Of a stretch of DNA of 64,000 nucleotides, positions 1 to 64,000 are shown piece by piece. The stretch is from Takakia lepidozioides (Eukaryota > Plantae > Bryophyta). Within the stretch, counting starts at the first letter, position 1; every line of letters starts with the position of its first letter. The notes under the pieces were generated by a model. That model saw only the letters and a program-made list of their open reading frames with translations. It searched no databases and was not told the origin of the DNA. A program made the translations under genes and the position numbers. The stretch spans positions 4,278,001-4,342,000 of the forward strand of contig CM060732.1 of the NCBI GenBank assembly GCA_030704615.1. Reading direction: 5' to 3'.

Positions 1-118
1 TTGAGGTGTGTCCATAGCTTCTTCCTCAAGATCTTCCAGTATTGGAGTACTCGGTTCTCCTTGGGTGTTCACCATGTGACATCCTACTGTTGTGGTATTT
101 TTGACCACTAATTGACCA

Positions 119-1017
119 ATGGGTTCTAACTGTGGATGTGCTGCATATACTGTGGCTTCTTCTTCATCCGACAGTCCACTGGACCAGTCATACTCTTCCA
201 CTATGCAAGGTCATTTCTCTCGTGGAATCGCACCTCGTTGCTTCGTGGTAATAGTGACTTATTCTAATCCCTTTTTGATCGTGAGAGTCTGGCTTCCCCA
301 ATCGTGGTGCGATTGGGCTTGTGTTAACCATGGTCGGCCAAGTAGTAGCGAATATCCTTATGCCACATCCTCCATTATGAGAATGGTTACTGATACTTCG
401 TATACCAGTCCTGCTACTTCCATCGCAAGGCGTCTGATGATACCCAACGGCTGTACTTTTCGTTGATTGACCATTCGTACTGTGAATGGAGCAGGTTCCA
501 TGTGCCCCAATCCTAGTGACTTCTTCATCCTTTCCGTCATGATATTCAGTCCTGATCCTCTATCGATGAGTACATCCGTTGCCAGCTTCCGTCCAATACG
601 TACTTGTATTACTGGTATCGCTTCGTCGTAGTCTGGAGCTCGTTGTATAATCGTGGGTTTAATCGTGTAAACCTCTGGTATTGGTTTTTGTTTTGGTGTA
701 GGGGTCAATGCCTCAATTGCCCAGAATAAAGCTTTCTTGCAGTATGGAGCAATTTTTAATAATTGTCCAATGGTAATTTGGGTCTTGGTCTGGCATATTA
801 CTTCAGCCAATGTTGTTTCCATGGTTTCATTTGTGGTCTTTATCATTGGTCTGATATGATTATCTGGAGTTGGATCTCCAGAATGTATATGGGTAGCATA
901 TAGCAGCCGTGGGAAGTTGGTTTGTGGGCAAGCTGGGTTGGCCTTCAATCTTGATGCCTTCGTACGAGAAGAAAGAGGAGTCGCTGATGAATTTGAAAAG
1001 TTGCGATCTCTCAACAT
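119..1017 (-). pseudogene. Ty3/Gypsy gag-protease remnant (aspartic protease region)
   Basis: ORF 358-1017 has TLAEVICQTKTQITIGQLL and DVLIDRGSGLNIMT, collinear with ORF 32239-33462 (TLAEVICQSKAEITIGQLL, DVLIDGGSGVNIMT); protease D-G-G motif degenerate. Confidence 0.85.
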
Positions 1018-1153
1018 ATGTCATGTCTCGAACACAGTCTTTGAACCGCTCCTGTGCATAAACACGCAAGGTCACGTTGTGTCATGTGAACGAAAAACGA
1101 ACAAAACAATGAAGTGCTTGCATATGCGATAGAGTGGTTGTAGGCTGCCTACC

Positions 1154-3780
1154 TCAAACCAGTGGAGGCACATCCACGAGGGTGCAAACGTCGCATCCAC
1201 AAGCCGCTTGCCGGTAAACACTCATGTTATCATTGCAGGCGCTATGTTTTGCAACTCTTGTAAGATGAGCTTCCGGTCCCATGCCAAGACGCCATTGTTG
1301 TTGATGACTCCTCTCATCGAGAAAGCCTTCTCGCACGGCTTCTCCTGCTGGTCGCACACTTGAGAACAGCGCCCGGAAGACCATGTTCCTGGCCAGTTTC
1401 ACGACCTCATCTGCAAATGTAGGCCCAACTGCAAGGGTTAACATTCCCGCTGTAGCTTCTGCACACGACGGATCCTCACAGATGGCCATCTTCGCTGCCT
1501 TTTGAGCTTGATCCCCCTTGGCAACCATGCATGCCTGCATTGCCGACCATTGTGTAGGAAAGAGTTTGGAGTAGTCCTCCATCCACATGTCAACCATGGG
1601 ATCCATTGCATTGCTAGGCAACTTGCCACATGCATGAGCTAGAGTGGACAATGACATCAAACCGACAACCTTGACTCCATATAGCGCCATCAAGAACAAC
1701 AAATGTCCGAAAAACTGGAAGGTGCCTCTCTTTACCTCCACAAACGCTCGTGGACACGGCTTCAACTTCAGCATGCTGCTGTCAGGCATACATACAAATA
1801 CCTCTCTACATAGCTGCATGCATCATTCAGTGTTTTAGTGGGCAATGAATGCACTGCTGAGTTAGAACCTAAGCCTTCAAAAGGATGTATGTACAAGCAT
1901 GCATTCAGATGACAAGTTTAGGAGACACGTACCCCCGGATCGTTGAAAAATTGCGTCCACGCCTCTGAGAGGGCTTGTTGTAGTGGACCTCCTAAATGCA
2001 CTGTTCCATCCTCCACAAGATTAAACTCATCTCCTCCCGGCATGTACTCAATTTGAAGTGAAGTAAGTGGCAATGAGGATGACTTGTCAGCCAGGAATTG
2101 TCGTTGCAGATCTCGCATTTCGCTCCCCTTCGAAACCTGTAACAAGCATATGAGACTCGTACTGAGAGCAGGATAGGCGAGCAGCTCACACATATGATTG
2201 TATCACATGCTAGATTATGGAGGATTGATTGACAACTTGGTCGCAATAATGAAGGTAATGAGCCTTAGACATTTGAAGTTTGGTTTTACCTTCAACGTAA
2301 GAGGTGGTAGTTGAGAAATGGTCTGTCGATACTTCCTCAGTACTGTACGGTGCGGAAATGACATATCTGAAGATTGGTCCAAGCTTCTTTATGACATCGG
2401 TACTTTGTCCAAAATGCAACCTCCTCAGCACCATGACCTTCGTGGAGTTGTGCGTCCCGCCACGCCGACAACCGATCTACCATCCCATGCAAGGTGTCTT
2501 CGGGGAAGACATCCTCAACCGGTGTTCCAGTGATCAAATCCATGACCGCTGGCAATGCCAACTCCGTCACTCGTGCTTCTTCTCCTAGTACGCCCTCGAT
2601 CTGATCCCACTGCTTCAAGTCAGGATGGGCTCGTGCTGCAAACGTTTGCAACACTTCTGCCTCTGAAAAAAGACTCATAGATGGATGCAACAGTATCCAT
2701 GGCAAAATCGATGGATCGCTCACACCCCAATTTTGCACCCTCCATTTCATAAGCAACTTGAACGCCTCCACCACTTCCTCATTCTCGATCTCGTGCATAC
2801 GTACCCAGGCCTCTTTAAATGCATACAAAAACCGAGCTCGGTTGCCGGTTGACACCATCTCATCCTGTACCAAAACCAAACCACATTTCAACATACAATG
2901 CACTCGCTTAACACGGTTTCTGCGCTACACAAAGACAAATGCTTCTATACTATTGTTGTGGTTCTATCAGACAAGAATATAATGCCTGGGTATACGTGTT
3001 GGGGTATACTTTGTTGTTGTCACGTTTTGCATGTATCCTACCAGAATTTCATAATTGGGGGGGGGGGTGGTGTTCAACATAACGTATCAAATCTGTTGTT
3101 GAAATGGTTGCATGTGATGCCAACGCGGCGTCCGCTTCCTCAAACTCCACTTAGTGCTTGTGCAACTCCCCGTCGTCGAATGAATTCCCTTCGTTGGAGA
3201 CTTCTTCAATGGGCATTGTCTCATGCATCCCAGATGATGAGGGTAGCAACTCCGTTGGTGTCCCCTCACTGGCTGCAGCTCCCATGTCTAAAGTCCAAGA
3301 GCATTGCATCGCCTCTGAAATATTGGTGCTACAAGGGTCACCGCGAGCATGCACCACCAGTTCCCATGGAGGTGTACTAAAGTCGTCCTCCCCTGCGGAC
3401 TCGGAGGATGTTATCCGTGGTTCAAAAAGAATGGCAAGCATCATCCTGAACCGAGCCGCGCACACCGAGCTGTACACAAGCTACGTGCCGTCATATACAA
3501 AGCTCACCAAGTTCCTTGTATGGTTTCAAAACAAGTAAATTGACTACTGTAAGCTGACTACTTCTCACCAATGTGATATAATTCAGGTAATGCCAATGAC
3601 TTACCCTGTTCCCTTTCGGCACCACGCAATAAAACAATCCACCAATGTCGGCAAGAGCCGGGATGTGAAACATTGCCGCTGCTTCCTCTGCAACTGCTCG
3701 TTTGCCATTTCCTTCTTCAAATTTCTTGCATTTGAGCCATACGAATGAGCCATACCCTGTTTCTGGGTTGATGTTCTCTA
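1154..3780 (-). pseudogene. Degenerate multi-exon coding sequence with a HECT N-lobe-like segment
   Basis: Exon-like ORFs 2337-2903, 1918-2193 and 1154-1819 with GT/AG borders. Spliced ...LGGPLQQALSEAWTQFFNDPG|LCREVFVCMPDSSMLKLKP...TFQFFGHLLFLMALYG resembles HECT GGxxREFF...FRFxGxxLGxAL. No C-lobe catalytic Cys seen. Confidence 0.35.
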
Positions 3781-3849
3781 TCTCGTGGTGGATAGTCATC
3801 TCGTGGCCTCTGATAACGATTACTCTTCCTCCTCCAAGGTATCCTTGGA

Positions 3850-4170
3850 ATCCTTGTTTCTGCTCTGGTGGAACCCAAGTTCCAATTTTTTTTGCAGTTG
3901 CTACTGCTTCAGCCAAAGTGTTGTTGGGTAAGACTGTAACCATAGTTACGTACTCAAGACGAAGTCCATTGACGAACCATGACTTCTGTAACTCATCCCC
4001 TGGTGCCTGGTTTAACTTCCTGAGCAGAGTTTTCATCCTCTCCAGGTAGTCAACTACCAATTCTTTCTTTTTCTGTCTCAGATTTTGTAATCCTGTAAAG
4101 ATTTCAAATGTGGATTTATTGGAACGATATCGTAGACGAAGTCCATTGACGAACCATGACTTCTGTAAAG
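3850..4170 (-). pseudogene. Retrotransposon gag fragment
   Basis: YLERMKTLLRKLNQAPGDELQKSWFVNGLRLEY resembles the Retrotrans_gag Y..RF..L...F..GL motif; a ~33-bp segment is duplicated at ~3958 and ~4135. Confidence 0.7.
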
Positions 4171-4808
4171 AAAATTATAGTGGTCTCTACCCTTTCTCCA
4201 AGATTACACCATCATGCCAGAATCCGTATTACGATTTAATTTTCCTTTACTGATTGATCACCAATCTTTTAATGGGCACAATAATACCATTGTCCTTTTC
4301 AGTGTATCTGACTTGTAATAAGTCTTTGGGTATCCAGTACTCTACTACTTCTATGATCATATGACAATATTCATAATTTGAACATCCTTCCCTGAAGATG
4401 TAACTAGTGTAGCAAATTTTTCTGATTGGTAGTAGAGTAATCAATAAAGCTAGATGAGGGACTAGTGGCTGCCCTAGTGGTTGGACTAGTGGCAACCTAG
4501 TGATGGACTAGTGGTTGCACTAGTGGTGGCTAGTGGCAGCCTAGTGATGAACTAGTGGCTGCACTAGTGGCAGCCTAGTGATGGACTAGTGGCTGCACTA
4601 GTGGTGGCTAGTGGCAACCTAGTGGTTGGACTAGTGGCTGCACTAGTGGTGGCTAGTGGCAGCCTAGTGGTTGGACTAGTGGCTGCACTAGTGGTTGTCT
4701 AGTGGTGCACTAGTGGTGGACTAGTGATAGACTAGTGTTTGGTGTGCACATATGTTGTGTGGTTTTGGACAGCGATGTAGTTGTGTAGCGATATGTATGC
4801 GCACGACA
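4170..4808 (-). mobile_element. Probable LTR of the adjacent gag fragment
   Basis: Minus strand starts TGTCGTGCGC at 4808, exactly where the MULE remnant is cut; the terminal 34 bp recur identically at 63199-63232; lies upstream of gag. Confidence 0.5.
4460..4737. repeat. Minisatellite of CTAGTG(G/A)-based units of ~10-12 bp
   Basis: More than 20 repeats such as ctagtggctgca, ctagtggttgga and ctagtggtgg. Confidence 0.9.
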
Positions 4809-5585
4809 GAGTAGTACCACCATGCCCTTATAGTTTGGTATAAGGAGTTTGCTTCGACCTTGCTTGTCGCATCTTTATACAACCGACAGAGTCTCATGTG
4901 TTCATCCTGCAACTCTGGTTTTATCCAATTCTTGGTGTGCCTTCGGAGGGATTGAGTCCAATGGAACAGGCAAGTGCGCTCTCTGCCCACCATGGGTATT
5001 TTTGGATCACCACTTCCAAAAACACACCGGACTGCATTCCAATTTGCCTGCGCGCTATCGGCCATAAATCCATGCAAATTTGGATTTGAGACACCATGAT
5101 TCGTCATGACTCTCACAAGGGACTTCCACATCAGGATTTGAGACTCAGTGTCTTCGGATTGCATGTCACACACTGCAATGTCATAACTCTTTGGTAAGAT
5201 GGATCGTACACATGGGCAGCCATGGTTGTCCAGCCCTTCACATGTTTCACATGATCAAACATGAGCCAAGATTTCTGGAGATCGCCACCGGGCTGCATTC
5301 TGCGGACCAAGCTAACTCCACTTCCCTCCGCAACTGTGGACATCTTGAATAAGAACACTTTCAACGAGCCCTGACCAGAAAGACATTATCTTGAATGAAG
5401 TCATACATGCTTCTCCGCTTCAATTCCAGGAGGCTATCCACATAACCTGTGCTCCCTATCCCCATTATGAGTGCGTTGATCTGGTTGCGTACATTGGGTG
5501 AACTAAGGGTCGAGAAATAGTCCATAACGACGTCCAATTTTTCGCTGTCAAGTTTCTGTTCAATGGGCAACGGATGGTTGCCCAT
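4809..5585 (-). pseudogene. Mutator-like (MULE) transposase remnant, distant relative of 26296-29889
   Basis: Frameshifted FLFKMST..GSGVSLV..WLMFDHVK..FMADSAQANWNAV..CLFHWTQSL aligns with FIFKMST..WVMFDHIK..FMADNAQANWAAI..CGFHFLQSL. Confidence 0.88.
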
Positions 5586-6299
5586 CCAAATGATTTTCGT
5601 TCGCTTTGAGACTTGGCCAGTGTGTTCAGTGTACCCTCTGATACGTCCCAGTGTAATATGAGATCAATCGAAATTCGTTCAATTGTCCAATGAGGCGTTC
5701 ACTTGTCATCTAGTTTTTGTTCAATGCGAAAAAAAGAAATCCTGCAATGCGTGCACGACTATTGCACCCATTGAACGGATATGGTTGAAGCCCCTCTTTT
5801 GCCCCCATGTGCTGGAACACGTGTGGAGACACATTAGACGAATAAATCATTTGCCTCCCCATAGACGCGCTCACCCCTCGAGCCATTCCACAATTTCATT
5901 GAATTTAAATTCATTTTTAAGCCAATAAATGGGTTTGCACTGCCTTTCATTGGGGGTTTCTGGCACGTATCGATTTTGTTTTTGGCGATGTAGAGAGAAT
6001 TGGGAGAGAGGTCATGGGTGCAGGAAGTGGAGAAATACGGCGATAATGGGCTGTTACGAGTGAGGCTAAAGTACCCTGAGAGACAGCCCGGAGATATGAG
6101 AGGGGGGCAGAGGGGGGAGAAGAGAGCAGAGGCGATAGATGTGAAGCCCAAGAGAGCCAGCCGCAAGTGCGAGACTGATGGAGGAGGCCAGTATTTGTGG
6201 CGTTTGGGGTCTGAAGGCAAGTTGGCGGATTTGCTGGCTTGGAGTAAAGCGTTGGCGGCTTGGGGTTGTCATGAGCGATCAATTCAGGGATGGGGGGGG

Positions 6300-9200
6300 G
6301 GAAGCCCGGGGATTAATTTTGGCTGCAAATTTACCTAGGGGCTGGCAAAAGGCATGGTGACCAAGTATGGGGATAGTGTAAGGCATGGTTGTCATACTGG
6401 CAGCAGTGGAGGCGATGGTCTGGTGAGAGGGCTGGCCGTGGGAATCATAAATATGGCAGCATGCTGTCCAGTGAGAAGCAGCGTGAAGGGGGGCAGGGGC
6501 AGATTTTGTCTGGGCCAAGTTATACCAAGTGGGGGTGCAGCTAATTGTGGGGAGCCTGATGCAGCCAGAGCATTGAGGAAGGGTGTTTATATGACCATTC
6601 ATGATGCGTGTTTGTGGACTTGTGTGGGTGGGGCAGTAGTAGTGATGGGAAGTGATGGTAAATCTGTAGAAGATTAGGGCTGAGTGAAGAGGGGATGGTG
6701 TGTTGTCAAGAAGATTATGCAGGATCCAGTCTGAGAGTAAGGGTGGTGGGTGATGAGTTAGCAGATGGCAGCGGGGAATTTGTGAAGGGTATGTATAGTG
6801 TGAGTGTGGATTGTGGGTAATTGTGAAGATGTATATTGGATTGTATGGTTTAACGGAGCTGGACGAGTGGTAGGGGGAGAAGTCCAGATTGTGTTGCGTG
6901 CACCTTGTGGGGATTGTTTATAGTAAGGGTGGTAAGTTAGTGTGGTTAGTACAATAGAGGGTTGGTATTGCCCTGGGTGTGAGTATGGAGGTTTGGGGAT
7001 TGGGTGTTTGTTAATGTATGAAGGATAGGTGGGGGGTGGGTAGGGGTAAGTGTAGGTATTTGTGTGGAGTGGTATGAGGGAGTGGGCTGGGGACATGGGG
7101 AACCAGGTCCGTGGGATATGTGGGCATAAAGGTGCATATCGAGTAAACATAGTGATAATGCGCCGGGGGTATGATGATGCTAAGATCTGGTTGTGCGTGG
7201 ATTTTGGAGTATTGGTGGGCAGATGTGGGGTAACATATACTTGTGGCAGTTGGAGAAATAGGGGGAGGTGAAGGGATGGAACGGCAGGTATAGTGTCTGG
7301 ACCATTCAAAGTATGGGGAAACCCAGTCAAGTATAGTGGTGTGGTGGGCGCCAGCCTGACCAATAGTCTGATTGGCATAACAAGCAAGCTGTAGAGTAGT
7401 GGGGGCCTCACAAAGTACTGAGTGTGGCATGTACCCCACTGACTTCTGACTAGTATTGGTGATGTAGATGGATGTAGAGACACCATGAAGAGCGGGAAGA
7501 CAAGTATACAGACGCCAATTGTAGCTTATCAGACTCGTAGCAAAGCTGGTGGGCAGCAGGGGTGATTTCCATTGTATGTTGAGAGACACAAGAAAGGTAA
7601 AGTGGTAGTTGCTTGTGATGACAAGTGCCCAGTATGGTGAGGGCAGCCTGTCGGTGCAGGGCAAGGTCGTAGGAGACGTCTTGGCGGAGGGGGACCAGCC
7701 CCATGTCTGACTGTGAGCTCGGAGGGCAGTGGCCACGCTTATACGGATGGGTGTTGTCGGGTCTTGGAGGGGAGAACCACTATTAAGGGCCACCCTAGTT
7801 GTCAACCTGCCACTGTGTACTTTACGAGTAAAAAAGACTGTGTGAGTGTGGGTGAGTATGGATTGGATATACCAAAAGTAGTGGGGCAGTAGAGAAGATG
7901 GATTAGCGGGTAGCAGGGGTGGTAGTGGACAAGCAGAGATCTGGCAAGCTCTTACTCTAGTGGGTAGTAGCACGGGTGGGGGGGGGGGGAGATGAGATTG
8001 GTGAGGAGTAATAGATCGGGGGGCAACAAATAGTGGCAAGCAACAGTGCTAAGGGGGAGGGTACTGAGAAGTATAATGATCAAGAGGGGTTGTGAGGACA
8101 TAACTGGGGGAGGCATTCAGCAAAGGGTGAGATTTGGGTGTGGTAATCTTCAGCACAAGGGGTGTGGCACAGTCAGGCTGGGAATAAATCTGATAGAGGG
8201 CCCGGTGAATAATGAACCGAGTGTTGTACAACAAAGAAGTATTGGGGGTTGAAATTGGGGTGTATGCATATTGGTATAGAGTATTGGTGTGTAGTGAACA
8301 TGGGTGGACCAAAGGGGGTAGAGTACCTGTGTGGAGCTGGTGAAGCATTGGGTACCTGCGGAGTATAGAAGAGCCAGAGAAGGATGTTGGGTACAGAACG
8401 TGCTGAATTGAGTGTTGCGATAAGAAGGTAGGAGGGGGGGGGGGGGGGGAGGGAGAGGTCTGTTGTGCACTTGAGATCACAAAGAGCAGCAGGGGTTGAG
8501 TGTGGGCCTAATAGCAGTGCGTTTGAGCTGGCAGAGACATGGGTGTTGTGGCGTTGAAACCAAGCAGGAGTTGGGAGGCCGGAGAAGACATCTGAGTGGT
8601 GTGGGGCCAATGCGTCGGGTACTGCTGAATCTGCTGAGCCTACCCTAGCAGGCAAATAGTTAGTGTGTGGAGGAAGGGATACGAATGTGTAGTATTGGGG
8701 AAAACACCTTTATATCAATTAAAAGAAATAAAGTGAATTGAGTATGGAGTGCCAGCATGGGCGTAATGAGGGGGGTAGGGAGGTAGCTCCACCTGTTGTT
8801 ACTCTGATTCCAATACGTATTGATCCTGTCTAGAGTACGTTGGGTGGTTTGTGGGGTAGAAACATATTATCTTGGGATGAGGGATCTTGTAGCGAGGAGA
8901 GATGGGTATACTTGGAGTTAGATACCGATGACATAGATGGGGATCAGTCCAGGGGGCAGGTGGACCATGCAGAACTGGGCCGGCTATGGATTATGGTTTA
9001 GGAGGAGTTGAACACAAACATCCATAACCGTGGCGCCTGCGGTAGAGATAGGGGCGTTAAGGGTAATGCGGCTGTGGCAATAGTGGAGCTAAGCCTGCTA
9101 GAAGCAGAGATCGTGAGAGAGTACCAGAAGGTTAAGGCACTTACCTTGAGCGAGTTCGAGCCATTTCGTCCAAGGCCAGCAGCACTGGCTGTTGTAGCAT

Positions 9201-10380
9201 AACCATGCTCTGGCAGGACCCCATAAAAGAAGGAGACAGTATGGGGCAGTGCAAAATAAAAATTATAACACGGGTGGTGGGAAGATTCAAGGTAGAGATA
9301 CTTACAATAGTGGGGGCAGAGTGATGAGCAGTGAGCAGCAAGGGAGAAAAGCGGATCGTGTCCACCTGGGGTTGCTTACAGGGGAGCCCATTTGAGGTGA
9401 CGAGTTTGCGCCTTGACGAGGAAGTCCGCTTGTGCACTACAAACCTTGGAAAGGGCCCTGTTGCCCTGAGAGAGATATGGGTACTGGTAGAAAGGAGGGT
9501 ACCTATTCCATGTGGTACATGCGGGGTTGTACATAGGTCGAGGAGGTTAGGAACACTCCGTGTAGAGCCATAATGTGGAAGATGGTGTTGATGTAACTGA
9601 ATGAGAGCCTGGCGCCCCGAGGGGAAGAGATGCACCATGCACCACTGTCCCAGACCATCTCGGAGGAGTCCACACTTGGGTGAAGCCGCATCTTTGAACG
9701 CTCGCTTCTGTTAGAGAGATGGTGATATCTAGCCAGTGGAGTCGTAGAAAGAAATAACTGGGCCAATGTCGATAGGTTCGGACAGCAGAGTGATTCCACC
9801 TTGCATGAGAGAGCACCAGCTTCATACGTGAATCGCTCACGCCACCGTGAACTTGTGCACCGTTGCAGCTAATCCAGTTAGGTGATGAGGTACAGGTGCA
9901 GAGAAACGTGTAACTTGTGTACATAATCTTAGAGCTATGGCACACGTAGAGCAAGGCTGGCGTCGTTGCAAACAACGTGTAGTGGTGGGGCGGTAGTTGG
10001 TCAGGCCCGCCTGCGTACTCCGTTAAATGGACGCTGATGGAAAAAAGCTCAATCATGGTTTCCGGGGCCCGACGCAGACGATAATCCTGCGAGAAGTAGT
10101 TTAAACTCTGCGTACTAGAGTGGTGAGAAGAGTGGGGGTGTGATAAGACCGAGATGCAGTGGGACAAGGTAGAAGATGAGGGGGGGAAGAGACAAGCTGG
10201 GGAGTTATGGCGGCTGACCTCGCCAACATTGTTAGTCGTAGCTAGGATAGCAGACCCGCTAGCGAGAGCGTGTGAGATAGTGGAAATAAAAAAAAAGTTT
10301 AGCAGGAGCGCTAAGTTGGCGGATAACAGAGAGGTTAGCCGGGAGGCGTGGAGGAGGGCGGCGCTCCGCCCTCCCACCAT
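6300..10380 (-). mobile_element. Heavily decayed LINE-like (non-LTR) retrotransposon
   Basis: Strong C-rich minus-strand skew over 4 kb; residual RT-like SNGLP...FSPLLL (~9400) and RNase H-like TVFFT..K (~7830). All frames broken. Confidence 0.35.
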
Positions 10381-10569
10381 AGATGATTACTTCTCTCGTG
10401 AAGATGGAGAGGATGTGAAGATCATTTTAAAAGTCTGAACATCTACATTGGAGTAAAATTATGCACAACATTCAATTACACCCATATCATTGGACGATAT
10501 GTTCCACATTATTCAGCTCATCAGAAAAACCCCTTTGTATCTGCATTCCAAGAAAAACAAATGCAACTA

Positions 10570-13450
10570 CCTAACATTCGGACTATCAGGGTCCTCACCA
10601 TACTCCAACGCTATGTCCTGCAACACCCCCGAAACTACTGTTGCGGGAGAGGGACCCGAGAGCAAGTCAAGGCCAAGTCTTAAACAGATCTTTGGGCTAG
10701 GAGTCCTCTCCTCACCAATGCCCTCGTCAACACACTCTTCTTGGAGCCTTCCTCGGTGGTTGGATCCTCGCTTTCAGAGCCCTCTTCTGCAAAATTGTCA
10801 AAATAGTTCCGTACCGTTGCAAATTGTGCAACAGCCCTCACTTGTGCTGGCCATTGTGCCTGTTGAGACATTCCTGTCCACGGTTGCTCCGCCTGAGCCA
10901 GGGTTGTTGCCGCTGCAGAAGAAGACAGGTCGTACCTTTTTTTCCGGAGTCGTTAGCGCAACAACTTGTTCTTGCACTTTGAACCTCTTCTCCCTACCAA
11001 CGTCCTCCCTCCCTAAATCCGTGGAAGACCCTGGAATCCCCATGATGGCCTTAGCGAGACGCTTCGCAATCTGCAATGGCGGCTCGTAACTGCAATTACG
11101 ACAGAACATATTAGATCATATTTGGCAAGAAGGATGATTTGGGGAAATGGGAACATGCAGAACATGCTAACAATGAATACACATAGAAGTTGGACTTACT
11201 CACTCCAGCGATTGTACGTGAATCTGAATGCCATCCCTGTCGTCGTTAAACCAGTTAGTGTTGGCAGCTGTGTTAGTAACAACGCTGGCCGTAGGTGCCG
11301 AGGGCTGCAAATCCATGAACAGTGAGTAGTGAGCAGTAAGCAGGTTTTGCCGATCGTCACCGAACCGCCCGGACATGTTTGCCGACCACTTCTAGGTTCG
11401 GAATAGATTCGGGATAGATTAAGTTTATAGAATATTTCCATTTTGGATTCCAAATGAGATTTTTACTAAATTTATATTGCATATAACCCCTCAAAAATTT
11501 AAGGTTCGGCACCGAACACCATTTCATACACTAAAAAAAAATTAAGGAAAAAAAAGATACTATTTTTAGAAAACATAGGTGCCGGCACTGTTCGGCGCCG
11601 AACAGTGCCATAGGTTCGAAAATAGTCCAAACTGATTCAGCATAGGCTCGGCACAGGTTCAGAAGAATATTCCTTGACAAAATATTCCTCCACATAGGCT
11701 CGGCACTGGTTCAGAAGAATATTCTTTGAATATTTGATATATTTCATAAATATTTCCTTAAGTTCGGCAAAACCTGCTCTATGCTCATGGAGTTTTGCTC
11801 ATGGAAAACTCAACCTCCAGGAGTTGCCATGGCATCCCTTAAAGCGCTAATGGAGGGGCTACCGGCACCTTCCTTGCCCTATGCACATTAGCATTTGACA
11901 ACACCCAACAACTTGCGAAATTGCACATGAACGTATACAGTAAACAGTCTAGATCAAAATGAAGCATTCCATAATTGCTGAACTCACCAATCTTGCCAGC
12001 ACGAGACACGTGCTTCACTTGCGCACGGGACCAAGTGCGATCTACAGCCTCTGATTTTCCTTTCTTGGATTGCCAGTAGTCAACTAGAGCGATCCACGCC
12101 TTCTCCGGACAGTCCCCAGGTCAAGGTCAACAATCCAATCCTCCTTCCAGCGATGGCGCTCAGTCTTCATGAAGTCACGGATGTAGTTGTAGACAGCCGC
12201 CCCCTTCAGGGGGAATGGTTCATACTTGAACTCAAGGTCCATCTCCGCCAAAATATGATCCATCTTCATGCTAGGTTGCTTATTAACCTCCCTTATCCCA
12301 AAATCCAGAAACCGTATTGCATGTCCCTTAATTTTGTTTTGCCATCTTGTTTTGTCTTTCACAATGTCCCCCGCTTCATTTGTCGTCAAAGTGAATACAG
12401 GGTGGCCTTCATCGACATTTGCCTTCCACTTTTCTATCAACTCTTTTTCGTCTTTTCTTGCCTCGCGGCGAAGCTCATTCCTTCTAGCCTTACAGTAGCC
12501 TCTGAGCGCTCTGGCATTTCCTCCGGTACTGCCTCAGTTATAACACCACCTGCAGGTCCAGCGGTACTAGCCCATCCTCCCGAAGGCCCCCAATTGGGAG
12601 TTTGTCCTAGCCATTGCTGTTGGTAGGGATACTGCTGGTATGGAAATTGTGGGAAGAAGTTTGTCATGGGAGGGGGCTGCTGTTGAAAAGTAGGTGGGTT
12701 CTGAGCATTCTGGGGGTAATATGATCGAGCAGGGTAATTAGGTGATGGGGGTGGTTGGAAGGATGAAGAACCAGGATAAGGTTGCGTAGGATTGGGTACC
12801 CAAATGCTTCCCCCAGATGACAAAGGAGTGGTAGGGTTGCTGTGTCTGCCCCCTGGGTGCCTAGGTGGGAGTTGTGGAGTGGGGTTCAGTACAGGGGCAA
12901 CAGTAGGAAGGGAAACTAAGGCCCCTTTTTCCTTATGGCGCTTGCACGGTCCTGCAACAATTTAGATTCAATAGGATGGAGAAGCAGCCAACAACACCAT
13001 GAACATAACATCCCTAATGGATACAACTATCAAATGCATCAATGGAGGCCCAAAACTCCACTCGACAACCTAAAGTAGCGACAGAACTAAAAATGACAGA
13101 TATGCGCATTTTGGAGGTTCAAAGGCTAACCCAGAACTCCATAGCGTCTTGAGTTGTGAAAGAACCAAATTTGATAGGATTGTGCCTATCTCCAGCTCGA
13201 AATGCGACTCTTCCTCTCTTCATTTCAGGGTTTGGGGTGGCAGCAGCTACAACAATAGGTCGTTTTGCGAGCACTCCAGCATTGGCTTCTTCACTCCTTG
13301 CAATGCCTCAGCCTCCTCCTCCTCCTCTCCTGGCTTGAAATATTTGTCTGGCTCACTGTCCGAACTCCTGTCGGATGCAGAGGAGTCCACATATGCCGCT
13401 TTGCTAGCCATCGACCGCAAACGGGAGCTCCTTCGCGTAGAGGAATGATG
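10570..13450 (-). pseudogene. CACTA (En/Spm) TnpA/ORF2-like multi-exon remnant
   Basis: FMKTERHRWK...CPEKAWIALVDYWQSKKGKSEA matches the Transposase_24-type W..LVDYW.S..K motif; PQ-rich N-terminal region; adjacent to TnpD remnants. Confidence 0.6.
11300..11819. mobile_element. ~520-bp non-coding Mutator-type MITE related to the ParB-MTase element
   Basis: Left end GAGGGCTGCAAATCCATGAAC is 16/21 to the terminus at 38529; right end ...CTCATGGAAAACTCAACCTCC resembles the terminus at 30590; imperfect 9-bp TSD GTAGGTGCC/GGAGTTGCC; internal 15-bp IR 11339-11353/11764-11778; 26-bp palindrome 11584-11609. Confidence 0.75.
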
Positions 13451-14559
13451 TCTCGGCTGCAACTTGGTCCGAGTAGGGTTTTCGTGCGTGGTCTCCTTCC
13501 TTGAAATACACCAAATAATCCAACCTTCACTCACCCTGAAGACAACCTGTCAGATGAACTACCCACTGTAGTTCCTCTCGACAATGTCAAATACTTACCT
13601 AAACAAGATGAACTCACGCGCAGTGTAAGAGGAATGGGAACAACAACTACGCAACGATGTTGAATCCCTCACAACAACGCCCCTGCTTGGGATACCCTAA
13701 AACTACACTGAACGAAATGTTACACTGAACTCCCAGCTCTATGGACACTATACCCTTAAACTACACTATACGAACTCGCAACAAGGCACTCCCCAGCTGT
13801 GTGGACATAAAGATACTTAGACACTCACACTCTCAACACTTAGGCGCGTCCCTGGAGGAAGACGAGGACACGAACGCGGCAGTGTAGAAAAAAGGCCGGG
13901 CTCCACGTCCAAGGCACCAGTGGTAGTTATAATGTTTACTGTTTGGCCAACTGTACACTGGATCGCCAGTCAACATGTGACACGTGGGTACATTCCTTCA
14001 ATTATAGTGAAAGGGGTCACTGCTTAGTGGATAGTGTTCCCTACAACCTCTTCACTGACTGAATATGAGTCATACTTCTTCTACAATAAAAAATTTATTA
14101 CTACTATGGAGTAAGGGATCTAACTTGACTTTGGAAGTTGTACGGGAAGTACATGGGGAAAAGAAGTACTGCAATACGAGTAGAGAGAAACCAACACCAT
14201 GGGCAGAGTCTGGAACATATTGACACTAGGTTGAAAGAAAGAGAAAGTGGAAGAAGAAGAGCTCTCAACCTCAAGCTTTCAAGCATGGAGAGTATTACCA
14301 GCTCGCATAGTCGTTGCTCGTTTCTTGCAATGTTCGCATTCGAGAAATCTCGTAAGGTGAAAATTCTGTGACTGCGTCGACATGGCTGTTTTCATCAACA
14401 GCCGACCCTCCAGCATTTCCTATGCTTGCAACGCATGCAGATATGTTAGTGTTGCAGTCCTTAGTGTGTCAGTTGCGCTGTAGAGTAAATTACATGAAAT
14501 GATGGGAATAGACAAAGCAAGCTGGTGCTTCAGAGTGGCATGCATTGTACAATGACCTT

Positions 14560-15577
14560 AGAAGCTGTAGCTGTACATCCTTTGAAGCCTCGAACTTAGA
14601 GGGAAATGTCAGAGCACTTTTACAGGAACCTGTCGCCTCCCTTAATCCATATACCGTGGTGCATTGGATTCGGGGCTATTACTCAGTTTGCTGAGATCCC
14701 CACGAAACAGAACACAGCCATTCTTACATGCATGAATTACATATCAGCTTAGGCCAGGCTTTCGGATCATTTGTGAGGCCTCATACTGTGTCGATGGCAA
14801 AGTGTTGCCCGCAGGTAGTAGATCATCTCCTTCAAAAGAGTCAGCAACTCATTCGTAAATGATGCAGAAACTCCATGCGTTCGACAAGCATTCAATAAAA
14901 TGAGAGTAGCTGACAATCGATTGATACTGCTACCTTCATAAAGTGGAGTTCTCAGTGCCTCCTGGAATTTGACATGGTTTGGGTCGATGTTGGGCACATC
15001 AAACTCTTCATCCCAGCCAGCATCATTGGAAGGTGCAGCATAATCGCCCTCATGGTCACGGTCGTCTTCGTCATCATCAACACGGTCCGGGGTTGGTGGT
15101 GCGGCGGACTCGTCCCCTTCAACAGATAACAGATGGTCTACGATGACCTCGTTGGGTGGAGCCTCCACAACAACACCTTTCTCCACCAACCGAGCAGCTT
15201 CAGCATGTGCAACATCTGCCATTGCGAATGCTTCCGTGAGCATCAAGAGCAATGCTCAACTTGCATGCCTTCCTCCAATCCCATTCTATTCCAGTTCGCA
15301 CCCAAAAAAGTTGCATTCCATTCGTCATCGAAGAGTCCGGATCATCGCTTTGGTGCGAAACTCGTAATGTTGGATCTCTTTCATTCAGACGGACATGGGA
15401 TTCAATTACAGTCCTCAGTCTCTTCACCCCCCCATGGCAGAGCTTGCAAGGACAACGTGATTTGAGTTGGCCCAGTGCATTCGCACGATTTTCTTCTCGT
15501 TGCCACAACTTTTCATCTCGCATTCGAATTCTCGCAGAATGGTTTATGCCTGGTCTGCGAGGGCGATGGAAGTCCAT
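14560..15577 (-). pseudogene. CACTA TnpD transposase, 5' half
   Basis: CPCKLC..VIESHV (transposase-associated domain), PLYEGSS..LSATLILL, and manually translated NTLPSTQYEA..IHACKNGCVLFRG..VPVKVL*HFPL..RLQRMY. Confidence 0.88.
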
Positions 15578-15849
15578 ACCCTCTCTATTCTATGCTCACT
15601 AGAACTACTTACTGTATCAACACTAGTACAGCTTAACGTATGACACACACTGTCACTTATTGCGAACCTGCAGGTACACTCATACCGTGGCTCAAGAAGG
15701 CCCCCTGGACCTTCCTTCGTTGAGAGCCACATTTTGCCAAAGGGAGTGTGCATTAACGGTTCCCGCGCACACCGCGGTGTCTTCGGGCAACCAGCTCCTT
15801 TCCCGCTTTTTCCTTCGCCGCGCTCTCAGTGTCACTCCAGTTGTAGGTC

Positions 15850-17670
15850 GATGACTTGGCATACTAGAAATGTAAGTGACGATGATCTAGTGCGGCATAC
15901 TCCCGATAGCAAACAGTGGAAATCCATAGACAGATGGTGGCCTTCATTCTCTTCTGAACCACGGAACGTGAGTTTGGGATTGGCACTAGATGGTGTAAAC
16001 CCGTTCTCTGAGAAGCACTCTACTTGGTCAACATGGCCCGTGGTTTTATTCAATTACCCCCCCCCCCCCCCCCCCCCCCCGGTAACCACAAAGAAATTCT
16101 TCATAATGTTAGCTCTTATAATCCCAGGTAAGGAAAATGTTGGCAATGACAACGTTGATGTTTACATGCAACCCTTAATTGAGGAGCTGTCTCAATTATG
16201 GGAAGGGGTCCGTGCATTAGATGCAACCAAGACAAGGGGTAACCAGGAATTCCACATGAGGGCAATACTCATGTGGACAATCCACAATTTTCAGCATACA
16301 GATTAGTTGGTGGTTGCTCTACGAAGGGGTACAAAGCTTGTCCCCCGTGTGGCCCTGAGCTAGACTCCCGCTATGCCCATCACTTGAAAAAGAACATTTA
16401 TCTCGGGCATCGACGTTATCTCCGCAATCATCCTTACAGGACAACTTAGAGGAATGCATTTGATGGGGAGGTTGAAGTACGAGGACATCCTCCTATGGTG
16501 ACTCCAGCAGAAGTTTTGGAGAGGGCAGCAGAGTACAATACGTACATCCAGGGAGGTGGTACGCATGATGGTGACAATCGTCCGGAAAAAAACATGGGAT
16601 AAAAAGGCGGTCATGCCTTTGGGACCTCCCGTATTGGAAGGTGAGGATCATTGGTGCCTGAATTTTTCTTAATTGCATTTGTGGTTCTTCCTGGTAGTGC
16701 AGATCGTGCTTGAATTTCTGCAACTTTATTTCTAATTGTGGAGAATTTCTGTATTTGCAGCACCTACCTATACGACATCTATTGGACATGATGCATTGTG
16801 AGAAGAATGTATGCGAGAATGTTATAAAACATATTTTTGGTGAGAAAGACAAACCAAAAGTGAGGAAGGATCTGCAGGTAGTGGGGATCCGACCACATCT
16901 GTGGCTTCAGAACCGCCCCACATTGAAAGACCCTGGCAAAATGGTAATGCCTGCTGCATCTTATGTGTTTTCCAAGGATGAAATGAAATCTTTCTTACAA
17001 ATCCTGCGTACATTGAAAGTGCCGACTGGATATGCAGGCGCTTTCAAGAAACATGTCATGGAAGGGAAGTTAGGATCAATGAAATCTCACGATTATCATG
17101 TCATGATGCAGCAAATCCTCCCTCTTTGTGTAAGGAATTTGATGGCCCCCGGGGTGAGGATGGCACTCATGCGCCTTAGCCAAGTTTTCAAGATAATTTG
17201 TGCCAAGGTGTGGGACCCTTCGGGTTTTGAACAGCTCCGGAAAGATGTGGCGATTACAATGTGTCTCCTTGAGAAGGAATTCCCCCCATCCTTCTTTAAT
17301 GTTATGACACATCTTGTGGTTCATCTAGTAGATGAGGTTGACATGTGTGGCCCAGTTAGTGCAAGGTGCTGTTACCCCATGGAGCGGTATTTGAAGTGTC
17401 TCAAGGGGTAGGTTCGCAACAAGGCACGACCTGAAAGGTCTATGATAGTATGATACAACATAGATGAAGCACTGGGGTTTTGCACCGAATACATGGCGGA
17501 ATTCCATCACACGCGGCGTCGTGTATGGGATCAGAACGAGGATGGTATAGTTAGTGGGGAGGTGTTGGAGGGGACTGGCAAACGAAAGACACTGTCCACG
17601 GCAGTACGAGACGCAGCCCACAATTATGTGCTTCATAATACTGAAGTTGTGGCCCCGTATTTGCGGTAAG
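15850..17670 (+). pseudogene. CACTA TnpD transposase, 3' half (Transposase_21 and downstream domains)
   Basis: MTWH..RHTPDSKQWKSID..LALDGVNPF..STWPV; HLLDMMHCEKNVCEN; KSHDYHVMMQ; FFNVMTHLVVHLV..YPMERYLK; multiple stops. Confidence 0.93.
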
Positions 17671-18259
17671 AATCATTCACACATCACCTACCACCCAACA
17701 TCTTTTACTCATAAATGCTGAGCTGTCAACTGTGATACATTGTCAGCCAGATCAGGTTGAACTATGCCCACTGAACCTCCTAGAAGACACTTCATAAATT
17801 AAACCTGAAAATTCTCACCAACAACTTGTTTGAGACTGGATTTGAGGCAAAGTTTGCTACCTCACCTAACACTCTTAGTGCCAAGAGTGGGTAGACCCTT
17901 GAGGTCATCCATGATGTCCTCCCCCATGTCACAGGCTGGAAACAAGTTCAAGGAAGTTTTCTACCTAACTTCATTTTCATCAGACAATTCCATGGCAACA
18001 GACATGACTTTGGACACTATAGCCTCTGAGTCAGATTTATCCAGTAGGGTCAAGATTTGCGGATCTAGATTCAGATCCTTGAGAATATCTTCTACTCTCT
18101 TCTGCATTAACTGTGCACCACTGAGTTGTGAGTACGTTGGTGGGTGGGTATATTGGAAACCAAACAAGCCTCTGAGGAACAGCGAATTGCGGATGAGAGA
18201 AGGAGAAAAGGAAAAGATCCAACTCTGGAAACCAGGAAATGCTCGAGGGTAGCCATTCA

Positions 18260-19575
18260 ATCCGATATCATGGATGATGTCGATCGTGTTACAAGGCAGC
18301 GAGACATTGTCATGACAACTGCATGGCGGTTGTCAAAAGCATTGGAGATTCATACATGGGTCCCATTGAATGGCGATTGGGAGAATTGGGTACAATGGGC
18401 AACCCAGTTGGCCTCCAAAAGAAGCACGGGTAGAGCGGGCACTGTCAGCCTTGCAACGTGTCGCACGAATGACAAACCGTAACATTGATAACATTTATGA
18501 CAACATGCATAACGATCTCCGCAACGCATCAAGCATGTTCGTCGGGTATAACAACTGGGCAGATGTGGAATCTATGTTCGATCGATGTGAGCACATAATT
18601 TCGGGATCGAACAGAAGCATAAACTGGGAATTGTCCAGATAGAGGAGGAGTGAGACACCACAACAAGGATGAGCAGCCATATCAACGCGACCGAGAGGGA
18701 GGAGATACCACGAGGCGTTTTGCCGTCATGGATATTAGATGGTACAGTTTGTTCGATGTGCATGAATCCATACGGTCCAGAGGGATGTCATGTGCTTAGA
18801 TCATGTGGACATATGTTCCATCTCACATGTCTTATCCCGCAATCCTTACGGATGAGCGTTTGCCCATAATGCTGTACACCAATCCATCGTCGTTTCTATG
18901 AGCAGGTGGGCTTGGAGGAAATGATGCCCATATGTTTTGAATACAATCGACACAACCTCCCATTGGATGGGCAACCATTTACATTTATGAACTGTGTGCA
19001 TTGGGGCAAAAACTTGTTACGAGATGCAGATAGAGAAATGCATGCTATACATGCCGAAAACCCGACATACGTTAAAGATCCCCAGTATTTCTGGGTCACA
19101 TCTGACTGTGAGATAACGGTACATGTGGGAGGCATTCCCGATTGGTGGGCGAAATAGCAGTTTTGCCGCAATTTGGGAGGGCATTGGAGTCAGAGAAGGT
19201 CCAGGTTTATCTGGCTCCTACAGATTCCATGAGTGCCGGAGGATAATGAATTGTATAACCGAGAATCGATTGGGAGACATTTGTTGTTGTCCAAACTAGA
19301 AAGATGTTATAATATGTCAACGCCGAATAAATGAGGCGTATGAGATGGCTTATCGTCGAAACCACACAATGATTAGGGACAAGGCCCGCGAGAGGCAGTT
19401 AGAAAGTTTCAAGGGTACCATCAAGGCAGTTGTAGAAGAATGGAGGCAATTATGGACAAACCGTTATCATCGTGTTTCGGGGGCTCTATTGCCGAATGTG
19501 GACGGCCTCGTTGCCAATTTGCATGCAGCCCTAGCACTTGCCGTCAATCCACCTCCGCCATGTCATGAGAGTTAA
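18260..19575 (+). pseudogene. Degenerate ORF with a RING-H2 finger
   Basis: CSMC..CGHMFHLTC..VCP*C fits the C3H2C3 pattern at ~18750-18875; several in-frame stops; probably TE cargo. Confidence 0.7.
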
Positions 19576-19799
19576 GAAGAAAGTCAACTTTCGCCGCGAA
19601 GTAGGCGGATGCCGGACCAGAATTGATCACATGTCATTGGGCCCCTCATTGACCACAAGATCACGGTCGCAGGCTCTCCGTAATGGCAGTGCAAATCAAG
19701 CCACAACATCACATCCTTTGTCCTCGGACAGTGACGAACATACTTTCTGTTTTTTGGATGTTACTGTACTCACATGTTTCCTTGTCCTTTTCCTTTGGC

Positions 19800-22700
19800 A
19801 TTTATTCTTCTCATTCAATTTCTCCTGAATTCCTGCCTGAGCAAGCTCTGCCGCTTTCCTGGAGTTCGCAAGCGCTTTTGCCTCTTTTGGACCCAGCGGA
19901 GGCAGCGGAGCCCGGTTTCATCGGGCCTCAGCATCCAGCTTCAATTGAAACTCAGATGGGTCGAGCGAGCCGGGCGGAAGGTCCACATACCAAGGGCAAT
20001 CACGCAAATGTTCTAGATGCCACTCCTTCACAATAACGTCAGTCCCAGGGTTCCTCCATGCCAGGAAGAATGGTGGCTCGAAAGACAGATGACCTTTCTC
20101 CAAAAGGGAGAACTTGCAGTACCTGCATTCATGAAAAACACAGAATGAGGTCCCTGAACTGGAAATTCGGCACCATTTTCCTAGGTTGGGGTGGAACTGA
20201 CAGGGCCTAGAACTGGAAAAAAGGCGCCGAATTTCGGTTTTCAGTGCTAGCCACGCTAGGGACAGCCATTTTGGGAGCCCTGAACTGGAAATTCGGCACC
20301 ATTTTCCCAGGTCCGGGCCGGAAATGGCTAAGTCCCTGAACTGACTGGCCCTGGAATTGGAAAAATGGCGCCGAATTTCGGTTTTCGGTGCCAGCCACCC
20401 GAGGGACTTAGCCATTTTGGGAGCCCTGAACTGGAAATTCGGCGCCATTTTCCCAGGTCCGGGCCGAAAATGCCTAAGTCTCTGAACTGACTGGCCCTGG
20501 AATTGGAAAAATAGCGCCGAATTTCGGTTTTCGGTGCCAGCCACCCTAGGGACTTAGCCATTTTGGGAGCCCTGAACTGGAAATTCGGCACCATTTTCCC
20601 AGGTCCGGGCCGAAAATGCCTAAGTCCCTGAACTGACTGGCCCTGGAATTGGAAAAATGGCGCCGAATTTCGGTTTTTCGGTGCCAGCCACCCTAGGGAC
20701 TTAGCCATTTTGGGAGCCCTGAACTGGAAATTCGGCGCCATTTTCCCAGGTCCGGGCCGAAAATGCCTAAGTCCCTGAACTGACTAGCCCTGGAATTGGA
20801 AAAATGGCGCGGAATTTCGGTTTTCGGTGCCAGCCACTCTAGGGACTTAGCCATTTTGGGTGCCCTGAACTGGAAATTCGGCGCCATTTTCCCAGGTCCG
20901 GCCCGAAAATGGCTAAGTCCCAGAACTGACTGGGCCTTGAACTGGAAAAATGGCGCCGAATTTCGGTTTCGGTGCCAGCCACTCTAGGGACTTAGCCATT
21001 TTGGGTGCCCTGGACTGGAAAATTCGGCGCCATTTTTCCAAGGACCAATTTTTATGCGCCACATGAGGCCTCTAACATCCTGAAATGCAAGGACTTGAAA
21101 GGAAGGCATCGCGTATGTACCTGTACAGAAGGCGCATTGCTGCTTTGTCCGCGTTTGGCTGGTCGATGAACTCGTGGCTCCGGCGGGCATGGGGTATCTC
21201 CCGAAAGAATAGGTCGGTTTTGTACAGCAGAAAGTACCTCGTCACATAGTCGCGTAGGCTCTCTGCTGCAGGAGAAATCTCCATCTTGAACTGATGTGCT
21301 TGTGTGTCCAGCTGCTCTTGCGCATTCGTCGTCACATGTGGAGATTCTCCATCAGATCGCTTTCCTGAAAAAATACAATGAATCCACCCCCTACAAGAGT
21401 AGAAGCGCCAAACGAAGCGTGGGGAAGCACCTGAAACCACCATGTCATGCGGTTCATCCACATGTCGAATGTCGGGTCAGACAGTTTGTCCGGTTTGGGG
21501 AAGCTCCACATGTCCCTTGTACTTTGGGAACCATTCCAGATTTGGAGCCACCGGGTCTGTCCAACCACCCAGCATATTCGTAAGCGCCAAACACCACAAA
21601 AACGAGTTGTTGCCACCACAATTTGGTTAAGAATGTATCACCTTTTCTGTTGCATCCACACAGGATGTGGCTAGACGATGGAGCTTCTCCAATGTCATCG
21701 TGGGCTTCAGAGCGCGGGAGTAGTGCTTCCCCACCTCCACCAGAAAGTCGGCACCAAGGGCGGGATCAGCTATGGCCACGTACTTTACCATCCGCGACTT
21801 GTACTTTATGCGGGCCCTGGCCTCCGCAGCTTTGAGATACGATTCGAGTGTCGGGAGGGTTAGATTCTTCTCCTCTGACTCCATGTAGAACCTCCGCGCA
21901 TGTGCCAAATCCTGCTGAATTTTCGTCTGTCAAGAATGCACACATAAGATTAGAGATCCTGCTCAACGCTTTTTCTTCTATTGGGGGAGGAGAGACAGAT
22001 TAGCTCAACAAAACAGTCAGGAGCTTTACCCGAAATATGTAGTCCACCATGGCGTCCATGCTCAGCCTATACCAGGTTCTGTCTGCCTTTGCCTCCGACT
22101 TGCGCAGAGGTCGGCACTGAGCAAATTGGCAAACTCTTGCACCCCCTGCTTCCCGACATCCTTCACTCGGAAGAGCATATGGGACAAGTTGGTGGCAATG
22201 AAGGCATTCTTAGTCACCCTGCAATGCCACATTTCCATCAAACAATACTGAAATGGGAATTTTGAACAAATATGAGGATTCGCAATGAAATGACTTACAA
22301 ATTTTGGGTCCAAAAGCAAGAGGCGTTGTAACTTACGAGTTGATGTCCGCCATTGCAGCTTTGAGAAGACTGCGATCTTTGGGCCCCGCAACCTTCAGCA
22401 CAACACACTCCACGGCGAAATGCCAATCGAGGTCGTTGTGGTGGGCTTCGGCTATGTGCTCCATCCATGCCAGGAGGCGATGATTGCCGTCCCACACGTA
22501 AAACATCTTTCCGGACAAGTGCTGGAAAAGAGGATCAGTAGCAATCGATCTCTCGAACTCCTCATTTCGCCTTTGCCAATGGGGACCCCATTTGTCCACC
22601 TCATCGGAAGTGTGGGCACGGGAAGCTCCGTGGTCGTTCTCAATGGAAACGTAAAACGCGGCAGACCCCATTCGATATCCATCCCGGAAAGAGAATTTCA

Positions 22701-24486
22701 GCTTGTCGATATCGCCTGGGAGGGCAGGTCTCACCACCTGCAATGACACAAGCGGCAAAGGGGAATTCGAAGCTTGGCCGGGTACACCATGCCCCCAGCA
22801 CCCTGCCAATGTTGTTGTGGGTTGCCTCCAACATCTTGGCAGCGGCCAACTTCATATCCGCCTCCGACATGACGTCTGATGTAGAGGGGTTCTCCGGCAG
22901 CCCACCAGGACCGCCAAATCCAGCCTGTATGCTGCGGGTTTGGGGCCTGGGGATGTCCGGGAGGATGTCATCCTGGTCAGAAAGCTCGGTGTCGTCCTCC
23001 TCAACATGGTCAACCACCCGGCGAAACCACCTCGAGCACTCTCCCCGTCTCTACTGCCCTCTCGCCCTCCCCCGGCTTCACCTTGAACTTGCACAATCCG
23101 TGCTCTTTGTGGTGTTCTTTCCTCTCCTCCACTCTCCACCGTATGGGTAATTGCGGGGGCTCTTGTCCGCGATGGTGTAACCGGTGTGTTACTGCCTCTT
23201 TGTGGTGTCTTGGAGGGATCCACCGTCTCTGTGCGTCCCTCGCTTACATGGGCATCTGTCATTTCGGCACCCCTGGCCTCTTCAGTGGCTTTTTCTCTTT
23301 CCTCCTGGCTAGCCTTCTGTCTCGCCTGTTCTTTTGCCCTCTCTTTTGCCCTCTCACGGGCTTTCGTTTCTTACTAGGGCTATCAGCAGGGGAGCCCTCC
23401 AGGACGACCACCTTTGATTGAGGAGAACTGACACCCTCGCGCGCACTGCTCACTCCCCCTCCGCACCCCGTGACGGCTCTCTCGCCGGGGATTGCATGTG
23501 CTTGGCTTTCTTCTTCTTCTTTGCGTGGGCGGGCCCTACTGCATGTGCGTTTCGGGAGATAAGAAAAAAGTGTGAAAGGGGAAAAAAATCAACAACCTCC
23601 ATTGCCGGATCTGCTGTCCTCACGTCCTCACGCCCTTCACCTGCCATGCCGCCTGCACCAACCTCCCAATGCCTATTCTGTCGTACTCTCGCTGCAGGTC
23701 CTCCCGTCCACCAACAAAAGGTTTTAGTTTCCCCTCCCGCCCCAAGTTGGGCGATCCAAACATGCGATGAGTTGGAGCTGTCGATGATACCACCACAGCG
23801 TGCCGCTCGTTCGTCACTCACTCTGTCATTTCTGAAAATCGTGAGAACCAACATCGGAATGAAAACCACCATCGCAACAATCGTGGAACAACAATGAAAA
23901 CAAAACAAAACCAAGTATGGAGTGGCATGGAACAACAATGAAAACAAATCCAACCAATGCCTAAGAATGACATGCACAAGCAGCCTTCTCAAGAGATGCC
24001 GGCTTTGCACACGCATTGCAAACTATCTAAGGTTCACTCAACCGGTAACATGAAACACGATGAACAAATGAACACGAATTCCATAAGACGGGAAAACAGG
24101 GTGAAATGTTTTGAAGGCACTTCATCTGCTCAGACAATCTTCTCAGCTCAGCATGGATTGCCTTAATTTTTAACCACTCTGACCTTGATCATTCTTCTCA
24201 ACAGCTCCTGCTTTTGCGATGCAACCATACGCTTCCACGATGCCAGGCTGAAGATGCGAAAACAAACCAAAAAACGAAGTAAACAAACAAGCAAAAGCGG
24301 AAGTGGCTTGCCTGGGAGTACTCGGCTTCAGTTGGCGCGGGTTGTGAGCAGACACTGAATCTCCTGCTGGAGCTTAAGTTTGGCCATGCGAGAGGTTGGC
24401 CGTCGCCCGTAGTACAAAGCCTTCAACTTCCACCGCGGTCTGGATGTGGGGTCTCTCTCAGGAGAGCCATGCCCTCCACGCGGCAT
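19800..24486 (-). pseudogene. ParB/Srx-domain multi-exon gene, copy A (MTase exons lost by truncation)
   Basis: VRPALPGDIDKLKFSFRDGY..FYVWDGNHRLLAWMEH..AMADIN; phase-compatible introns 22219-22336, 21927-22029 and 20123-21120; basic AKKKKKAK NLS-like motif; putative ATG at 24486. Confidence 0.82.
20150..21040. repeat. Intronic tandem array, 146-bp monomer with internal dyad (type 1)
   Basis: GGGACTTAGCC recurs at 20403, 20549, 20696, 20842 and 20987; each unit holds inverted GAAATTCGGCGCCATTTT/AAAATGGCGCCGAATTTC and GGGACTTAG/CTAAGTCCC pairs. Confidence 0.95.
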
Positions 24487-24694
24487 AAGTCCCAGCAAAA
24501 GAAAAAAGATCTCAGTATTTTTGCGTACATGCCTCGAATAGAACTTCATCCAAGTTTAGCATCAGGGTTCCAAGACGTATCGAGGAAGCAAGCGCGGAAT
24601 CCCTGTGTCGCCATCACGAATCAAAACCGACGGCGGAGGACATTTAATGCCCAACTACGCAATTAAATGTCGAATGAAGTATGACGCAACGAAG

Positions 24695-25340
24695 CCCTCG
24701 GCGCCGAATTCCCATCCGCTAGGTAAGTCGGAGCGCCGAATTTCCGTCATGCAGGTAATTCGAAGAGCGGATGGATAGAAATCCGGCGCCGAATTTCCAT
24801 CCGCCAGGTAACTCGGAGCGCCGAATTTCCGTCATGCAGGTAATTCGGAGAGCGGATGGATGGAAATCCTGCCCCGAATTTCCATCCTGCAAGTAACTCG
24901 GAGCACGGATGGATGGAAATCCGGCGCCGGATTTCCATCAAGCAGGTAACTCGGAGCGCGGCCGGATGGAAATTCGGCGCCGAATTTCCATCCGCCAGGT
25001 AAGTCGGAGCGCGGATGGATGGAAATCCGGCACCGAATTTCCGTCCGTCAGGTAAGTCGGAGCGTCGTCTTTCCGTCATGCAGGTAATTCGGAGAGCGGA
25101 GGGATGGAAATCCGGCGCCGAATTTCCATCCTGCAAGTAATTCGGAGCAAGGATGGATGGAAATCCGGCGCCGAATTTCCGTCATGCAGGTAATTCGGAG
25201 CGCGGCCGGATGGAAATCCGGCGCCGGATTTCCATCAAGCAGGTAACTCGGAGCGCAGCCGGATGGAAATTCGGCGCCGAATATCCATCCGACAGGTAAG
25301 TCGAAGCGCCGAATTACCATCCTGCAGGTAATTCTGAGAG
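24695..25340. repeat. Promoter-region palindromic array (type 2)
   Basis: Repeated GATGGAAAT(C/T)CGGCGCCG(A/G)ATTTCCATC plus CAGGTAA(T/G/C)TCGG modules; perfect 32-bp palindrome at 24963-24994. Confidence 0.93.
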
Positions 25341-25479
25341 TGGCCGCTTGGTTTTTTGGTCTAAAAAGACACTAAAACCTTAAGTTTGGTGGCTGAATCC
25401 ACTTTTATACACGTTTTTCAGGGAATTCTCGACTGGTAGAGAGAAATTCCTTGCTTCTTTTCCATCCCTCTTAGTTCCT

Positions 25480-26030
25480 ACATGGAAATTCGTTGCCGAA
25501 AAATCTGGCCGCGATTGCGATTACATGCCGAATGGAAGTTCGGCGCCGGTTTTCCATCTGGCCGCGATCGCGATTACCTGCCGAATGGAAATTCGGCGCC
25601 GGTTTTCCATCCGGGGGATGTTCTTTGTCGGACAGGTGCCGGCCTCTCCGCCCGAGGCGACTTCATCCGGGCGGCCCCTGTTGGATATTCGGTGCCGAAT
25701 TCCCGTCCGGGTTTGTAATGTGACGGCCATGTGCCGACCTCTCCCCCCGAGCCGACTACATCCGAACGGCCCCGGATGTAAATTCGGCGCCGTTTTTCCA
25801 TCCAGGGAGGTTTTTATGTCGGCCACTTTTCGGCCTGACCCCCCGACACGACTTCGTTTGGGGGGGCCCGGATGGAAATTCGGCGCTGAATTTCCATCCG
25901 GGGGATGTTCTCAGTCGGACAAGTGTCGGCCTCTCCGCCCGAGTCGACTTCATCCGGGCGGCCCTATTGGATATTCGGTGCCAAATTTCCATCCGGGGTT
26001 GTAATGTGACGGCCCGGTGCCGGCTTCTCC
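25480..26030. repeat. Palindromic array upstream of the transposase (type 3, ~96-bp subunits)
   Basis: Repeated GGATGGAAATTCGG(C/T)GCCG..TTTCCATCC separated by GC-rich linkers; expanded homolog at 46130-47050. Confidence 0.88.
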
Positions 26031-26295
26031 CCTTCAGCCGACATCATCCGGGCGGCCCCCCACTTTCTGACTGCATACCGTTGGCAGTTATTGCGCAAAG
26101 ACCAGGGGCCGCATTCCGGAGACAAGGTTCATTAACACTCTGACTGTGGATTTTTGAGATAGTTGGCTCCCTGGATTTGGATCAGGCTTCGTCGCTCGGA
26201 CAAATCGGCACCGCATTCCTTCCCATCGGTGCATCCCCCTTCTACCAGGGAGCTTGCCCGCACGCCATCCTGGCAGTCTTGTGTGCACATCTCCC

Positions 26296-29200
26296 ATGGC
26301 GGAAAATCCGAGCGCTACAGTGTACTGCCCTCCTCACGAGCATAGAGCTTCATTTCCGTGCAGAGGGGACATCTGCCGTGTGATGGAGAAATATTTGTGC
26401 ATTCGTTACCACCTGAAACCGGGGTCGGTTTTTTTGGAGGAGGAAAGGAAGGACTCAAACGGCGTTGTTGTCGAGAGTATTGTTGTGCTCCACGATGATT
26501 TCGGCGATGGCAGGGAATGGCGAGTTCCACCATCGGACAACGTCATATATAGGGCTGTTGGGGACTTCATTTGCCCGCCAAATGCACCTTCTATCCTGGC
26601 GTCTTCCACGAAACAATCCGCGAATCAGAGAGTGGGTACCTCAAAGAGAGAAGTCCGCAACGAAGTAAATCCAGAGCCCAACCCATCAATGAAGACGAGC
26701 GAGAACCGGGTTGTTCACAACCTGTCCGACTCCAACGAGGTCATGGAAGTTCCGAGATCGTCCTGGAGATCAGGCAAGTCCTCAATGGACGTCAGTGGAC
26801 GAGGGAGTCATATTCCCAGCACGAGCACCGCAGTTCGATCCATTCTTGAAATTCTGCAAGGGCTTCACATGGATGGACACCGCTCGGAGCTGGCTGGGCT
26901 GGACTACAGCAAGTTCACAATTAAATCGGTTACATGCCTTCCCGCAGACGTCGACGGTAATATCTTCTTTGAGTTCCCTCCTCGGACGGACTACTCGAGG
27001 GCGTCCGGAATGTTGACAGATATGGATAGAAAACATGACGTTCATCCTTGGTGTGTCACCAAAACCACCAGCATGAAGATGCTCGATGGTGTGCGGATAC
27101 GCTACGTTGTTTGTGCGGGCGCGTTGCGGTGTTTCTCCCCAACTTGCTTCCATTTTAAATCCAGAGGTCACAGGAACGAGACCGATTGGACAGGCACAGC
27201 TCATCAACCATTTCGAGCTCAGGAGAAGGTTCCGAACTCCACATTTAAGTGTGCGCATTGCAAAGAACCACCACACTGCATGTCTGTTTGTAATGCCAAG
27301 CAGTTCTATGTGTTGCACCATTTCCCTGACCTCACCCGAGCTTGCATACACGTTTGGTTCCCATTGTCACAAATTGGCAAGGGGGAACTCGTGGGAGGCT
27401 GCCCACGAGGCAGAGCAGCTCATTCAGGAGGAGGTTAAGTTGAGACCGGGTGCCAAACCCAAACAGATACAGCTCCAAGCCGCCCATAAGATCGCATTGG
27501 CCAGAATTATGTCGGAAGACGGCTCCGATAGAGTTCCTCTCGATGACAAGGAAATGGAGGCATTGCTGGAGTCGGTGTCCCACGTCTGTTCACCGAATGT
27601 CCGAAACCACATTGTCTCATGCAAACAGAAAATTGGGCGTGGCTCGGATATGCACTCCATTCTGGAGGTGAAGCGACGATGTGGATATGACTACATTCAT
27701 GGAAGTAGGTTTCCAGGACAAGGGACTGAGGCAGATCGTTGTTTCATATTCAAAATGTCCACGTGTGGACCTGGCAGCGGCGTCCAACTGGTCGACAGGA
27801 TGACGAGTGGGGACTTGTCAAACAGTTGGGTCATGTTCGACCATATCAAGCGAATTACAAATCACCAGTGGGTGACAATGGGTGCACATGTCTACGACAC
27901 CCACTGCAGGATGCTAATGACAATTGCTATTTGTGAGATGAAAGGAGAGGACACACAATTGGAGATGCTTCTTTGGCAGGGAATAAACGAACAGATGGCC
28001 AAGGCGGGATTGACCCCTCCCAATTTCCGTGGTTTCATGGCGGACAACGCACAAGCAAATTGGGCTGCCATCCGAAGGGTGTACGGGCAAGACCCCAATG
28101 TTCCCATGGAAGGCAAGGAGAGATCTTGTGGGTTCCATTTTCTGCAGAGCCTTTCGCAGTACACAACCAAGCTCGTGGCGCCAGATTTCAGAGAGGAGCA
28201 CCGTTCCATGTGTCTTGCGTGGAAGCGCGCTCCCACCTTGGATGATGCAGAGACACAGTTTGCATGTATACGGGCTTGGTGGACATCGTCAGGTGCTGTA
28301 AGGAAATCAGACGAGGGAGCAATGGTCAGTTGGCTAGCATGGTGGCATTATCGTTTCCTCCAGTTCGGCGACTATATGCGGGAGGTGAGTTGCACGAATT
28401 CGCGTCCCGTTGAATATTATTCTTGGCATTATTTGTAATTTGCTTCTAACCTCAACATGTGCTTGTGCAGGAAATGTGTCTCGACTCCGACACCGACATG
28501 CCCACGACAAACATGGCCGAATCAGTGCATTCTTCCTGGCGTGCCTCCTCTGCGGCGCATCTGGTGGACATCCTTACTGCCACAACGGAGGACATTGTGA
28601 GGTCAATTATGCAGCAATGCAGGTACAACGAGTTCTTGAAAGGGAAACAGTGGGGCTTGGGGCCGGACAGGCAGGAAATGCTGATGCGGACTGCCTCCAG
28701 ATCAAAGAATCCTCAGAAGTGGACGGCGGCCTTACGAGAGGGCCTTCGGGACACGCCATTGCTTCGAAGAGGCCAACATTTGGAAGGAGATGTTCATACC
28801 TGTCCAGCGAGACGAAGACTTGACGAGGCACCTGGCGGGGAAGAGGATTCATGGCGAGCTGACAAAAATATTTGCACGCTCCCTCGTGGTCCTGTGATGT
28901 TGCCCGAGGAGGTCTCGTCGAGCACCGCAAGTCCTGCACGTTCAAGATCGCCATCTCCTTTGAGCACAGGGCACGTGCCCGGGCAACATAACGAGCCATC
29001 TGTAGTAAAGCAGTACAACATTCCCATTGTGGAGACAAGAGTGTCGGAGTCACAGTGGAGGATTACAAGGACATTGTCGGCATTTCGAGGGAAGTGCTGC
29101 GCCATTCGGGTGGATACGAGAGCACGCTGTGGTGAGATAATTCGGAGGAACCCACACAGTGCTGTACCTGCACCTTGTTTCAGCGGCAGATTTTTGACTC

Positions 29201-29889
29201 TCACATTTGCTCACGCCACAATGCAAACGTTTTGGTTCTGTAGGCACGACATAATGACCTGTGTATTTGGCAAGCCCAAGTACGGGATTCAGGGAATGCC
29301 GGAGCCTCCGGGTGTCTGGCCTGTTGCACTAGGTTGCAGCCTCTCTCAGAATGAGGCAGATGCTCTATCTGCAGCAGGATTTTGAATGGTGCAACGCACA
29401 GACGTCCCGGCCCACGCATTTCCAGTTCCTCAGACCCAGCCATTGCAGACTGCTCGGTCCAGTAGAGACGGATTGGACAATTCTGCACATCCCACAATGC
29501 GATTCGGAAGAGTGAAGAGACGACACCCTCCCAACAAGTTGAATGAGACTCAGATTGCCAATGCTCTTGGGATGGCTTGCACTATTCAGAGCTCCGTGGA
29601 CGTACCTCCACCCGGCCTTGGGCGTGTTTATCGGATGGCAACGGCCGGCTCGGCTGTACGCGACGATGTATACACAATTACGATTAGAGTGGAGCCGACT
29701 TGCAATTGTACGGACTTCTCGTTGATCGAAGCAAAAAAGGGTTCAAAGTATTATCCGTGCAAGCATCTGTATTACATTTACCTGAAGAGGTTGAGGATGA
29801 ACGTGACTATTGATGACTTTATTCATGCACCGGCGTTGAGCGTGAACGAGCTGCACAAACTCCTCCTTAGGGATTCTAGAAATCATTGA
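26296..29889 (+). pseudogene. Mutator-like transposase (GCM/WRKY-like Zn finger, MULE DDE, C-terminal SWIM), near full length
   Basis: ATG at 26296; CAGALRC..C..CAHC..C..GSHCH; FDHIK, FMADNAQANWAAI, CGFH, TTNMAESVHS; CNC..CKH SWIM; phase-0 intron 28385-28470; one frameshift near 27355 and one in-frame TGA at 29383. Confidence 0.9.
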
Positions 29890-30039
29890 TGGGGCAAAGG
29901 GAATCCTTCATATGGATATTTTCAATTGCATTTTCATGTATCAGACTTTTTTTTGCAGTGTAATGAAATGTATCCCAAAACTCCTGGAATGAGGTAATAT
30001 TCCATTCAAACTGAGATCCAGCAGAAGCAGTTGTGGGGC

Positions 30040-30350
30040 CATTTCTGGAAAAATGGCGCCGAATTTCTCTATTTTGGGCCGAAAACTGGCTAAGTCCCAA
30101 CATGCAGTGGTACCCCTGTGTTTGGAAAAATGGCGCCGAATTTCCCTATTTTGGGCCGAAAACTGGCTAAGTCCGAACATGCACGGGAACGATGTCTGGA
30201 AAAATGGCGCCTTACACACCTGTCATGAGGGGACCTATAGCCACGGTATTCGGCACCATTTTTCGCCAGAGAGACCTATTACCGCGAAATACGTCGCGGT
30301 TTTTTCCGGTTACGGACCCTATTACCGCGAAATTCGGCGCCATTTTTGCA
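30040..30350. repeat. Subterminal degenerate copies of the AAAATGGCGCCGAATTTC motif
   Basis: Four to five copies between the transposase stop and the right terminus. Confidence 0.75.
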
Positions 30351-30542
30351 CATGTCGCTGGGAATTGGCATGAGCGGAAGACGAAATATCATGAGCACAA
30401 CTCTCAAAACTACAATTTTCCCTTCAAGGTGCCGAATAATATATTTGTTTTTTCTGACACATTGCATTAAATTAATGTTTTATAATGTTTTTTATTTTCG
30501 AAATTTGTACTTCTGCTCATGAAAACCGATTGTCTTGCTACT

Positions 30543-30590
30543 CCGCTCATGCCGCTCATGCCGCTCATGCTCATGAAATAGCTAACCTCC
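30543..30590 (-). repeat. Right terminal inverted repeat of the element
   Basis: Reverse complement GGAGGTTAGCTATTTCATGAGCATGAGCGGCATGAGCGG matches the left terminus at 38528 (GGGGGCTGCTATTTCATGAGCGGCATGAGCATGAGCGG). Confidence 0.8.
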
Positions 30591-31647
30591 TCTATCCAAA
30601 TCTAGGGTCCTTCGATTATGGTGTTTTTGAATTGGTTCTCTAAAGGTAAAGGCCACCTGAAGTTCAAATATGATTCCAGTGTTACACAGTGGATTGATGT
30701 TGAGACCATAATCTTAACAGTGACTATGACATTTTAACCATCTCAGAACTTATATTCTTTAGATCCAAGTGATGTTGCGGCTTTGAATGAGTTTGTGGCT
30801 AATGAAAATTAAACTTTTCTTTGGGTCCGGCATTTGACTTATGTATGGAATGTTGTTTGTGTACATGCTTTGAATTTTGCATGGATTGGAGTTTGCTGCT
30901 TGAGGTCCAATGGCACGGAGGCACAGTACGCAACAACCCCCTTCTCTTCCTGGGCATCCTCAAATTCGGCCACTCGAACCCTCAACACCATTAACTTTGT
31001 CCAGACAGGTGTTGGACTCTGTTTTCTTGTCACAGCGTAGAAATACACCCAAGGCCGGAGGGTGGGGGGGGGAGTTCGAATAGGCCAGCTCAAGGTGGCT
31101 TGGCCATCCGCTCACGGCCTAATTGTCTGATGAAGACATTTGCACTTCCAAAAGCGTTCAGCACAATGATAGTGGACGGGGTAGAGAAGGTGATCGTGAC
31201 GGCGATCAAAGACTTGTTTTTTATTGTATACCTAGATGGGAATATGCGATGGGGTGATGTACACATATTTACAGCACATTGTACTTGCCGCTGTATGAGA
31301 CCCCGGAGAAAATGAAGCTGAAACTGACATATGGAACTCTTCACTCGGATGGTGCATTTGGAGATATATGAGAAGCAAGCGCTCACCAAGTTGTCCTCGT
31401 ATGTTGATTCACTGGTGCTGTTTAACAACAGTTATGTACACATTGAGGTTTCCTCTCTTGTGACGGCTCATGTATGACTTGACGTCTTCATGTCCTGTGA
31501 GGTGCCTAAAGTTTGTTCAGTTGGCATGGTGTGTGGAAGCAGGAAGCAACAACAAAGAGAGATGTGGCGGGCGAAGTTGCCAGGAAACGGCTTGTACAAA
31601 TGGAGCCTCTTATTTGGTGCGTTAGACATTGATGATGGACTGTAGAG

Positions 31648-33462
31648 ATGCATGAATATATAAAGCAAGAATGTGAAATGAAGAGTAAGAGAAAGGAGAA
31701 GTTGAAGAGGGATAACTATGAGAAAAGATTAGAAGAAATCTTGAAGAAGTATGCCACAGAGGCTGCAACACATTGGAGGAAGGGTGTTTGGTGTGCAAAG
31801 TGCCAGAATGAAGGCCATACCACCACTGAATGTCACATGAAGGAGAAACACTGTACTATCTGTAAAATGGATAACCATTCTACTGAGAATTGTTACTACA
31901 ACAGAAGGACAGCAGCTAGAGAACCTAGGCAAGTAAGGGTGCATCAAGTGCAGCCCCAGCCAAGAAGAAACAGTGATCAGGACCACTATGGTAGGCCTGG
32001 TGGTTATAACAGTGGCATGGAAGGGAGAGGTAATTCAAGAGGGAATTACCAAGGAAATTCCAAAGGCAACTATCAGGGTAATCCAAGGGGGAATTACCAG
32101 CCAAGAAATCAGGATTACAGAAATAATCCTAGAGCAGACCAAGGGCGAGGACCCAATGGTGAAGAACTGTGTTACTATTGTAATCAGGCAGGACATCGCA
32201 AGGCAGCCTGTTCATTCTGGATTAGACACTAGAATGAGATGAGAGCTCCTGTGAATGAGGGCCCAATGGTGGCAGCTCACATGGTTAGGCCACGTGTTGT
32301 ACCAGAAGTAAGTACAATGATACTAACGAGAAGCAAAGCCAAACTAATACCTCCAGTAGATGAGGAAGATGATTATAATGAAGATGGCAGTGATGTGCCT
32401 GAAGATGATGAGGCTTGGAGAGATGAGAAAGAACTGCACAAGGAAGTGGCAGATACCATAAGGGAAATACAGAAGAGTACTGATATTCCTATGGCAGATT
32501 CCTCTGATTCTGAAAGAGAAGAGGAAGTGAATGAGGATGAAGGGAAGAAAGAAGCTGCAGACATGCAGAGTAATGAAGGGACTTTGGCTGAAGTAATATG
32601 CCAGTCCAAAGCGGAGATTACCATTGGACAGCTATTGGCTGTGGCACCTTATTGTAGACACAGGCTGTATCAAGCAATCAATCGAATTGCCCATGTGACA
32701 GGGAACACAGACCTGAACAGCAAGGTGACCAGTTATAATGTGAAGCCGGAAGGGCGAGAAACAGTCATGGACTTTGATGATTCTATGCCAGTAATCCAAT
32801 TGAGAATTGGAAGCACAAAACTAACTGATGTACTGATAGATGGAGGCTCTGGAGTGAATATCATGACAGACCGATTAAGGCAGAAGCTTGGTCTAAGTAA
32901 CATGAAGCCAGCCCCATTTACAGTAACAATGGCAGATCAAAGAAGTGTACAGTCATTGGGATTGATAAGAGGAGTTAAGATACAGATTCAAAAGATGATA
33001 TTTATGATCACAGTAACTGTATTGAAAATGGATGAAGTCATGGAAGCTTACTCCTTATTGTTGGGACGTTCGTGGCTGAAACAGGCCAGGGTATTCCATG
33101 ACTGGAATTCCCAGTTACTAACTATGCATAATGGGATGCACAAGATACAAATTACCACTAAGATATCTAGTAGATTACCTGCTACGAGAAGACCTCGAGG
33201 GGTCAGGGAGTATGACTGGAGGGGAGGACTTGATGAGGAGCAGGAAGCTACCCTGTTCGCTGCACACCCAGAGTGGGAGCAGATTGCAGAGATGCAGTTG
33301 GAAGGCCTAAGTTGTTTAAAAGGTATCTGCTATGGTGTGGTGACAACAACACCAATTGAAGGTGAAAGAAGCAGTTACCCACCACATTTCTATGAAGACA
33401 GAGAAGGAGAAATGGAAATCCTAGAGGAACCAGCCACTGTGAGTTTACAGGATGAAGTGTGA
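31648..33462 (+). pseudogene. Gypsy gag (three CCHC knuckles) and aspartic protease
   Basis: CAKCQNEGHTTTEC, CTICKMDNHSTENC, CYYCNQAGHRKAAC; LIDGGSGVNIM; in-frame stop at 32230. Confidence 0.92.
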
Positions 33463-33584
33463 CTGGTTGGACAATCACAGCTGATGAGCAGGTGAGAGAA
33501 GTGAATGTGGGAATTGAAGAGGAACCGAGGATGGTGAAGGTAGGGGCTGATTTGGAGCCATAATTCTTTGAGGAAGCTAAGAGT

Positions 33585-36050
33585 TTGTTCATCAAATACA
33601 GAGATGTATTTGCTTGGAGCTACGAGGATCTAAAAGGGATACCACCTGAGATCTGTCAGCATAAGATTGAACTGGAACCAGGGTCAGTACCAATCAAACA
33701 GGCAAGGTACAAAATGAATCCCAACTATGCACAGAAGGTTGGAGAAGAGATCAAGAAGTTGGCTGAGGCTAAGTTTATATACCCGATAGAGTATACAACT
33801 TGGTTGTCACCCATTGTGATAGTTCCCAAGAAGAATGGTAAACTGAGAGTTTGTGTGAACTATAAGAAGTTGAATGCTTGCACGAAGAAAGATCCTTTTC
33901 CATTGCCATTCACAGAAGCGGTATTGGACACTGTGGCAGGCCATGAGATGTACTCATTCATGGATGGCTTCAGTGGTTATAATCAAGTGCAAGTGGCAGA
34001 AGAAGACCAGGGAAAGATAGCTTTCATCATAGACTGGGGTGCTTATGCATACAAAGTCATGCCTTTTGGACTTTGTAATGCACCAGCAACCTTTCAGAGA
34101 GTGATAAGTGAATCTTTTCATGAGTATCTGGATGATTTCATGCAGGTGTTCTTGGATGATTTCAGTGTGTACAGCTCTAAGAATGAGCACTTGCATAAAT
34201 TGGAGTTATGTTTGGCCAGATGCAGGATGAGAGGTCTGGGCCTGAATCCAGAGAAGTGTACTTTCTGTGTGAACTCAGGGGTGCTTTTGGGACACATTGT
34301 GTGTAAGAGGGGACTTCTTGTGGATCCCAGGAAGACAGAGGCCATTAAAGCCTCTCCACCACCAGTAAATGTTAAGAGTCTAAGGAGATTCCTTGGACAA
34401 TTCAGTTATTACAGAAGATTTGTCAAAAGGTATGCATAGATAGCAGCACCATTGAGCAAGCTTCTGAAGAAAGATGCAGTGTTTGCATGGACAACTGAAT
34501 GTCAACAGGCTTTTGAAGAACTTACATTGTCAGTAACAACTACACCTGTGCTGATTAACCCTCACTGGCATGTAGTATTTCATGTTCACTGTGATGCCTC
34601 AAGAGAAGCGTTGGGAGCGGTGTTAGCCCAAAATGTTACAAGAAATATAGATTCACCGGTGTATTATGCTAGCAGGTTGATGAACAGTGCTGAAAGGAAC
34701 TATAGCACAACTGAAAGAGAAGCACTGGCAATGATTTATGCAATCAAGAAATTCAGGCATTACCTATTGGGAAGAAAGTTTATGTTTTATGTGGATTGGC
34801 AGTGACCAATCAGATACTACCTTACTCATGGTCAGTGCCCACCTAGTTATGGTAAGGAGCAGAGGAAGAGAATCGCTATCAAGGCTTTACCATATACTAT
34901 GGTAGGGGGCAGAATGTATAAGCTAGAACCTGATGGAGTACTTAAACGATGCTTGTACCACCATGAAGTAAATAAAGTCTTGGAGGAAGTTCATAAAGGA
35001 GTGGCTGGAGGTCATTTTGGAGAAGAGACTACCAGTAGGAAGATACTACTTGCAGGTTACTGGTGGCCTACTTTGTTCAAAGATGTACACAAGTATTGTC
35101 AGAGTTGTGATGAATGTCAGAGGCTAGGACCTTTGCAGAGATCTGGGAAGATGGCTTTGCATCCTACGATGCGTACTGAACCATTTCAGAAATGGGGACT
35201 AGACTTGTTGGACCAATTAACCCACCGGCCAAGAATACACAGAACAAGTACATAATTACAGCCACTGATTATACTACGAAGTGGGTGGAGCTAAAGCTCT
35301 GAGGGACAACACAGCCAAGTCCACATCAAGGTTCCTGTATGAGAGCATACTTACACGATTTGGCTGTCCCTTGGAATTTATCAGTGACCAGGGAAGTCAC
35401 TTCATTAATGAGACCATTGAACTATTGACTAAAGAGTTCATGATTATGCATAGGAAGAGTACAACGTATTACCCACAGGGTAATGGGCAGGCAGAGGCTA
35501 CCAACAAAATATTATGTACTATCTTGGCTAAGATAGTCAATGCAAACAGAACGGATTGGGATACAAAGCTGTTGAAGATTTGTGGTCATACAGGACTTCA
35601 TATAAAGTCACCACTAAGTATACACCATTCCAATTAGTTTATGGTATGGAAGCTTTACTTCCAGTGGAATTCTTGTTACTTACCATGAGAACTGAATGGG
35701 GAAAGAGAATGGAATTGGAAGATTCAATTAAGGTCAGGAAACATGAATTATACCATGTGGAAGAAGTACGTGCTGATGCAGCTGATAACATGACCAGAAT
35801 TCAGATGAAGAGGAAGGAACAGTTTGATGAAGGCAAATTAAAGACTTTTAAGACGGGAGATTTGGTTCTCTGGTTGCAGAAGAAGGGGAAGATTAAAGAT
35901 TATAAGCTTAAATCACCATGGAAGGGACCTTATGTCATACATAAGATGTATGATAACAACATAGTCATGTTACAAACCATTAACAAAGAGATGTTGGGAA
36001 GAGTCAATGCCAATAAGTTGAAGGGGTACAGTGGTATCCATGACAAACCA
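33585..36050 (+). pseudogene. Gypsy pol: reverse transcriptase, RNase H, integrase
   Basis: MPFGLCNAPATFQR, VFLDD; HCDAS..YYASR..EREALA; H..GGH..CQSCDEC; SDQGSHF, GQAE; WKGPY. Confidence 0.95.
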
Positions 36051-36979
36051 TTGCAGCACGATTTGCATGTTGAAACGCAAAAGCAGTCACAGACTGCGCC
36101 AGTGATACCAACGGAGTATGGAGCACTTGTTGCTAAGCCGAGCATATATGACCAGGGCGGAAACTACAGGTGTTTGCATACCTATCACGGCCCATCACAG
36201 CGTGACACAGCCTATCACAGCCCATCACAGTGCCACACAGCCTATCACAACCCAACACAGCCCATACAGATTACACAGTCCATAAGGTCACTGACAGGTG
36301 GACGCGAATTAACGTTAGAAAAGTGGCCATCAAGTGAAGAAAAAGTTTGGAAGTCAAACTTGGAGAATGTGCCACGCGGAGAGGGGAAGACGGGGGCATG
36401 TTTAGAAACAGACACGTGGCGGCTAAGGCGAAGCACACCGCGCTGCATCGATTGCAAAAGTGAGTTTCATCATGCAAGAGGACAAATCGGGCCGTCAAAG
36501 TACCTACCCGGTACAACAACTAATACTAATTGTGGGCACATTAATGCATTTAGGGTAACGGAACCATTTTCGAGTTCAGAAAATGGAAACCTATGCCACA
36601 TGTGCTGTCCTACTGGACATTCCAGGTGGAAATGTCCATGGAGGGGGGTGGAATTAAGGAATTATCTAAGCAGTCCACAGCCAATCAGGAGTGAGAATTA
36701 CATGTAGGTGGTTCCCACCAAGAAACAAGAACAAGAAATAAGAAGTGTTATGAGCGGAAGAGTCGGAGTAGCTCTGAATAGCCAAGCTCTCGACGGAAGG
36801 GGCAATCAAAGCACTAGCCTGGTAGCTATGGCAGATGTAACCGATTACACACTCGCTTTACTTCTCACGCAGTGGCGCAAGGACGGACGCATTGAGAGTA
36901 TATTTTCTCTCACTCGTTACTTGCAAGCCCCACAGGCTTACACGCACTTACCTGTTCCATTTTGTGCCAACCATACCTT

Positions 36980-38141
36980 CATGCTCTGTGCCCTGCAAGC
37001 TTTCCTTCAGCTCTTTCAAACAAAGCCTTTCTGTTTGTCTAGAATGAAGAGAGTGAGGGGAATGGAGGATTTCAGGGTGAAGAGCACCACGATACTGCAG
37101 AAGCAAACAATTGCAGCACCGCAGGCAGTACAACTGCTAAGGGAGTTGCGATTGGAGGGGCTGCTACACAAGGACTGGTCCTTGCATCATCGGCAGTTCA
37201 TGATACAATTTCTTCAGAACTTTGAGCCTCGGACGGGAGTTACTCAGGTGAGGGGAGTAGATATAGAAATTACTCCCCAGTACCTGCAGCAATTGTTTGA
37301 TTTGCCATCAGGACATGTGGATGTGGATGAGCACAGGGCAAGATTGCAAATAGGGAATTTGTTCCAAGAAGGGAGTTTCTTTAAAACTCAAGGTTACGCT
37401 TGTACCAAAGCCGAGTACCCAGGGCTTAGGGAAGTTGGCCAAATATTGAACGTTTTGTTTGCCATGAAACAAAACTAACAGAATTTGAGCAGGTCATTCA
37501 CAGAGGAGATCCTGAAGGCTTTGAGGGGAGAGGATGTCGCTTGGGCGGAGTTAATGTACAATGGACTGGTGGACGAGATGAAGAGGTTACAGGGCACTGC
37601 TCCTAAGTCTCCGATCATTGTGTCTGGTCCAGTCATTGCCCAAATAATTCTTGATTCTTGCATACTTGATACTCAGGAACGTAAGGAGATGGGAGTGTTT
37701 GAGGCAGAAACCACTACAATTGAAGAGCAGGGCTCTTCACACAGTGAGGGTGGACTGGCAAGGCAACACCAATCTAAGAGACAGAGGCGGGGTATGACTG
37801 TAGTGGCGGATCCACTGGCTTCACGGAAACCGCACGATAATGTTTCCAAAGCTCTTGTGGAGGATGGGGCACAACAGCACAGAGAGCTGTTATTATTGGA
37901 AGCACGGCCTTCAGAGAGAGAAGAGGAAGTCACTTCGATACCACAGCCAATACAACCAATTGACTCGGATGTTTTGGAGGTTCCACAGTTACTACATGTT
38001 GTGACTTCACCCCCAATTGCTCTGGAAGGAGAAAGGTTGGACATTCCCACTACAGAGCAGGTTGTGGCCGAAATTGAGAAGGGTGACCTTCTCTATGAAA
38101 ACTCTGGCTTGGTAAGGGAATCAGTGATTCCAGAGGTGTAG
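36980..38141 (+). pseudogene. Extra ORF downstream of integrase (Athila-type additional ORF)
   Basis: FMIQFLQNF..VRGVDIEITPQYLQQLFDLP and VAWAELMY resemble the plant Gypsy additional-ORF domain; one internal stop at 37476. Confidence 0.6.
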
Positions 38142-38290
38142 CGGTTGTCTAGGGAAAACCCTGCTGTGCATGTAATACCCACACCCGTGACGGAGGTACC
38201 AGGGGTAGAATATCAAGACACTGCAGCACCTGTGGCGGATGAGGTGGTTCAGGAAGAAAATCTGGTGGGGCAATGGCCTGAATGGTTGGC

Positions 38291-38528
38291 AAGAGTTTGT
38301 TCATCAAATACAGAGATGTATTTGCTTGGAGCTACGAGGATCTTAAAGGGATACCACCTGAGATCTGTCATCATAAGATTGAACTGGAACCAAGGTCAGT
38401 ACCAATCAAACAGGCAAGGTACAGAATGAATCCCAACTATGCACAGAAGGTTGGAGAAGAGATCAAGAAGTTGGCTGAGGCTAAGTTTATATACCCGATA
38501 GAGTATACAACTTGGTTGTCACCCATTG
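38291..38528 (+). repeat. 238-bp near-identical duplicate of the RT 5' segment 33579-33816
   Basis: Direct comparison shows only a few substitutions. Confidence 0.9.
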
Positions 38529-38749
38529 GGGGGCTGCTATTTCATGAGCGGCATGAGCATGAGCGGAAAAAAAAAAAGCATGAGCAGACCATTGTGAATC
38601 CACGGAAATAGGGTTAGGAGGCACGGAAATAGGGTCATGTGAAGTTGGAATGTGGCACCAGTGGACTTGAAATGCATCATTTTATTGCAAATTTTGTGGC
38701 AAACCACGTCTATACAAGTGTGTTCTAACTGTCATATCCGGAATGGGCA

Positions 38750-41700
38750 CTACTCTCCTACACCCTCCGAGGAACTTGCCCCACCTTCTTCCTCATCCCC
38801 CTCATCCCCCTCATCCTCCGAGCTCTGTGATGCATCAGTTCCACTATGCCTCTCAAAAATCCCATCCTCTCCTTGGGGGACTGTCCACCTCACCTCCTGG
38901 GAATCTTCTGCGTCTTCTCCCCCACTTTCCTCAACAGAATCCAAGACAAATCTACGAGCCCGACGGGCTCTAATAGCTGCTGCCTCCTCCCTCATCTTCA
39001 TTTTCTTGAGGCTTGCCTCGTCTAAAATCTGTTGTACACGACTAGGTTCGGAACACCTCCTAATGGACACCGAAGCAAGTGGGGCAGCATAAGTAGGAAG
39101 GATGTACTTCCTTTTTGGACTAGGCATGAAATCCCCCCTGGCAAAAAAAGACACGTTCCTCCTGCCCATGAACTCCGGTGTAGACGTCCCTCCGGCAGTA
39201 CTTGGCATCCTACAGTAAGAACAAATCCACTTCAAGAATGTCAATACCAGCACAACCAGAAAGGGTTTTTCAATGAAATAAGAGAGCGGAGGGAGGTGCC
39301 TCACAAAATTTGGAGGCAACTTACAATGCCACCACTCACTCATAAACCGGGGGCTCCTCGGCCTCAATCCCAACTTCCTCCCCCTGCTCCTTCTCGGATT
39401 TTTTCCTCATCCTCCAGGATGCCTCTTCCTCTTTCGGCAGACGTTCAGCCGCTGCAAGTTCCGAGTTGTGGAGGGCAGTATCTGGCTCGAAGGCGAACAC
39501 ATGCCTGTCGAACAACGTCCCTGCCCACATTGAAGCACCTGAGGAACAAAGCGGGCGGGTTAATAGCTTGCGGCATGCAATTGCAATCGGGCCAGGGGAC
39601 AAACTGAGCACGTGAAGGCTTACCCGTGCCGCATGTGAGGTCCAGAATCCGCCCTTGGACATCCGAGCACGTCTCCATGAGGGTTTGGATGAAAGCAGGG
39701 CTCCGGGTCCGGCTGTACCGCCACGGTTTGCCTGTCTTTGTGTCCTTCGGCATACTGGAGTGGGGCACATAGTTGTAGAGGACATTGTAGGTTACAGGGT
39801 CCACAGCGGGCATCAACAAGACGACCGTCGTTGCGGAATTTGAACGTAGACCCTCTCTTCACAAAGCAATATGCCTCAAACACCAATGTCTGCACATCCA
39901 GCAAAGAAGGGATCAACCAGGGTCTACTTAACATACACCACAATATGAAGTGAATGCAATAGATTGATAACTTACACTTTGGCCCTCTGTTCGCAACCCC
40001 TGTGTACTGATGCAGAACCATTTTCTTGAGGAGGACGGGGGGTGACACTTTTCGGTGTCCACCTTGCCACCGCATTCTCTGTGGTCTTCCCTCTCGTGGC
40101 AAGGACAACCACACATCCACCCGTCATCCAGAAGCATCCCCACCAGCCCAAAACCCGGCTTTCCAGTGGTCCTCAGTAAACCTGTTCCAGGTGGGCACAC
40201 CATCCAGGCCCTCCAGCCAGCTCCCCATCTGGAATGTCGAGGAGAATCATGTCGCAAGCTCTCTCCACCTCAACCCACCCCGAGTGCTCTTGCAATCTGT
40301 GCTCACAGCCGTGAAGAATTCCATCATGGCTTCAAAACCAGGGGTGTCTTTAGGCTCTGTACTGCCAGCTATCTTCTTGGCTTTCCCCTTCTGCTCCGCC
40401 AGAGAGACTTGCTGTGTGCCACCTTTTTCGCCCTGGCAGCGAGAGCGTCAAGGAAGCTCTCATTGACGCATTGGATGATGGTTGGAGGTTCTAGCTTGGC
40501 CTGTGCGTAAACGTCACCGCCAATAACCGTCGGTAGGCTCGCCACAAATGCCAACTATTAGGCAACGCCCTCAACTGCCAACTTCTGACTTGGGACCCCA
40601 CTCCCAACAGGACCAAACCCGACGACCGGGTTGACTGGGTAGGAGCAACAGCAGTCGCAGGACCTTGAACAAAGTCGTCGTCCGAGTCACTCTCTTGGGT
40701 CCTCCTGAGGCCTCCTCCGATGCCCCGATGGTTTTCCTTCTTTTGGGGTGTTACTTGCACTCACTGTTTCCTTTGTCCATTTGCCTTTGGCCTTACTCTT
40801 CTATGCAAATCCTAATTCTGAAGATTCGCTTTCTGCCAGCAACTCGCAAGCGCTTTTGCCTCTTTTGCAACACGGCATCCAACCTAGCCATCTGTCCCAA
40901 GGTCCCTTACGCAGATGCCTTTTCCATCTGCCTTCTCTGTTCTCGGCAAGCGGAGCTGAGCCAAGTCTGCGTTCGGTCGCAAGAATTCAGCATCCAAGTC
41001 CTTCAATTGCAAAGCTCAATCCGTAAGACAGAAGATGGGTCGCGAGCGAAGCTGGGCGGAAGGTCCACATACCAAGGAATCACGCAAAATGCTCAGATGC
41101 CACTCCTTCACAATATCGTCAGTGTACATGGAATCAGCCCAGGGTTCCTCCATGCCAGGAAGAAATGGTGGCTCGAAAGACAGATGACCTTTCTCCAAAA
41201 GGGAGAACTTGCAGTACCTGCATTCATGAAAAACACAATGAGGTCCCTGAAATGCATATTCGGCACCATTTTCCCAGGTTGGGGCGGATGTGAGTGGGCC
41301 TAGAAATGGAAAAATGGCGCCGAATTTCGGTTTTCGGTGACTGCCACCCTAGGGACTTAGCCAATCTTGGGAGCCCTGAACTGGAAATTCGGCGCCATTT
41401 TTCCCGTTTGGCCCGAAGATGGCTAAGTCCCAGAACCGCAATAGGGCCTAGAACTGGAAAAATGGCGCCGAATTTCCAGTTCAGGGCCAGCCACCCTAGG
41501 GACTTAGCCCGAAAATGGCTAAGTCCCTGAACGGCAATAGGGCCTAGAACTGGAAAAATGGCGAAGAATTTCCAGTTCAGGGCCAGCCACCCTAGGGACT
41601 TAGCCCGAAAATGGCTACGTCCCTGAACGGCAATAGGGCCTAGAACTGGAAAATGGCGCCGAATTTCCACTTCAGGGCCAGCCACCCTAGGGACTTAGCC

Positions 41701-44700
41701 CGAAAATGGCTAAGTCCTGAACGGCAATAGGGCCCGGAACTGGAAAATGGCGCCGAATTTCCAGTTCAGGGCCAGCCAGTCTAGGGACTTAGCCCGAAAA
41801 TGGCTAAGTCCCTGAACGGCAATAGGGCCTAGAACTGGAAAATGGCGCCGAATTTCCAGTTCCGGGCCAGCCAGTCTAGGGACTTAGCCCGAAAATGGCC
41901 AAGTCCCTGAACAACAATAGGGCCTAGAACTAGAAAATGGTGCCGAATTTCCAGTTCAGGGCCAGCCAGTCTAGGGACTTAGCCATTTTCGGAGCCCTGA
42001 CTGGAAATTCGGCGCCATTTTCCCTAACACCACATGAGGCCTCTAACATCCTGAAATGCAAGGACTTGAAATAAAGGCAGCGCGTATGTACCTGTACAGA
42101 AGGCGCATTGCTGCTTTGTCCGTGTTCGGCTGGTCGGTGAACTCGTGGCTCCGGCGAGCATCTGCTATCTCCCGAAAGAATAGGTTGGTTTTGTAGAGCA
42201 GAAAGTACCTCGTCACATAGTCACGTAGGCTCTCTGCTGCAGGAGATATCTCCATCTTGAACTGATGTGCTTGTGTGTCCAGCTGCTCTTGCGCATTCGT
42301 CGTCACCTGTGGAGATTCTCCATCAGATCGCTTTCTTGAAAAAAATACAATGAATCCACCCCCTACTAGAGTAGAAGCCCCAAATGAAGCGTGGGGAAGT
42401 ACCTGAAACCACCATGTCATGCGGTTTCATCCACATGTCGAATGTGGGGTCAGAGAGTTTGTCCGGTTTGGGGAAGCTCCACATGTCCCTGGTATTTGGG
42501 AACCATTCCAGATTTGGAGCCACCGGGTCTGTCCAACCACCCAGCATATTCGTAAGCGCCAAACACCACAAAAAGGAGTTGTTGCCACCACAATTTGGTT
42601 AAGAATGTATCACCTTTTCTGTTGCATCCACACAGGATGTGGCTAGATGATGGAGCTTCTCCAATGTCATCGTGGGCTTCAGAGCGCGAGAGTAGTGCTT
42701 CCCCACCTCCACCAGAAAGTCGGCACCAAGGGCGGGATCAGCTATGGCCACGTACTTTACCATCCGCGACTTGTACTTTATGCGGGCCCTCACCTCCGCA
42801 GCTTTGACATACGATTCGAGTGCCGGGAGGGTTGGATTCTTCTCCTCTGACTCCATGTAGAACCTCCGCGCATGTGCCAAATCCTGCTGTATTTTCGTCT
42901 GTCAAGAATGCGCACATAAGATTAGAGATCCTGCTCAACAATTTCTTCTATTGGGGGAGGAGATTAGAAATCACGGTGAAGACCTTTTCTTCTATTGGGG
43001 GAGGAGAGACAGATTAGCTCAACAAAACTGTCAGGAGCTTTACCCGAAATATGTAGTCCACCATGGCGTCGACGCTCAGCCTATACCAGGTTCTGTCTGC
43101 CTTTGCCTCCGACTTGCGCAGGAGGTCGGCACTGAGGGAATTGGCAAACTCTTGCACCCCCTGCTTCCCGACATCCTTCACTCGGAAGAGCATATGGGAC
43201 AAGTTGGTGGCGATGAAGGCATTCTCAGTCACCCTGCAGTGCCACATTTCCATCAAACAATACTGAAATGGGAATTTTCATTATATATGAGGATTCGCAA
43301 TGAAATGACTTCCAAATTCAAAGTCCAAAAGCGAGAGGCGTTGTAACTTACGAGTTGATGTCCGCCATTGCAGCTTTGAGAAGACTGCGATTTTTGGGCC
43401 CCGCAACCTTCAGCACAACACACTCCACGGCGAAATGCCAATCGAGGTTGTTGGGGTGAGCTTGGGCAATGTGCTCCATCCATGCCAGGAGGCGATGATT
43501 GCCGTCCCACACGTAGAACATCTTACCGGACAAGTGCTGGAAAAGAGGATCACTAGCAATCGATCTCTCGAACTCCTCATTTCGCGTTTGCCAATGGGGA
43601 CCCCATTTGTCCACCTCATCGGAAGTGTGGGCACGGGAAGCTCCGTGGTCGTTCTCAATGGAAACGTAAAACGCGGCAGACCCCATTCGATATCCATCCC
43701 GGAAAGAGAATTTCAGCTTGTCGATATCGCCTGGGAGGGCAGGTCTCACCACCTGCAATGACACCAAGCGGCAAAGGGGAATTCGAAGCTTGGCCGGGTA
43801 CACCATGCCCCCAGCACCCTGCCAATGTTGCTGTGGGTTGCCTCCAACATCTTAGCAGCGGCCAACTTCATATCCACCTCCGACATGACGTCTGCTGCAG
43901 AGGGGTTTTCCGGCAGCCCACCAGGACCGCCAAATCCAGCCTGTATGCTCCGGGTTTGGGGCCTGGGGATGTCCGGGAGGATGTCATCCTGGTCAGAAAG
44001 CTCCCTGTCGTCCTCCTCAACAGGGTCAGCCACCTGCGAAACCACCTCCAGCACTCTCCCCGTCTCTACTGCCCTCTCCCTGGCTTCACCTCGAACTTGC
44101 ACAATCCGTGCTCTTTCTGGTGTTCTTTCCTCTCCTCCACTCTCCACCGTATGGGTAATTGCAGGGGCTGCTCTTGCCGCGATGGTCTAACCGGTGTGTT
44201 GCTGCCTCTTTGTGGTGTCTTGGAGGGATCCACCGTCTCTGTGCGTCCCTCACTTACATGGGAATTTGTTCGTTCGGAACCCCTGGCCTCTTCAGTGGCC
44301 TTTTCTCTTTCCTCCTGGCTAGCCTTGTGTCTTGCCTGTTCTTTTGCCATCTCTTTTGCCCTCTCACGGGCTCTCTGTTTCTTATTAGGACTAGCAGCAA
44401 GGGAGCCCGGATGGACGACCACCTTTGAGGTAGGCGAATTGACACCCTCGCGCGCACTGCGAACTCCCCCCTCCGCAGCCCGTGACGGCTCTTGCGCCGG
44501 GGATTGCACGCGCTTGGCTTTCTTCTTCTTCTTTGCTTGGACGGGCCCTACTGCTTCTGCATCAACAACCTCCATTGCCGGATCTGCTGTTCTCACTTCC
44601 TCACGCCCTTCACCAACCTCCCCAATGCCTATTCTGTCGTACTCTCGCTGTAGGTCCTCCCGTCCACCAACAAAAGGTTGAAGTTTGCCCTCTCGCTCCA

Positions 44701-45295
44701 AGGTGGGCGGTTCAAACATGCGATGAGTTGCAGCAGTCGATGATACCACCAGCGTGCCGGGCTCGTCGTCACTCTGTCATTCCCAAAATCGTGAGAACCA
44801 ACATCGGTGCCAAAACCAGCATCGCAACCACCATAGCAACAATTGTGTAACAAAAATGAAAACATAACAAGTTTAGGAAGTATGGAGAGCCATGCAACAA
44901 CAATGAAAACAAATGCAACCATTGCCTGAGAATGACATGCACAAGCAGCCTTCTCCAAAGCTGCCGGATTTGCACACGCATTGCAAACAATCTAAGGTTC
45001 ACTCAACTATCTAAAGTTCACTCATCCAGCGAAGCCAGGATGAAGATGCAAAAACAAAGCGAGGCAACAAAGCGAAAGCAAAAGCGAAATCGAACAAAGC
45101 GAAAGCAGAAGTGGCTTGCCTGAGAGTAGTCGGCTCAGTTGGCGCGGGTTGTGAGCAAGACACTGGAATCTCCTGCTGGAGCTTCAGTTTGGCCATGCGA
45201 GAGATTGGCCGTCGTCCGTAGTACAGAGCTTTCAACTTCCGCCGCGGTCTGGATGTGAGGTCTCTCTCAGGAGAGCCACGCCCTTCAGGCGGCAT
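38750..45295 (-). pseudogene. ParB/Srx plus beta-class N4C/N6A DNA methyltransferase-like multi-exon gene, copy B
   Basis: ParB FYVWDGNHRLLA near 43500; array-filled intron 41218-42091; MTase motifs CDMILLDIPDG (40256-40224), LLDD(G)GCVVV, FEAYCFVK, RSPAFIQTLMETCSDVQGRILDLTCGTG|ASMWAGTLFDRHVFAFEPD joined across intron 39539-39623; acidic C-terminal tail. The 3' half has many 1-bp frameshifts. Confidence 0.78.
41255..42025. repeat. Intronic tandem array, 95-bp monomer (deletion derivative of the 146-bp unit)
   Basis: GGGACTTAGCC at 41499, 41595, 41690, 41784, 41879 and 41974. Confidence 0.95.
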
Positions 45296-45499
45296 AAGTC
45301 CCAGCCAAAATGGAAAAAGATCTCCGTTTTTGGGGTACATGCCTCGAATAGCATGTTAAGCCAAGATTAGCATCAGATTTAGGGTACGTATCCAGGAAGC
45401 CATGTGTCGCCAGCCCGAATGAAAACGGACGGCGGTGGACATTTATTGCCCAACTGCGCAATTAAATGTCGGATGAAGCCCTCCATGTCGGATGAAAAA

Positions 45500-46010
45500 C
45501 GACGGAACTCGGCCCGGAATTTCCAACGTAGAGGTAATTCAGAGCGCTGCAGGATGGAAATCCGGCGCCGGATTTCCATCCTGCAGGTAATTCGGAGCGC
45601 AGCAGGATGGAAACTCAGCGCCGAATTTCCATCCTGCAAGGTAGGGCGGCGCGCAAAATTTCCCTCACGCAGGTAATTCAGAAGCAGATGGATGGAAATC
45701 CGGCGCCGAATTTCCATCCGCGCAGGTAGGACGGCGCGCGAAATTTCCCTCACGCATTTAATTCCGAAGCGCATGGATGGAAATCCGGCGCCGGATTTCC
45801 ATCCGCAAGGTTGGTTGGAGAGCGGATGGATGGAAATCCGGCGCCGAATTTCCATCCTGTAGGTAATTCGAATCCCGGATGGATGGAAATCCGGCGCCGA
45901 ATTTCCATCCAGCAGGTAAGTCGGATCGCTGGCGTATGGATATTTGGCGCCGAATTTCCATTCGCCAGGTATTTTGAAGCGCTGAATTACCTTCCTGCAG
46001 GTAATTCTGA
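45500..46010. repeat. Type 2 palindromic array, copy B
   Basis: Repeated GGATGGAAATCCGGCGCCG(G/A)ATTTCCATCC and CAGGTAA modules. Confidence 0.92.
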
Positions 46011-46129
46011 GCGTGTCCGATTGATTTTTCGGAGAAAAACAAACTAAACTGTTTGTTTTGTGGCTGAAGTGCACTTGTAGACACGTTTTTCTTGGAATCC
46101 TTGACTGCTAGAGGCAAATCGGAACAGCC

Positions 46130-47050
46130 TCGGACGGAAATTCGGCGCCGTTTTTCCATTCTGGGAGGTTTTGACGACTTCCTTTGAGGGGGCGGGATGG
46201 TCTCTGTCGGAGAGGTGCCGGCCTCTCCGCCGCTCTGTTGGATATTCGGTGCCGAATTTCCGTCCGGGGGTTGAGATATGACGGCCAGGTGCCGGCATCT
46301 CCCCCCTCCCCGACTGCATTGGAACGGCCCCGGATGGAAATTCGGCGCCGTTTTTCCATCTGAGGAGGTTTTTATGTCGGCCAGTTTTCGGCCTGACCCC
46401 CCGAGACGACTTCATTTGGGGGGGCCCGGATGGAAATTCGGCGCCGAATCTTCATCCAGGGGATGCTCTCTGTTGAACACGTGCCGGCCTCTACGCGCGA
46501 GGCGACTTCATCCGGGCGTCCCCTGTTGGATATTCGGTGCCGAATTTCCGTCCGGGGGTTGAAATGTGACGGCCAGGTGCCGGCCTCTCCCCCCTCCCCG
46601 ACTGCATCCGAACCGCCCGGATGGAAATTCGGTGCCGTTTTTCCATCTGGGGAGGTTTTATGTCGGCCAGTTTTCGGCCTGACCCCCCGACACGACTTCC
46701 TTTGGGGGGGCCCGGATGGAAATTCGGCGCCGAATCTCCATCCAGGGGATGTTCTCTGTCGCACACGCGCCGGCCTCTGCGCCCGAGGCGACTTCATCCG
46801 GGCTTCCCCTGTTGTATATTCGGTGCCGAATTTCCGTCCGGGGGTTGTAATGTGAGGGCCAGATGGATCCTTTGGGGGGATCCGAATGGAAATTCGGCGC
46901 TGAATTTCCATCCGGGGGATGTTCTCTGTCGGACAAGTGCCGGCATCTCTGCCCCAGACGACTTCATCCGTGCGGCCCCTGTTGGATATTGGGTGCCGAA
47001 TTTCCATTCGGGGGTAGTAATGTGACGGCACGGTGCCGGCTTCTCCCCTT
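46130..47050. repeat. Type 3 palindromic array, copy B (~96-bp subunits, ~286-bp higher-order repeat)
   Basis: ATGTCGGCCAGTTTTCGGCCTGACC at 46374 and 46660; palindromic cores roughly every 92-101 bp. Confidence 0.9.
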
Positions 47051-47132
47051 CAGCCGACATCATCCGGACGGCCCCCCACTTTCTGACTGCATACCGTTGG
47101 CAGTTATTGCGCAAAGACCAGGCACATCTCCC

Positions 47133-47699
47133 ATGGCGGAAAACCCGAGCGCTACAGTGTACTGCCCTCCTCACGAGCATAGAGCTTCATTTCCGTGCAG
47201 AGGGGACATCTGCCGGGTGATGGAGAAATATCCGTGCGTTCGATACGCCCTGAAACCGGGGTCGGTTTTTTTGGAGGAGGAAAGGAAGGACTCAAACGGC
47301 CTTGTTGACGAGAGTATTGTTGTGCTCCACGATGATTTCGGCGATGGCAGGGAATGGCGAGTTCCACCATCGGACAGCGTCATATACAGGGCTGTTGGGG
47401 ACTTCATTTGCATGCCAAATGCACCTTCTATCTTGGCGCCTTCCACGAAACAATCCGCGAATCAGAGAGTGGCTACCTCAAAGAGAGAAGTCTGCAACAA
47501 AGTAAATCCAGAGCCGAACCCATCCATGAAGACGAGCGAGAACCGGGTTGTTCACAACCTGTCCGACTCAGACGAGGTCATGGAAGTTCCGAGGTCGTCC
47601 TGGAGATCAGGCAAGTCCTCAAACGTTGAGCGTGAACAAGCTGCACAAACTCCTCCTTAGGGATTCCAGAAATCATTGATGGGGCAAAGGGAATCCTCC
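47133..47699 (+). pseudogene. Internally deleted transposase of copy B
   Basis: MAENPSATV..SWRSGKSS (matches 26296-26785) fused directly to the equivalent of 29834-29889; ~3.05 kb missing. Confidence 0.92.
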
Positions 47700-47819
47700 A
47701 TATGGATATTTTCAATTGCATTTTGCTGTATCAGACTTTTTTTTGCAGTGTAATGAAATGCACCCCAAAACTCCTGGAATGAGGCAATATTCCATTCAAA
47801 CTGAGATCCAACAGAAGCA

Positions 47820-49515
47820 GAGGCCATTTCTGGAAAAATGGCGCCGAATTTCTCTTTTTGGGGCCGAAAACTGGCTAAGTCTTCGGCACCATTTTCCTAG
47901 GTTGGGCCCGAAAATGGCTAAGTCCCAGAACTGACTGGGCGCGGAACTAGAAAAATGGCGCCGAATTTCCGGTTGCGGTTCCAGCCACCCTAGGGACTTA
48001 GCCATTTTCGGGGCCCTGAACTGGAAAAATGGCGCCATTTTTCCATTACGGGGCTGAAAATGGCTAAGTCCCAGATCTGACTGGGCCTGGAACTGAAAAA
48101 ATGGCGCCGAATTTCCGATTTTGCTGCCAGCCACCCTAAGGACAGCCATTTTCGGCCCCGAACTGGAAAAATGACGCCATTTTTCCAGTTCGGGGCCAAA
48201 AATGGCTAAGTCCCAGATCTGACAGGGCGCGGAACTGGAAAAATGGCGCCGAATTTCCGGTTGCGGTTCCAACCACCTTAGGGACTTAGTCATTTTCGGG
48301 GCCTTAAACTGGAAAAATGGCGCCATTTTTCCATTTCGAGGCCGTAAATGGCTAAGTCCTAGATCTGACTGGGCCTGGAACCGGAAAAATGGCGCCGAAT
48401 TTCCGATTTTGGTGCCAGTCAGATCTGGGACTTAGCCATTTTCGGCCCCGAACTGAAAAAATGACGTTTTTTTTTTTTGTTTTTTTTTTCCGGCGCCATT
48501 TTTCCAGTTCGGGGCCGAAAATGGCTAAGTCCCAGATCTGACTGGGCCCGGAACTGGAAAAATGGCGCCGAATTTCCGATTTTGGTGCCAGCCACCCTAG
48601 GGACTTAGCCATTTTCGGCCCCGAACTGGAAAATGGCGCCATTTTTCCAGTTCGGGGCCGAAAATGGCTAAGTCCCAGATCTGATAGGGCGCGAAACTGG
48701 AAAAATGGTGCCGAATTTCCAGTTGCGGTTCCAGCCACCGTAGGAACTTAGCCATTTTCGGGGCCCTGAACTGGAAAAATGGCGCCATTTTTCCATTTCG
48801 GGGCCAAAAATGGCTAAGTCCCAGATCTGACTGGGCCCAGAACTGGAAAAATGGCGCCGAATTTCCGATTTTGGTGCCAGTCAGATCTGGGACTAAGCCG
48901 TTTTCAGCCCCGAACTGGGAAAATGACGTTTTTTTTTTTTTTTTCTTTTTATTTTTCTTTTTCGGCGCCATTTTTCCAGTTCGGGGCCGAAAATGGCTAA
49001 GTCCCAGATCTGACTGGGCCCGGAACTGGAAAAATGGCGCCGAATTTCCGATTTTGGTGCCAGCCACCCTAGGGACTTAGCCATTTTCGGCCCCGAACTG
49101 GAAAAATGGCGCCATTTTTCCAGTTCGGGGCCGAAAATGGCTAAGTCCCAGATCTGATAGGGCGCAAAACTGGAAAAATGGTGCCGAATTTCCAGTTGCG
49201 GTTCCAGCCACCGTAGGGACTTAGCCATTTTCGGGGCCCTGAACTGGAAAAATGGCGCCATTTTTCCATTTCGGGGCCGAAAATGGCTAAGTCCCAGATC
49301 TGACTGGGCCCAGAACTGGAAAAATAGCGCTGAATTTCCGATTTTGGTGCCAGTCAGATCTGGGACTTAGCCGTATTCGGCCCCGAACTGGGAAAATGAC
49401 GTTTTTTTTTCTTTTTTCTTTTTTCTTTTTCGGTGCCATTTTTCCAGTTTGGGGCCGAAAATGGCTAAGTCCCAGATCTGACTGGCACAAAAATCGGAAA
49501 TTCGGCGCCATTTTT
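47820..49515. repeat. Type 1 array (142-146-bp units, some with poly-T inserts) downstream of the transposase
   Basis: GGCTAAGTCC at 47916, 48062, 48204, 48350 and onward. Confidence 0.93.
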
Positions 49516-49519
49516 CCAG

Positions 49520-50225
49520 TCATGCAAGTAATTCGAAGAGCGGATGGATGGAAATCCGGCGCCGGATTTCTATCCGCCACGTAAGTCGGCGCGCAAAATT
49601 TCCGTCATGCAGGTAAATCGAAGAGCGGATGGATGAAAATCCGGCGCCGGATTTCCATCCTCCAGGTAAGTCGGTGCTACAAATTTCTGTCATGCAGGTT
49701 ACTTGTGAGCGGATGGATGGAAATCCGGCGCATGATTTCCATCCGCCAGGTACAAAATTTCCGTCATGCAGGTAATTCGGAGCGCGGATGGATGGAAATC
49801 CGGCGACGGATTTCCATCCTCCAGGTAAGTCGGTGCGCAAAATTTCCGTCATGCAGGTAATTCGAAGAGCGGATGGATGGAAATCCGGTGCCGGATTTCC
49901 ATCCGCCAGCTAAGTCGGCGCGCAAAATTTCCGTCATGCAGGTAATTCGAAGAGCGGATGGATGGAAATCCGGCGCCGGATTTCCATCCGCCAGGTAGGT
50001 CGACGCGCAAAATTTCCATCATGCAGGTAATTCGGAGCGCAGATGGATGGAAATCCGGCGCCGGATTTCCATCCTCCAGGTAAGTCGGCGCTGCAAATTT
50101 CCGTCATGCAGGTAATTCGAAGAGCGGATGGATGGAAATCCGGCGCCGAATTTCCGTTAGGCAGGTAATTCGGAGGGCGGATGGATGGAAATCCGGCGCC
50201 GGATTTTCATCCGCCAGCTAAGTCG
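49520..50225. repeat. Type 2 array, 85-bp period
   Basis: CATGCA(G/A)GT at 49521, 49606, 49691, 49765, 49850, 49935, 50020 and 50105. Confidence 0.95.
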
Positions 50226-50227
50226 GA

Positions 50228-51530
50228 TGCAAGAAGCATTGTAACTTACGAGTTGATGTCTGTCATTACCGCTTTGAGAAGATTGCGATCTTTGGGCCCC
50301 GCAACCTTCAGCACAACACACTCCACGGCGTAACGCCAATCCAGGTCGTTGGGGTGGGCTTGGGCTACATGCTCCATCCATGCCAGGAGGCGATGATTGT
50401 CGTCCCACACGTAAAACATCTTTCCGGACAAGTGGTGGAAAAGAGGATCAGTAGCAATCAATCTCTCGAACTCCTCATTTCGCCTTTGCCAATGAGGACC
50501 CCATTTGTCCACCTCATCGGAAGTGTGGGCACGAGAAGCTCCATGGTCGTTCTCCATGGAAACGTAAAACGTGGTAGACCCCATTCGATATCCCTCCCAA
50601 AAAGAGAATTTCAGCTTGTCGATATCGCCTGGGAGGGCAGGTCTGACCACCTGCAATGAAACCAGCGGCAAAGGGGAATCCGAAGCTTGGCCGGGTACAC
50701 CATGCCCCCCAGGACCCTGCCAATGTTGCTGTGGGTTGCCTCCAACATCTTGGCAGTGGCGAACTTCATATCCGCCTCCGACATGACGTCTGTTGCAGGG
50801 GGGTTCTCCGGCAGCCCACCCGGACCGCCAAATCCAGCCTATATGCTCCGGGTTTGGGGCCTGGGGATGTCCGGGAGGATGTCATCCTGGTCAAAAAGCT
50901 CCCTCTCGTCGTCCTCAACATGGTCAACCACCGCCGGAACTACCTCCAGCACTCTCCCCGTCTCTACTGCCCTCTCACCGGCTTCACCTCGAACTTGCAC
51001 AATCCGTGCTCTTTGTGGTGTTCTTTCCCCTCCTCCAGTCTCCACCGTATGGGTAATTGCGGGGGCTGCTCCTGCCCGCGATGGTGTAACCGGCGTGTTA
51101 CTGCCTCTTTGTGGTGTCTTGGATGGATCCACCGTTTCTATGCGTCCCTCGCTTACATGGGCATCTGTCATTTCCACACCCCTGGCCTCTTCAGTGGCCT
51201 TTTCTCTTTCCTCCTGGCTAGCCTTCTGTCTCGCCCGTTCTTTTGCCCTCTCTTTTGCCCTCTCACGGGCTTTCTGTTTCTTACTAGGGGTAGCAGTAGG
51301 GGAGCCCTCCAGGACGACCACCTTTGATTGAGGCGAATTGACACCCTCGCGCGCCCTGCTCACTCCCCCCTCCGCAGCCCGTGACGGCTCTCTCGCCGGG
51401 GAATGGCTTTCTTCTTCTTCTTTGCGTGGGCGGGCCCTACTGCATGTGCATCAACATTCTCCATTGCCGGATCTGCTGTCCTCATACGATGTCCTTCACC
51501 TGCCATGCCGCCTGCACCAACCTCCCCAAT
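50228..51530 (-). pseudogene. ParB-gene fragment C (N-terminal and ParB exon)
   Basis: FYVWDDNHRLLAW (G to D change); collinear with 22320-23670. Confidence 0.88.
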
Positions 51531-51649
51531 GAGAATCACGTCCCGGGAATGAGGTTAATGTTTCGTCAAGAAACTGCAAAAATGGTGCCAAATTTCTATG
51601 CGGGGTGGGCCTGATGGTCCCGGTTCCCCGGGGTGCCGTGCAATGAAAG

Positions 51650-52560
51650 TGGTAATTCGGCGCCATTTTTCCCAAGGGTGAGGGAGCCCATTATGGGACT
51701 TAGCCGTTTTGGGGCCCAACCTAGAGAAATGGCGCCGAATTTCCACTTTCGGGCCCCAGAAATGGCTAAGTCCCTCGGGTGGCTAGCACCAAAACTGGAA
51801 ATTCGGCGCCATTTTTCCAGGTTGGGGCCCAGCGCTTTCTGGGACTTGGCCACTTTCGGACCCAGCCTGGAAAAATGGCGCCGAATTTCCAATTCTGGGC
51901 CTCGAAAATGGCTAAGTCCCGGGGGTGGCTGGCACCGATACTGGAAATTTGGCGCCATTTTTCCAGGTTGGGGCCCAGCCCTTTCTGGGACTTAGCCACT
52001 TTCGGACCTAGCCTGGAAAAATGGCGCCAAATTTCCACTTTCAGGCCCCAGAAATGGCTAAGTCCCTCGGGTGGCTGGCACCGAAACTGGAAATTCGGCG
52101 CCATTTTTCCAGGTTGGGGCCCAGCGCTTTCTGGGACTTAGCCACTTTCGGACCCAGCCTGGAAAAATGGCGCCGAATTTCCAGTTCCAGGCCCCAAAAA
52201 TGGCTAAGTCTCGGGGGTGGCTGGCACCGATACTGGAAATTCGGCGCCATTTTTCCAGGTTGGGGCCCAGCCCTTTCTGGGACTTAGCCATTTTCGGACC
52301 CAGCCTGGAAAAATGGCGCCGAATTTCCAGTTCCGGGCCCCGAAAATGGCTAAGTCCCGGGGGTGGCTGGCACCGATACTGGAAACTCGGCACCATTTTT
52401 CCAGGTTGGGGCCCAGCCCTTTATGGGACTTAGCCACTTTCGGACCCAGCCTGGAAAAATGGCGCCGAATTTCCAGTTCCGGGCCCCGAAAATGGCTAAG
52501 TCCCGGGGGTGGCTGGCATCGATATTGGAAATTCGGCGCCATTTTCCCTGTCTCGGGGGC
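51650..52560. repeat. Type 1 array, exact 146-bp period, in the intron position of fragment D
   Basis: GGCTAAGTC at 51764, 51910, 52056, 52202, 52348 and 52494; lies downstream of the donor at 52684. Confidence 0.96.
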
Positions 52561-52684
52561 AGTCACCCCAGGGACTTCGCCATTTCTTCACAACCAATTG
52601 TCATGCCCCACACAAGCCGTTTTACATCCACGAACTCCAGGGACTACAATGGCCACAGATCAAAGAGGAGCACCGCATATTTAC

Positions 52685-53351
52685 CTGTACAGAAGGCGCA
52701 TTGCCGCTTTGTCCGCGTTCGGCTGGTCGGTGAACTCGTGGCTCCGGCGGGCATGCGGTATCTCTCGAAAGAACAGGTCGGTTTTGTAGAGCAGAAAGTA
52801 CCTCGCCACATAGTCGCGTAGGCTCTCTGTTTCTCCAGAAATCTCCAGCTTGAACTGATGTGCTTGGGTGTCAAGCTGCTCTTGCGCATTTGTCGTCACC
52901 TGTGGAGATTCTCCATCAGACCGCATTCCTCAATAAATACAATAAATCCACCAGATACAAGAGTAGAAGTGCCAAATGAAGCGTGGGAAAGTACCTGAAA
53001 CCACCATGTCATGCGGTTCATCCACATGTCAAATGTGGGGTCAGACAGTTTGTCGGGTTTGGGGAAGCTCCACATGTCCCTTGTACTCTGGGACCCATTC
53101 CAGATTTGGAGCCACCGGGTCTGTCCAACCACCGTGCATATTAGTAAGTGCCAAACACCACGAAAACGAATTGTTGCCACAAGAGAATTTGGTTAAGAAT
53201 GTATAACCTTCTATGTTGCATCCACACAGGCTATGGTTAGACGATGCACCTTCTCCAGTGTCATCGTGGGCTTAAGAGCGCGGGAGTAGTGCTTCCCCAC
53301 CTCCACCAGAAAGTCGGCACCAAGGGCGGGATCAGCTATAGCCACGTACTT
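52685..53351 (-). pseudogene. ParB-gene fragment D (middle exons)
   Basis: TRWLQIWNGSQSTRDMWSFPKPD and VTTNAQEQLD..AAMRLLYR, homologous to 21121-21785. Confidence 0.88.
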
Positions 53352-53928
53352 CACCATTCTTCCTGACATGCTGCTGTCTCACTTCCTTCTTCATCTATTG
53401 TGTCTACCCGTTGCATGATTCCCAACGTCGCTTGCTCTTCGGCCGTTAGGTGTACAGTGTGTCGAATCATCTGGAGTAACAATGGAGTTGCCATGGTAAC
53501 AGTCGCTTCCTTCTTCTTCTTTGTCAACCTGGTCAGTTCTTGAGTTAACTTCTTCAATAAGAAGCTTGCCCAATTCACGATTTGCCCATTGAAGCAAATC
53601 AACACTTGGTCGATTAGCTCCTTGGTACATATCTGCGACATTTGCTAGAACTTCTTCCAGATGGAATAATTCATATTCCCTGACTCGTAATGATTCTTCT
53701 AAGCCCCATCGTTCATGAGTTCCGGTTCGTAGTGTGGGTATCATACATTCAATGGGTAATAGTGCCTCTGCTCCATACACTAGTGAAATGGTGTATGCTT
53801 CGTGGTCACCTTGTATGATGTCCTGAATGCCCATAGTGTTGTGTTCAATTTGGTGTCCCAATCTGTACGATTAGCATTTACTATCTTGGTTAAAATAGTG
53901 CATAATATTTTGTTGGTAGATTCAGCAA
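53352..53928 (-). pseudogene. Gypsy integrase C-terminal and extra-ORF fragments fused by deletion
   Basis: STNKILCTILTKIVNANRTDWD..LVYGAEALLP joined to ELIDQVL..VNWASFL. Confidence 0.85.
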
Positions 53929-54838
53929 ACGTCATGTCGGAGACGGATATGAAGTTGGCCGCTACCAAGATTTTGGAGGCAACCCACAGCAACATTGGCA
54001 GGGTCCTGGGGGGCATGGTGTACCCGGAAAAGCTTCGGATTCCTCTCTGCCGCTTGGTATCATTGCAGGTGGTGAGACCTGCCCTCCCAGACGATATCGA
54101 CAAGCTCAAATTCTCTTTCCGAGAGGGATATCGAATGGGGTCTGCCGCGTTTTATGTTTCCATTGAGAACGACCATGGAGCTTCTTGTGCCCACACTTCC
54201 GATGAGGTGGACAAATGGGGTCCCCATTGGCAAAGGCGAAATGAGGAGTTCGAGAGATTGATTGCTACTGATCCTCTTTTCCACCACTTGTCTGGAAAGA
54301 CATTTTACGTGTGGGACGGCAATCATCGCCTCCTGGCATGGATGGAGCATGTAGCCCAAGCCCACCCCAACGACCTAGATTGGCGTTACGCCGTGGAGTA
54401 TGTTGTGCTAAAGGTTGCGGGGCCCAAAGATCGCAGTCTTCTCAAAGCTGCAATGGCAGACATCAACTTGTAAGTTACAATGTCTCTTGCTTTGGAACTT
54501 TGAATTTGAAACAATCATTTCATTGCCAATCGTCATATTTGTTGCAAATTTTCATTTCAGTATCATTTAATGGAAATGTGGCATTGCAGGGTGACTGAGA
54601 ATGCCTTCATTTCGGGTACAGCTCCCAACTCTTTTGTTGACATAATCTGTCTTTGCTCCCCCAATAGAAGAAAAAGTGTGGACCAGGATTTCTAATCTTA
54701 TGTGCGCATTGTTGACAGACGAAAATTCAGCAGGATTTGGCACATGCGCGGAGGTTCTACATGGAGTCAGAGGAGAAGAAACTAACCCTCCCGGCATTGG
54801 AATCATATCTCAAAGCTGCGGAGGCGAAGGCCCGCATC
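53929..54838 (+). pseudogene. ParB-gene fragment E (inverted)
   Basis: VMSETDMKLAA..FYVWDGNHRLLAW..ADINL, then AHARRFYMESEEK..AEAKARI; one exon internally deleted. Confidence 0.88.
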
Positions 54839-55994
54839 TTCAGAGCTCCGAATTTGGGTTGCATCGCTGATGCAGCATCCCCCCTTGGAGTAACAATCCC
54901 GGTTTGGAGTGGAAGAGATGATGCAATGGAACTAGAATGACGTGATGGCATCCAAACGTATGATCTGAGGAGAGCAAACAGAAGGAACTTCCTGCATTGG
55001 GCAGAGTTTAAACTGATCCCTGTCCAAGTTCCAGAGGGCCCTAGAAAGAACTCCAATAATCATTTTTGAGGTGAGGTTGAATCAAGAATGGTTCTTTGAT
55101 TTGATGTCATCAAACCCTCATACTCAGAAATCTGGTAAAGAGAAATAAAAGAGTCAACACAGCTTTTGTTTGGCAAAGTTGAATGAATAACCATTGGGTA
55201 TTCTCCACTCACTCCAGATGATTTCACAAAGAACTATGCAGAAACTGATTTGGGGCACCCTCGTTCGACAATTTTGGGTGCAAAACTTCCAATCTCTTTA
55301 TGTCATAAAATGTCATCATCGCCATACTGAGATGACAAGTGATTTTGACCTTTCCACCATCACATATAAAGCAAAGCACTTTCATGCATCAGGCACTACT
55401 ATTACTGTGCAAGAATTTAATCAATGCATTCTGTTGTCTGCTGCTGTAACATATAGGCAGTCAGGTTCTTGTCTTGATTGACCCACCATTGAACTGGGCT
55501 TCTCCTCCTTTCTTTTGGCCTTTTGGATGTTTGCTGGTGTTGCTGAATCTGGACAGACGTGGACATGGCCACTCATTGTCCTCCACAGGTGGCCTCCTTG
55601 CTCATTCCCCAGTCATCCTACACCCAAAAATGATGTGGCTCCATTTGTTAGGAGCTACAAATTGAAGTGGGTATCCCAACTCCTTGGATGCTGACCAATT
55701 TCAAGTCACAGGTTACCTCAAAGTTTTTTTGTTCCCAAACTTTCTGGCATCTCTATAAGAGAATTGGGATGCCAAACTTGGAACCCAAAAGCATTACCCA
55801 AACAGTGATAGGTGTATGAAATTGGGAGTCTAAAGAGAGCCACAGACAATCTTGTCGTCATGAGTATGTGGACCTGGGTAAATGTCTTAAACCTTTACCC
55901 AGAAATAAATTGGTTTCAAGTTACTTACAGAAGTAATAACAAACTATGACCTTTCCACCCTCAGGTTTGACGCTTTCATATGTATTGTTTCGCT

Positions 55995-58726
55995 TCACCA
56001 GTAATCTCCACAAGAACAAACCCCATCTTGGAAGTGGTGAAAGCGGTGGGCATCCCGTACAACAACTGCTCGCCCAACAACATTCGAGATGAACTTGGTG
56101 GCGGTGTGGCAGTCTCCACACACCCGAAGGTTCTTGGTGATGAGGAGAGGCATCCCAGGGGGGGTGCTGATGAGCCCAAAAGCAATGGCCAGCTTCTCAC
56201 TATGGTGGCATAGAGAAATTTCCTTCATCTCTTCCTCCACATCATGCAATACAAAGCGGGTGTCAGGCATATACCCGGCCTCCTTCATCCGCCCAGATAA
56301 TCTCTTCAGCTCTGCACGGATTTCCTCATTTAGTGGATGCAAGTCATCTTCTACAACGAATGCATGCACCCTGTTTTCAACCTCAATGCAGCAGTGCCCG
56401 GGCTCCTTTCTGACACCTCTGTCCTCCATCAATTTCCTTATCCTTGCTTTATCGTCCCACCTGCCAGCTGAAGCATAGATGTTTGACAGCAGCACATAAG
56501 TGGAAGCCTCCTGTGGGTCCAACTCAAGAAGGCAATTGGCCGCATGTTCTGCTCTCTCCACATCACCATGAATTCTGCAGGCACTGAGGAAGGCCCCCCA
56601 AACCCCAGAACTTGGTTCAATTGGCATTTTGTTGATGAAGTGCTCTGCCTCATCCAAGTGCCCTGCACGGCCAAGAAGGTCAACCATGCAGCCAAAATGT
56701 TCAACTGTAGGAGTGAGGCCGTGATCTCGGGTCATGGAACCAAAGTAGCCTCGGCCTTCATCCACTAAACCAACATGGCTACATGCAGAGAGAAGAGATG
56801 TAAAGGTGATACCGTTTGGCCTGACACCTTTACGTTGCATTTGTTCAAAGAGTTGGAGGGCATCCCTTCCACACCCGTGCTGAGCATATCCTGCTATCAT
56901 TGCACTCCATGACACCACATTTTGTTGAGCCATATTGTCAAACAATTGACGAGCCTCCTTCATGCTCCCACATTTGGCATACATGTCAACAAGGGCATTC
57001 TCCATAATGATATCTGGCACAATACCAGCTGTCGTAATGTCACCATGGACCGCTTTGCCCTTTTCCAGGGCTGCCATGTTGGCACACGCATTGAGAACGC
57101 AAGTGAATGTGACCCTATTAGGTCTCACCTCTTCCCATATCATTTCCTCGTAGATCTGGAAAGCATCCCGACCATACCCATGCTGTGCATACCCTGCGAT
57201 CATCACATTCCATGAGACCACATTTCGTTCACCCATATTGTCAAAAAGTTCCCGTGCGTCCTTCATGCTCCCACATTTAGCATATCCTGCTATCATAGCA
57301 GTCCATGACACCACATTTCGAGTAGCCATATTGTCAAACACTCCACGTGCATCCTTTATGCTCCCGCATTTTGCATACATGTCAACAATAGCAGTCTCCA
57401 GAATGATATGTGGCACAACTCCGACTTCTATGATGACAGCATGGACCTCTTTGCCCTTTTGCAGGGCTGCCTGGCTGGCACATGCATTCAGAACACAAAT
57501 GAATGTGACAATGTTCGGTGTCACCCCCTTGTGTAACATTTGATCATAGATCTCAAAAGCCTGCCTACCATACCCATTCTTGGCATATCCTGCTATCATT
57601 ATGGTCCATGTAAACAAATCTCGTTCAGGCAATTTGTCAAAAACTCTGTGGGCATCCACCAGACTCCCGCACTTGATGTACATGTTGACAAGGAAGCTGA
57701 GTAGAAAGGCATTGGGCTTGAACCCACTTTGGATAATGTGGGCGTGCACCTGCTTTCCCTCTGCTAGGCCTTTTATCTTGATGCATTCCTGCAAGAGACA
57801 GACATAAGTATTGGAGTCTACCAAAGTGCCTAGTCTGTTCAGAATGTGCATTGCCTCTTTCAGTTCGCCTGCCTTACATAGTGTCCTCATATTCCCACAA
57901 ATGCGAGATGAGTTCCTGTTGACACCATCACCTGGTCCTCTTTCAACAGTACTGGTCATGGTGGAGGTGTCGGATTCAAGCAACTGTGCCTGATTAAACC
58001 CTGCCATCCTGCATGGCGCAAAACTCGTAGTTACAACTGTTGCATCAATTTATATGATATATCTCAAAGCTCCCAGATCTTGAAAGAAAAATCTTCTCCT
58101 TGCCACATATTAACACACGTGAAGGCCTCTACTTTCAGAATGACCCAACCCCGTCTATGTGTTTTCATCATCAAAACAATACCTGTGGTATTCCTGGCCT
58201 GGAGCTCTGCTGTGTACACCGACATTAGGCCCACCACCAAATTGTGCGGGACATTGTCTCATGTCATACAGCTCTGCTTCTACCGAACGAAGCTTTGTCG
58301 ATCCCTCCATCCACAGATCCTCCTCTGTTCGCTTATTTCCAAAGTCTGGTGATAATGGACGTTTCTGTGAAAACCACTAGCCTCAACTGAGCAGCCAAAG
58401 AGGCAACCATAACCCTGTACCAGGGTACACCGTAAAAACCTCCAAGGACCTTATGACCGCCAACGACTAACCACAGAATGACCGCCACAGTAAGGATTAC
58501 TTCTGCTGCTTTTCCACGACCAAGAATAAATCAAATTCCTAGTTCACGGACCGAATGTCACCATGCCAGCTTCAATCCCTCTTTGAGAAACGCGTTCACA
58601 TCCTAAATGAAAGAATAAAAGCCCCACCTTGTAAACATGTCGTGTTGTGAAGGATCTGAGAAAAAATCTTGCCAGAGTTGTTGATGAGCTGCATGCAAAC
58701 AGCTGTGAAGCAGCACACATCCTCAT
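55995..58726 (-). CDS. PLS-class PPR protein with E and DYW deaminase domains (organellar RNA-editing factor), 3 exons, 764 aa
   Basis: join(58628-58726, 58183-58364, 55995-58008) is phase-compatible and stop-free with GT-AG introns; PLS repeats; [29 protein letters not shown] end. Confidence 0.95.
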
Positions 58727-59012
58727 CAATCGTACCAGCGAATGTCGGCATTCCTCAACCCGCTCCAATTCCCTGCAACCACGATTGTCTTTGCCACTGC
58801 GGACCTCATCACTTCCCGGCCGCTCATTTCAGGCCGGCAGGAAATCACCGACGCCGGAGCACTTGCCAAACGTGTACTAGATTCCAGGAATAAAGATTTT
58901 CAAAAAAAGAAAAGGGAAATAAAGTTTGCTGAACGTCAAGGTGCAAGCTTAAGGATTGAACCCAGGATCACCTGGTTATGCACAGGCGATCTGGATATAG
59001 CGTGGAGCAGAG

Positions 59013-59021
59013 TTAGGGTTT
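59013..59021 (-). promoter_or_regulatory. Telo-box (AAACCCTAA) in the shared divergent promoter
   Basis: TTAGGGTTT between two head-to-head genes, followed by a CT-rich tract. Confidence 0.45.
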
Positions 59022-59373
59022 ATTGCTCTCTCTCTCTGCCTGCCTCTCTCCACTTTGAGAGTGGGAGCGAGCGATTTTGCGGTACTTTGTCTTCGTCTTC
59101 GTCTTGTGTCTGGCATCTCGTCCAGTCATCCGTTTCATGCTTAGTGGTTCCAGTAGGGTGGATTTCTGTGTCTCGGTCGCTCTCTGGTCTTCCCGTGGAC
59201 GTTTCAAGTCCCGTTTCTTTCTTTGTGCCTGCTAGGCTGTGCTGGTGCGTTTCTTGAGTAGCTGATAGCGGTTCACCGCATTCTTCGACCGAGGTAGTGC
59301 CCAAGTTTTTATAACATTTTCTTGGGTGTGAATACACAAGTGCAAGCGCAGGTTGAACGGGGAAGGGAGAAAC

Positions 59374-62360
59374 ATGCCAGGCATAGGAGAGGTGCTGGCG
59401 CTGCCAGCCCCTCCGCCTGGAGGATTGCAGGGGCCTCTACCTGCGTCGCAGTTGACTGATGAGGACAAGGACGATGGGGAGAAAGAGAGTGGGTCAACAC
59501 CTCCGCGACTCCCCGTATCGGTGGCCACACACACGAAAACGATCGGCATGATTCATCCTCCCCCAGACATTCGCAGCATTGTTGACAAAACTGCACAGTT
59601 TGTAGCGCGAAATGGCCCTGAGTTTGAAAAGAGGATTTTAGCAAATGAGAAAAACAATGTGAAGTTCAATTTTTTGAACTCCACTGACCACTACCATGCA
59701 TATTATCAGCATAGGGTTAGTGAGATCAAATCACAGCTTGCCGCCCCTGCCCAGGCAGCTAATTTGACGGCCAGCATAGCTGCATCTCCTAAACCCGGAG
59801 AAGGAGGAGCCCCTCCTCCCAAGGAAGCAGCAGAGATAGTTATGACTGATTTACAGACGAAGCTTCCCGGTAGAGTAATTGATGCACCGGAACCAGAGCA
59901 GTATACGGTGCGGTTGCCAGAGATGATAACAAGCATAGAGTTGGACATAATCAAGTTGACAGCGCAATTTGTGGCTCGGAATGGGAAGAATTTTCTCACA
60001 GGATTGACTACCCGAGAACATAACACTGCACAATTTCTTTTTTTGAAGCCTGGACACAGCATGTTCACTTTTTTCACAGCACTTGCAGATTCTTATTCCA
60101 AGGTCCTCATGCCTCCTAAAGGCATTGTTGAAAAGCTGAAAAAAGATGTGAACAACAAGACAGGAGTTCTGGAGCGATGCCTGCACAGGTTGGAATGGGA
60201 GAAGTCACAGGAGAGAGCTCGGCAGAAAGCGGAGGACGAAATTGAACATGAAAGACTCCAGATGGCGTTAATTGATTGGCACGATTTTGTTGTGGTTGAG
60301 ACAATTGAATTTACTGAAGAGGAGGACGAAGAGTTGCCTCAGCCCATGACTCTCGAGGAGGTGGTTCGAAGAAGCAAGGCGCTTGCTATGGAAGAAGACG
60401 TAGAGGAGATTACAGAGGCGGGCAAGGAGGTGGAGATGGAGATGGATGAAGAAGAGTTGCAGCTGGTGGAGGAGAGCATGAGGGCAACCACAATCCAAGA
60501 TAGCAATGGTAGCAAGGCTGGAGAGGAAACGCCTCAGCAGCCACCACTGGACGAGGACGAGGCGCCCATGAGGATAGTGAAAAATTGGAAGCGGCCAGAA
60601 GATAGACTACCAGCAGAGAAGGACGCTCTTAAGGTTGTGGTGTCCCCAATCACCAACGAACTTATTCCAATCAACGAGATGGCTGAACACATGCGCATCT
60701 CTCTCATTGATCCCAAGTACAAGGAGCAAAAGGAGCGCATGATGGCTAAGCTTCGGGAGACCACACTGGCCACAGATGATGAAATTTCTCGCAACATTGT
60801 GGGGCTGGCACGGACTCGACCTGACATATTTGGAACAACAGAGGAAGAGGTTTCAAATGCAGTGAAGGCAGAGATCGAGAAAAAGAAGGAAGAGCCCAAG
60901 CAAGTAATTTGGGATGGGCATACAGGCAGTATCAGCCGCACTGCAACTCAAGCCTTGGCACAGACCATGACCCTTGAAGAACAAATTGCAGCAATTCACA
61001 GAGAGAAAGCAAATTTGACCGCCGATGGACGCCCTCTTCCAGGCCCTGCTGCACCCCCTGTTCCTAAGCTTGCACCCCCTCCTGCCAGGCCTCCTCTTCC
61101 TCCACCTGGACTGGCACTGAACATTCCTCGGCCTATGCAGGTGCCGGGCCAGCCTCCTGCCACAGCAGCTACACCTCCATTGGCTCCCACTCCGGCAAGG
61201 CCAGCAATTCTACCAACACCCCCCCCCTTGCGCCCACCTCCAGCTCCCCCTTCTCAAGCGGGACCTCCTTTGATTGTGCGCCCTCCACCCCCAATGCCTC
61301 CACCTGTGGTACTTCCCCCTCCCATGGGACCTCCGCCCGGGGCAGTTGGCCAATATGCACCGATGCCACCACAACAGAGGCCTTATCCACCTTCAATGCC
61401 AATGGCACCCCCTCCTCCCCAGATGTCTGCCATGCCTCCACCTCCTCCTCCAGAGGAAGCACCTCCACCACCCCCAGAGGAACCAGAACCCAAACGCCAG
61501 AAGGTAGACGAAGTGCCACTCATCCCAGAGGACCAATTTCTTGCTCAACATCCGGTAAATTGCCTCTTCCTTACTCTAATCGTTTTGAAATCTCTGCATT
61601 CATAAGATCTTTTATAGCCTGCCTTAGGAAGATGATGGCTGGTAGTGGTCAGTTCATAGTAATGGCTGTAAAGGCTACTTGAATATACACCGCTAACTGC
61701 TTTAATCTCAAGCAATCTGCAAAACCTCAAATACGTTTTGAATCAGCTTTGTCACTCATTTCAGAAGGTCCACTTGGTTCTGTAAGTTTGTCATTCTTGC
61801 ACCTGTCCAGAGGTCTGAATGTGCAGCATCTCTCATTGGAAAAGGATTTACTTGCCCCCCCCTGTTTCAGTTTCACAAGCAGGCTACCTTTTGACACAGC
61901 TACTGAAAGCAGTTTTTCTACTTCCAGTGGAAGCTTTCACTGTGCATTTTCCTTTTCTGTGTGGCTGGCAATTTATTAACCCACAGGGTTCATCACTGGA
62001 ATCGTTTGTCTTGCTCTGAAGTCCCAGATCATTGCCAGTTTTGTTAATGAAAGGTGGTGATGGGCTTGGCATGTCTATTTGCAGGGGGCAGTGCGGATCA
62101 GTGTGGCGGTACCAGCACTGGAAGGGGAGGGCAACCTGAAGGGCCAGACTCTGGACCTCACTGTTGTGTCTCTGTCAGAGACAATTGGAAGCCTCAAGGA
62201 AAAAATTGCCACCGAAGTTGCACTGGCCGCCAACAAGCAAAAGCTCAGCACTGGCCGAGCAGGGTTTCTTAAGGATAATTTGTCTCTTGCATATTACAAC
62301 ATTGGACCTGGGGAAAGTTTGTCACTGGGGGTCAGGGAGCGTGGTGGGAGAAAGAGGTAG
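59374..62360 (+). CDS. SF3A1: Splicing factor 3A subunit 1 (Prp21/SAP114), 2 coding exons, 818 aa
   Basis: join(59374-61554, 62085-62360); two SURP motifs (IVDKTAQFVARNG, IIKLTAQFVARNG), IDWHDFVVVETI, HMRISLIDP, Pro-rich region, C-terminal ubiquitin-like domain ending RERGGRKR. Confidence 0.97.
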
Positions 62361-62484
62361 TGTATGGGACAGTGAGTTTTTTCCCTTTCCTGTCAAACAG
62401 TTTCCATGGTTATCAATGTCAATTTGATGGACACCTTTTGCGTTACTGGAACAAGTTTGTAGTTGGATGTTTATTATAGGGGAA

Positions 62485-62587
62485 GGGCAGCTGATGAGGC
62501 CCTTCCACCGTTTAAGAATGCGTGAACGAGGGTGATAGCCCGAGTTCACGACATTCGAAAATGTTGGAAGGGCCTCATCAGCTGCCC
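62485..62587. repeat. 103-nt hairpin with a perfect 23-bp terminal stem
   Basis: GGGCAGCTGATGAGGCCCTTCCA / TGGAAGGGCCTCATCAGCTGCCC plus inner GAATG-CGTGAAC / GTTCACG-CATTC pairing. Confidence 0.85.
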
Positions 62588-63182
62588 CTTCACCGGCGTA
62601 AAAAACCAACGTGGCCCTTCATGGCCCCCCCAAAATCGTCACCGTACGAATTTCGCAAGGCCCTAGGGGTCTTACGCCTGGCCTCCTGTCAGGATGAAAC
62701 TTCCTGTCTGAGAAGGTAACAATTTTAACAAAGGGAATTTGTAGGCGGTTTCTTATGTATACGACTGCCCTCAACAAATGTGAAATCTGATAGGATCCGC
62801 TATTTCACTCATTATGGTTTGGCTGTGTAGGGTCAAACTTAATTTGTGTCTATCACGGTCTGTCGGTTGCTCCGTTTATTCTTCCACCATAGAGGTGGGG
62901 TGAGACATTGAGAGTGTAGCTCAAAGTTAGCAAGATAGGCATAGACAGAGGGTGGGGGATAGGATGAGAGAGATTGAGGCTTAGCATAGGATGTCGTGGG
63001 TTCATCTCACCAGCAATGATTTGGTGATATTATTATTTTTTATTTTTTTATTTGCCTCGTGGATCGGGAACCCCCCCCCCCCCCCACCCATCCCTCGTCA
63101 GTCTTCCACTTCTACCACTTCTACCCCTTCTCCAACACGCTTGAAGATCCTTTAATAAACTTGGCCACTAGGAGCCTGGAGA

Positions 63183-63232
63183 GTGGTTGTGGACAACAAT
63201 GTAGTTGTGTAGCGATATGTATGCGCACGACA
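63183..63232 (-). mobile_element. LTR-terminus-like fragment shared with 4759-4808
   Basis: 34-bp identity ending ...GCGCACGACA; the other boundary is not identifiable. Confidence 0.5.
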
Positions 63233-64000
63233 ATTGTCAAGAGTGTGAAACTAGCTAGGAAATAGTTATTGACATTTGGGATTGACCCAAGTGTCAATCC
63301 AGGGGCCAATATATGTTTGGGCACCTGACATTGTTATCTTCACGGCAGATCGGGGTGGGCTCATCTTTCTCGAGTTGAGCCTCACCGCGTCTAGCTATGG
63401 CGCCGTAGTGTGGATTCCCATGGAGTGGGGTACACTTGGCTCGACTTAATAGGGAGAAGGATCTGTTGCATCCCTCGCTCTCCTTCTCACTGCTGGAACA
63501 GAGGGTCTGCTGGTCTCATGGATTACCACTCATCATGCGACTTACTACCAAGCAAACAAAGAAATTGAGCTCTCTCTTAAGTTGGCGGAGGATCTGTTCG
63601 CGAGTAAGCTCCCCATTTTTCGTCCCTCGCAAGAAGTCACCATCCATTTCAGCGCGTTCTGGGACAACGCCCCAGACTTTCCATCAGCTTCCACTATTCA
63701 TGTTTTACTTGTTCTCAAATGGAATGACATTGTCACTTGCCCTGAAGAAGTCTATAACATGCCTTGGGTTTCTAAGCATTCCCTTCATAAAAGACTCCGT
63801 CGATATGGTTGATCTTTCCAAGGGCGCGCTCCTTCTTTGGGCGGGCTTTGGGCGGGTTTTATTTTGCTTGATGCCATTCTGGGCTTTGTTTCATCACCCT
63901 AGCTCGCCCTTTGCAATGATAGGGTGGAGGGCCTAATTCTCTCTATCGCCTCCGCTGCAAACAAAGCGCAAGACATGCATTTCCGCTCCACAATCTCTCC

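Follow-up and report, generated by a model that had tools for sequence, protein, structure and literature searches.

The window analysed here, a 64,000-nt stretch of Takakia lepidozioides contig CM060732.1 (assembly GCA_030704615.1, positions 4,278,001 to 4,342,000, forward strand), contains one whole accessory gene and three partial copies of it. The gene is interrupted by spliceosomal introns. From N to C terminus, its product comprises a predicted ParB/Srx domain, a middle region and a methyltransferase-like domain of the beta class. Copy 2 (38752 to 44575, minus strand) is the only whole one, with nine exons, eight GT-AG introns and about 1,400 codons; it carries many one-base indels. Copy 1 (19740 to 23602, minus strand) starts at the ATG at 23602 and comprises exons 1 to 5 and the start of exon 6; the methyltransferase part is absent, and the acceptor of intron 4 is damaged at 21336. 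Copy 3 (50231 to 51531, minus strand) is a fragment that includes exon 1, and copy 4 (53923 to 54837, plus strand) is an inverted fragment, open from the Met at 53934 to 54470, in which exon 2 is mostly deleted. An additional fragment (52670 to 53357, minus strand) holds middle exons without the ParB core. An initial annotation of this DNA had described about nine introns and an NLS-like stretch, AKKKKKAK. The introns are indeed of the spliceosomal GT..AG type, and both of those it named (22336 to 22219 and 22029 to 21927) have exact boundaries, but copy 2 has eight. A basic NLS-like run, AKKKKAK, lies near the start codon (23521 and 44533).

The ParB/Srx-like core lies at 22339 to 22746 in copy 1 (minus strand; domain start at about 22790), 43354 to 43761 in copy 2 (minus strand), 50252 to 50659 in copy 3 (minus strand) and 54060 to 54467 in copy 4 (plus strand). 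As had been annotated, this block (SLQVVRP...DIN; 408 nt, 136 codons) is free of stop codons in all four. One-base gaps lie just upstream of it in copies 1 (at 22748 and 22791), 2 and 3, and only in copy 4 does the reading frame run unbroken from the Met to the end of the domain. The GxxRxxA signature is intact in three copies, whereas copy 3 reads DDNHR within its core (50659 to 50252) and has lost the G. The SVTEN motif annotated after the following intron is found in copy 2 only; copy 1 has SVTKN, copy 4 has LVTEN, and copy 3 stops inside the intron. The linkage of a methyltransferase-like part to the ParB domain likewise holds for copy 2 but not for copies 1, 3 and 4.

Head-to-head with the accessory gene is a frameshifted Mutator-like transposase with a Cys/His-rich N-terminal part (26158 to 29886, plus strand). 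It contains acidic motifs at 27833, 28034 and 28510 and a CxxH at 28127, which we take to be features of a Mutator-type DDE transposase. A SWIM match at 29701 to 29770 (E = 0.003) fell below the cut-off, and searches for Pfam MULE, PDB or IS matches to the transposase returned none. The transposase of copy 2 is internally deleted at 47622/47624. The right terminus of copy 1 (30569 to 30582, minus strand) matches exactly, in inverted orientation and over 14 bp, the left terminus as seen in copy 2 (38536 to 38549, plus strand), where it is inserted into Ty3/gypsy pol sequence. Because the two termini come from different copies, the target-site duplication is unreadable. According to the text available of PMC6446971, Mutator terminal inverted repeats span 14 to 500 bp, or are missing, and target-site duplications are 8 to 11 bp; the 14-bp exact termini fall inside that terminal-repeat range.

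Relatives of the gene occur in mosses, liverworts and ferns, and those of mosses and liverworts are 1147 to 1207 amino acids long. An opposite-strand transposase was found upstream in seven of 12 distinct related loci with at least 4 kb of upstream sequence, compared with a downstream hit in one of the 12. The partner transposases are 26 to 52% identical to each other. A FastTree tree of 33 domains, built with no outgroup, places the window copies near a Ceratodon group with weak support (0.82). The relatives show purifying selection. Among the four window copies, 25 nonsynonymous and 17 synonymous changes correspond to a dN/dS below 1 (P = 0.004), and all 79 usable pairs formed by related loci had a dN/dS below 1 (median, 0.28). 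For the internal branch by itself, the kind of branch that the initial annotation had singled out for a test, the counts (six nonsynonymous, four synonymous) are not significant (P = 0.15). Introns 4, 5 and 6 are skipped in contigs of related copies that are likely RNA derived, although no listed run is recorded as RNA; the two introns named above fall outside the coverage of these contigs.

Purifying selection and splicing, together with four of the 12 related loci in which no transposase was detected upstream, would suit a domesticated host gene that forms a tandem paralog cluster in an accidental transposon context. We regard this as very improbable and largely refuted. The accessory-gene copies have arrays, flanks and transposase pieces in common, and so they are transposon copies rather than host paralogs. 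Against a host gene also stand the copy 2 terminus inserted into gypsy pol, the 22,456 contigs from one DNA run that map on 6.5 kb of copy 2, the stop within the domain in 43 of 80 related loci, and two 96%-identical Ceratodon members tagged to different chromosomes. The four copies in which the domain had been annotated as "retained" are thus copies and fragments of a transposon rather than genes kept by the host. We conclude with high confidence that the gene belongs to a transposon as an accessory gene. Its carrier in T. lepidozioides is a Mutator-like DNA transposon, a multicopy element of about 13 kb in which accessory gene and transposase lie head-to-head.

The element also contains palindromic repeats, in agreement with the initial annotation. 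A 22-bp palindrome, GGAAA-N3-GGCGCC-N3-TTTCC, is common to arrays of unrelated period (146, 53/85 and 96 bp) that lie in an intron, between genes and near the end, and 98 of its 99 sites fall in element DNA. In copy 1, a 146-bp tandem array (20194 to 21040) lies inside intron 5 (21120 to 20123), 53/85-bp and 96-bp arrays lie between the divergent genes (24690 to 26060), and subterminal palindrome copies lie near the right end (30040 to 30350). Copy 2 has an intron-5 array of 95-bp period (41245 to 42024) and intergenic arrays (45490 to 47080). A rearranged copy carries 146-bp and 85-bp palindrome arrays (47880 to 50230), and a further 146-bp palindrome array is inverted (51620 to 52590). The palindrome was not found in the neighbourhood of the left terminus. 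Inverted-repeat enrichment was seen in three of six arrays of related loci and in only two of four window arrays. The palindrome is a candidate parS-like site. The transposase could bind it just as naturally.

The copies also bear the mark of host 5mC. Transitions per site were 0.123 at CG, 0.099 at CHG and 0.041 at CHH, and 14 of 79 palindrome sites show TG or CA in place of the central CG; protection from methylation is therefore at best partial. The observed/expected CpG ratio is 0.57 to 0.81 in the element, compared with 0.30 in the neighbouring gypsy. We rejected complete escape of the element from 5mC, since CG and CHG transitions are enriched despite this higher ratio.

Pfam, NCBIfam and PDB sequence profiles gave no significant match to the ParB domain, and its PHROG ParB-like match reached only E = 0.28. 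AlphaFold2, run on an alignment of 106 sequences, gave a model with a pLDDT of 93.4; the fold is taken from this alignment-based model, as prediction from the single sequence gave a pLDDT of 37. In the wide VIA structural comparison (Z ≥ 2), 13 of 13 matched chains were of ParB/Srx type, the top match being KorB (Z, 6.9; rmsd, 2.9; 93 residues aligned), and all Z scores were below 8. The best Foldseek rows were Noc, Srx, ParB, KorB or PadC, with E values of at least 0.016 and thus none at E ≤ 0.001, and the atlas placed the domain in a ParB/Srx cluster (0.94). The ParB/Srx block matches 436 clusters at E ≤ 0.001, far above chance. The model, both structural comparisons and the atlas support the ParB/Srx fold that had been proposed for the domain, as a prediction. 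Among the 106 unseeded homologs, G is conserved in 96, N in 105, H in 96 and R in 92, and the A of GxxRxxA in 80 of 105; this tally excludes 80 related loci because they were seeded on the motif.

The domain resembles the ParB, Noc and KorB CTPase clamps, as described in the accessible text of PMC11229316, in its predicted core fold, its GxxRxxA motif and the palindromic repeats nearby. It differs in that the EN(I/L)QRE motif, as defined there, is absent from the family, in that no helix-turn-helix (Pfam; atlas, all rows under 0.9) or ParA partner was detected, and in a sequence identity to these structural matches of 8 to 21%. At the place of EN(I/L)QRE the family has M-x-D-I-N (N in 65 of 75), followed by K-x-x-EN in the next exon.

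The initial annotation regarded the domain as prokaryote or virus derived. In low-sensitivity searches for relatives of the ParB domain, pattern searches yielded no relative among 11 matches from prokaryote genomes or 85 from viral contigs, the phage search gave one match (E = 3), and the plasmid search gave two (E = 6). These searches do not exclude such an origin; since they returned no prokaryotic or phage relative, the case for it consists of the fold and the domain architecture. That architecture is shared with phage and prophage ParB-methylase fusions (Bce_0392, PMC5512222; ParB-terminase loci, PMC4738411), in which, in the portions available, a ParB/Srx domain is N terminal to an amino-methyltransferase. 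The plant protein differs in its long middle region, its introns, an insertion of about 45 to 55 residues, and a ParB domain for which no sequence relative was found in phages, plasmids or prokaryotes.

The beta-class amino-methyltransferase-like domain of copy 2 (39480 to 40250, minus strand) has motif IV (DIPD, 40238 to 40227) ahead of motif I (DLTCGTG, 39642 to 39622), the order typical of the beta class, and FEPD at 39491 to 39480. The window methylase piece alone had no Pfam match, and matched the family profile at E = 3.4e-05. Full-length relatives from Ceratodon and Riccia contain PF01555, which scored above the cut-off in relatives P0006 (30.4 bits) and P0169 (35 bits). In PHROG and PDB, the plant methylase domain matches DNA methyltransferases of the beta class best; its phage matches are weak, the best among the matches listed having an E of 0.005. 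The catalytic (D/S/N)PP(Y/F/W) motif is eroded to DIPD in copy 2, and related versions read DTPF, DQPY, DVPF, DLPT, DYPE, DIPE, NVPG and NIPR, the last two from weak matches in decayed loci.

This erosion raises the question of whether methyltransferase activity has been lost throughout the family, with the protein serving instead as a nucleotide-sensing transcription regulator of the two divergent genes that acts in a DndB-like manner at its own promoter arrays. DndB is described, in the text available of PMC10853773, as an ATP-dependent negative regulator. Six of the nine distinct versions of motif IV have no aromatic residue, arrays lie between divergent starts here and in related loci L004, L019 and L040, and the middle region matched DndB weakly in the atlas (0.77). 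The DndB sequence matches were found for 3 of 106 members with a best E of 0.066, below any threshold. The aromatic residue is kept in three of the nine versions, including DTPF and DQPY of Ceratodon, and mosses, liverworts and ferns alike preserve the D/N and P residues of motif IV as well as the SAM-binding motif with its acidic residue. We consider a DndB-like regulator with a dead methyltransferase unlikely.

Accessory genes that combine these domains have been reported on algal transposons. Sola1-1_Ec32, a large DNA transposon of Ectocarpus (Dinatale et al. 2025, PMC12477816), encodes, on the strand opposite its transposase, one protein with a ParB-like domain and an N4C/N6A methyltransferase; in the text covered, this 1104-amino-acid protein, slightly shorter than its moss and liverwort counterparts, is suggested to bind the element that encodes it and to modify that element. 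The same combination and orientation are found here, a likeness drawn from the description only. The carrier differs, being a Sola-1 element of a brown alga rather than a Mutator-like element with a SWIM transposase in land plants, and the text covered gives no target motif. The red algal Plavaka genes PAG2/PAG3 (Bostrychia and others; homologs lie on Mutator elements of Chondrus; bioRxiv 10.1101/2025.02.11.637652) are described, in the part available, as a ParB-like domain with adjacent inverted-repeat tandem arrays, accompanied within the element by a PF01555 methylase, and as mobile between transposon superfamilies. In those algae the two domains reside in separate genes, ParB joined to a 2OG oxygenase and the methylase to SET, whereas a single plant gene carries both. 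VANC (PMC5735166) is likewise an accessory gene of Mutator-type elements with short ends, the VANDAL elements, whose introns and intergenic regions hold motif-rich tandem repeats that vary from subfamily to subfamily, as the plant arrays do; the activity of VANC is demonstrated, its motifs are 8 to 9 bp and nonpalindromic, and the text covered mentions neither ParB nor methylase. Marchantia DN4MT1 (TSPPY) and rotifer N4CMT (SPPY plus chromodomain) were set aside, as their motif differs and the text seen mentions no ParB.

Given the algal reports, the moss gene is, by its domain content, a land-plant member of a class already proposed for algal transposons. No paper describing it in land plants was found, in a literature search that covered few subscription papers, missed the Ectocarpus paper and is thus a weak blank.

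The reading we tentatively prefer, at a little under an even chance, is that the accessory protein binds the 22-bp palindrome as a dimer and marks the chromatin of its own element. The dimer would load on the palindrome in the noncoding arrays, which sit where VANC targets lie (PMC5735166, text covered), with nucleotide binding by the DGNHR domain gating loading and the middle region reading DNA. Where a subfamily has kept motif IV intact, the C-terminal domain would write 6mA or 4mC; where the motif is eroded, as in DIPD, the domain may serve as a SAM/DNA-binding module. The change in its own chromatin could keep the element expressible, an effect that would, by analogy, resemble VANC anti-silencing.

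Alternatively, the palindromes may be transposase sites, and the accessory protein, in the manner of the ParB-methylase fusions of phages and plasmids, a sequence-nonspecific, nucleotide-regulated nickase/NTPase that aids transposition or its repair. Such a role would fit the palindromes near the right terminus, a terminal inverted repeat exact over only 14 bp, the lack of a detected helix-turn-helix, and the nonspecific nicking by Bce_0392 and ATPase/DNase activity of Osa reported in the accessible part of PMC5512222. We consider it rather unlikely, as the palindrome was not detected close to the left terminus, most copies lie in the intron and between genes, far from the ends, and inverted-repeat arrays adjoin the ParB gene in red algae as well (bioRxiv 10.1101/2025.02.11.637652, part available). 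Less probable still is that a ParB-type clamp, gated by nucleotide, loads on the parS-like palindrome, slides with the methyltransferase and writes a 6mA/4mC self-mark against silencing. The initial annotation had proposed that such a clamp could spread the methyltransferase along the element, and this is not supported: EN(I/L)QRE is absent, no helix-turn-helix was detected and motif IV is noncanonical, so clamp spreading is only a hypothesis, and CTP-clamp spreading by the plant protein is unsupported. Were the clamp to prove true, a eukaryotic ParB-parS system would have been repurposed as an epigenetic writer.

A 2015 survey found few adenine methyltransferases in mosses, liverworts and ferns (PMC4738411, text available). 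The family described here extends the ParB-methyltransferase accessory class, proposed in algae, to these three groups, and it provides multicopy, apparently spliced genes together with one defined 22-bp candidate site. If own-element marking is borne out, plants would have a DNA writer that is targeted by sequence and may spread, and with it a source of 6mA/4mC on their repeats.

The accessory gene, which combines a ParB/Srx-like domain, a middle region, and a methyltransferase-like domain, is represented by four copies, with cores at 22746-22339, 43761-43354, and 50659-50252 on the reverse strand (copies 1 to 3) and 54060-54467 on the forward strand (copy 4). The initial annotation described the core as open in each copy, and 408 nt without stops were found in 4/4. 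Copies 1 to 3 carry one-base gaps immediately upstream of this block, and copy 4 is an open frame, yet an isolated fragment. Only copy 2 (38752-44575, reverse strand) is whole, with about 1,400 codons, and it alone among the window copies has the methyltransferase-like end. Its eight GT..AG introns bear out a gene of spliceosomal type but not the proposed count of about nine; the proposed introns 22336-22219 and 22029-21927 are both exact. In copy 1, the intron-4 acceptor is damaged and the 3' part is missing; a broken RING-finger gene (18132-19572, forward strand; Pfam RING E of 1e-05, below the cut-off) abuts this truncated end and adjoins a CACTA transposase (14770-17408). An inverted integrase piece (53394-53919) lies between gene fragments at 53.4-53.9 kb. 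The linker between the middle region and methyltransferase of copy 2 (40770-40986) is uncovered by the deepest DNA run, whereas a copy-1-like linker is present in other contigs; the linker thus varies among subfamilies.

The base missing at 22748 is present in contigs of 4/4 runs and that missing at 22791 in 2/2 covering runs. Copy 2 has at least 12 one-base indels; those listed are all common to two runs, and 8 of the 12 listed sit within stretches of at least 3 equal bases. Unlike copy 2, two intact host genes beside the transposon cluster, a PLS-class PPR-DYW editing factor (55998-58049, reverse strand) and SF3A1/PRP21 (59332-61602, forward strand), have no frame breaks. Given that the runs agree in supplying the missing bases and in the indels, and that neither host gene is interrupted, the accessory gene is open in its family form; the breaks in the window copies may reflect decay or mis-assembly.

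Sequence profiles (Pfam, PDB, and NCBIfam) did not recognize the ParB/Srx-like domain, and a search of all representatives returned 436 clusters matching it at E≤0.001. A model predicted from an alignment of 105 homologs with copy 4 had a pLDDT of 93.4. The top Foldseek rows were Noc, sulfiredoxin, ParB, KorB, and PadC, none reaching E≤0.001. An unbiased structural scan gave Z≥2 for 13 of 48,161 chains, every one of ParB/Srx type, led by KorB (Z of 6.9, rmsd of 2.9, 93 aligned) and then PadC (6.8); these Z values are middling, and no competing unrelated fold appeared among the chains. Atlas matches were a ParB/Srx cluster (0.94), fungal DUF3723 (0.92), and phage DUF6551 (0.91). The structural alignment spans about 90 of 151 residues, and the remainder forms a conserved insertion that contains two tryptophans. 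Each position of GNHR is retained in 92 to 105 of 106 sequences, and the annotated GxxRxxA signature takes the form DGNHR, except in copy 3 (DDNHR). The CTPase clamp motif EN(I/L)QRE, as described in PMC11229316, is replaced by M-x-D-I-N. The predicted fold and this replacement together make the domain a ParB/Srx member but do not establish a CTP clamp; the annotated ParB/sulfiredoxin assignment agrees with the fold matches.

A Ceratodon relative (P0006, 1147 aa) is colinear with the window gene from the ParB core through the methyltransferase and scores above the PF01555 cut-off, and a Riccia relative (P0162, 1207 aa) shows the same arrangement. The named relatives belong to a moss, a liverwort, and ferns, which makes a non-seed plant the likely source of the window. 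P0006 and a second Ceratodon relative, P0159, are 96% identical; their locus tags, from two assemblies, name chromosomes 1 and 4, which may reflect mobility or paralogy. The methyltransferase-like domain has beta-class motif order, and in sequence it best matches adenine methyltransferases (DpnA, E of 0.0045, and CcrM). Motif IV retains D/N and P, with an aromatic fourth residue in only 3/9 versions. Judging from these residues, DQPY/DTPF members could plausibly be active, but the window version, DIPD, is doubtful. That the methylase is dead and the protein a DndB-like regulator is unlikely, if only slightly less probable than the transposase-site alternative considered below.

Pairwise dN/dS among the window copies is 0.26-0.47, with 25 nonsynonymous and 17 synonymous changes (P = 0.004), where CG transitions may inflate the synonymous counts. 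The usable pairs of related loci (dS of 0.05-1 and >60 synonymous sites; 79/3,160) all gave dN/dS <1 (79/79; median, 0.28), the pairs being non-independent; 43/80 related loci have a stop in the domain. The initial annotation had turned on internal branches: dN/dS is below 1 overall, but the internal branch of the window copies by itself has 6 nonsynonymous and 4 synonymous changes (P = 0.15). Contigs of two likely-RNA runs, derived from related copies and not from the window copies, lack intron 4 (its joint can be shifted to 21336-21430), intron 5 including its array (by visual comparison, a loose end at 21117 matches exon 6), and intron 6 (39890-39975).

Besides the two host genes, the window contains CACTA and Ty3/gypsy remains, and it represents nuclear DNA of a land plant. 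Head-to-head with the accessory gene lies a transposase (26158-29886) that bears acidic motifs together with CxxH and SWIM; we take it to be Mutator-like from its motifs, and it has no profile match. Domestication of the gene by the host is very improbable, given that the copies have arrays, flanks, and transposase pieces in common. An exact 14-bp inverted repeat marks the right end of copy 1 and, where the element has inserted into gypsy pol, the left end of copy 2; parts summed across copies suggest an element of about 13 kb. A Ty3/gypsy element (31600-38528) is interrupted at 38528 by copy 2. In a single DNA run, 22,456 contigs map to 6.5 kb of copy 2, indicating many divergent copies. Metagenome contigs yielded 128 related stretches, the best 80 of which formed 56 groups. 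Twelve of these groups extend 4 kb or more upstream; there, an opposite-strand transposase is present in 7, a same-strand piece in 1, and neither in 4. On the downstream side, 1/12 has a match. Linked partners share only 26-52% identity for the transposase and 34-72% for ParB, and the pairing is therefore old. About 3 kb is cleanly deleted from inside the copy 2 transposase at 47622-47624, with accessory gene and arrays retained; copy 2 is a non-autonomous derivative. Remnants at 4724-5663 (reverse strand) represent another, distinct subfamily of this Mutator-like transposase; over two segments they are 60-72% identical to P0170, versus 40% for the main transposase. Adjoining ORFs (1157-2924, reverse strand) lack a Pfam match and may be cargo of that element. 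At 6000-10000, a strong G-over-C skew is present, +0.45 to +0.55 across 3 kb, and the ORFs tested there have no Pfam match.

Arrays of period 146, 95, 53/85, and 96 bp all contain GGAAA-N3-GGCGCC-N3-TTTCC. The 8,002 array bases contain GGCGCC 74 times, the remaining 55,998 bases 9 times, and 98/99 near-matches to the palindrome fall within element DNA, both counts being inflated by tandem amplification. More informative is that one palindrome is preserved in units whose periods are unrelated. Its sites occupy intron 5, the stretch separating the two gene starts, and a region close to the right end; none was found near the left end of the element in the window. In related elements, arrays are similarly placed and built from different units, and 3/6 show inverted-repeat enrichment. 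VANC, the accessory gene of VANDAL Mutator elements, is described in PMC5735166 as binding motifs in intronic and intergenic tandem repeats. Our leading explanation, held tentatively, is that the accessory protein would bind the palindromes as a dimer, its loading gated by nucleotide binding, and that the methyltransferase-like domain would mark or occupy DNA of its own element, with a VANC-like outcome. A clamp-and-spread version of this is a special case and improbable. The palindromes could instead be transposase sites and the accessory protein a nonspecific nickase or NTPase, which we consider unlikely. In the copies, CG and CHG transitions run at 3 and 2.4 times the CHH rate, and the central CG of the palindrome is TG or CA at 14/79 sites; full escape from silencing is therefore disfavored.

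Comparable systems have been described. Sola1-1_Ec32 of Ectocarpus carries, opposite to its transposase, a gene for a 1104-aa protein that combines a ParB-like domain with an N4C/N6A methyltransferase; self-modifying accessory proteins of this type were put forward as a new class (PMC12477816). Bostrychia Plavaka elements have a ParB gene beside inverted-repeat arrays and a separate methylase-SET gene, and homologs of Plavaka accessory genes occur on Chondrus Mutators (bioRxiv 10.1101/2025.02.11.637652). In phage ParB-methylase fusions, the domains follow one another as they do in the plant protein (PMC5512222, PMC4738411), in keeping with the annotated prokaryotic or viral derivation; however, searches of phages, plasmids, prokaryote genomes, and viral contigs found no sequence-level prokaryotic relative of the plant ParB domain, and a foreign origin is for this reason only inferred. 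No description of the land-plant family was found in the literature, of which coverage was incomplete. The feature is real and belongs, as a land-plant representative, to a kind of transposon accessory gene that was described recently with a proposed role; its defined candidate binding site, with the selection and splicing evidence, makes the idea of self-modification testable.

Follow-up and report, generated by a model that had tools for sequence, protein, structure and literature searches.

The brown alga Ectocarpus carries a transposon, Sola1-1_Ec32, in which a 1104-aa protein with a ParB-like and an N4C/N6A methylase domain is encoded opposite the transposase, and similar proteins are cited for green and red algae (PMC12477816). 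Plavaka transposons of Bostrychia and other red algae have the accessory genes PAG2 (PF01555 and SET) and PAG3 (ParB and a 2OG oxygenase; bioRxiv 10.1101/2025.02.11.637652). VANC motifs vary between the VANDAL families of Arabidopsis (PMC5735166). A literature search, which was not exhaustive, found no description of a ParB-methylase transposon accessory gene from a land plant.

We analysed a stretch of 64,000 nucleotides from the bryophyte Takakia lepidozioides (GCA_030704615.1, contig CM060732.1, positions 4,278,001 to 4,342,000 of the forward strand). This whole stretch is called the window, and coordinates are those of the window. It contains the methylase-like end of a spliced accessory gene, in a copy that is broken. 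The gene is very likely a transposon accessory gene with a domain derived from a beta-class methylase. It probably belongs to, and would work like, the algal ParB-methylase accessory class. As in Sola1-1_Ec32, ParB-like and amino-methylase parts, here apparently of one gene, lie on the strand opposite the transposase of a large DNA transposon. It differs in host (a land plant, not a brown alga) and in carrier (Mutator-like, not Sola1), and the two are set side by side by description only; motif IV is eroded in the window, while the algal description is silent on this motif (PMC12477816). With red-algal Plavaka and the Chondrus Mutator elements it shares mobile ParB and PF01555 modules and inverted-repeat arrays beside ParB. 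In the red algae, however, two separate genes carry the modules, combined with other partners, and InterPro assigned PF01555, whereas in the window they are collinear, apparently within one gene, and fall below the Pfam cut-off (bioRxiv 10.1101/2025.02.11.637652). VANC, too, comes from an accessory gene of a Mutator-like element (MULE), with a short, family-specific motif in tandem arrays in introns and between genes. Its binding and demethylation have been demonstrated, whereas the window is likened to it by arrangement, its motif is palindromic and binding is only predicted (PMC5735166).

Rotifer N4CMT and Marchantia MpDN4MT1 resemble the domain in being eukaryotic beta-class enzymes of bacterial type, N4CMT also in bearing introns. 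As the cited sections describe them, they are active host enzymes and not transposon cargo, without ParB, and N4CMT has an SPPY motif and a chromodomain (PMC8885841; bioRxiv 10.1101/2021.02.12.428880). A first-pass annotation of the window had proposed a phylogeny that includes rotifer N4CMT; nothing in our comparisons points to the SPPY 4mC enzymes of rotifers. METTL14 and MTA9 have a beta-class fold with an eroded motif IV (EPPL, NALW), as here. They are MT-A70 host proteins paired with an active subunit (PMC7544214), whereas no active partner was found in the element in the window. ParB-HTH domains fused to chlorophyte Dam-type enzymes (Iyer 2016, PMC4738411) were rejected as a comparison, being of a different class.

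Results

Six peptides quoted in the first-pass annotation are present at the positions claimed, as peptide matches on the minus strand, in beta-class order and across all three frames. They are CDMILLDIPDG (40256-40224), LLDDG (40134-40120), GCVVVL (40118-40101), FEAYCFVK (39880-39857), RSPAF..DLTCGTG (39705-39622) and ASMW..FEPD (39536-39480). Removal of an 85-bp intron (39623-39539, GTAAGC..CCTCAG) links DLTCGTG to ASMWAG in frame and restores motif I, as had been proposed. The domain was said to be visible only after this splice. Splicing is needed, but one splice is not sufficient: a second intron of 86 bp (39975-39890, GTAAGT..GTGCAG) and about six frameshifts also have to be bridged. Our read-through of the domain contains seven inserted X, one of them at the 86-bp splice junction, and its frame is uncertain for one 16-residue stretch before that junction. 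The motif order IV - TRD - I is that of beta-class PF01555. The SAM-binding motif I and the acidic end of strand 2 are kept, DLTCGTG and FAFE in the window aligning with DLTMGSG and IGIE.

Against an HMM built from five phage beta-class methylases, the unspliced sequence scored 4.3 bits, a value reached by 1 of 1000 shuffles, and the spliced sequence 15.0 bits, reached by 0 of 1000; these methylases were picked through the exon of a relative, so the comparison is not fully independent. The motif-IV half of the window was weak by alignment (38 of 1000 shuffles as high), and its assignment rests on the register of motif IV and the Atlas match of a relative, L002. For the suggested comparison with PF01555, single window exons were scanned: none of the seven fragments of the domain gave a methyltransferase match in the Pfam scan at E<=1.

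One exon, searched against 1.84 billion proteins, returned 11 matches. Six are true exon-sized relatives, which break off near the same position of motif I; P0006, P0008, P0010, P0012 and P0013 were dropped as repeat proteins. P0001 and P0002 were used for the ParB comparison only. A metagenome scan gave three AT-rich loci (L001, L002 and L003), all reading DLTCSTGAS and intronless at motif I. The exons that hold the domain in L001 and L002 are open, and both loci share with the window the position of the intron ahead of strand 7. Aligned over 233 columns, L001 and the read-through of the window have 26% identity (pairwise E 1e-21); in motif I, L001 has Ser where the first Gly would be.

The motif-I exon of L001 matched phrog_3008 (E 1.3e-5) and also phrog_67. 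It was assigned to PF01555 in 30 of 30 Atlas clusters (0.93-0.95), and 24 of the 25 rows listed in a comparison with phage proteins carried a methylase annotation (best E 1e-3). The motif-IV exon of L002 separately found Atlas PF01555 clusters at 0.92; by alignment it was not significant, 522 of 1000 shuffles scoring as high against the phage HMM. Comparisons of the N-half gave weak results overall: against the HMM of the relatives, 2 of 1000 shuffles scored as high as the N-half of the window, and a profile-profile comparison of this half gave 1 of 200, at a probability of 3%. Single-exon Pfam PF01555 scores were 13.5 bits (L001 exon) and 12.6 bits (P0004), the gathering score being 26.7 bits. 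A PDB sequence search with the L001 exon returned DpnA only (E 0.63-0.74), and the queries A1 and A3 had no match. An AlphaFold model of the motif-IV half-domain (pLDDT 45) had its best Z, 5.0, to unrelated folds; it consists mostly of strands, unlike the expected alternation, which in a half-domain of such low confidence carries no weight. No full-length relative was present among 7992 candidates scored, and viral contigs and prokaryote genomes held none at E<=1e-3 in scans sensitive to near-exact words only, which leaves room for a donor. The beta-class fold originally proposed is supported by the mapping of both halves of the relatives to PF01555 clusters, with the motif order kept. From these sequence comparisons we would assign the C-half with good confidence and the N-half with fair confidence.

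The best sequence matches are phage DpnA/DpnIIB-like methylases, in which DLILTDLPYG and DLTMGSGS correspond to DMILLDIPDG and DLTCGTGA of the window. The phage and bacterial enzymes compared were those of Cellulophaga phage Nekkels_93, Vibrio phage H188, Lactococcus phage D4840 and Campylobacter phage CJIE4-3. Unlike the window gene, they are stand-alone, intronless proteins of 250-320 aa with Tyr in motif IV. A phage ParB-methylase, a group named for the phylogeny in the first-pass annotation, was not seen as closest relative: all five phage enzymes fetched stand alone and none is a ParB fusion.

Motif IV has the consensus (D/N/S)PP(Y/F/W). Its first residue serves in proton abstraction and its last, an aromatic, stacks on the target base; in METTL14 and MTA9 it is eroded and the proteins are non-catalytic (PMC7544214). 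Changing SPPY to APPA abolishes activity (PMC8885841). The register is VDLILTDLPYG in phage, VDLVFLQFPDG in L002 and CDMILLDIPDG in the window, whose DIPD does not fit the consensus. We aligned L002 with 36 close relatives (37 rows) and excluded nine rows without letters at motif IV. The remaining 28 are close copies of one distant AT-rich family (68-99% alike), so that they and the window represent two lineages and not 28. At position 4 they have Asp (24), Asn (2), Tyr (1) or Gly (1). Position 1 is Gln in 25 of the 28, never Asp or Ser, and in 27 it is none of D, N and S; most rows read QFPD. The single relative with Tyr at position 4 has Gln at position 1. An SPPY motif of the N4CMT type is absent from the window and all 28 rows.

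Inspection of this column across homologs, as the first-pass annotation had suggested, bears on its reading of DIPD as one base (GAT for TAT) away from DPPY or SPPY. The 24 relatives have Asp at position 4 as well. A private TAT-to-GAT change is unlikely because two distant lineages share this Asp, and the right reference is D[ILV]PY, found in all five of the closest phage enzymes fetched. Decay of this copy, also proposed, accounts for its frameshifts but not for DIPD, with an Asp common to the relatives. As read from these sequences, the family is without the base-stacking aromatic of motif IV. Given the residue roles in PMC7544214, the window would lack one catalytic role and the relatives both. 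Catalysis has probably been lost, but the window keeps the Asp of position 1 and an intact DxxxGxG, with which it may still be active.

The accessory gene in this copy (copy B, minus strand) starts from about 44719 and runs through a ParB-like exon, middle exons and an array-filled intron to the methylase-like 3' part. The exon at 43352..44719 has a candidate ATG, a basic KKKKKAKR stretch and the ParB-like domain (WDGNHR, 43851-43352). The middle exons (42092..43234), with several small introns and putative borders placed from translations and sequence, had no family match in the profile scan. A probable large intron with GT/AG borders (41218..42091) contains a 95-bp palindrome array. It is followed by a decayed linker part (40266..41217), placed by translations, with an acceptor at 41218, contig 29 of sequencing run X8 at 40315-40521 and possibly extra small introns. 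The region from motif IV (DMILLDIPDG) to motif VI (LLDDG-CVVVL) spans 39976..40265, with about five frameshifts. The 86-bp GT-AG intron (39890..39975) has a 92-bp counterpart at the same place in L001 and L002. The next exon (39624..39889, frameshift at 39808) encodes strand 7 (FEAYCFVK), a variable region and RSPAF..DLTCG, that is, the pre-motif I helix and motif I. The 85-bp GT-AG intron within motif I (39539..39623) is without counterpart in L001-L003. The end of motif I, helix A and motif II (HVFAFEPD) follow at 39340..39538, with 1-bp indels near 39399 and 39415. A putative intron C (39210..39339, GTGAGT..TGTAG) has the same position in L001. The presumed last exon, an acidic tail behind an AG acceptor (38750..39209), is homologous to the last exon of L001 (score 53, 1 of 2000 shuffles as high). 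The AATAAA and poly(A) site at 38668..38686 were placed from the sequence and from one X8 contig, whose poly-T loose end before 38668 marks the end in poly(A).

The ParB-like and methylase-like parts are collinear on the same strand with GT-AG borders, and we infer that they form one gene. Among the contigs listed, none connects the ParB exons with those of the methylase. The short contigs of L001-L003 have no ParB exon, and the exon that immediately precedes motif IV in L002 has no similarity to its window counterpart (1420 of 2000 shuffles as high); the fusion is therefore seen in the window only.

The ParB-like exon had no match in Pfam or NCBIfam and a single, weak PHROG match (phrog_1033, ParB-like, E 0.012). 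P0002 gave the same profile at E 0.29, and DndB came at E 0.26. P0001 and P0002 are 42% relatives of the window exon. The AlphaFold model of the ParB-like domain has a pLDDT of 43 and no fold match with Z over 4. Among the four copies of the exon in the window, pN/pS is 0.24-0.43 in six of six pairs; the substitutions shared among these copies are few (5 synonymous, 6 not). Searches of phage sequences by tblastn, for which the ParB exon, P0002 and the motif-IV exon served as queries, yielded chance rows or none. One phage row, H26, was dropped as a relative, as it is antisense to a terminase.

Read evidence came from contigs of four of 14 sequencing runs (X1, X2, X5 and X8). X1 gave 43,484 contigs on the stretch, and since many of them are 90-99% alike, many variant copies of the stretch are indicated; the depth is not a copy number. 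Indels of 1 bp lie at 39399, 39415, 39808, 40120, 40495, 41163, 42425, 42494 and 43807. Between one third and four fifths of the X1 and X2 depth does not have them, nor do the long X5 contigs, and eight of the 11 indels examined are in homopolymer runs, typical of long-read errors. The copy in the window also has private G/C-to-A/T changes relative to other copies. The proposed check for assembly errors thus found indels that are absent from many reads and mostly homopolymeric, together with private changes that fit decay, a pattern compatible with both.

We took X8, by guess, to be an RNA run. Its contig 27 directly bridges 39890-39975 (record positions 4-299, then 300-566). The 85-bp intron is probably spliced too, because the match of contig 27 stops at its donor with 204 letters remaining, 39557 has no depth, and a depth of 20.9 resumes at 39415 and 39399. 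The spliced, polyadenylated X8 contigs do not have the 39808 frameshift. X8 has no cover over the array intron and the DNA runs have none over 40810-41030; neither gap was counted as evidence.

The left terminus of copy B (38529..38585, plus strand) consists of a G-run, GCTATTTCATGAG and GCTCATG/CATGAGC repeats, and adjoins gypsy RT sequence. It has an inverted match to 30515-30590 and matches the end of L001, which closes with the same terminus about 170 bases past its last exon. The terminal inverted repeats comprise about 13 bp of exact match and heptamer repeats, one end coming from each of two copies, none in the window being complete at both ends. Mutator-like elements make target-site duplications of 9-11 bp. 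A second copy (copy A, 19750-30590) is collinear with copy B at 85%. Its accessory gene (19750..26060, minus strand) is 3'-truncated, with ParB exons, a 146-bp array and central arrays (85% to 41245-45007) and without methylase exons. On the plus strand follow a frameshifted Mutator-like DDE transposase with a C-terminal SWIM finger (26400..29890) and the right subterminal palindromes and right terminus (29900..30590). Accessory gene and transposase are thus divergent. The transposase matched SWIM at E 0.003 (17.5 bits, against a Pfam cut-off of 19.6) and IS256 transposase at E 0.049, and had no Pfam MULE match. We take residues at 27830, 28031, 28124 and 28504, found by eye, to be its putative D/D/CxxH/E landmarks. 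Its N-terminal region is Cys/His-rich and presumably GCM-like, with no profile match. Copy B keeps a transposase remnant with a 3-kb internal deletion (47122..47881, plus strand), of which 47122-47622 equals 26285-26785 (95%) and 47624-47881 equals 29834-30096 (94%). Fragments C and D (47882..54837), rearranged pieces of this family, contain arrays and two more ParB exons, one of them inverted. The element is a many-copied plant DNA transposon, likely of Mutator type. The window also holds a 684-aa DYW-type PPR frame, a SURP/PRP21 gene and gypsy fragments, a set that suggests a land plant.

A palindromic core centred on GGCGCC has 129 matches in the window, all inside the element; as the copies within an array depend on one another, the shuffle control overrates this number. 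Of these, 128 lie in arrays or subterminal DNA and one in the transposase, with none in the flanks. The same core recurs in arrays of 146, 95, 53/85 and 96 bp, the 53/85-bp and 96-bp arrays lying centrally between the divergent genes (45490..47080). The right subterminal region holds seven core motifs, and none occurs near the left end. L002 has a different palindrome, TTCTAGAA, in seven copies upstream of its first visible exon. CpG o/e is 0.57-1.28 in the element and 0.34 in gypsy, a comparison confounded by age and by the CpG within the motif.

Discussion

Intact copies of the gene likely encode one nuclear protein with a ParB-like and a beta-class methylase domain. The ParB-like domain is predicted to bind the GGCGCC-centred palindrome arrays of its element. 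The methylase domain has no aromatic in motif IV and likely plays its part without methylating DNA; what is left of motif I and the Glu of motif II suggest that it may still bind SAM. By analogy with VANC and with METTL14/MTA9, the protein would most likely be a dimeric DNA-binding scaffold that coats the non-coding arrays, and this coating may allow the element to go on being transcribed or transposing in a host that methylates DNA. We consider it an even call that the gene encodes such a pseudo-methylase accessory protein, predicted to bind its own element and likely non-catalytic; of the options in the first-pass annotation, this is nearest to the catalytically dead DNA reader.

The domain could instead be an active amino-methylase of altered chemistry that, guided by ParB, marks its own element with 6mA or 4mC. 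Self-modification of this kind has been proposed for algae (PMC12477816; bioRxiv 10.1101/2025.02.11.637652). Both the window and L001 retain motif I and the Glu of motif II, the window also has the position 1 Asp, and the whole fold has survived in two lineages only 26% alike. The stacking aromatic, however, is missing from the window and from 27 of the 28 relatives, and the relatives lack D, N or S at position 1 (27 of 28) and have exchanged the first motif I Gly for Ser, which makes activity unlikely in our view.

The palindromes adjoin the right terminus too and could be transposase sites. MULE transposases are reported to activate cognate copies themselves (bioRxiv 10.64898/2026.08.24.746577) and bear WRKY-GCM1 DNA-binding domains (PMC1702500). 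If the transposase, with its Cys/His-rich N-terminal region, bound the arrays through sites such as the seven subterminal cores, the accessory protein would do another job, for example as a transpososome partner or a chromatin-reader decoy. We regard this as improbable: most palindromes lie far from the ends, in the accessory intron and between the genes, with none near the left end, and ParB genes adjoin inverted-repeat arrays in the unrelated Plavaka elements as well (bioRxiv 10.1101/2025.02.11.637652). A functionless captured passenger, decaying as the element multiplies, would fit the roughly six domain frameshifts, the G/C-to-A/T differences from other copies and the loss of the methylase exons from copy A, but is very unlikely: pN/pS of the ParB exon is under 0.45, a lineage with 26% protein identity has open exons and shares the intron site and the terminus, and spliced, polyadenylated RNA-like contigs are free of the 39808 frameshift.

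The reading of a non-catalytic, self-binding accessory protein can be carried further, to a speculative and decidedly unlikely form: a land-plant Mutator element with ParB-parS-like self-recognition. Here a ParB clamp would load on the palindrome arrays, spread, and deliver a repurposed methylase fold that shields or flips cytosines against host 5mC silencing. Protein and palindrome would change together between plant lineages, with a GGCGCC core here and a TCTAGA core in L002.

Conclusion

The ParB-methylase architecture itself has been published, and the algal genes are proposals so far. New here is a land-plant, Mutator-like carrier of an accessory gene of the algal type. That the catalytic aromatic is lost throughout the family speaks against self-methylation by these members; were the domain nevertheless active, it would represent an amino-methylase that does without an aromatic in motif IV. 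Candidate binding sites are now named in two lineages, which allows a direct reciprocal binding test. Binding and modification of its own sequence by a plant transposon have been demonstrated for VANC only (bioRxiv 10.1101/2025.02.11.637652). If the ParB-parS-like reading were true, the element would carry an anti-silencing system built from prokaryotic parts and independent of VANC, which could be used as a sequence-specific epigenome tool.

Element ends and palindromes

The non-coding arrays of the transposon contain perfect palindromes. One of them spans 78 bp (49072-49149); it lies within the array of 146-bp period and sits at a strand switch. Additional perfect palindromes of 24-40 bp are found in the arrays of the window's element. 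At L002, a metagenome locus with a distant relative of the accessory gene, a short array of TTCTAGAA palindromes (1-110) lies upstream of the first visible exon. This motif is different from the palindrome of the window. At another such locus, L001, another GGGGAGT-starting sequence (1412-1440) begins approximately 10 bases beyond the end of the element. The layout is as if two elements with similar ends were placed head to head.

Variable segment of the accessory gene

Copies A and B of the transposon differ from each other in the accessory gene at 40590-41030, a segment that is perhaps a fast-changing linker. Within this segment, 40810-41030 is not covered by any of the aligned DNA contigs at 80% likeness.

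Neighboring repeats and genes

Decayed gypsy-like retroelements are present at 31600-38528 (plus strand) and 358-1822 (minus strand). In the former region, the segment 33579-33816 is repeated at 38291-38528 (98%), and the second occurrence directly abuts the left end of copy B. Minus-strand fragments at 12100-12400 and 14500-15900 resemble another DNA transposon by eye, perhaps a CACTA-like one (CKNGCVLF and KHFPL stretches). A minisatellite with a CTAGTGG-rich 11-bp unit occupies 4450-4737, and the GC skew is strong (0.5) at 7000-9000.

A 757-aa plus-strand frame at 59332-61605, intron-free over its length, encodes a PRP21-like domain in addition to two SURP modules, and its predicted product is of the splicing factor SF3A1 type. 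An intact 684-aa PPR frame lies at 55995-58049 (minus strand); its predicted protein, in which the E and E+ domains are accompanied by a DYW deaminase domain, is of the organellar RNA-editing factor type.
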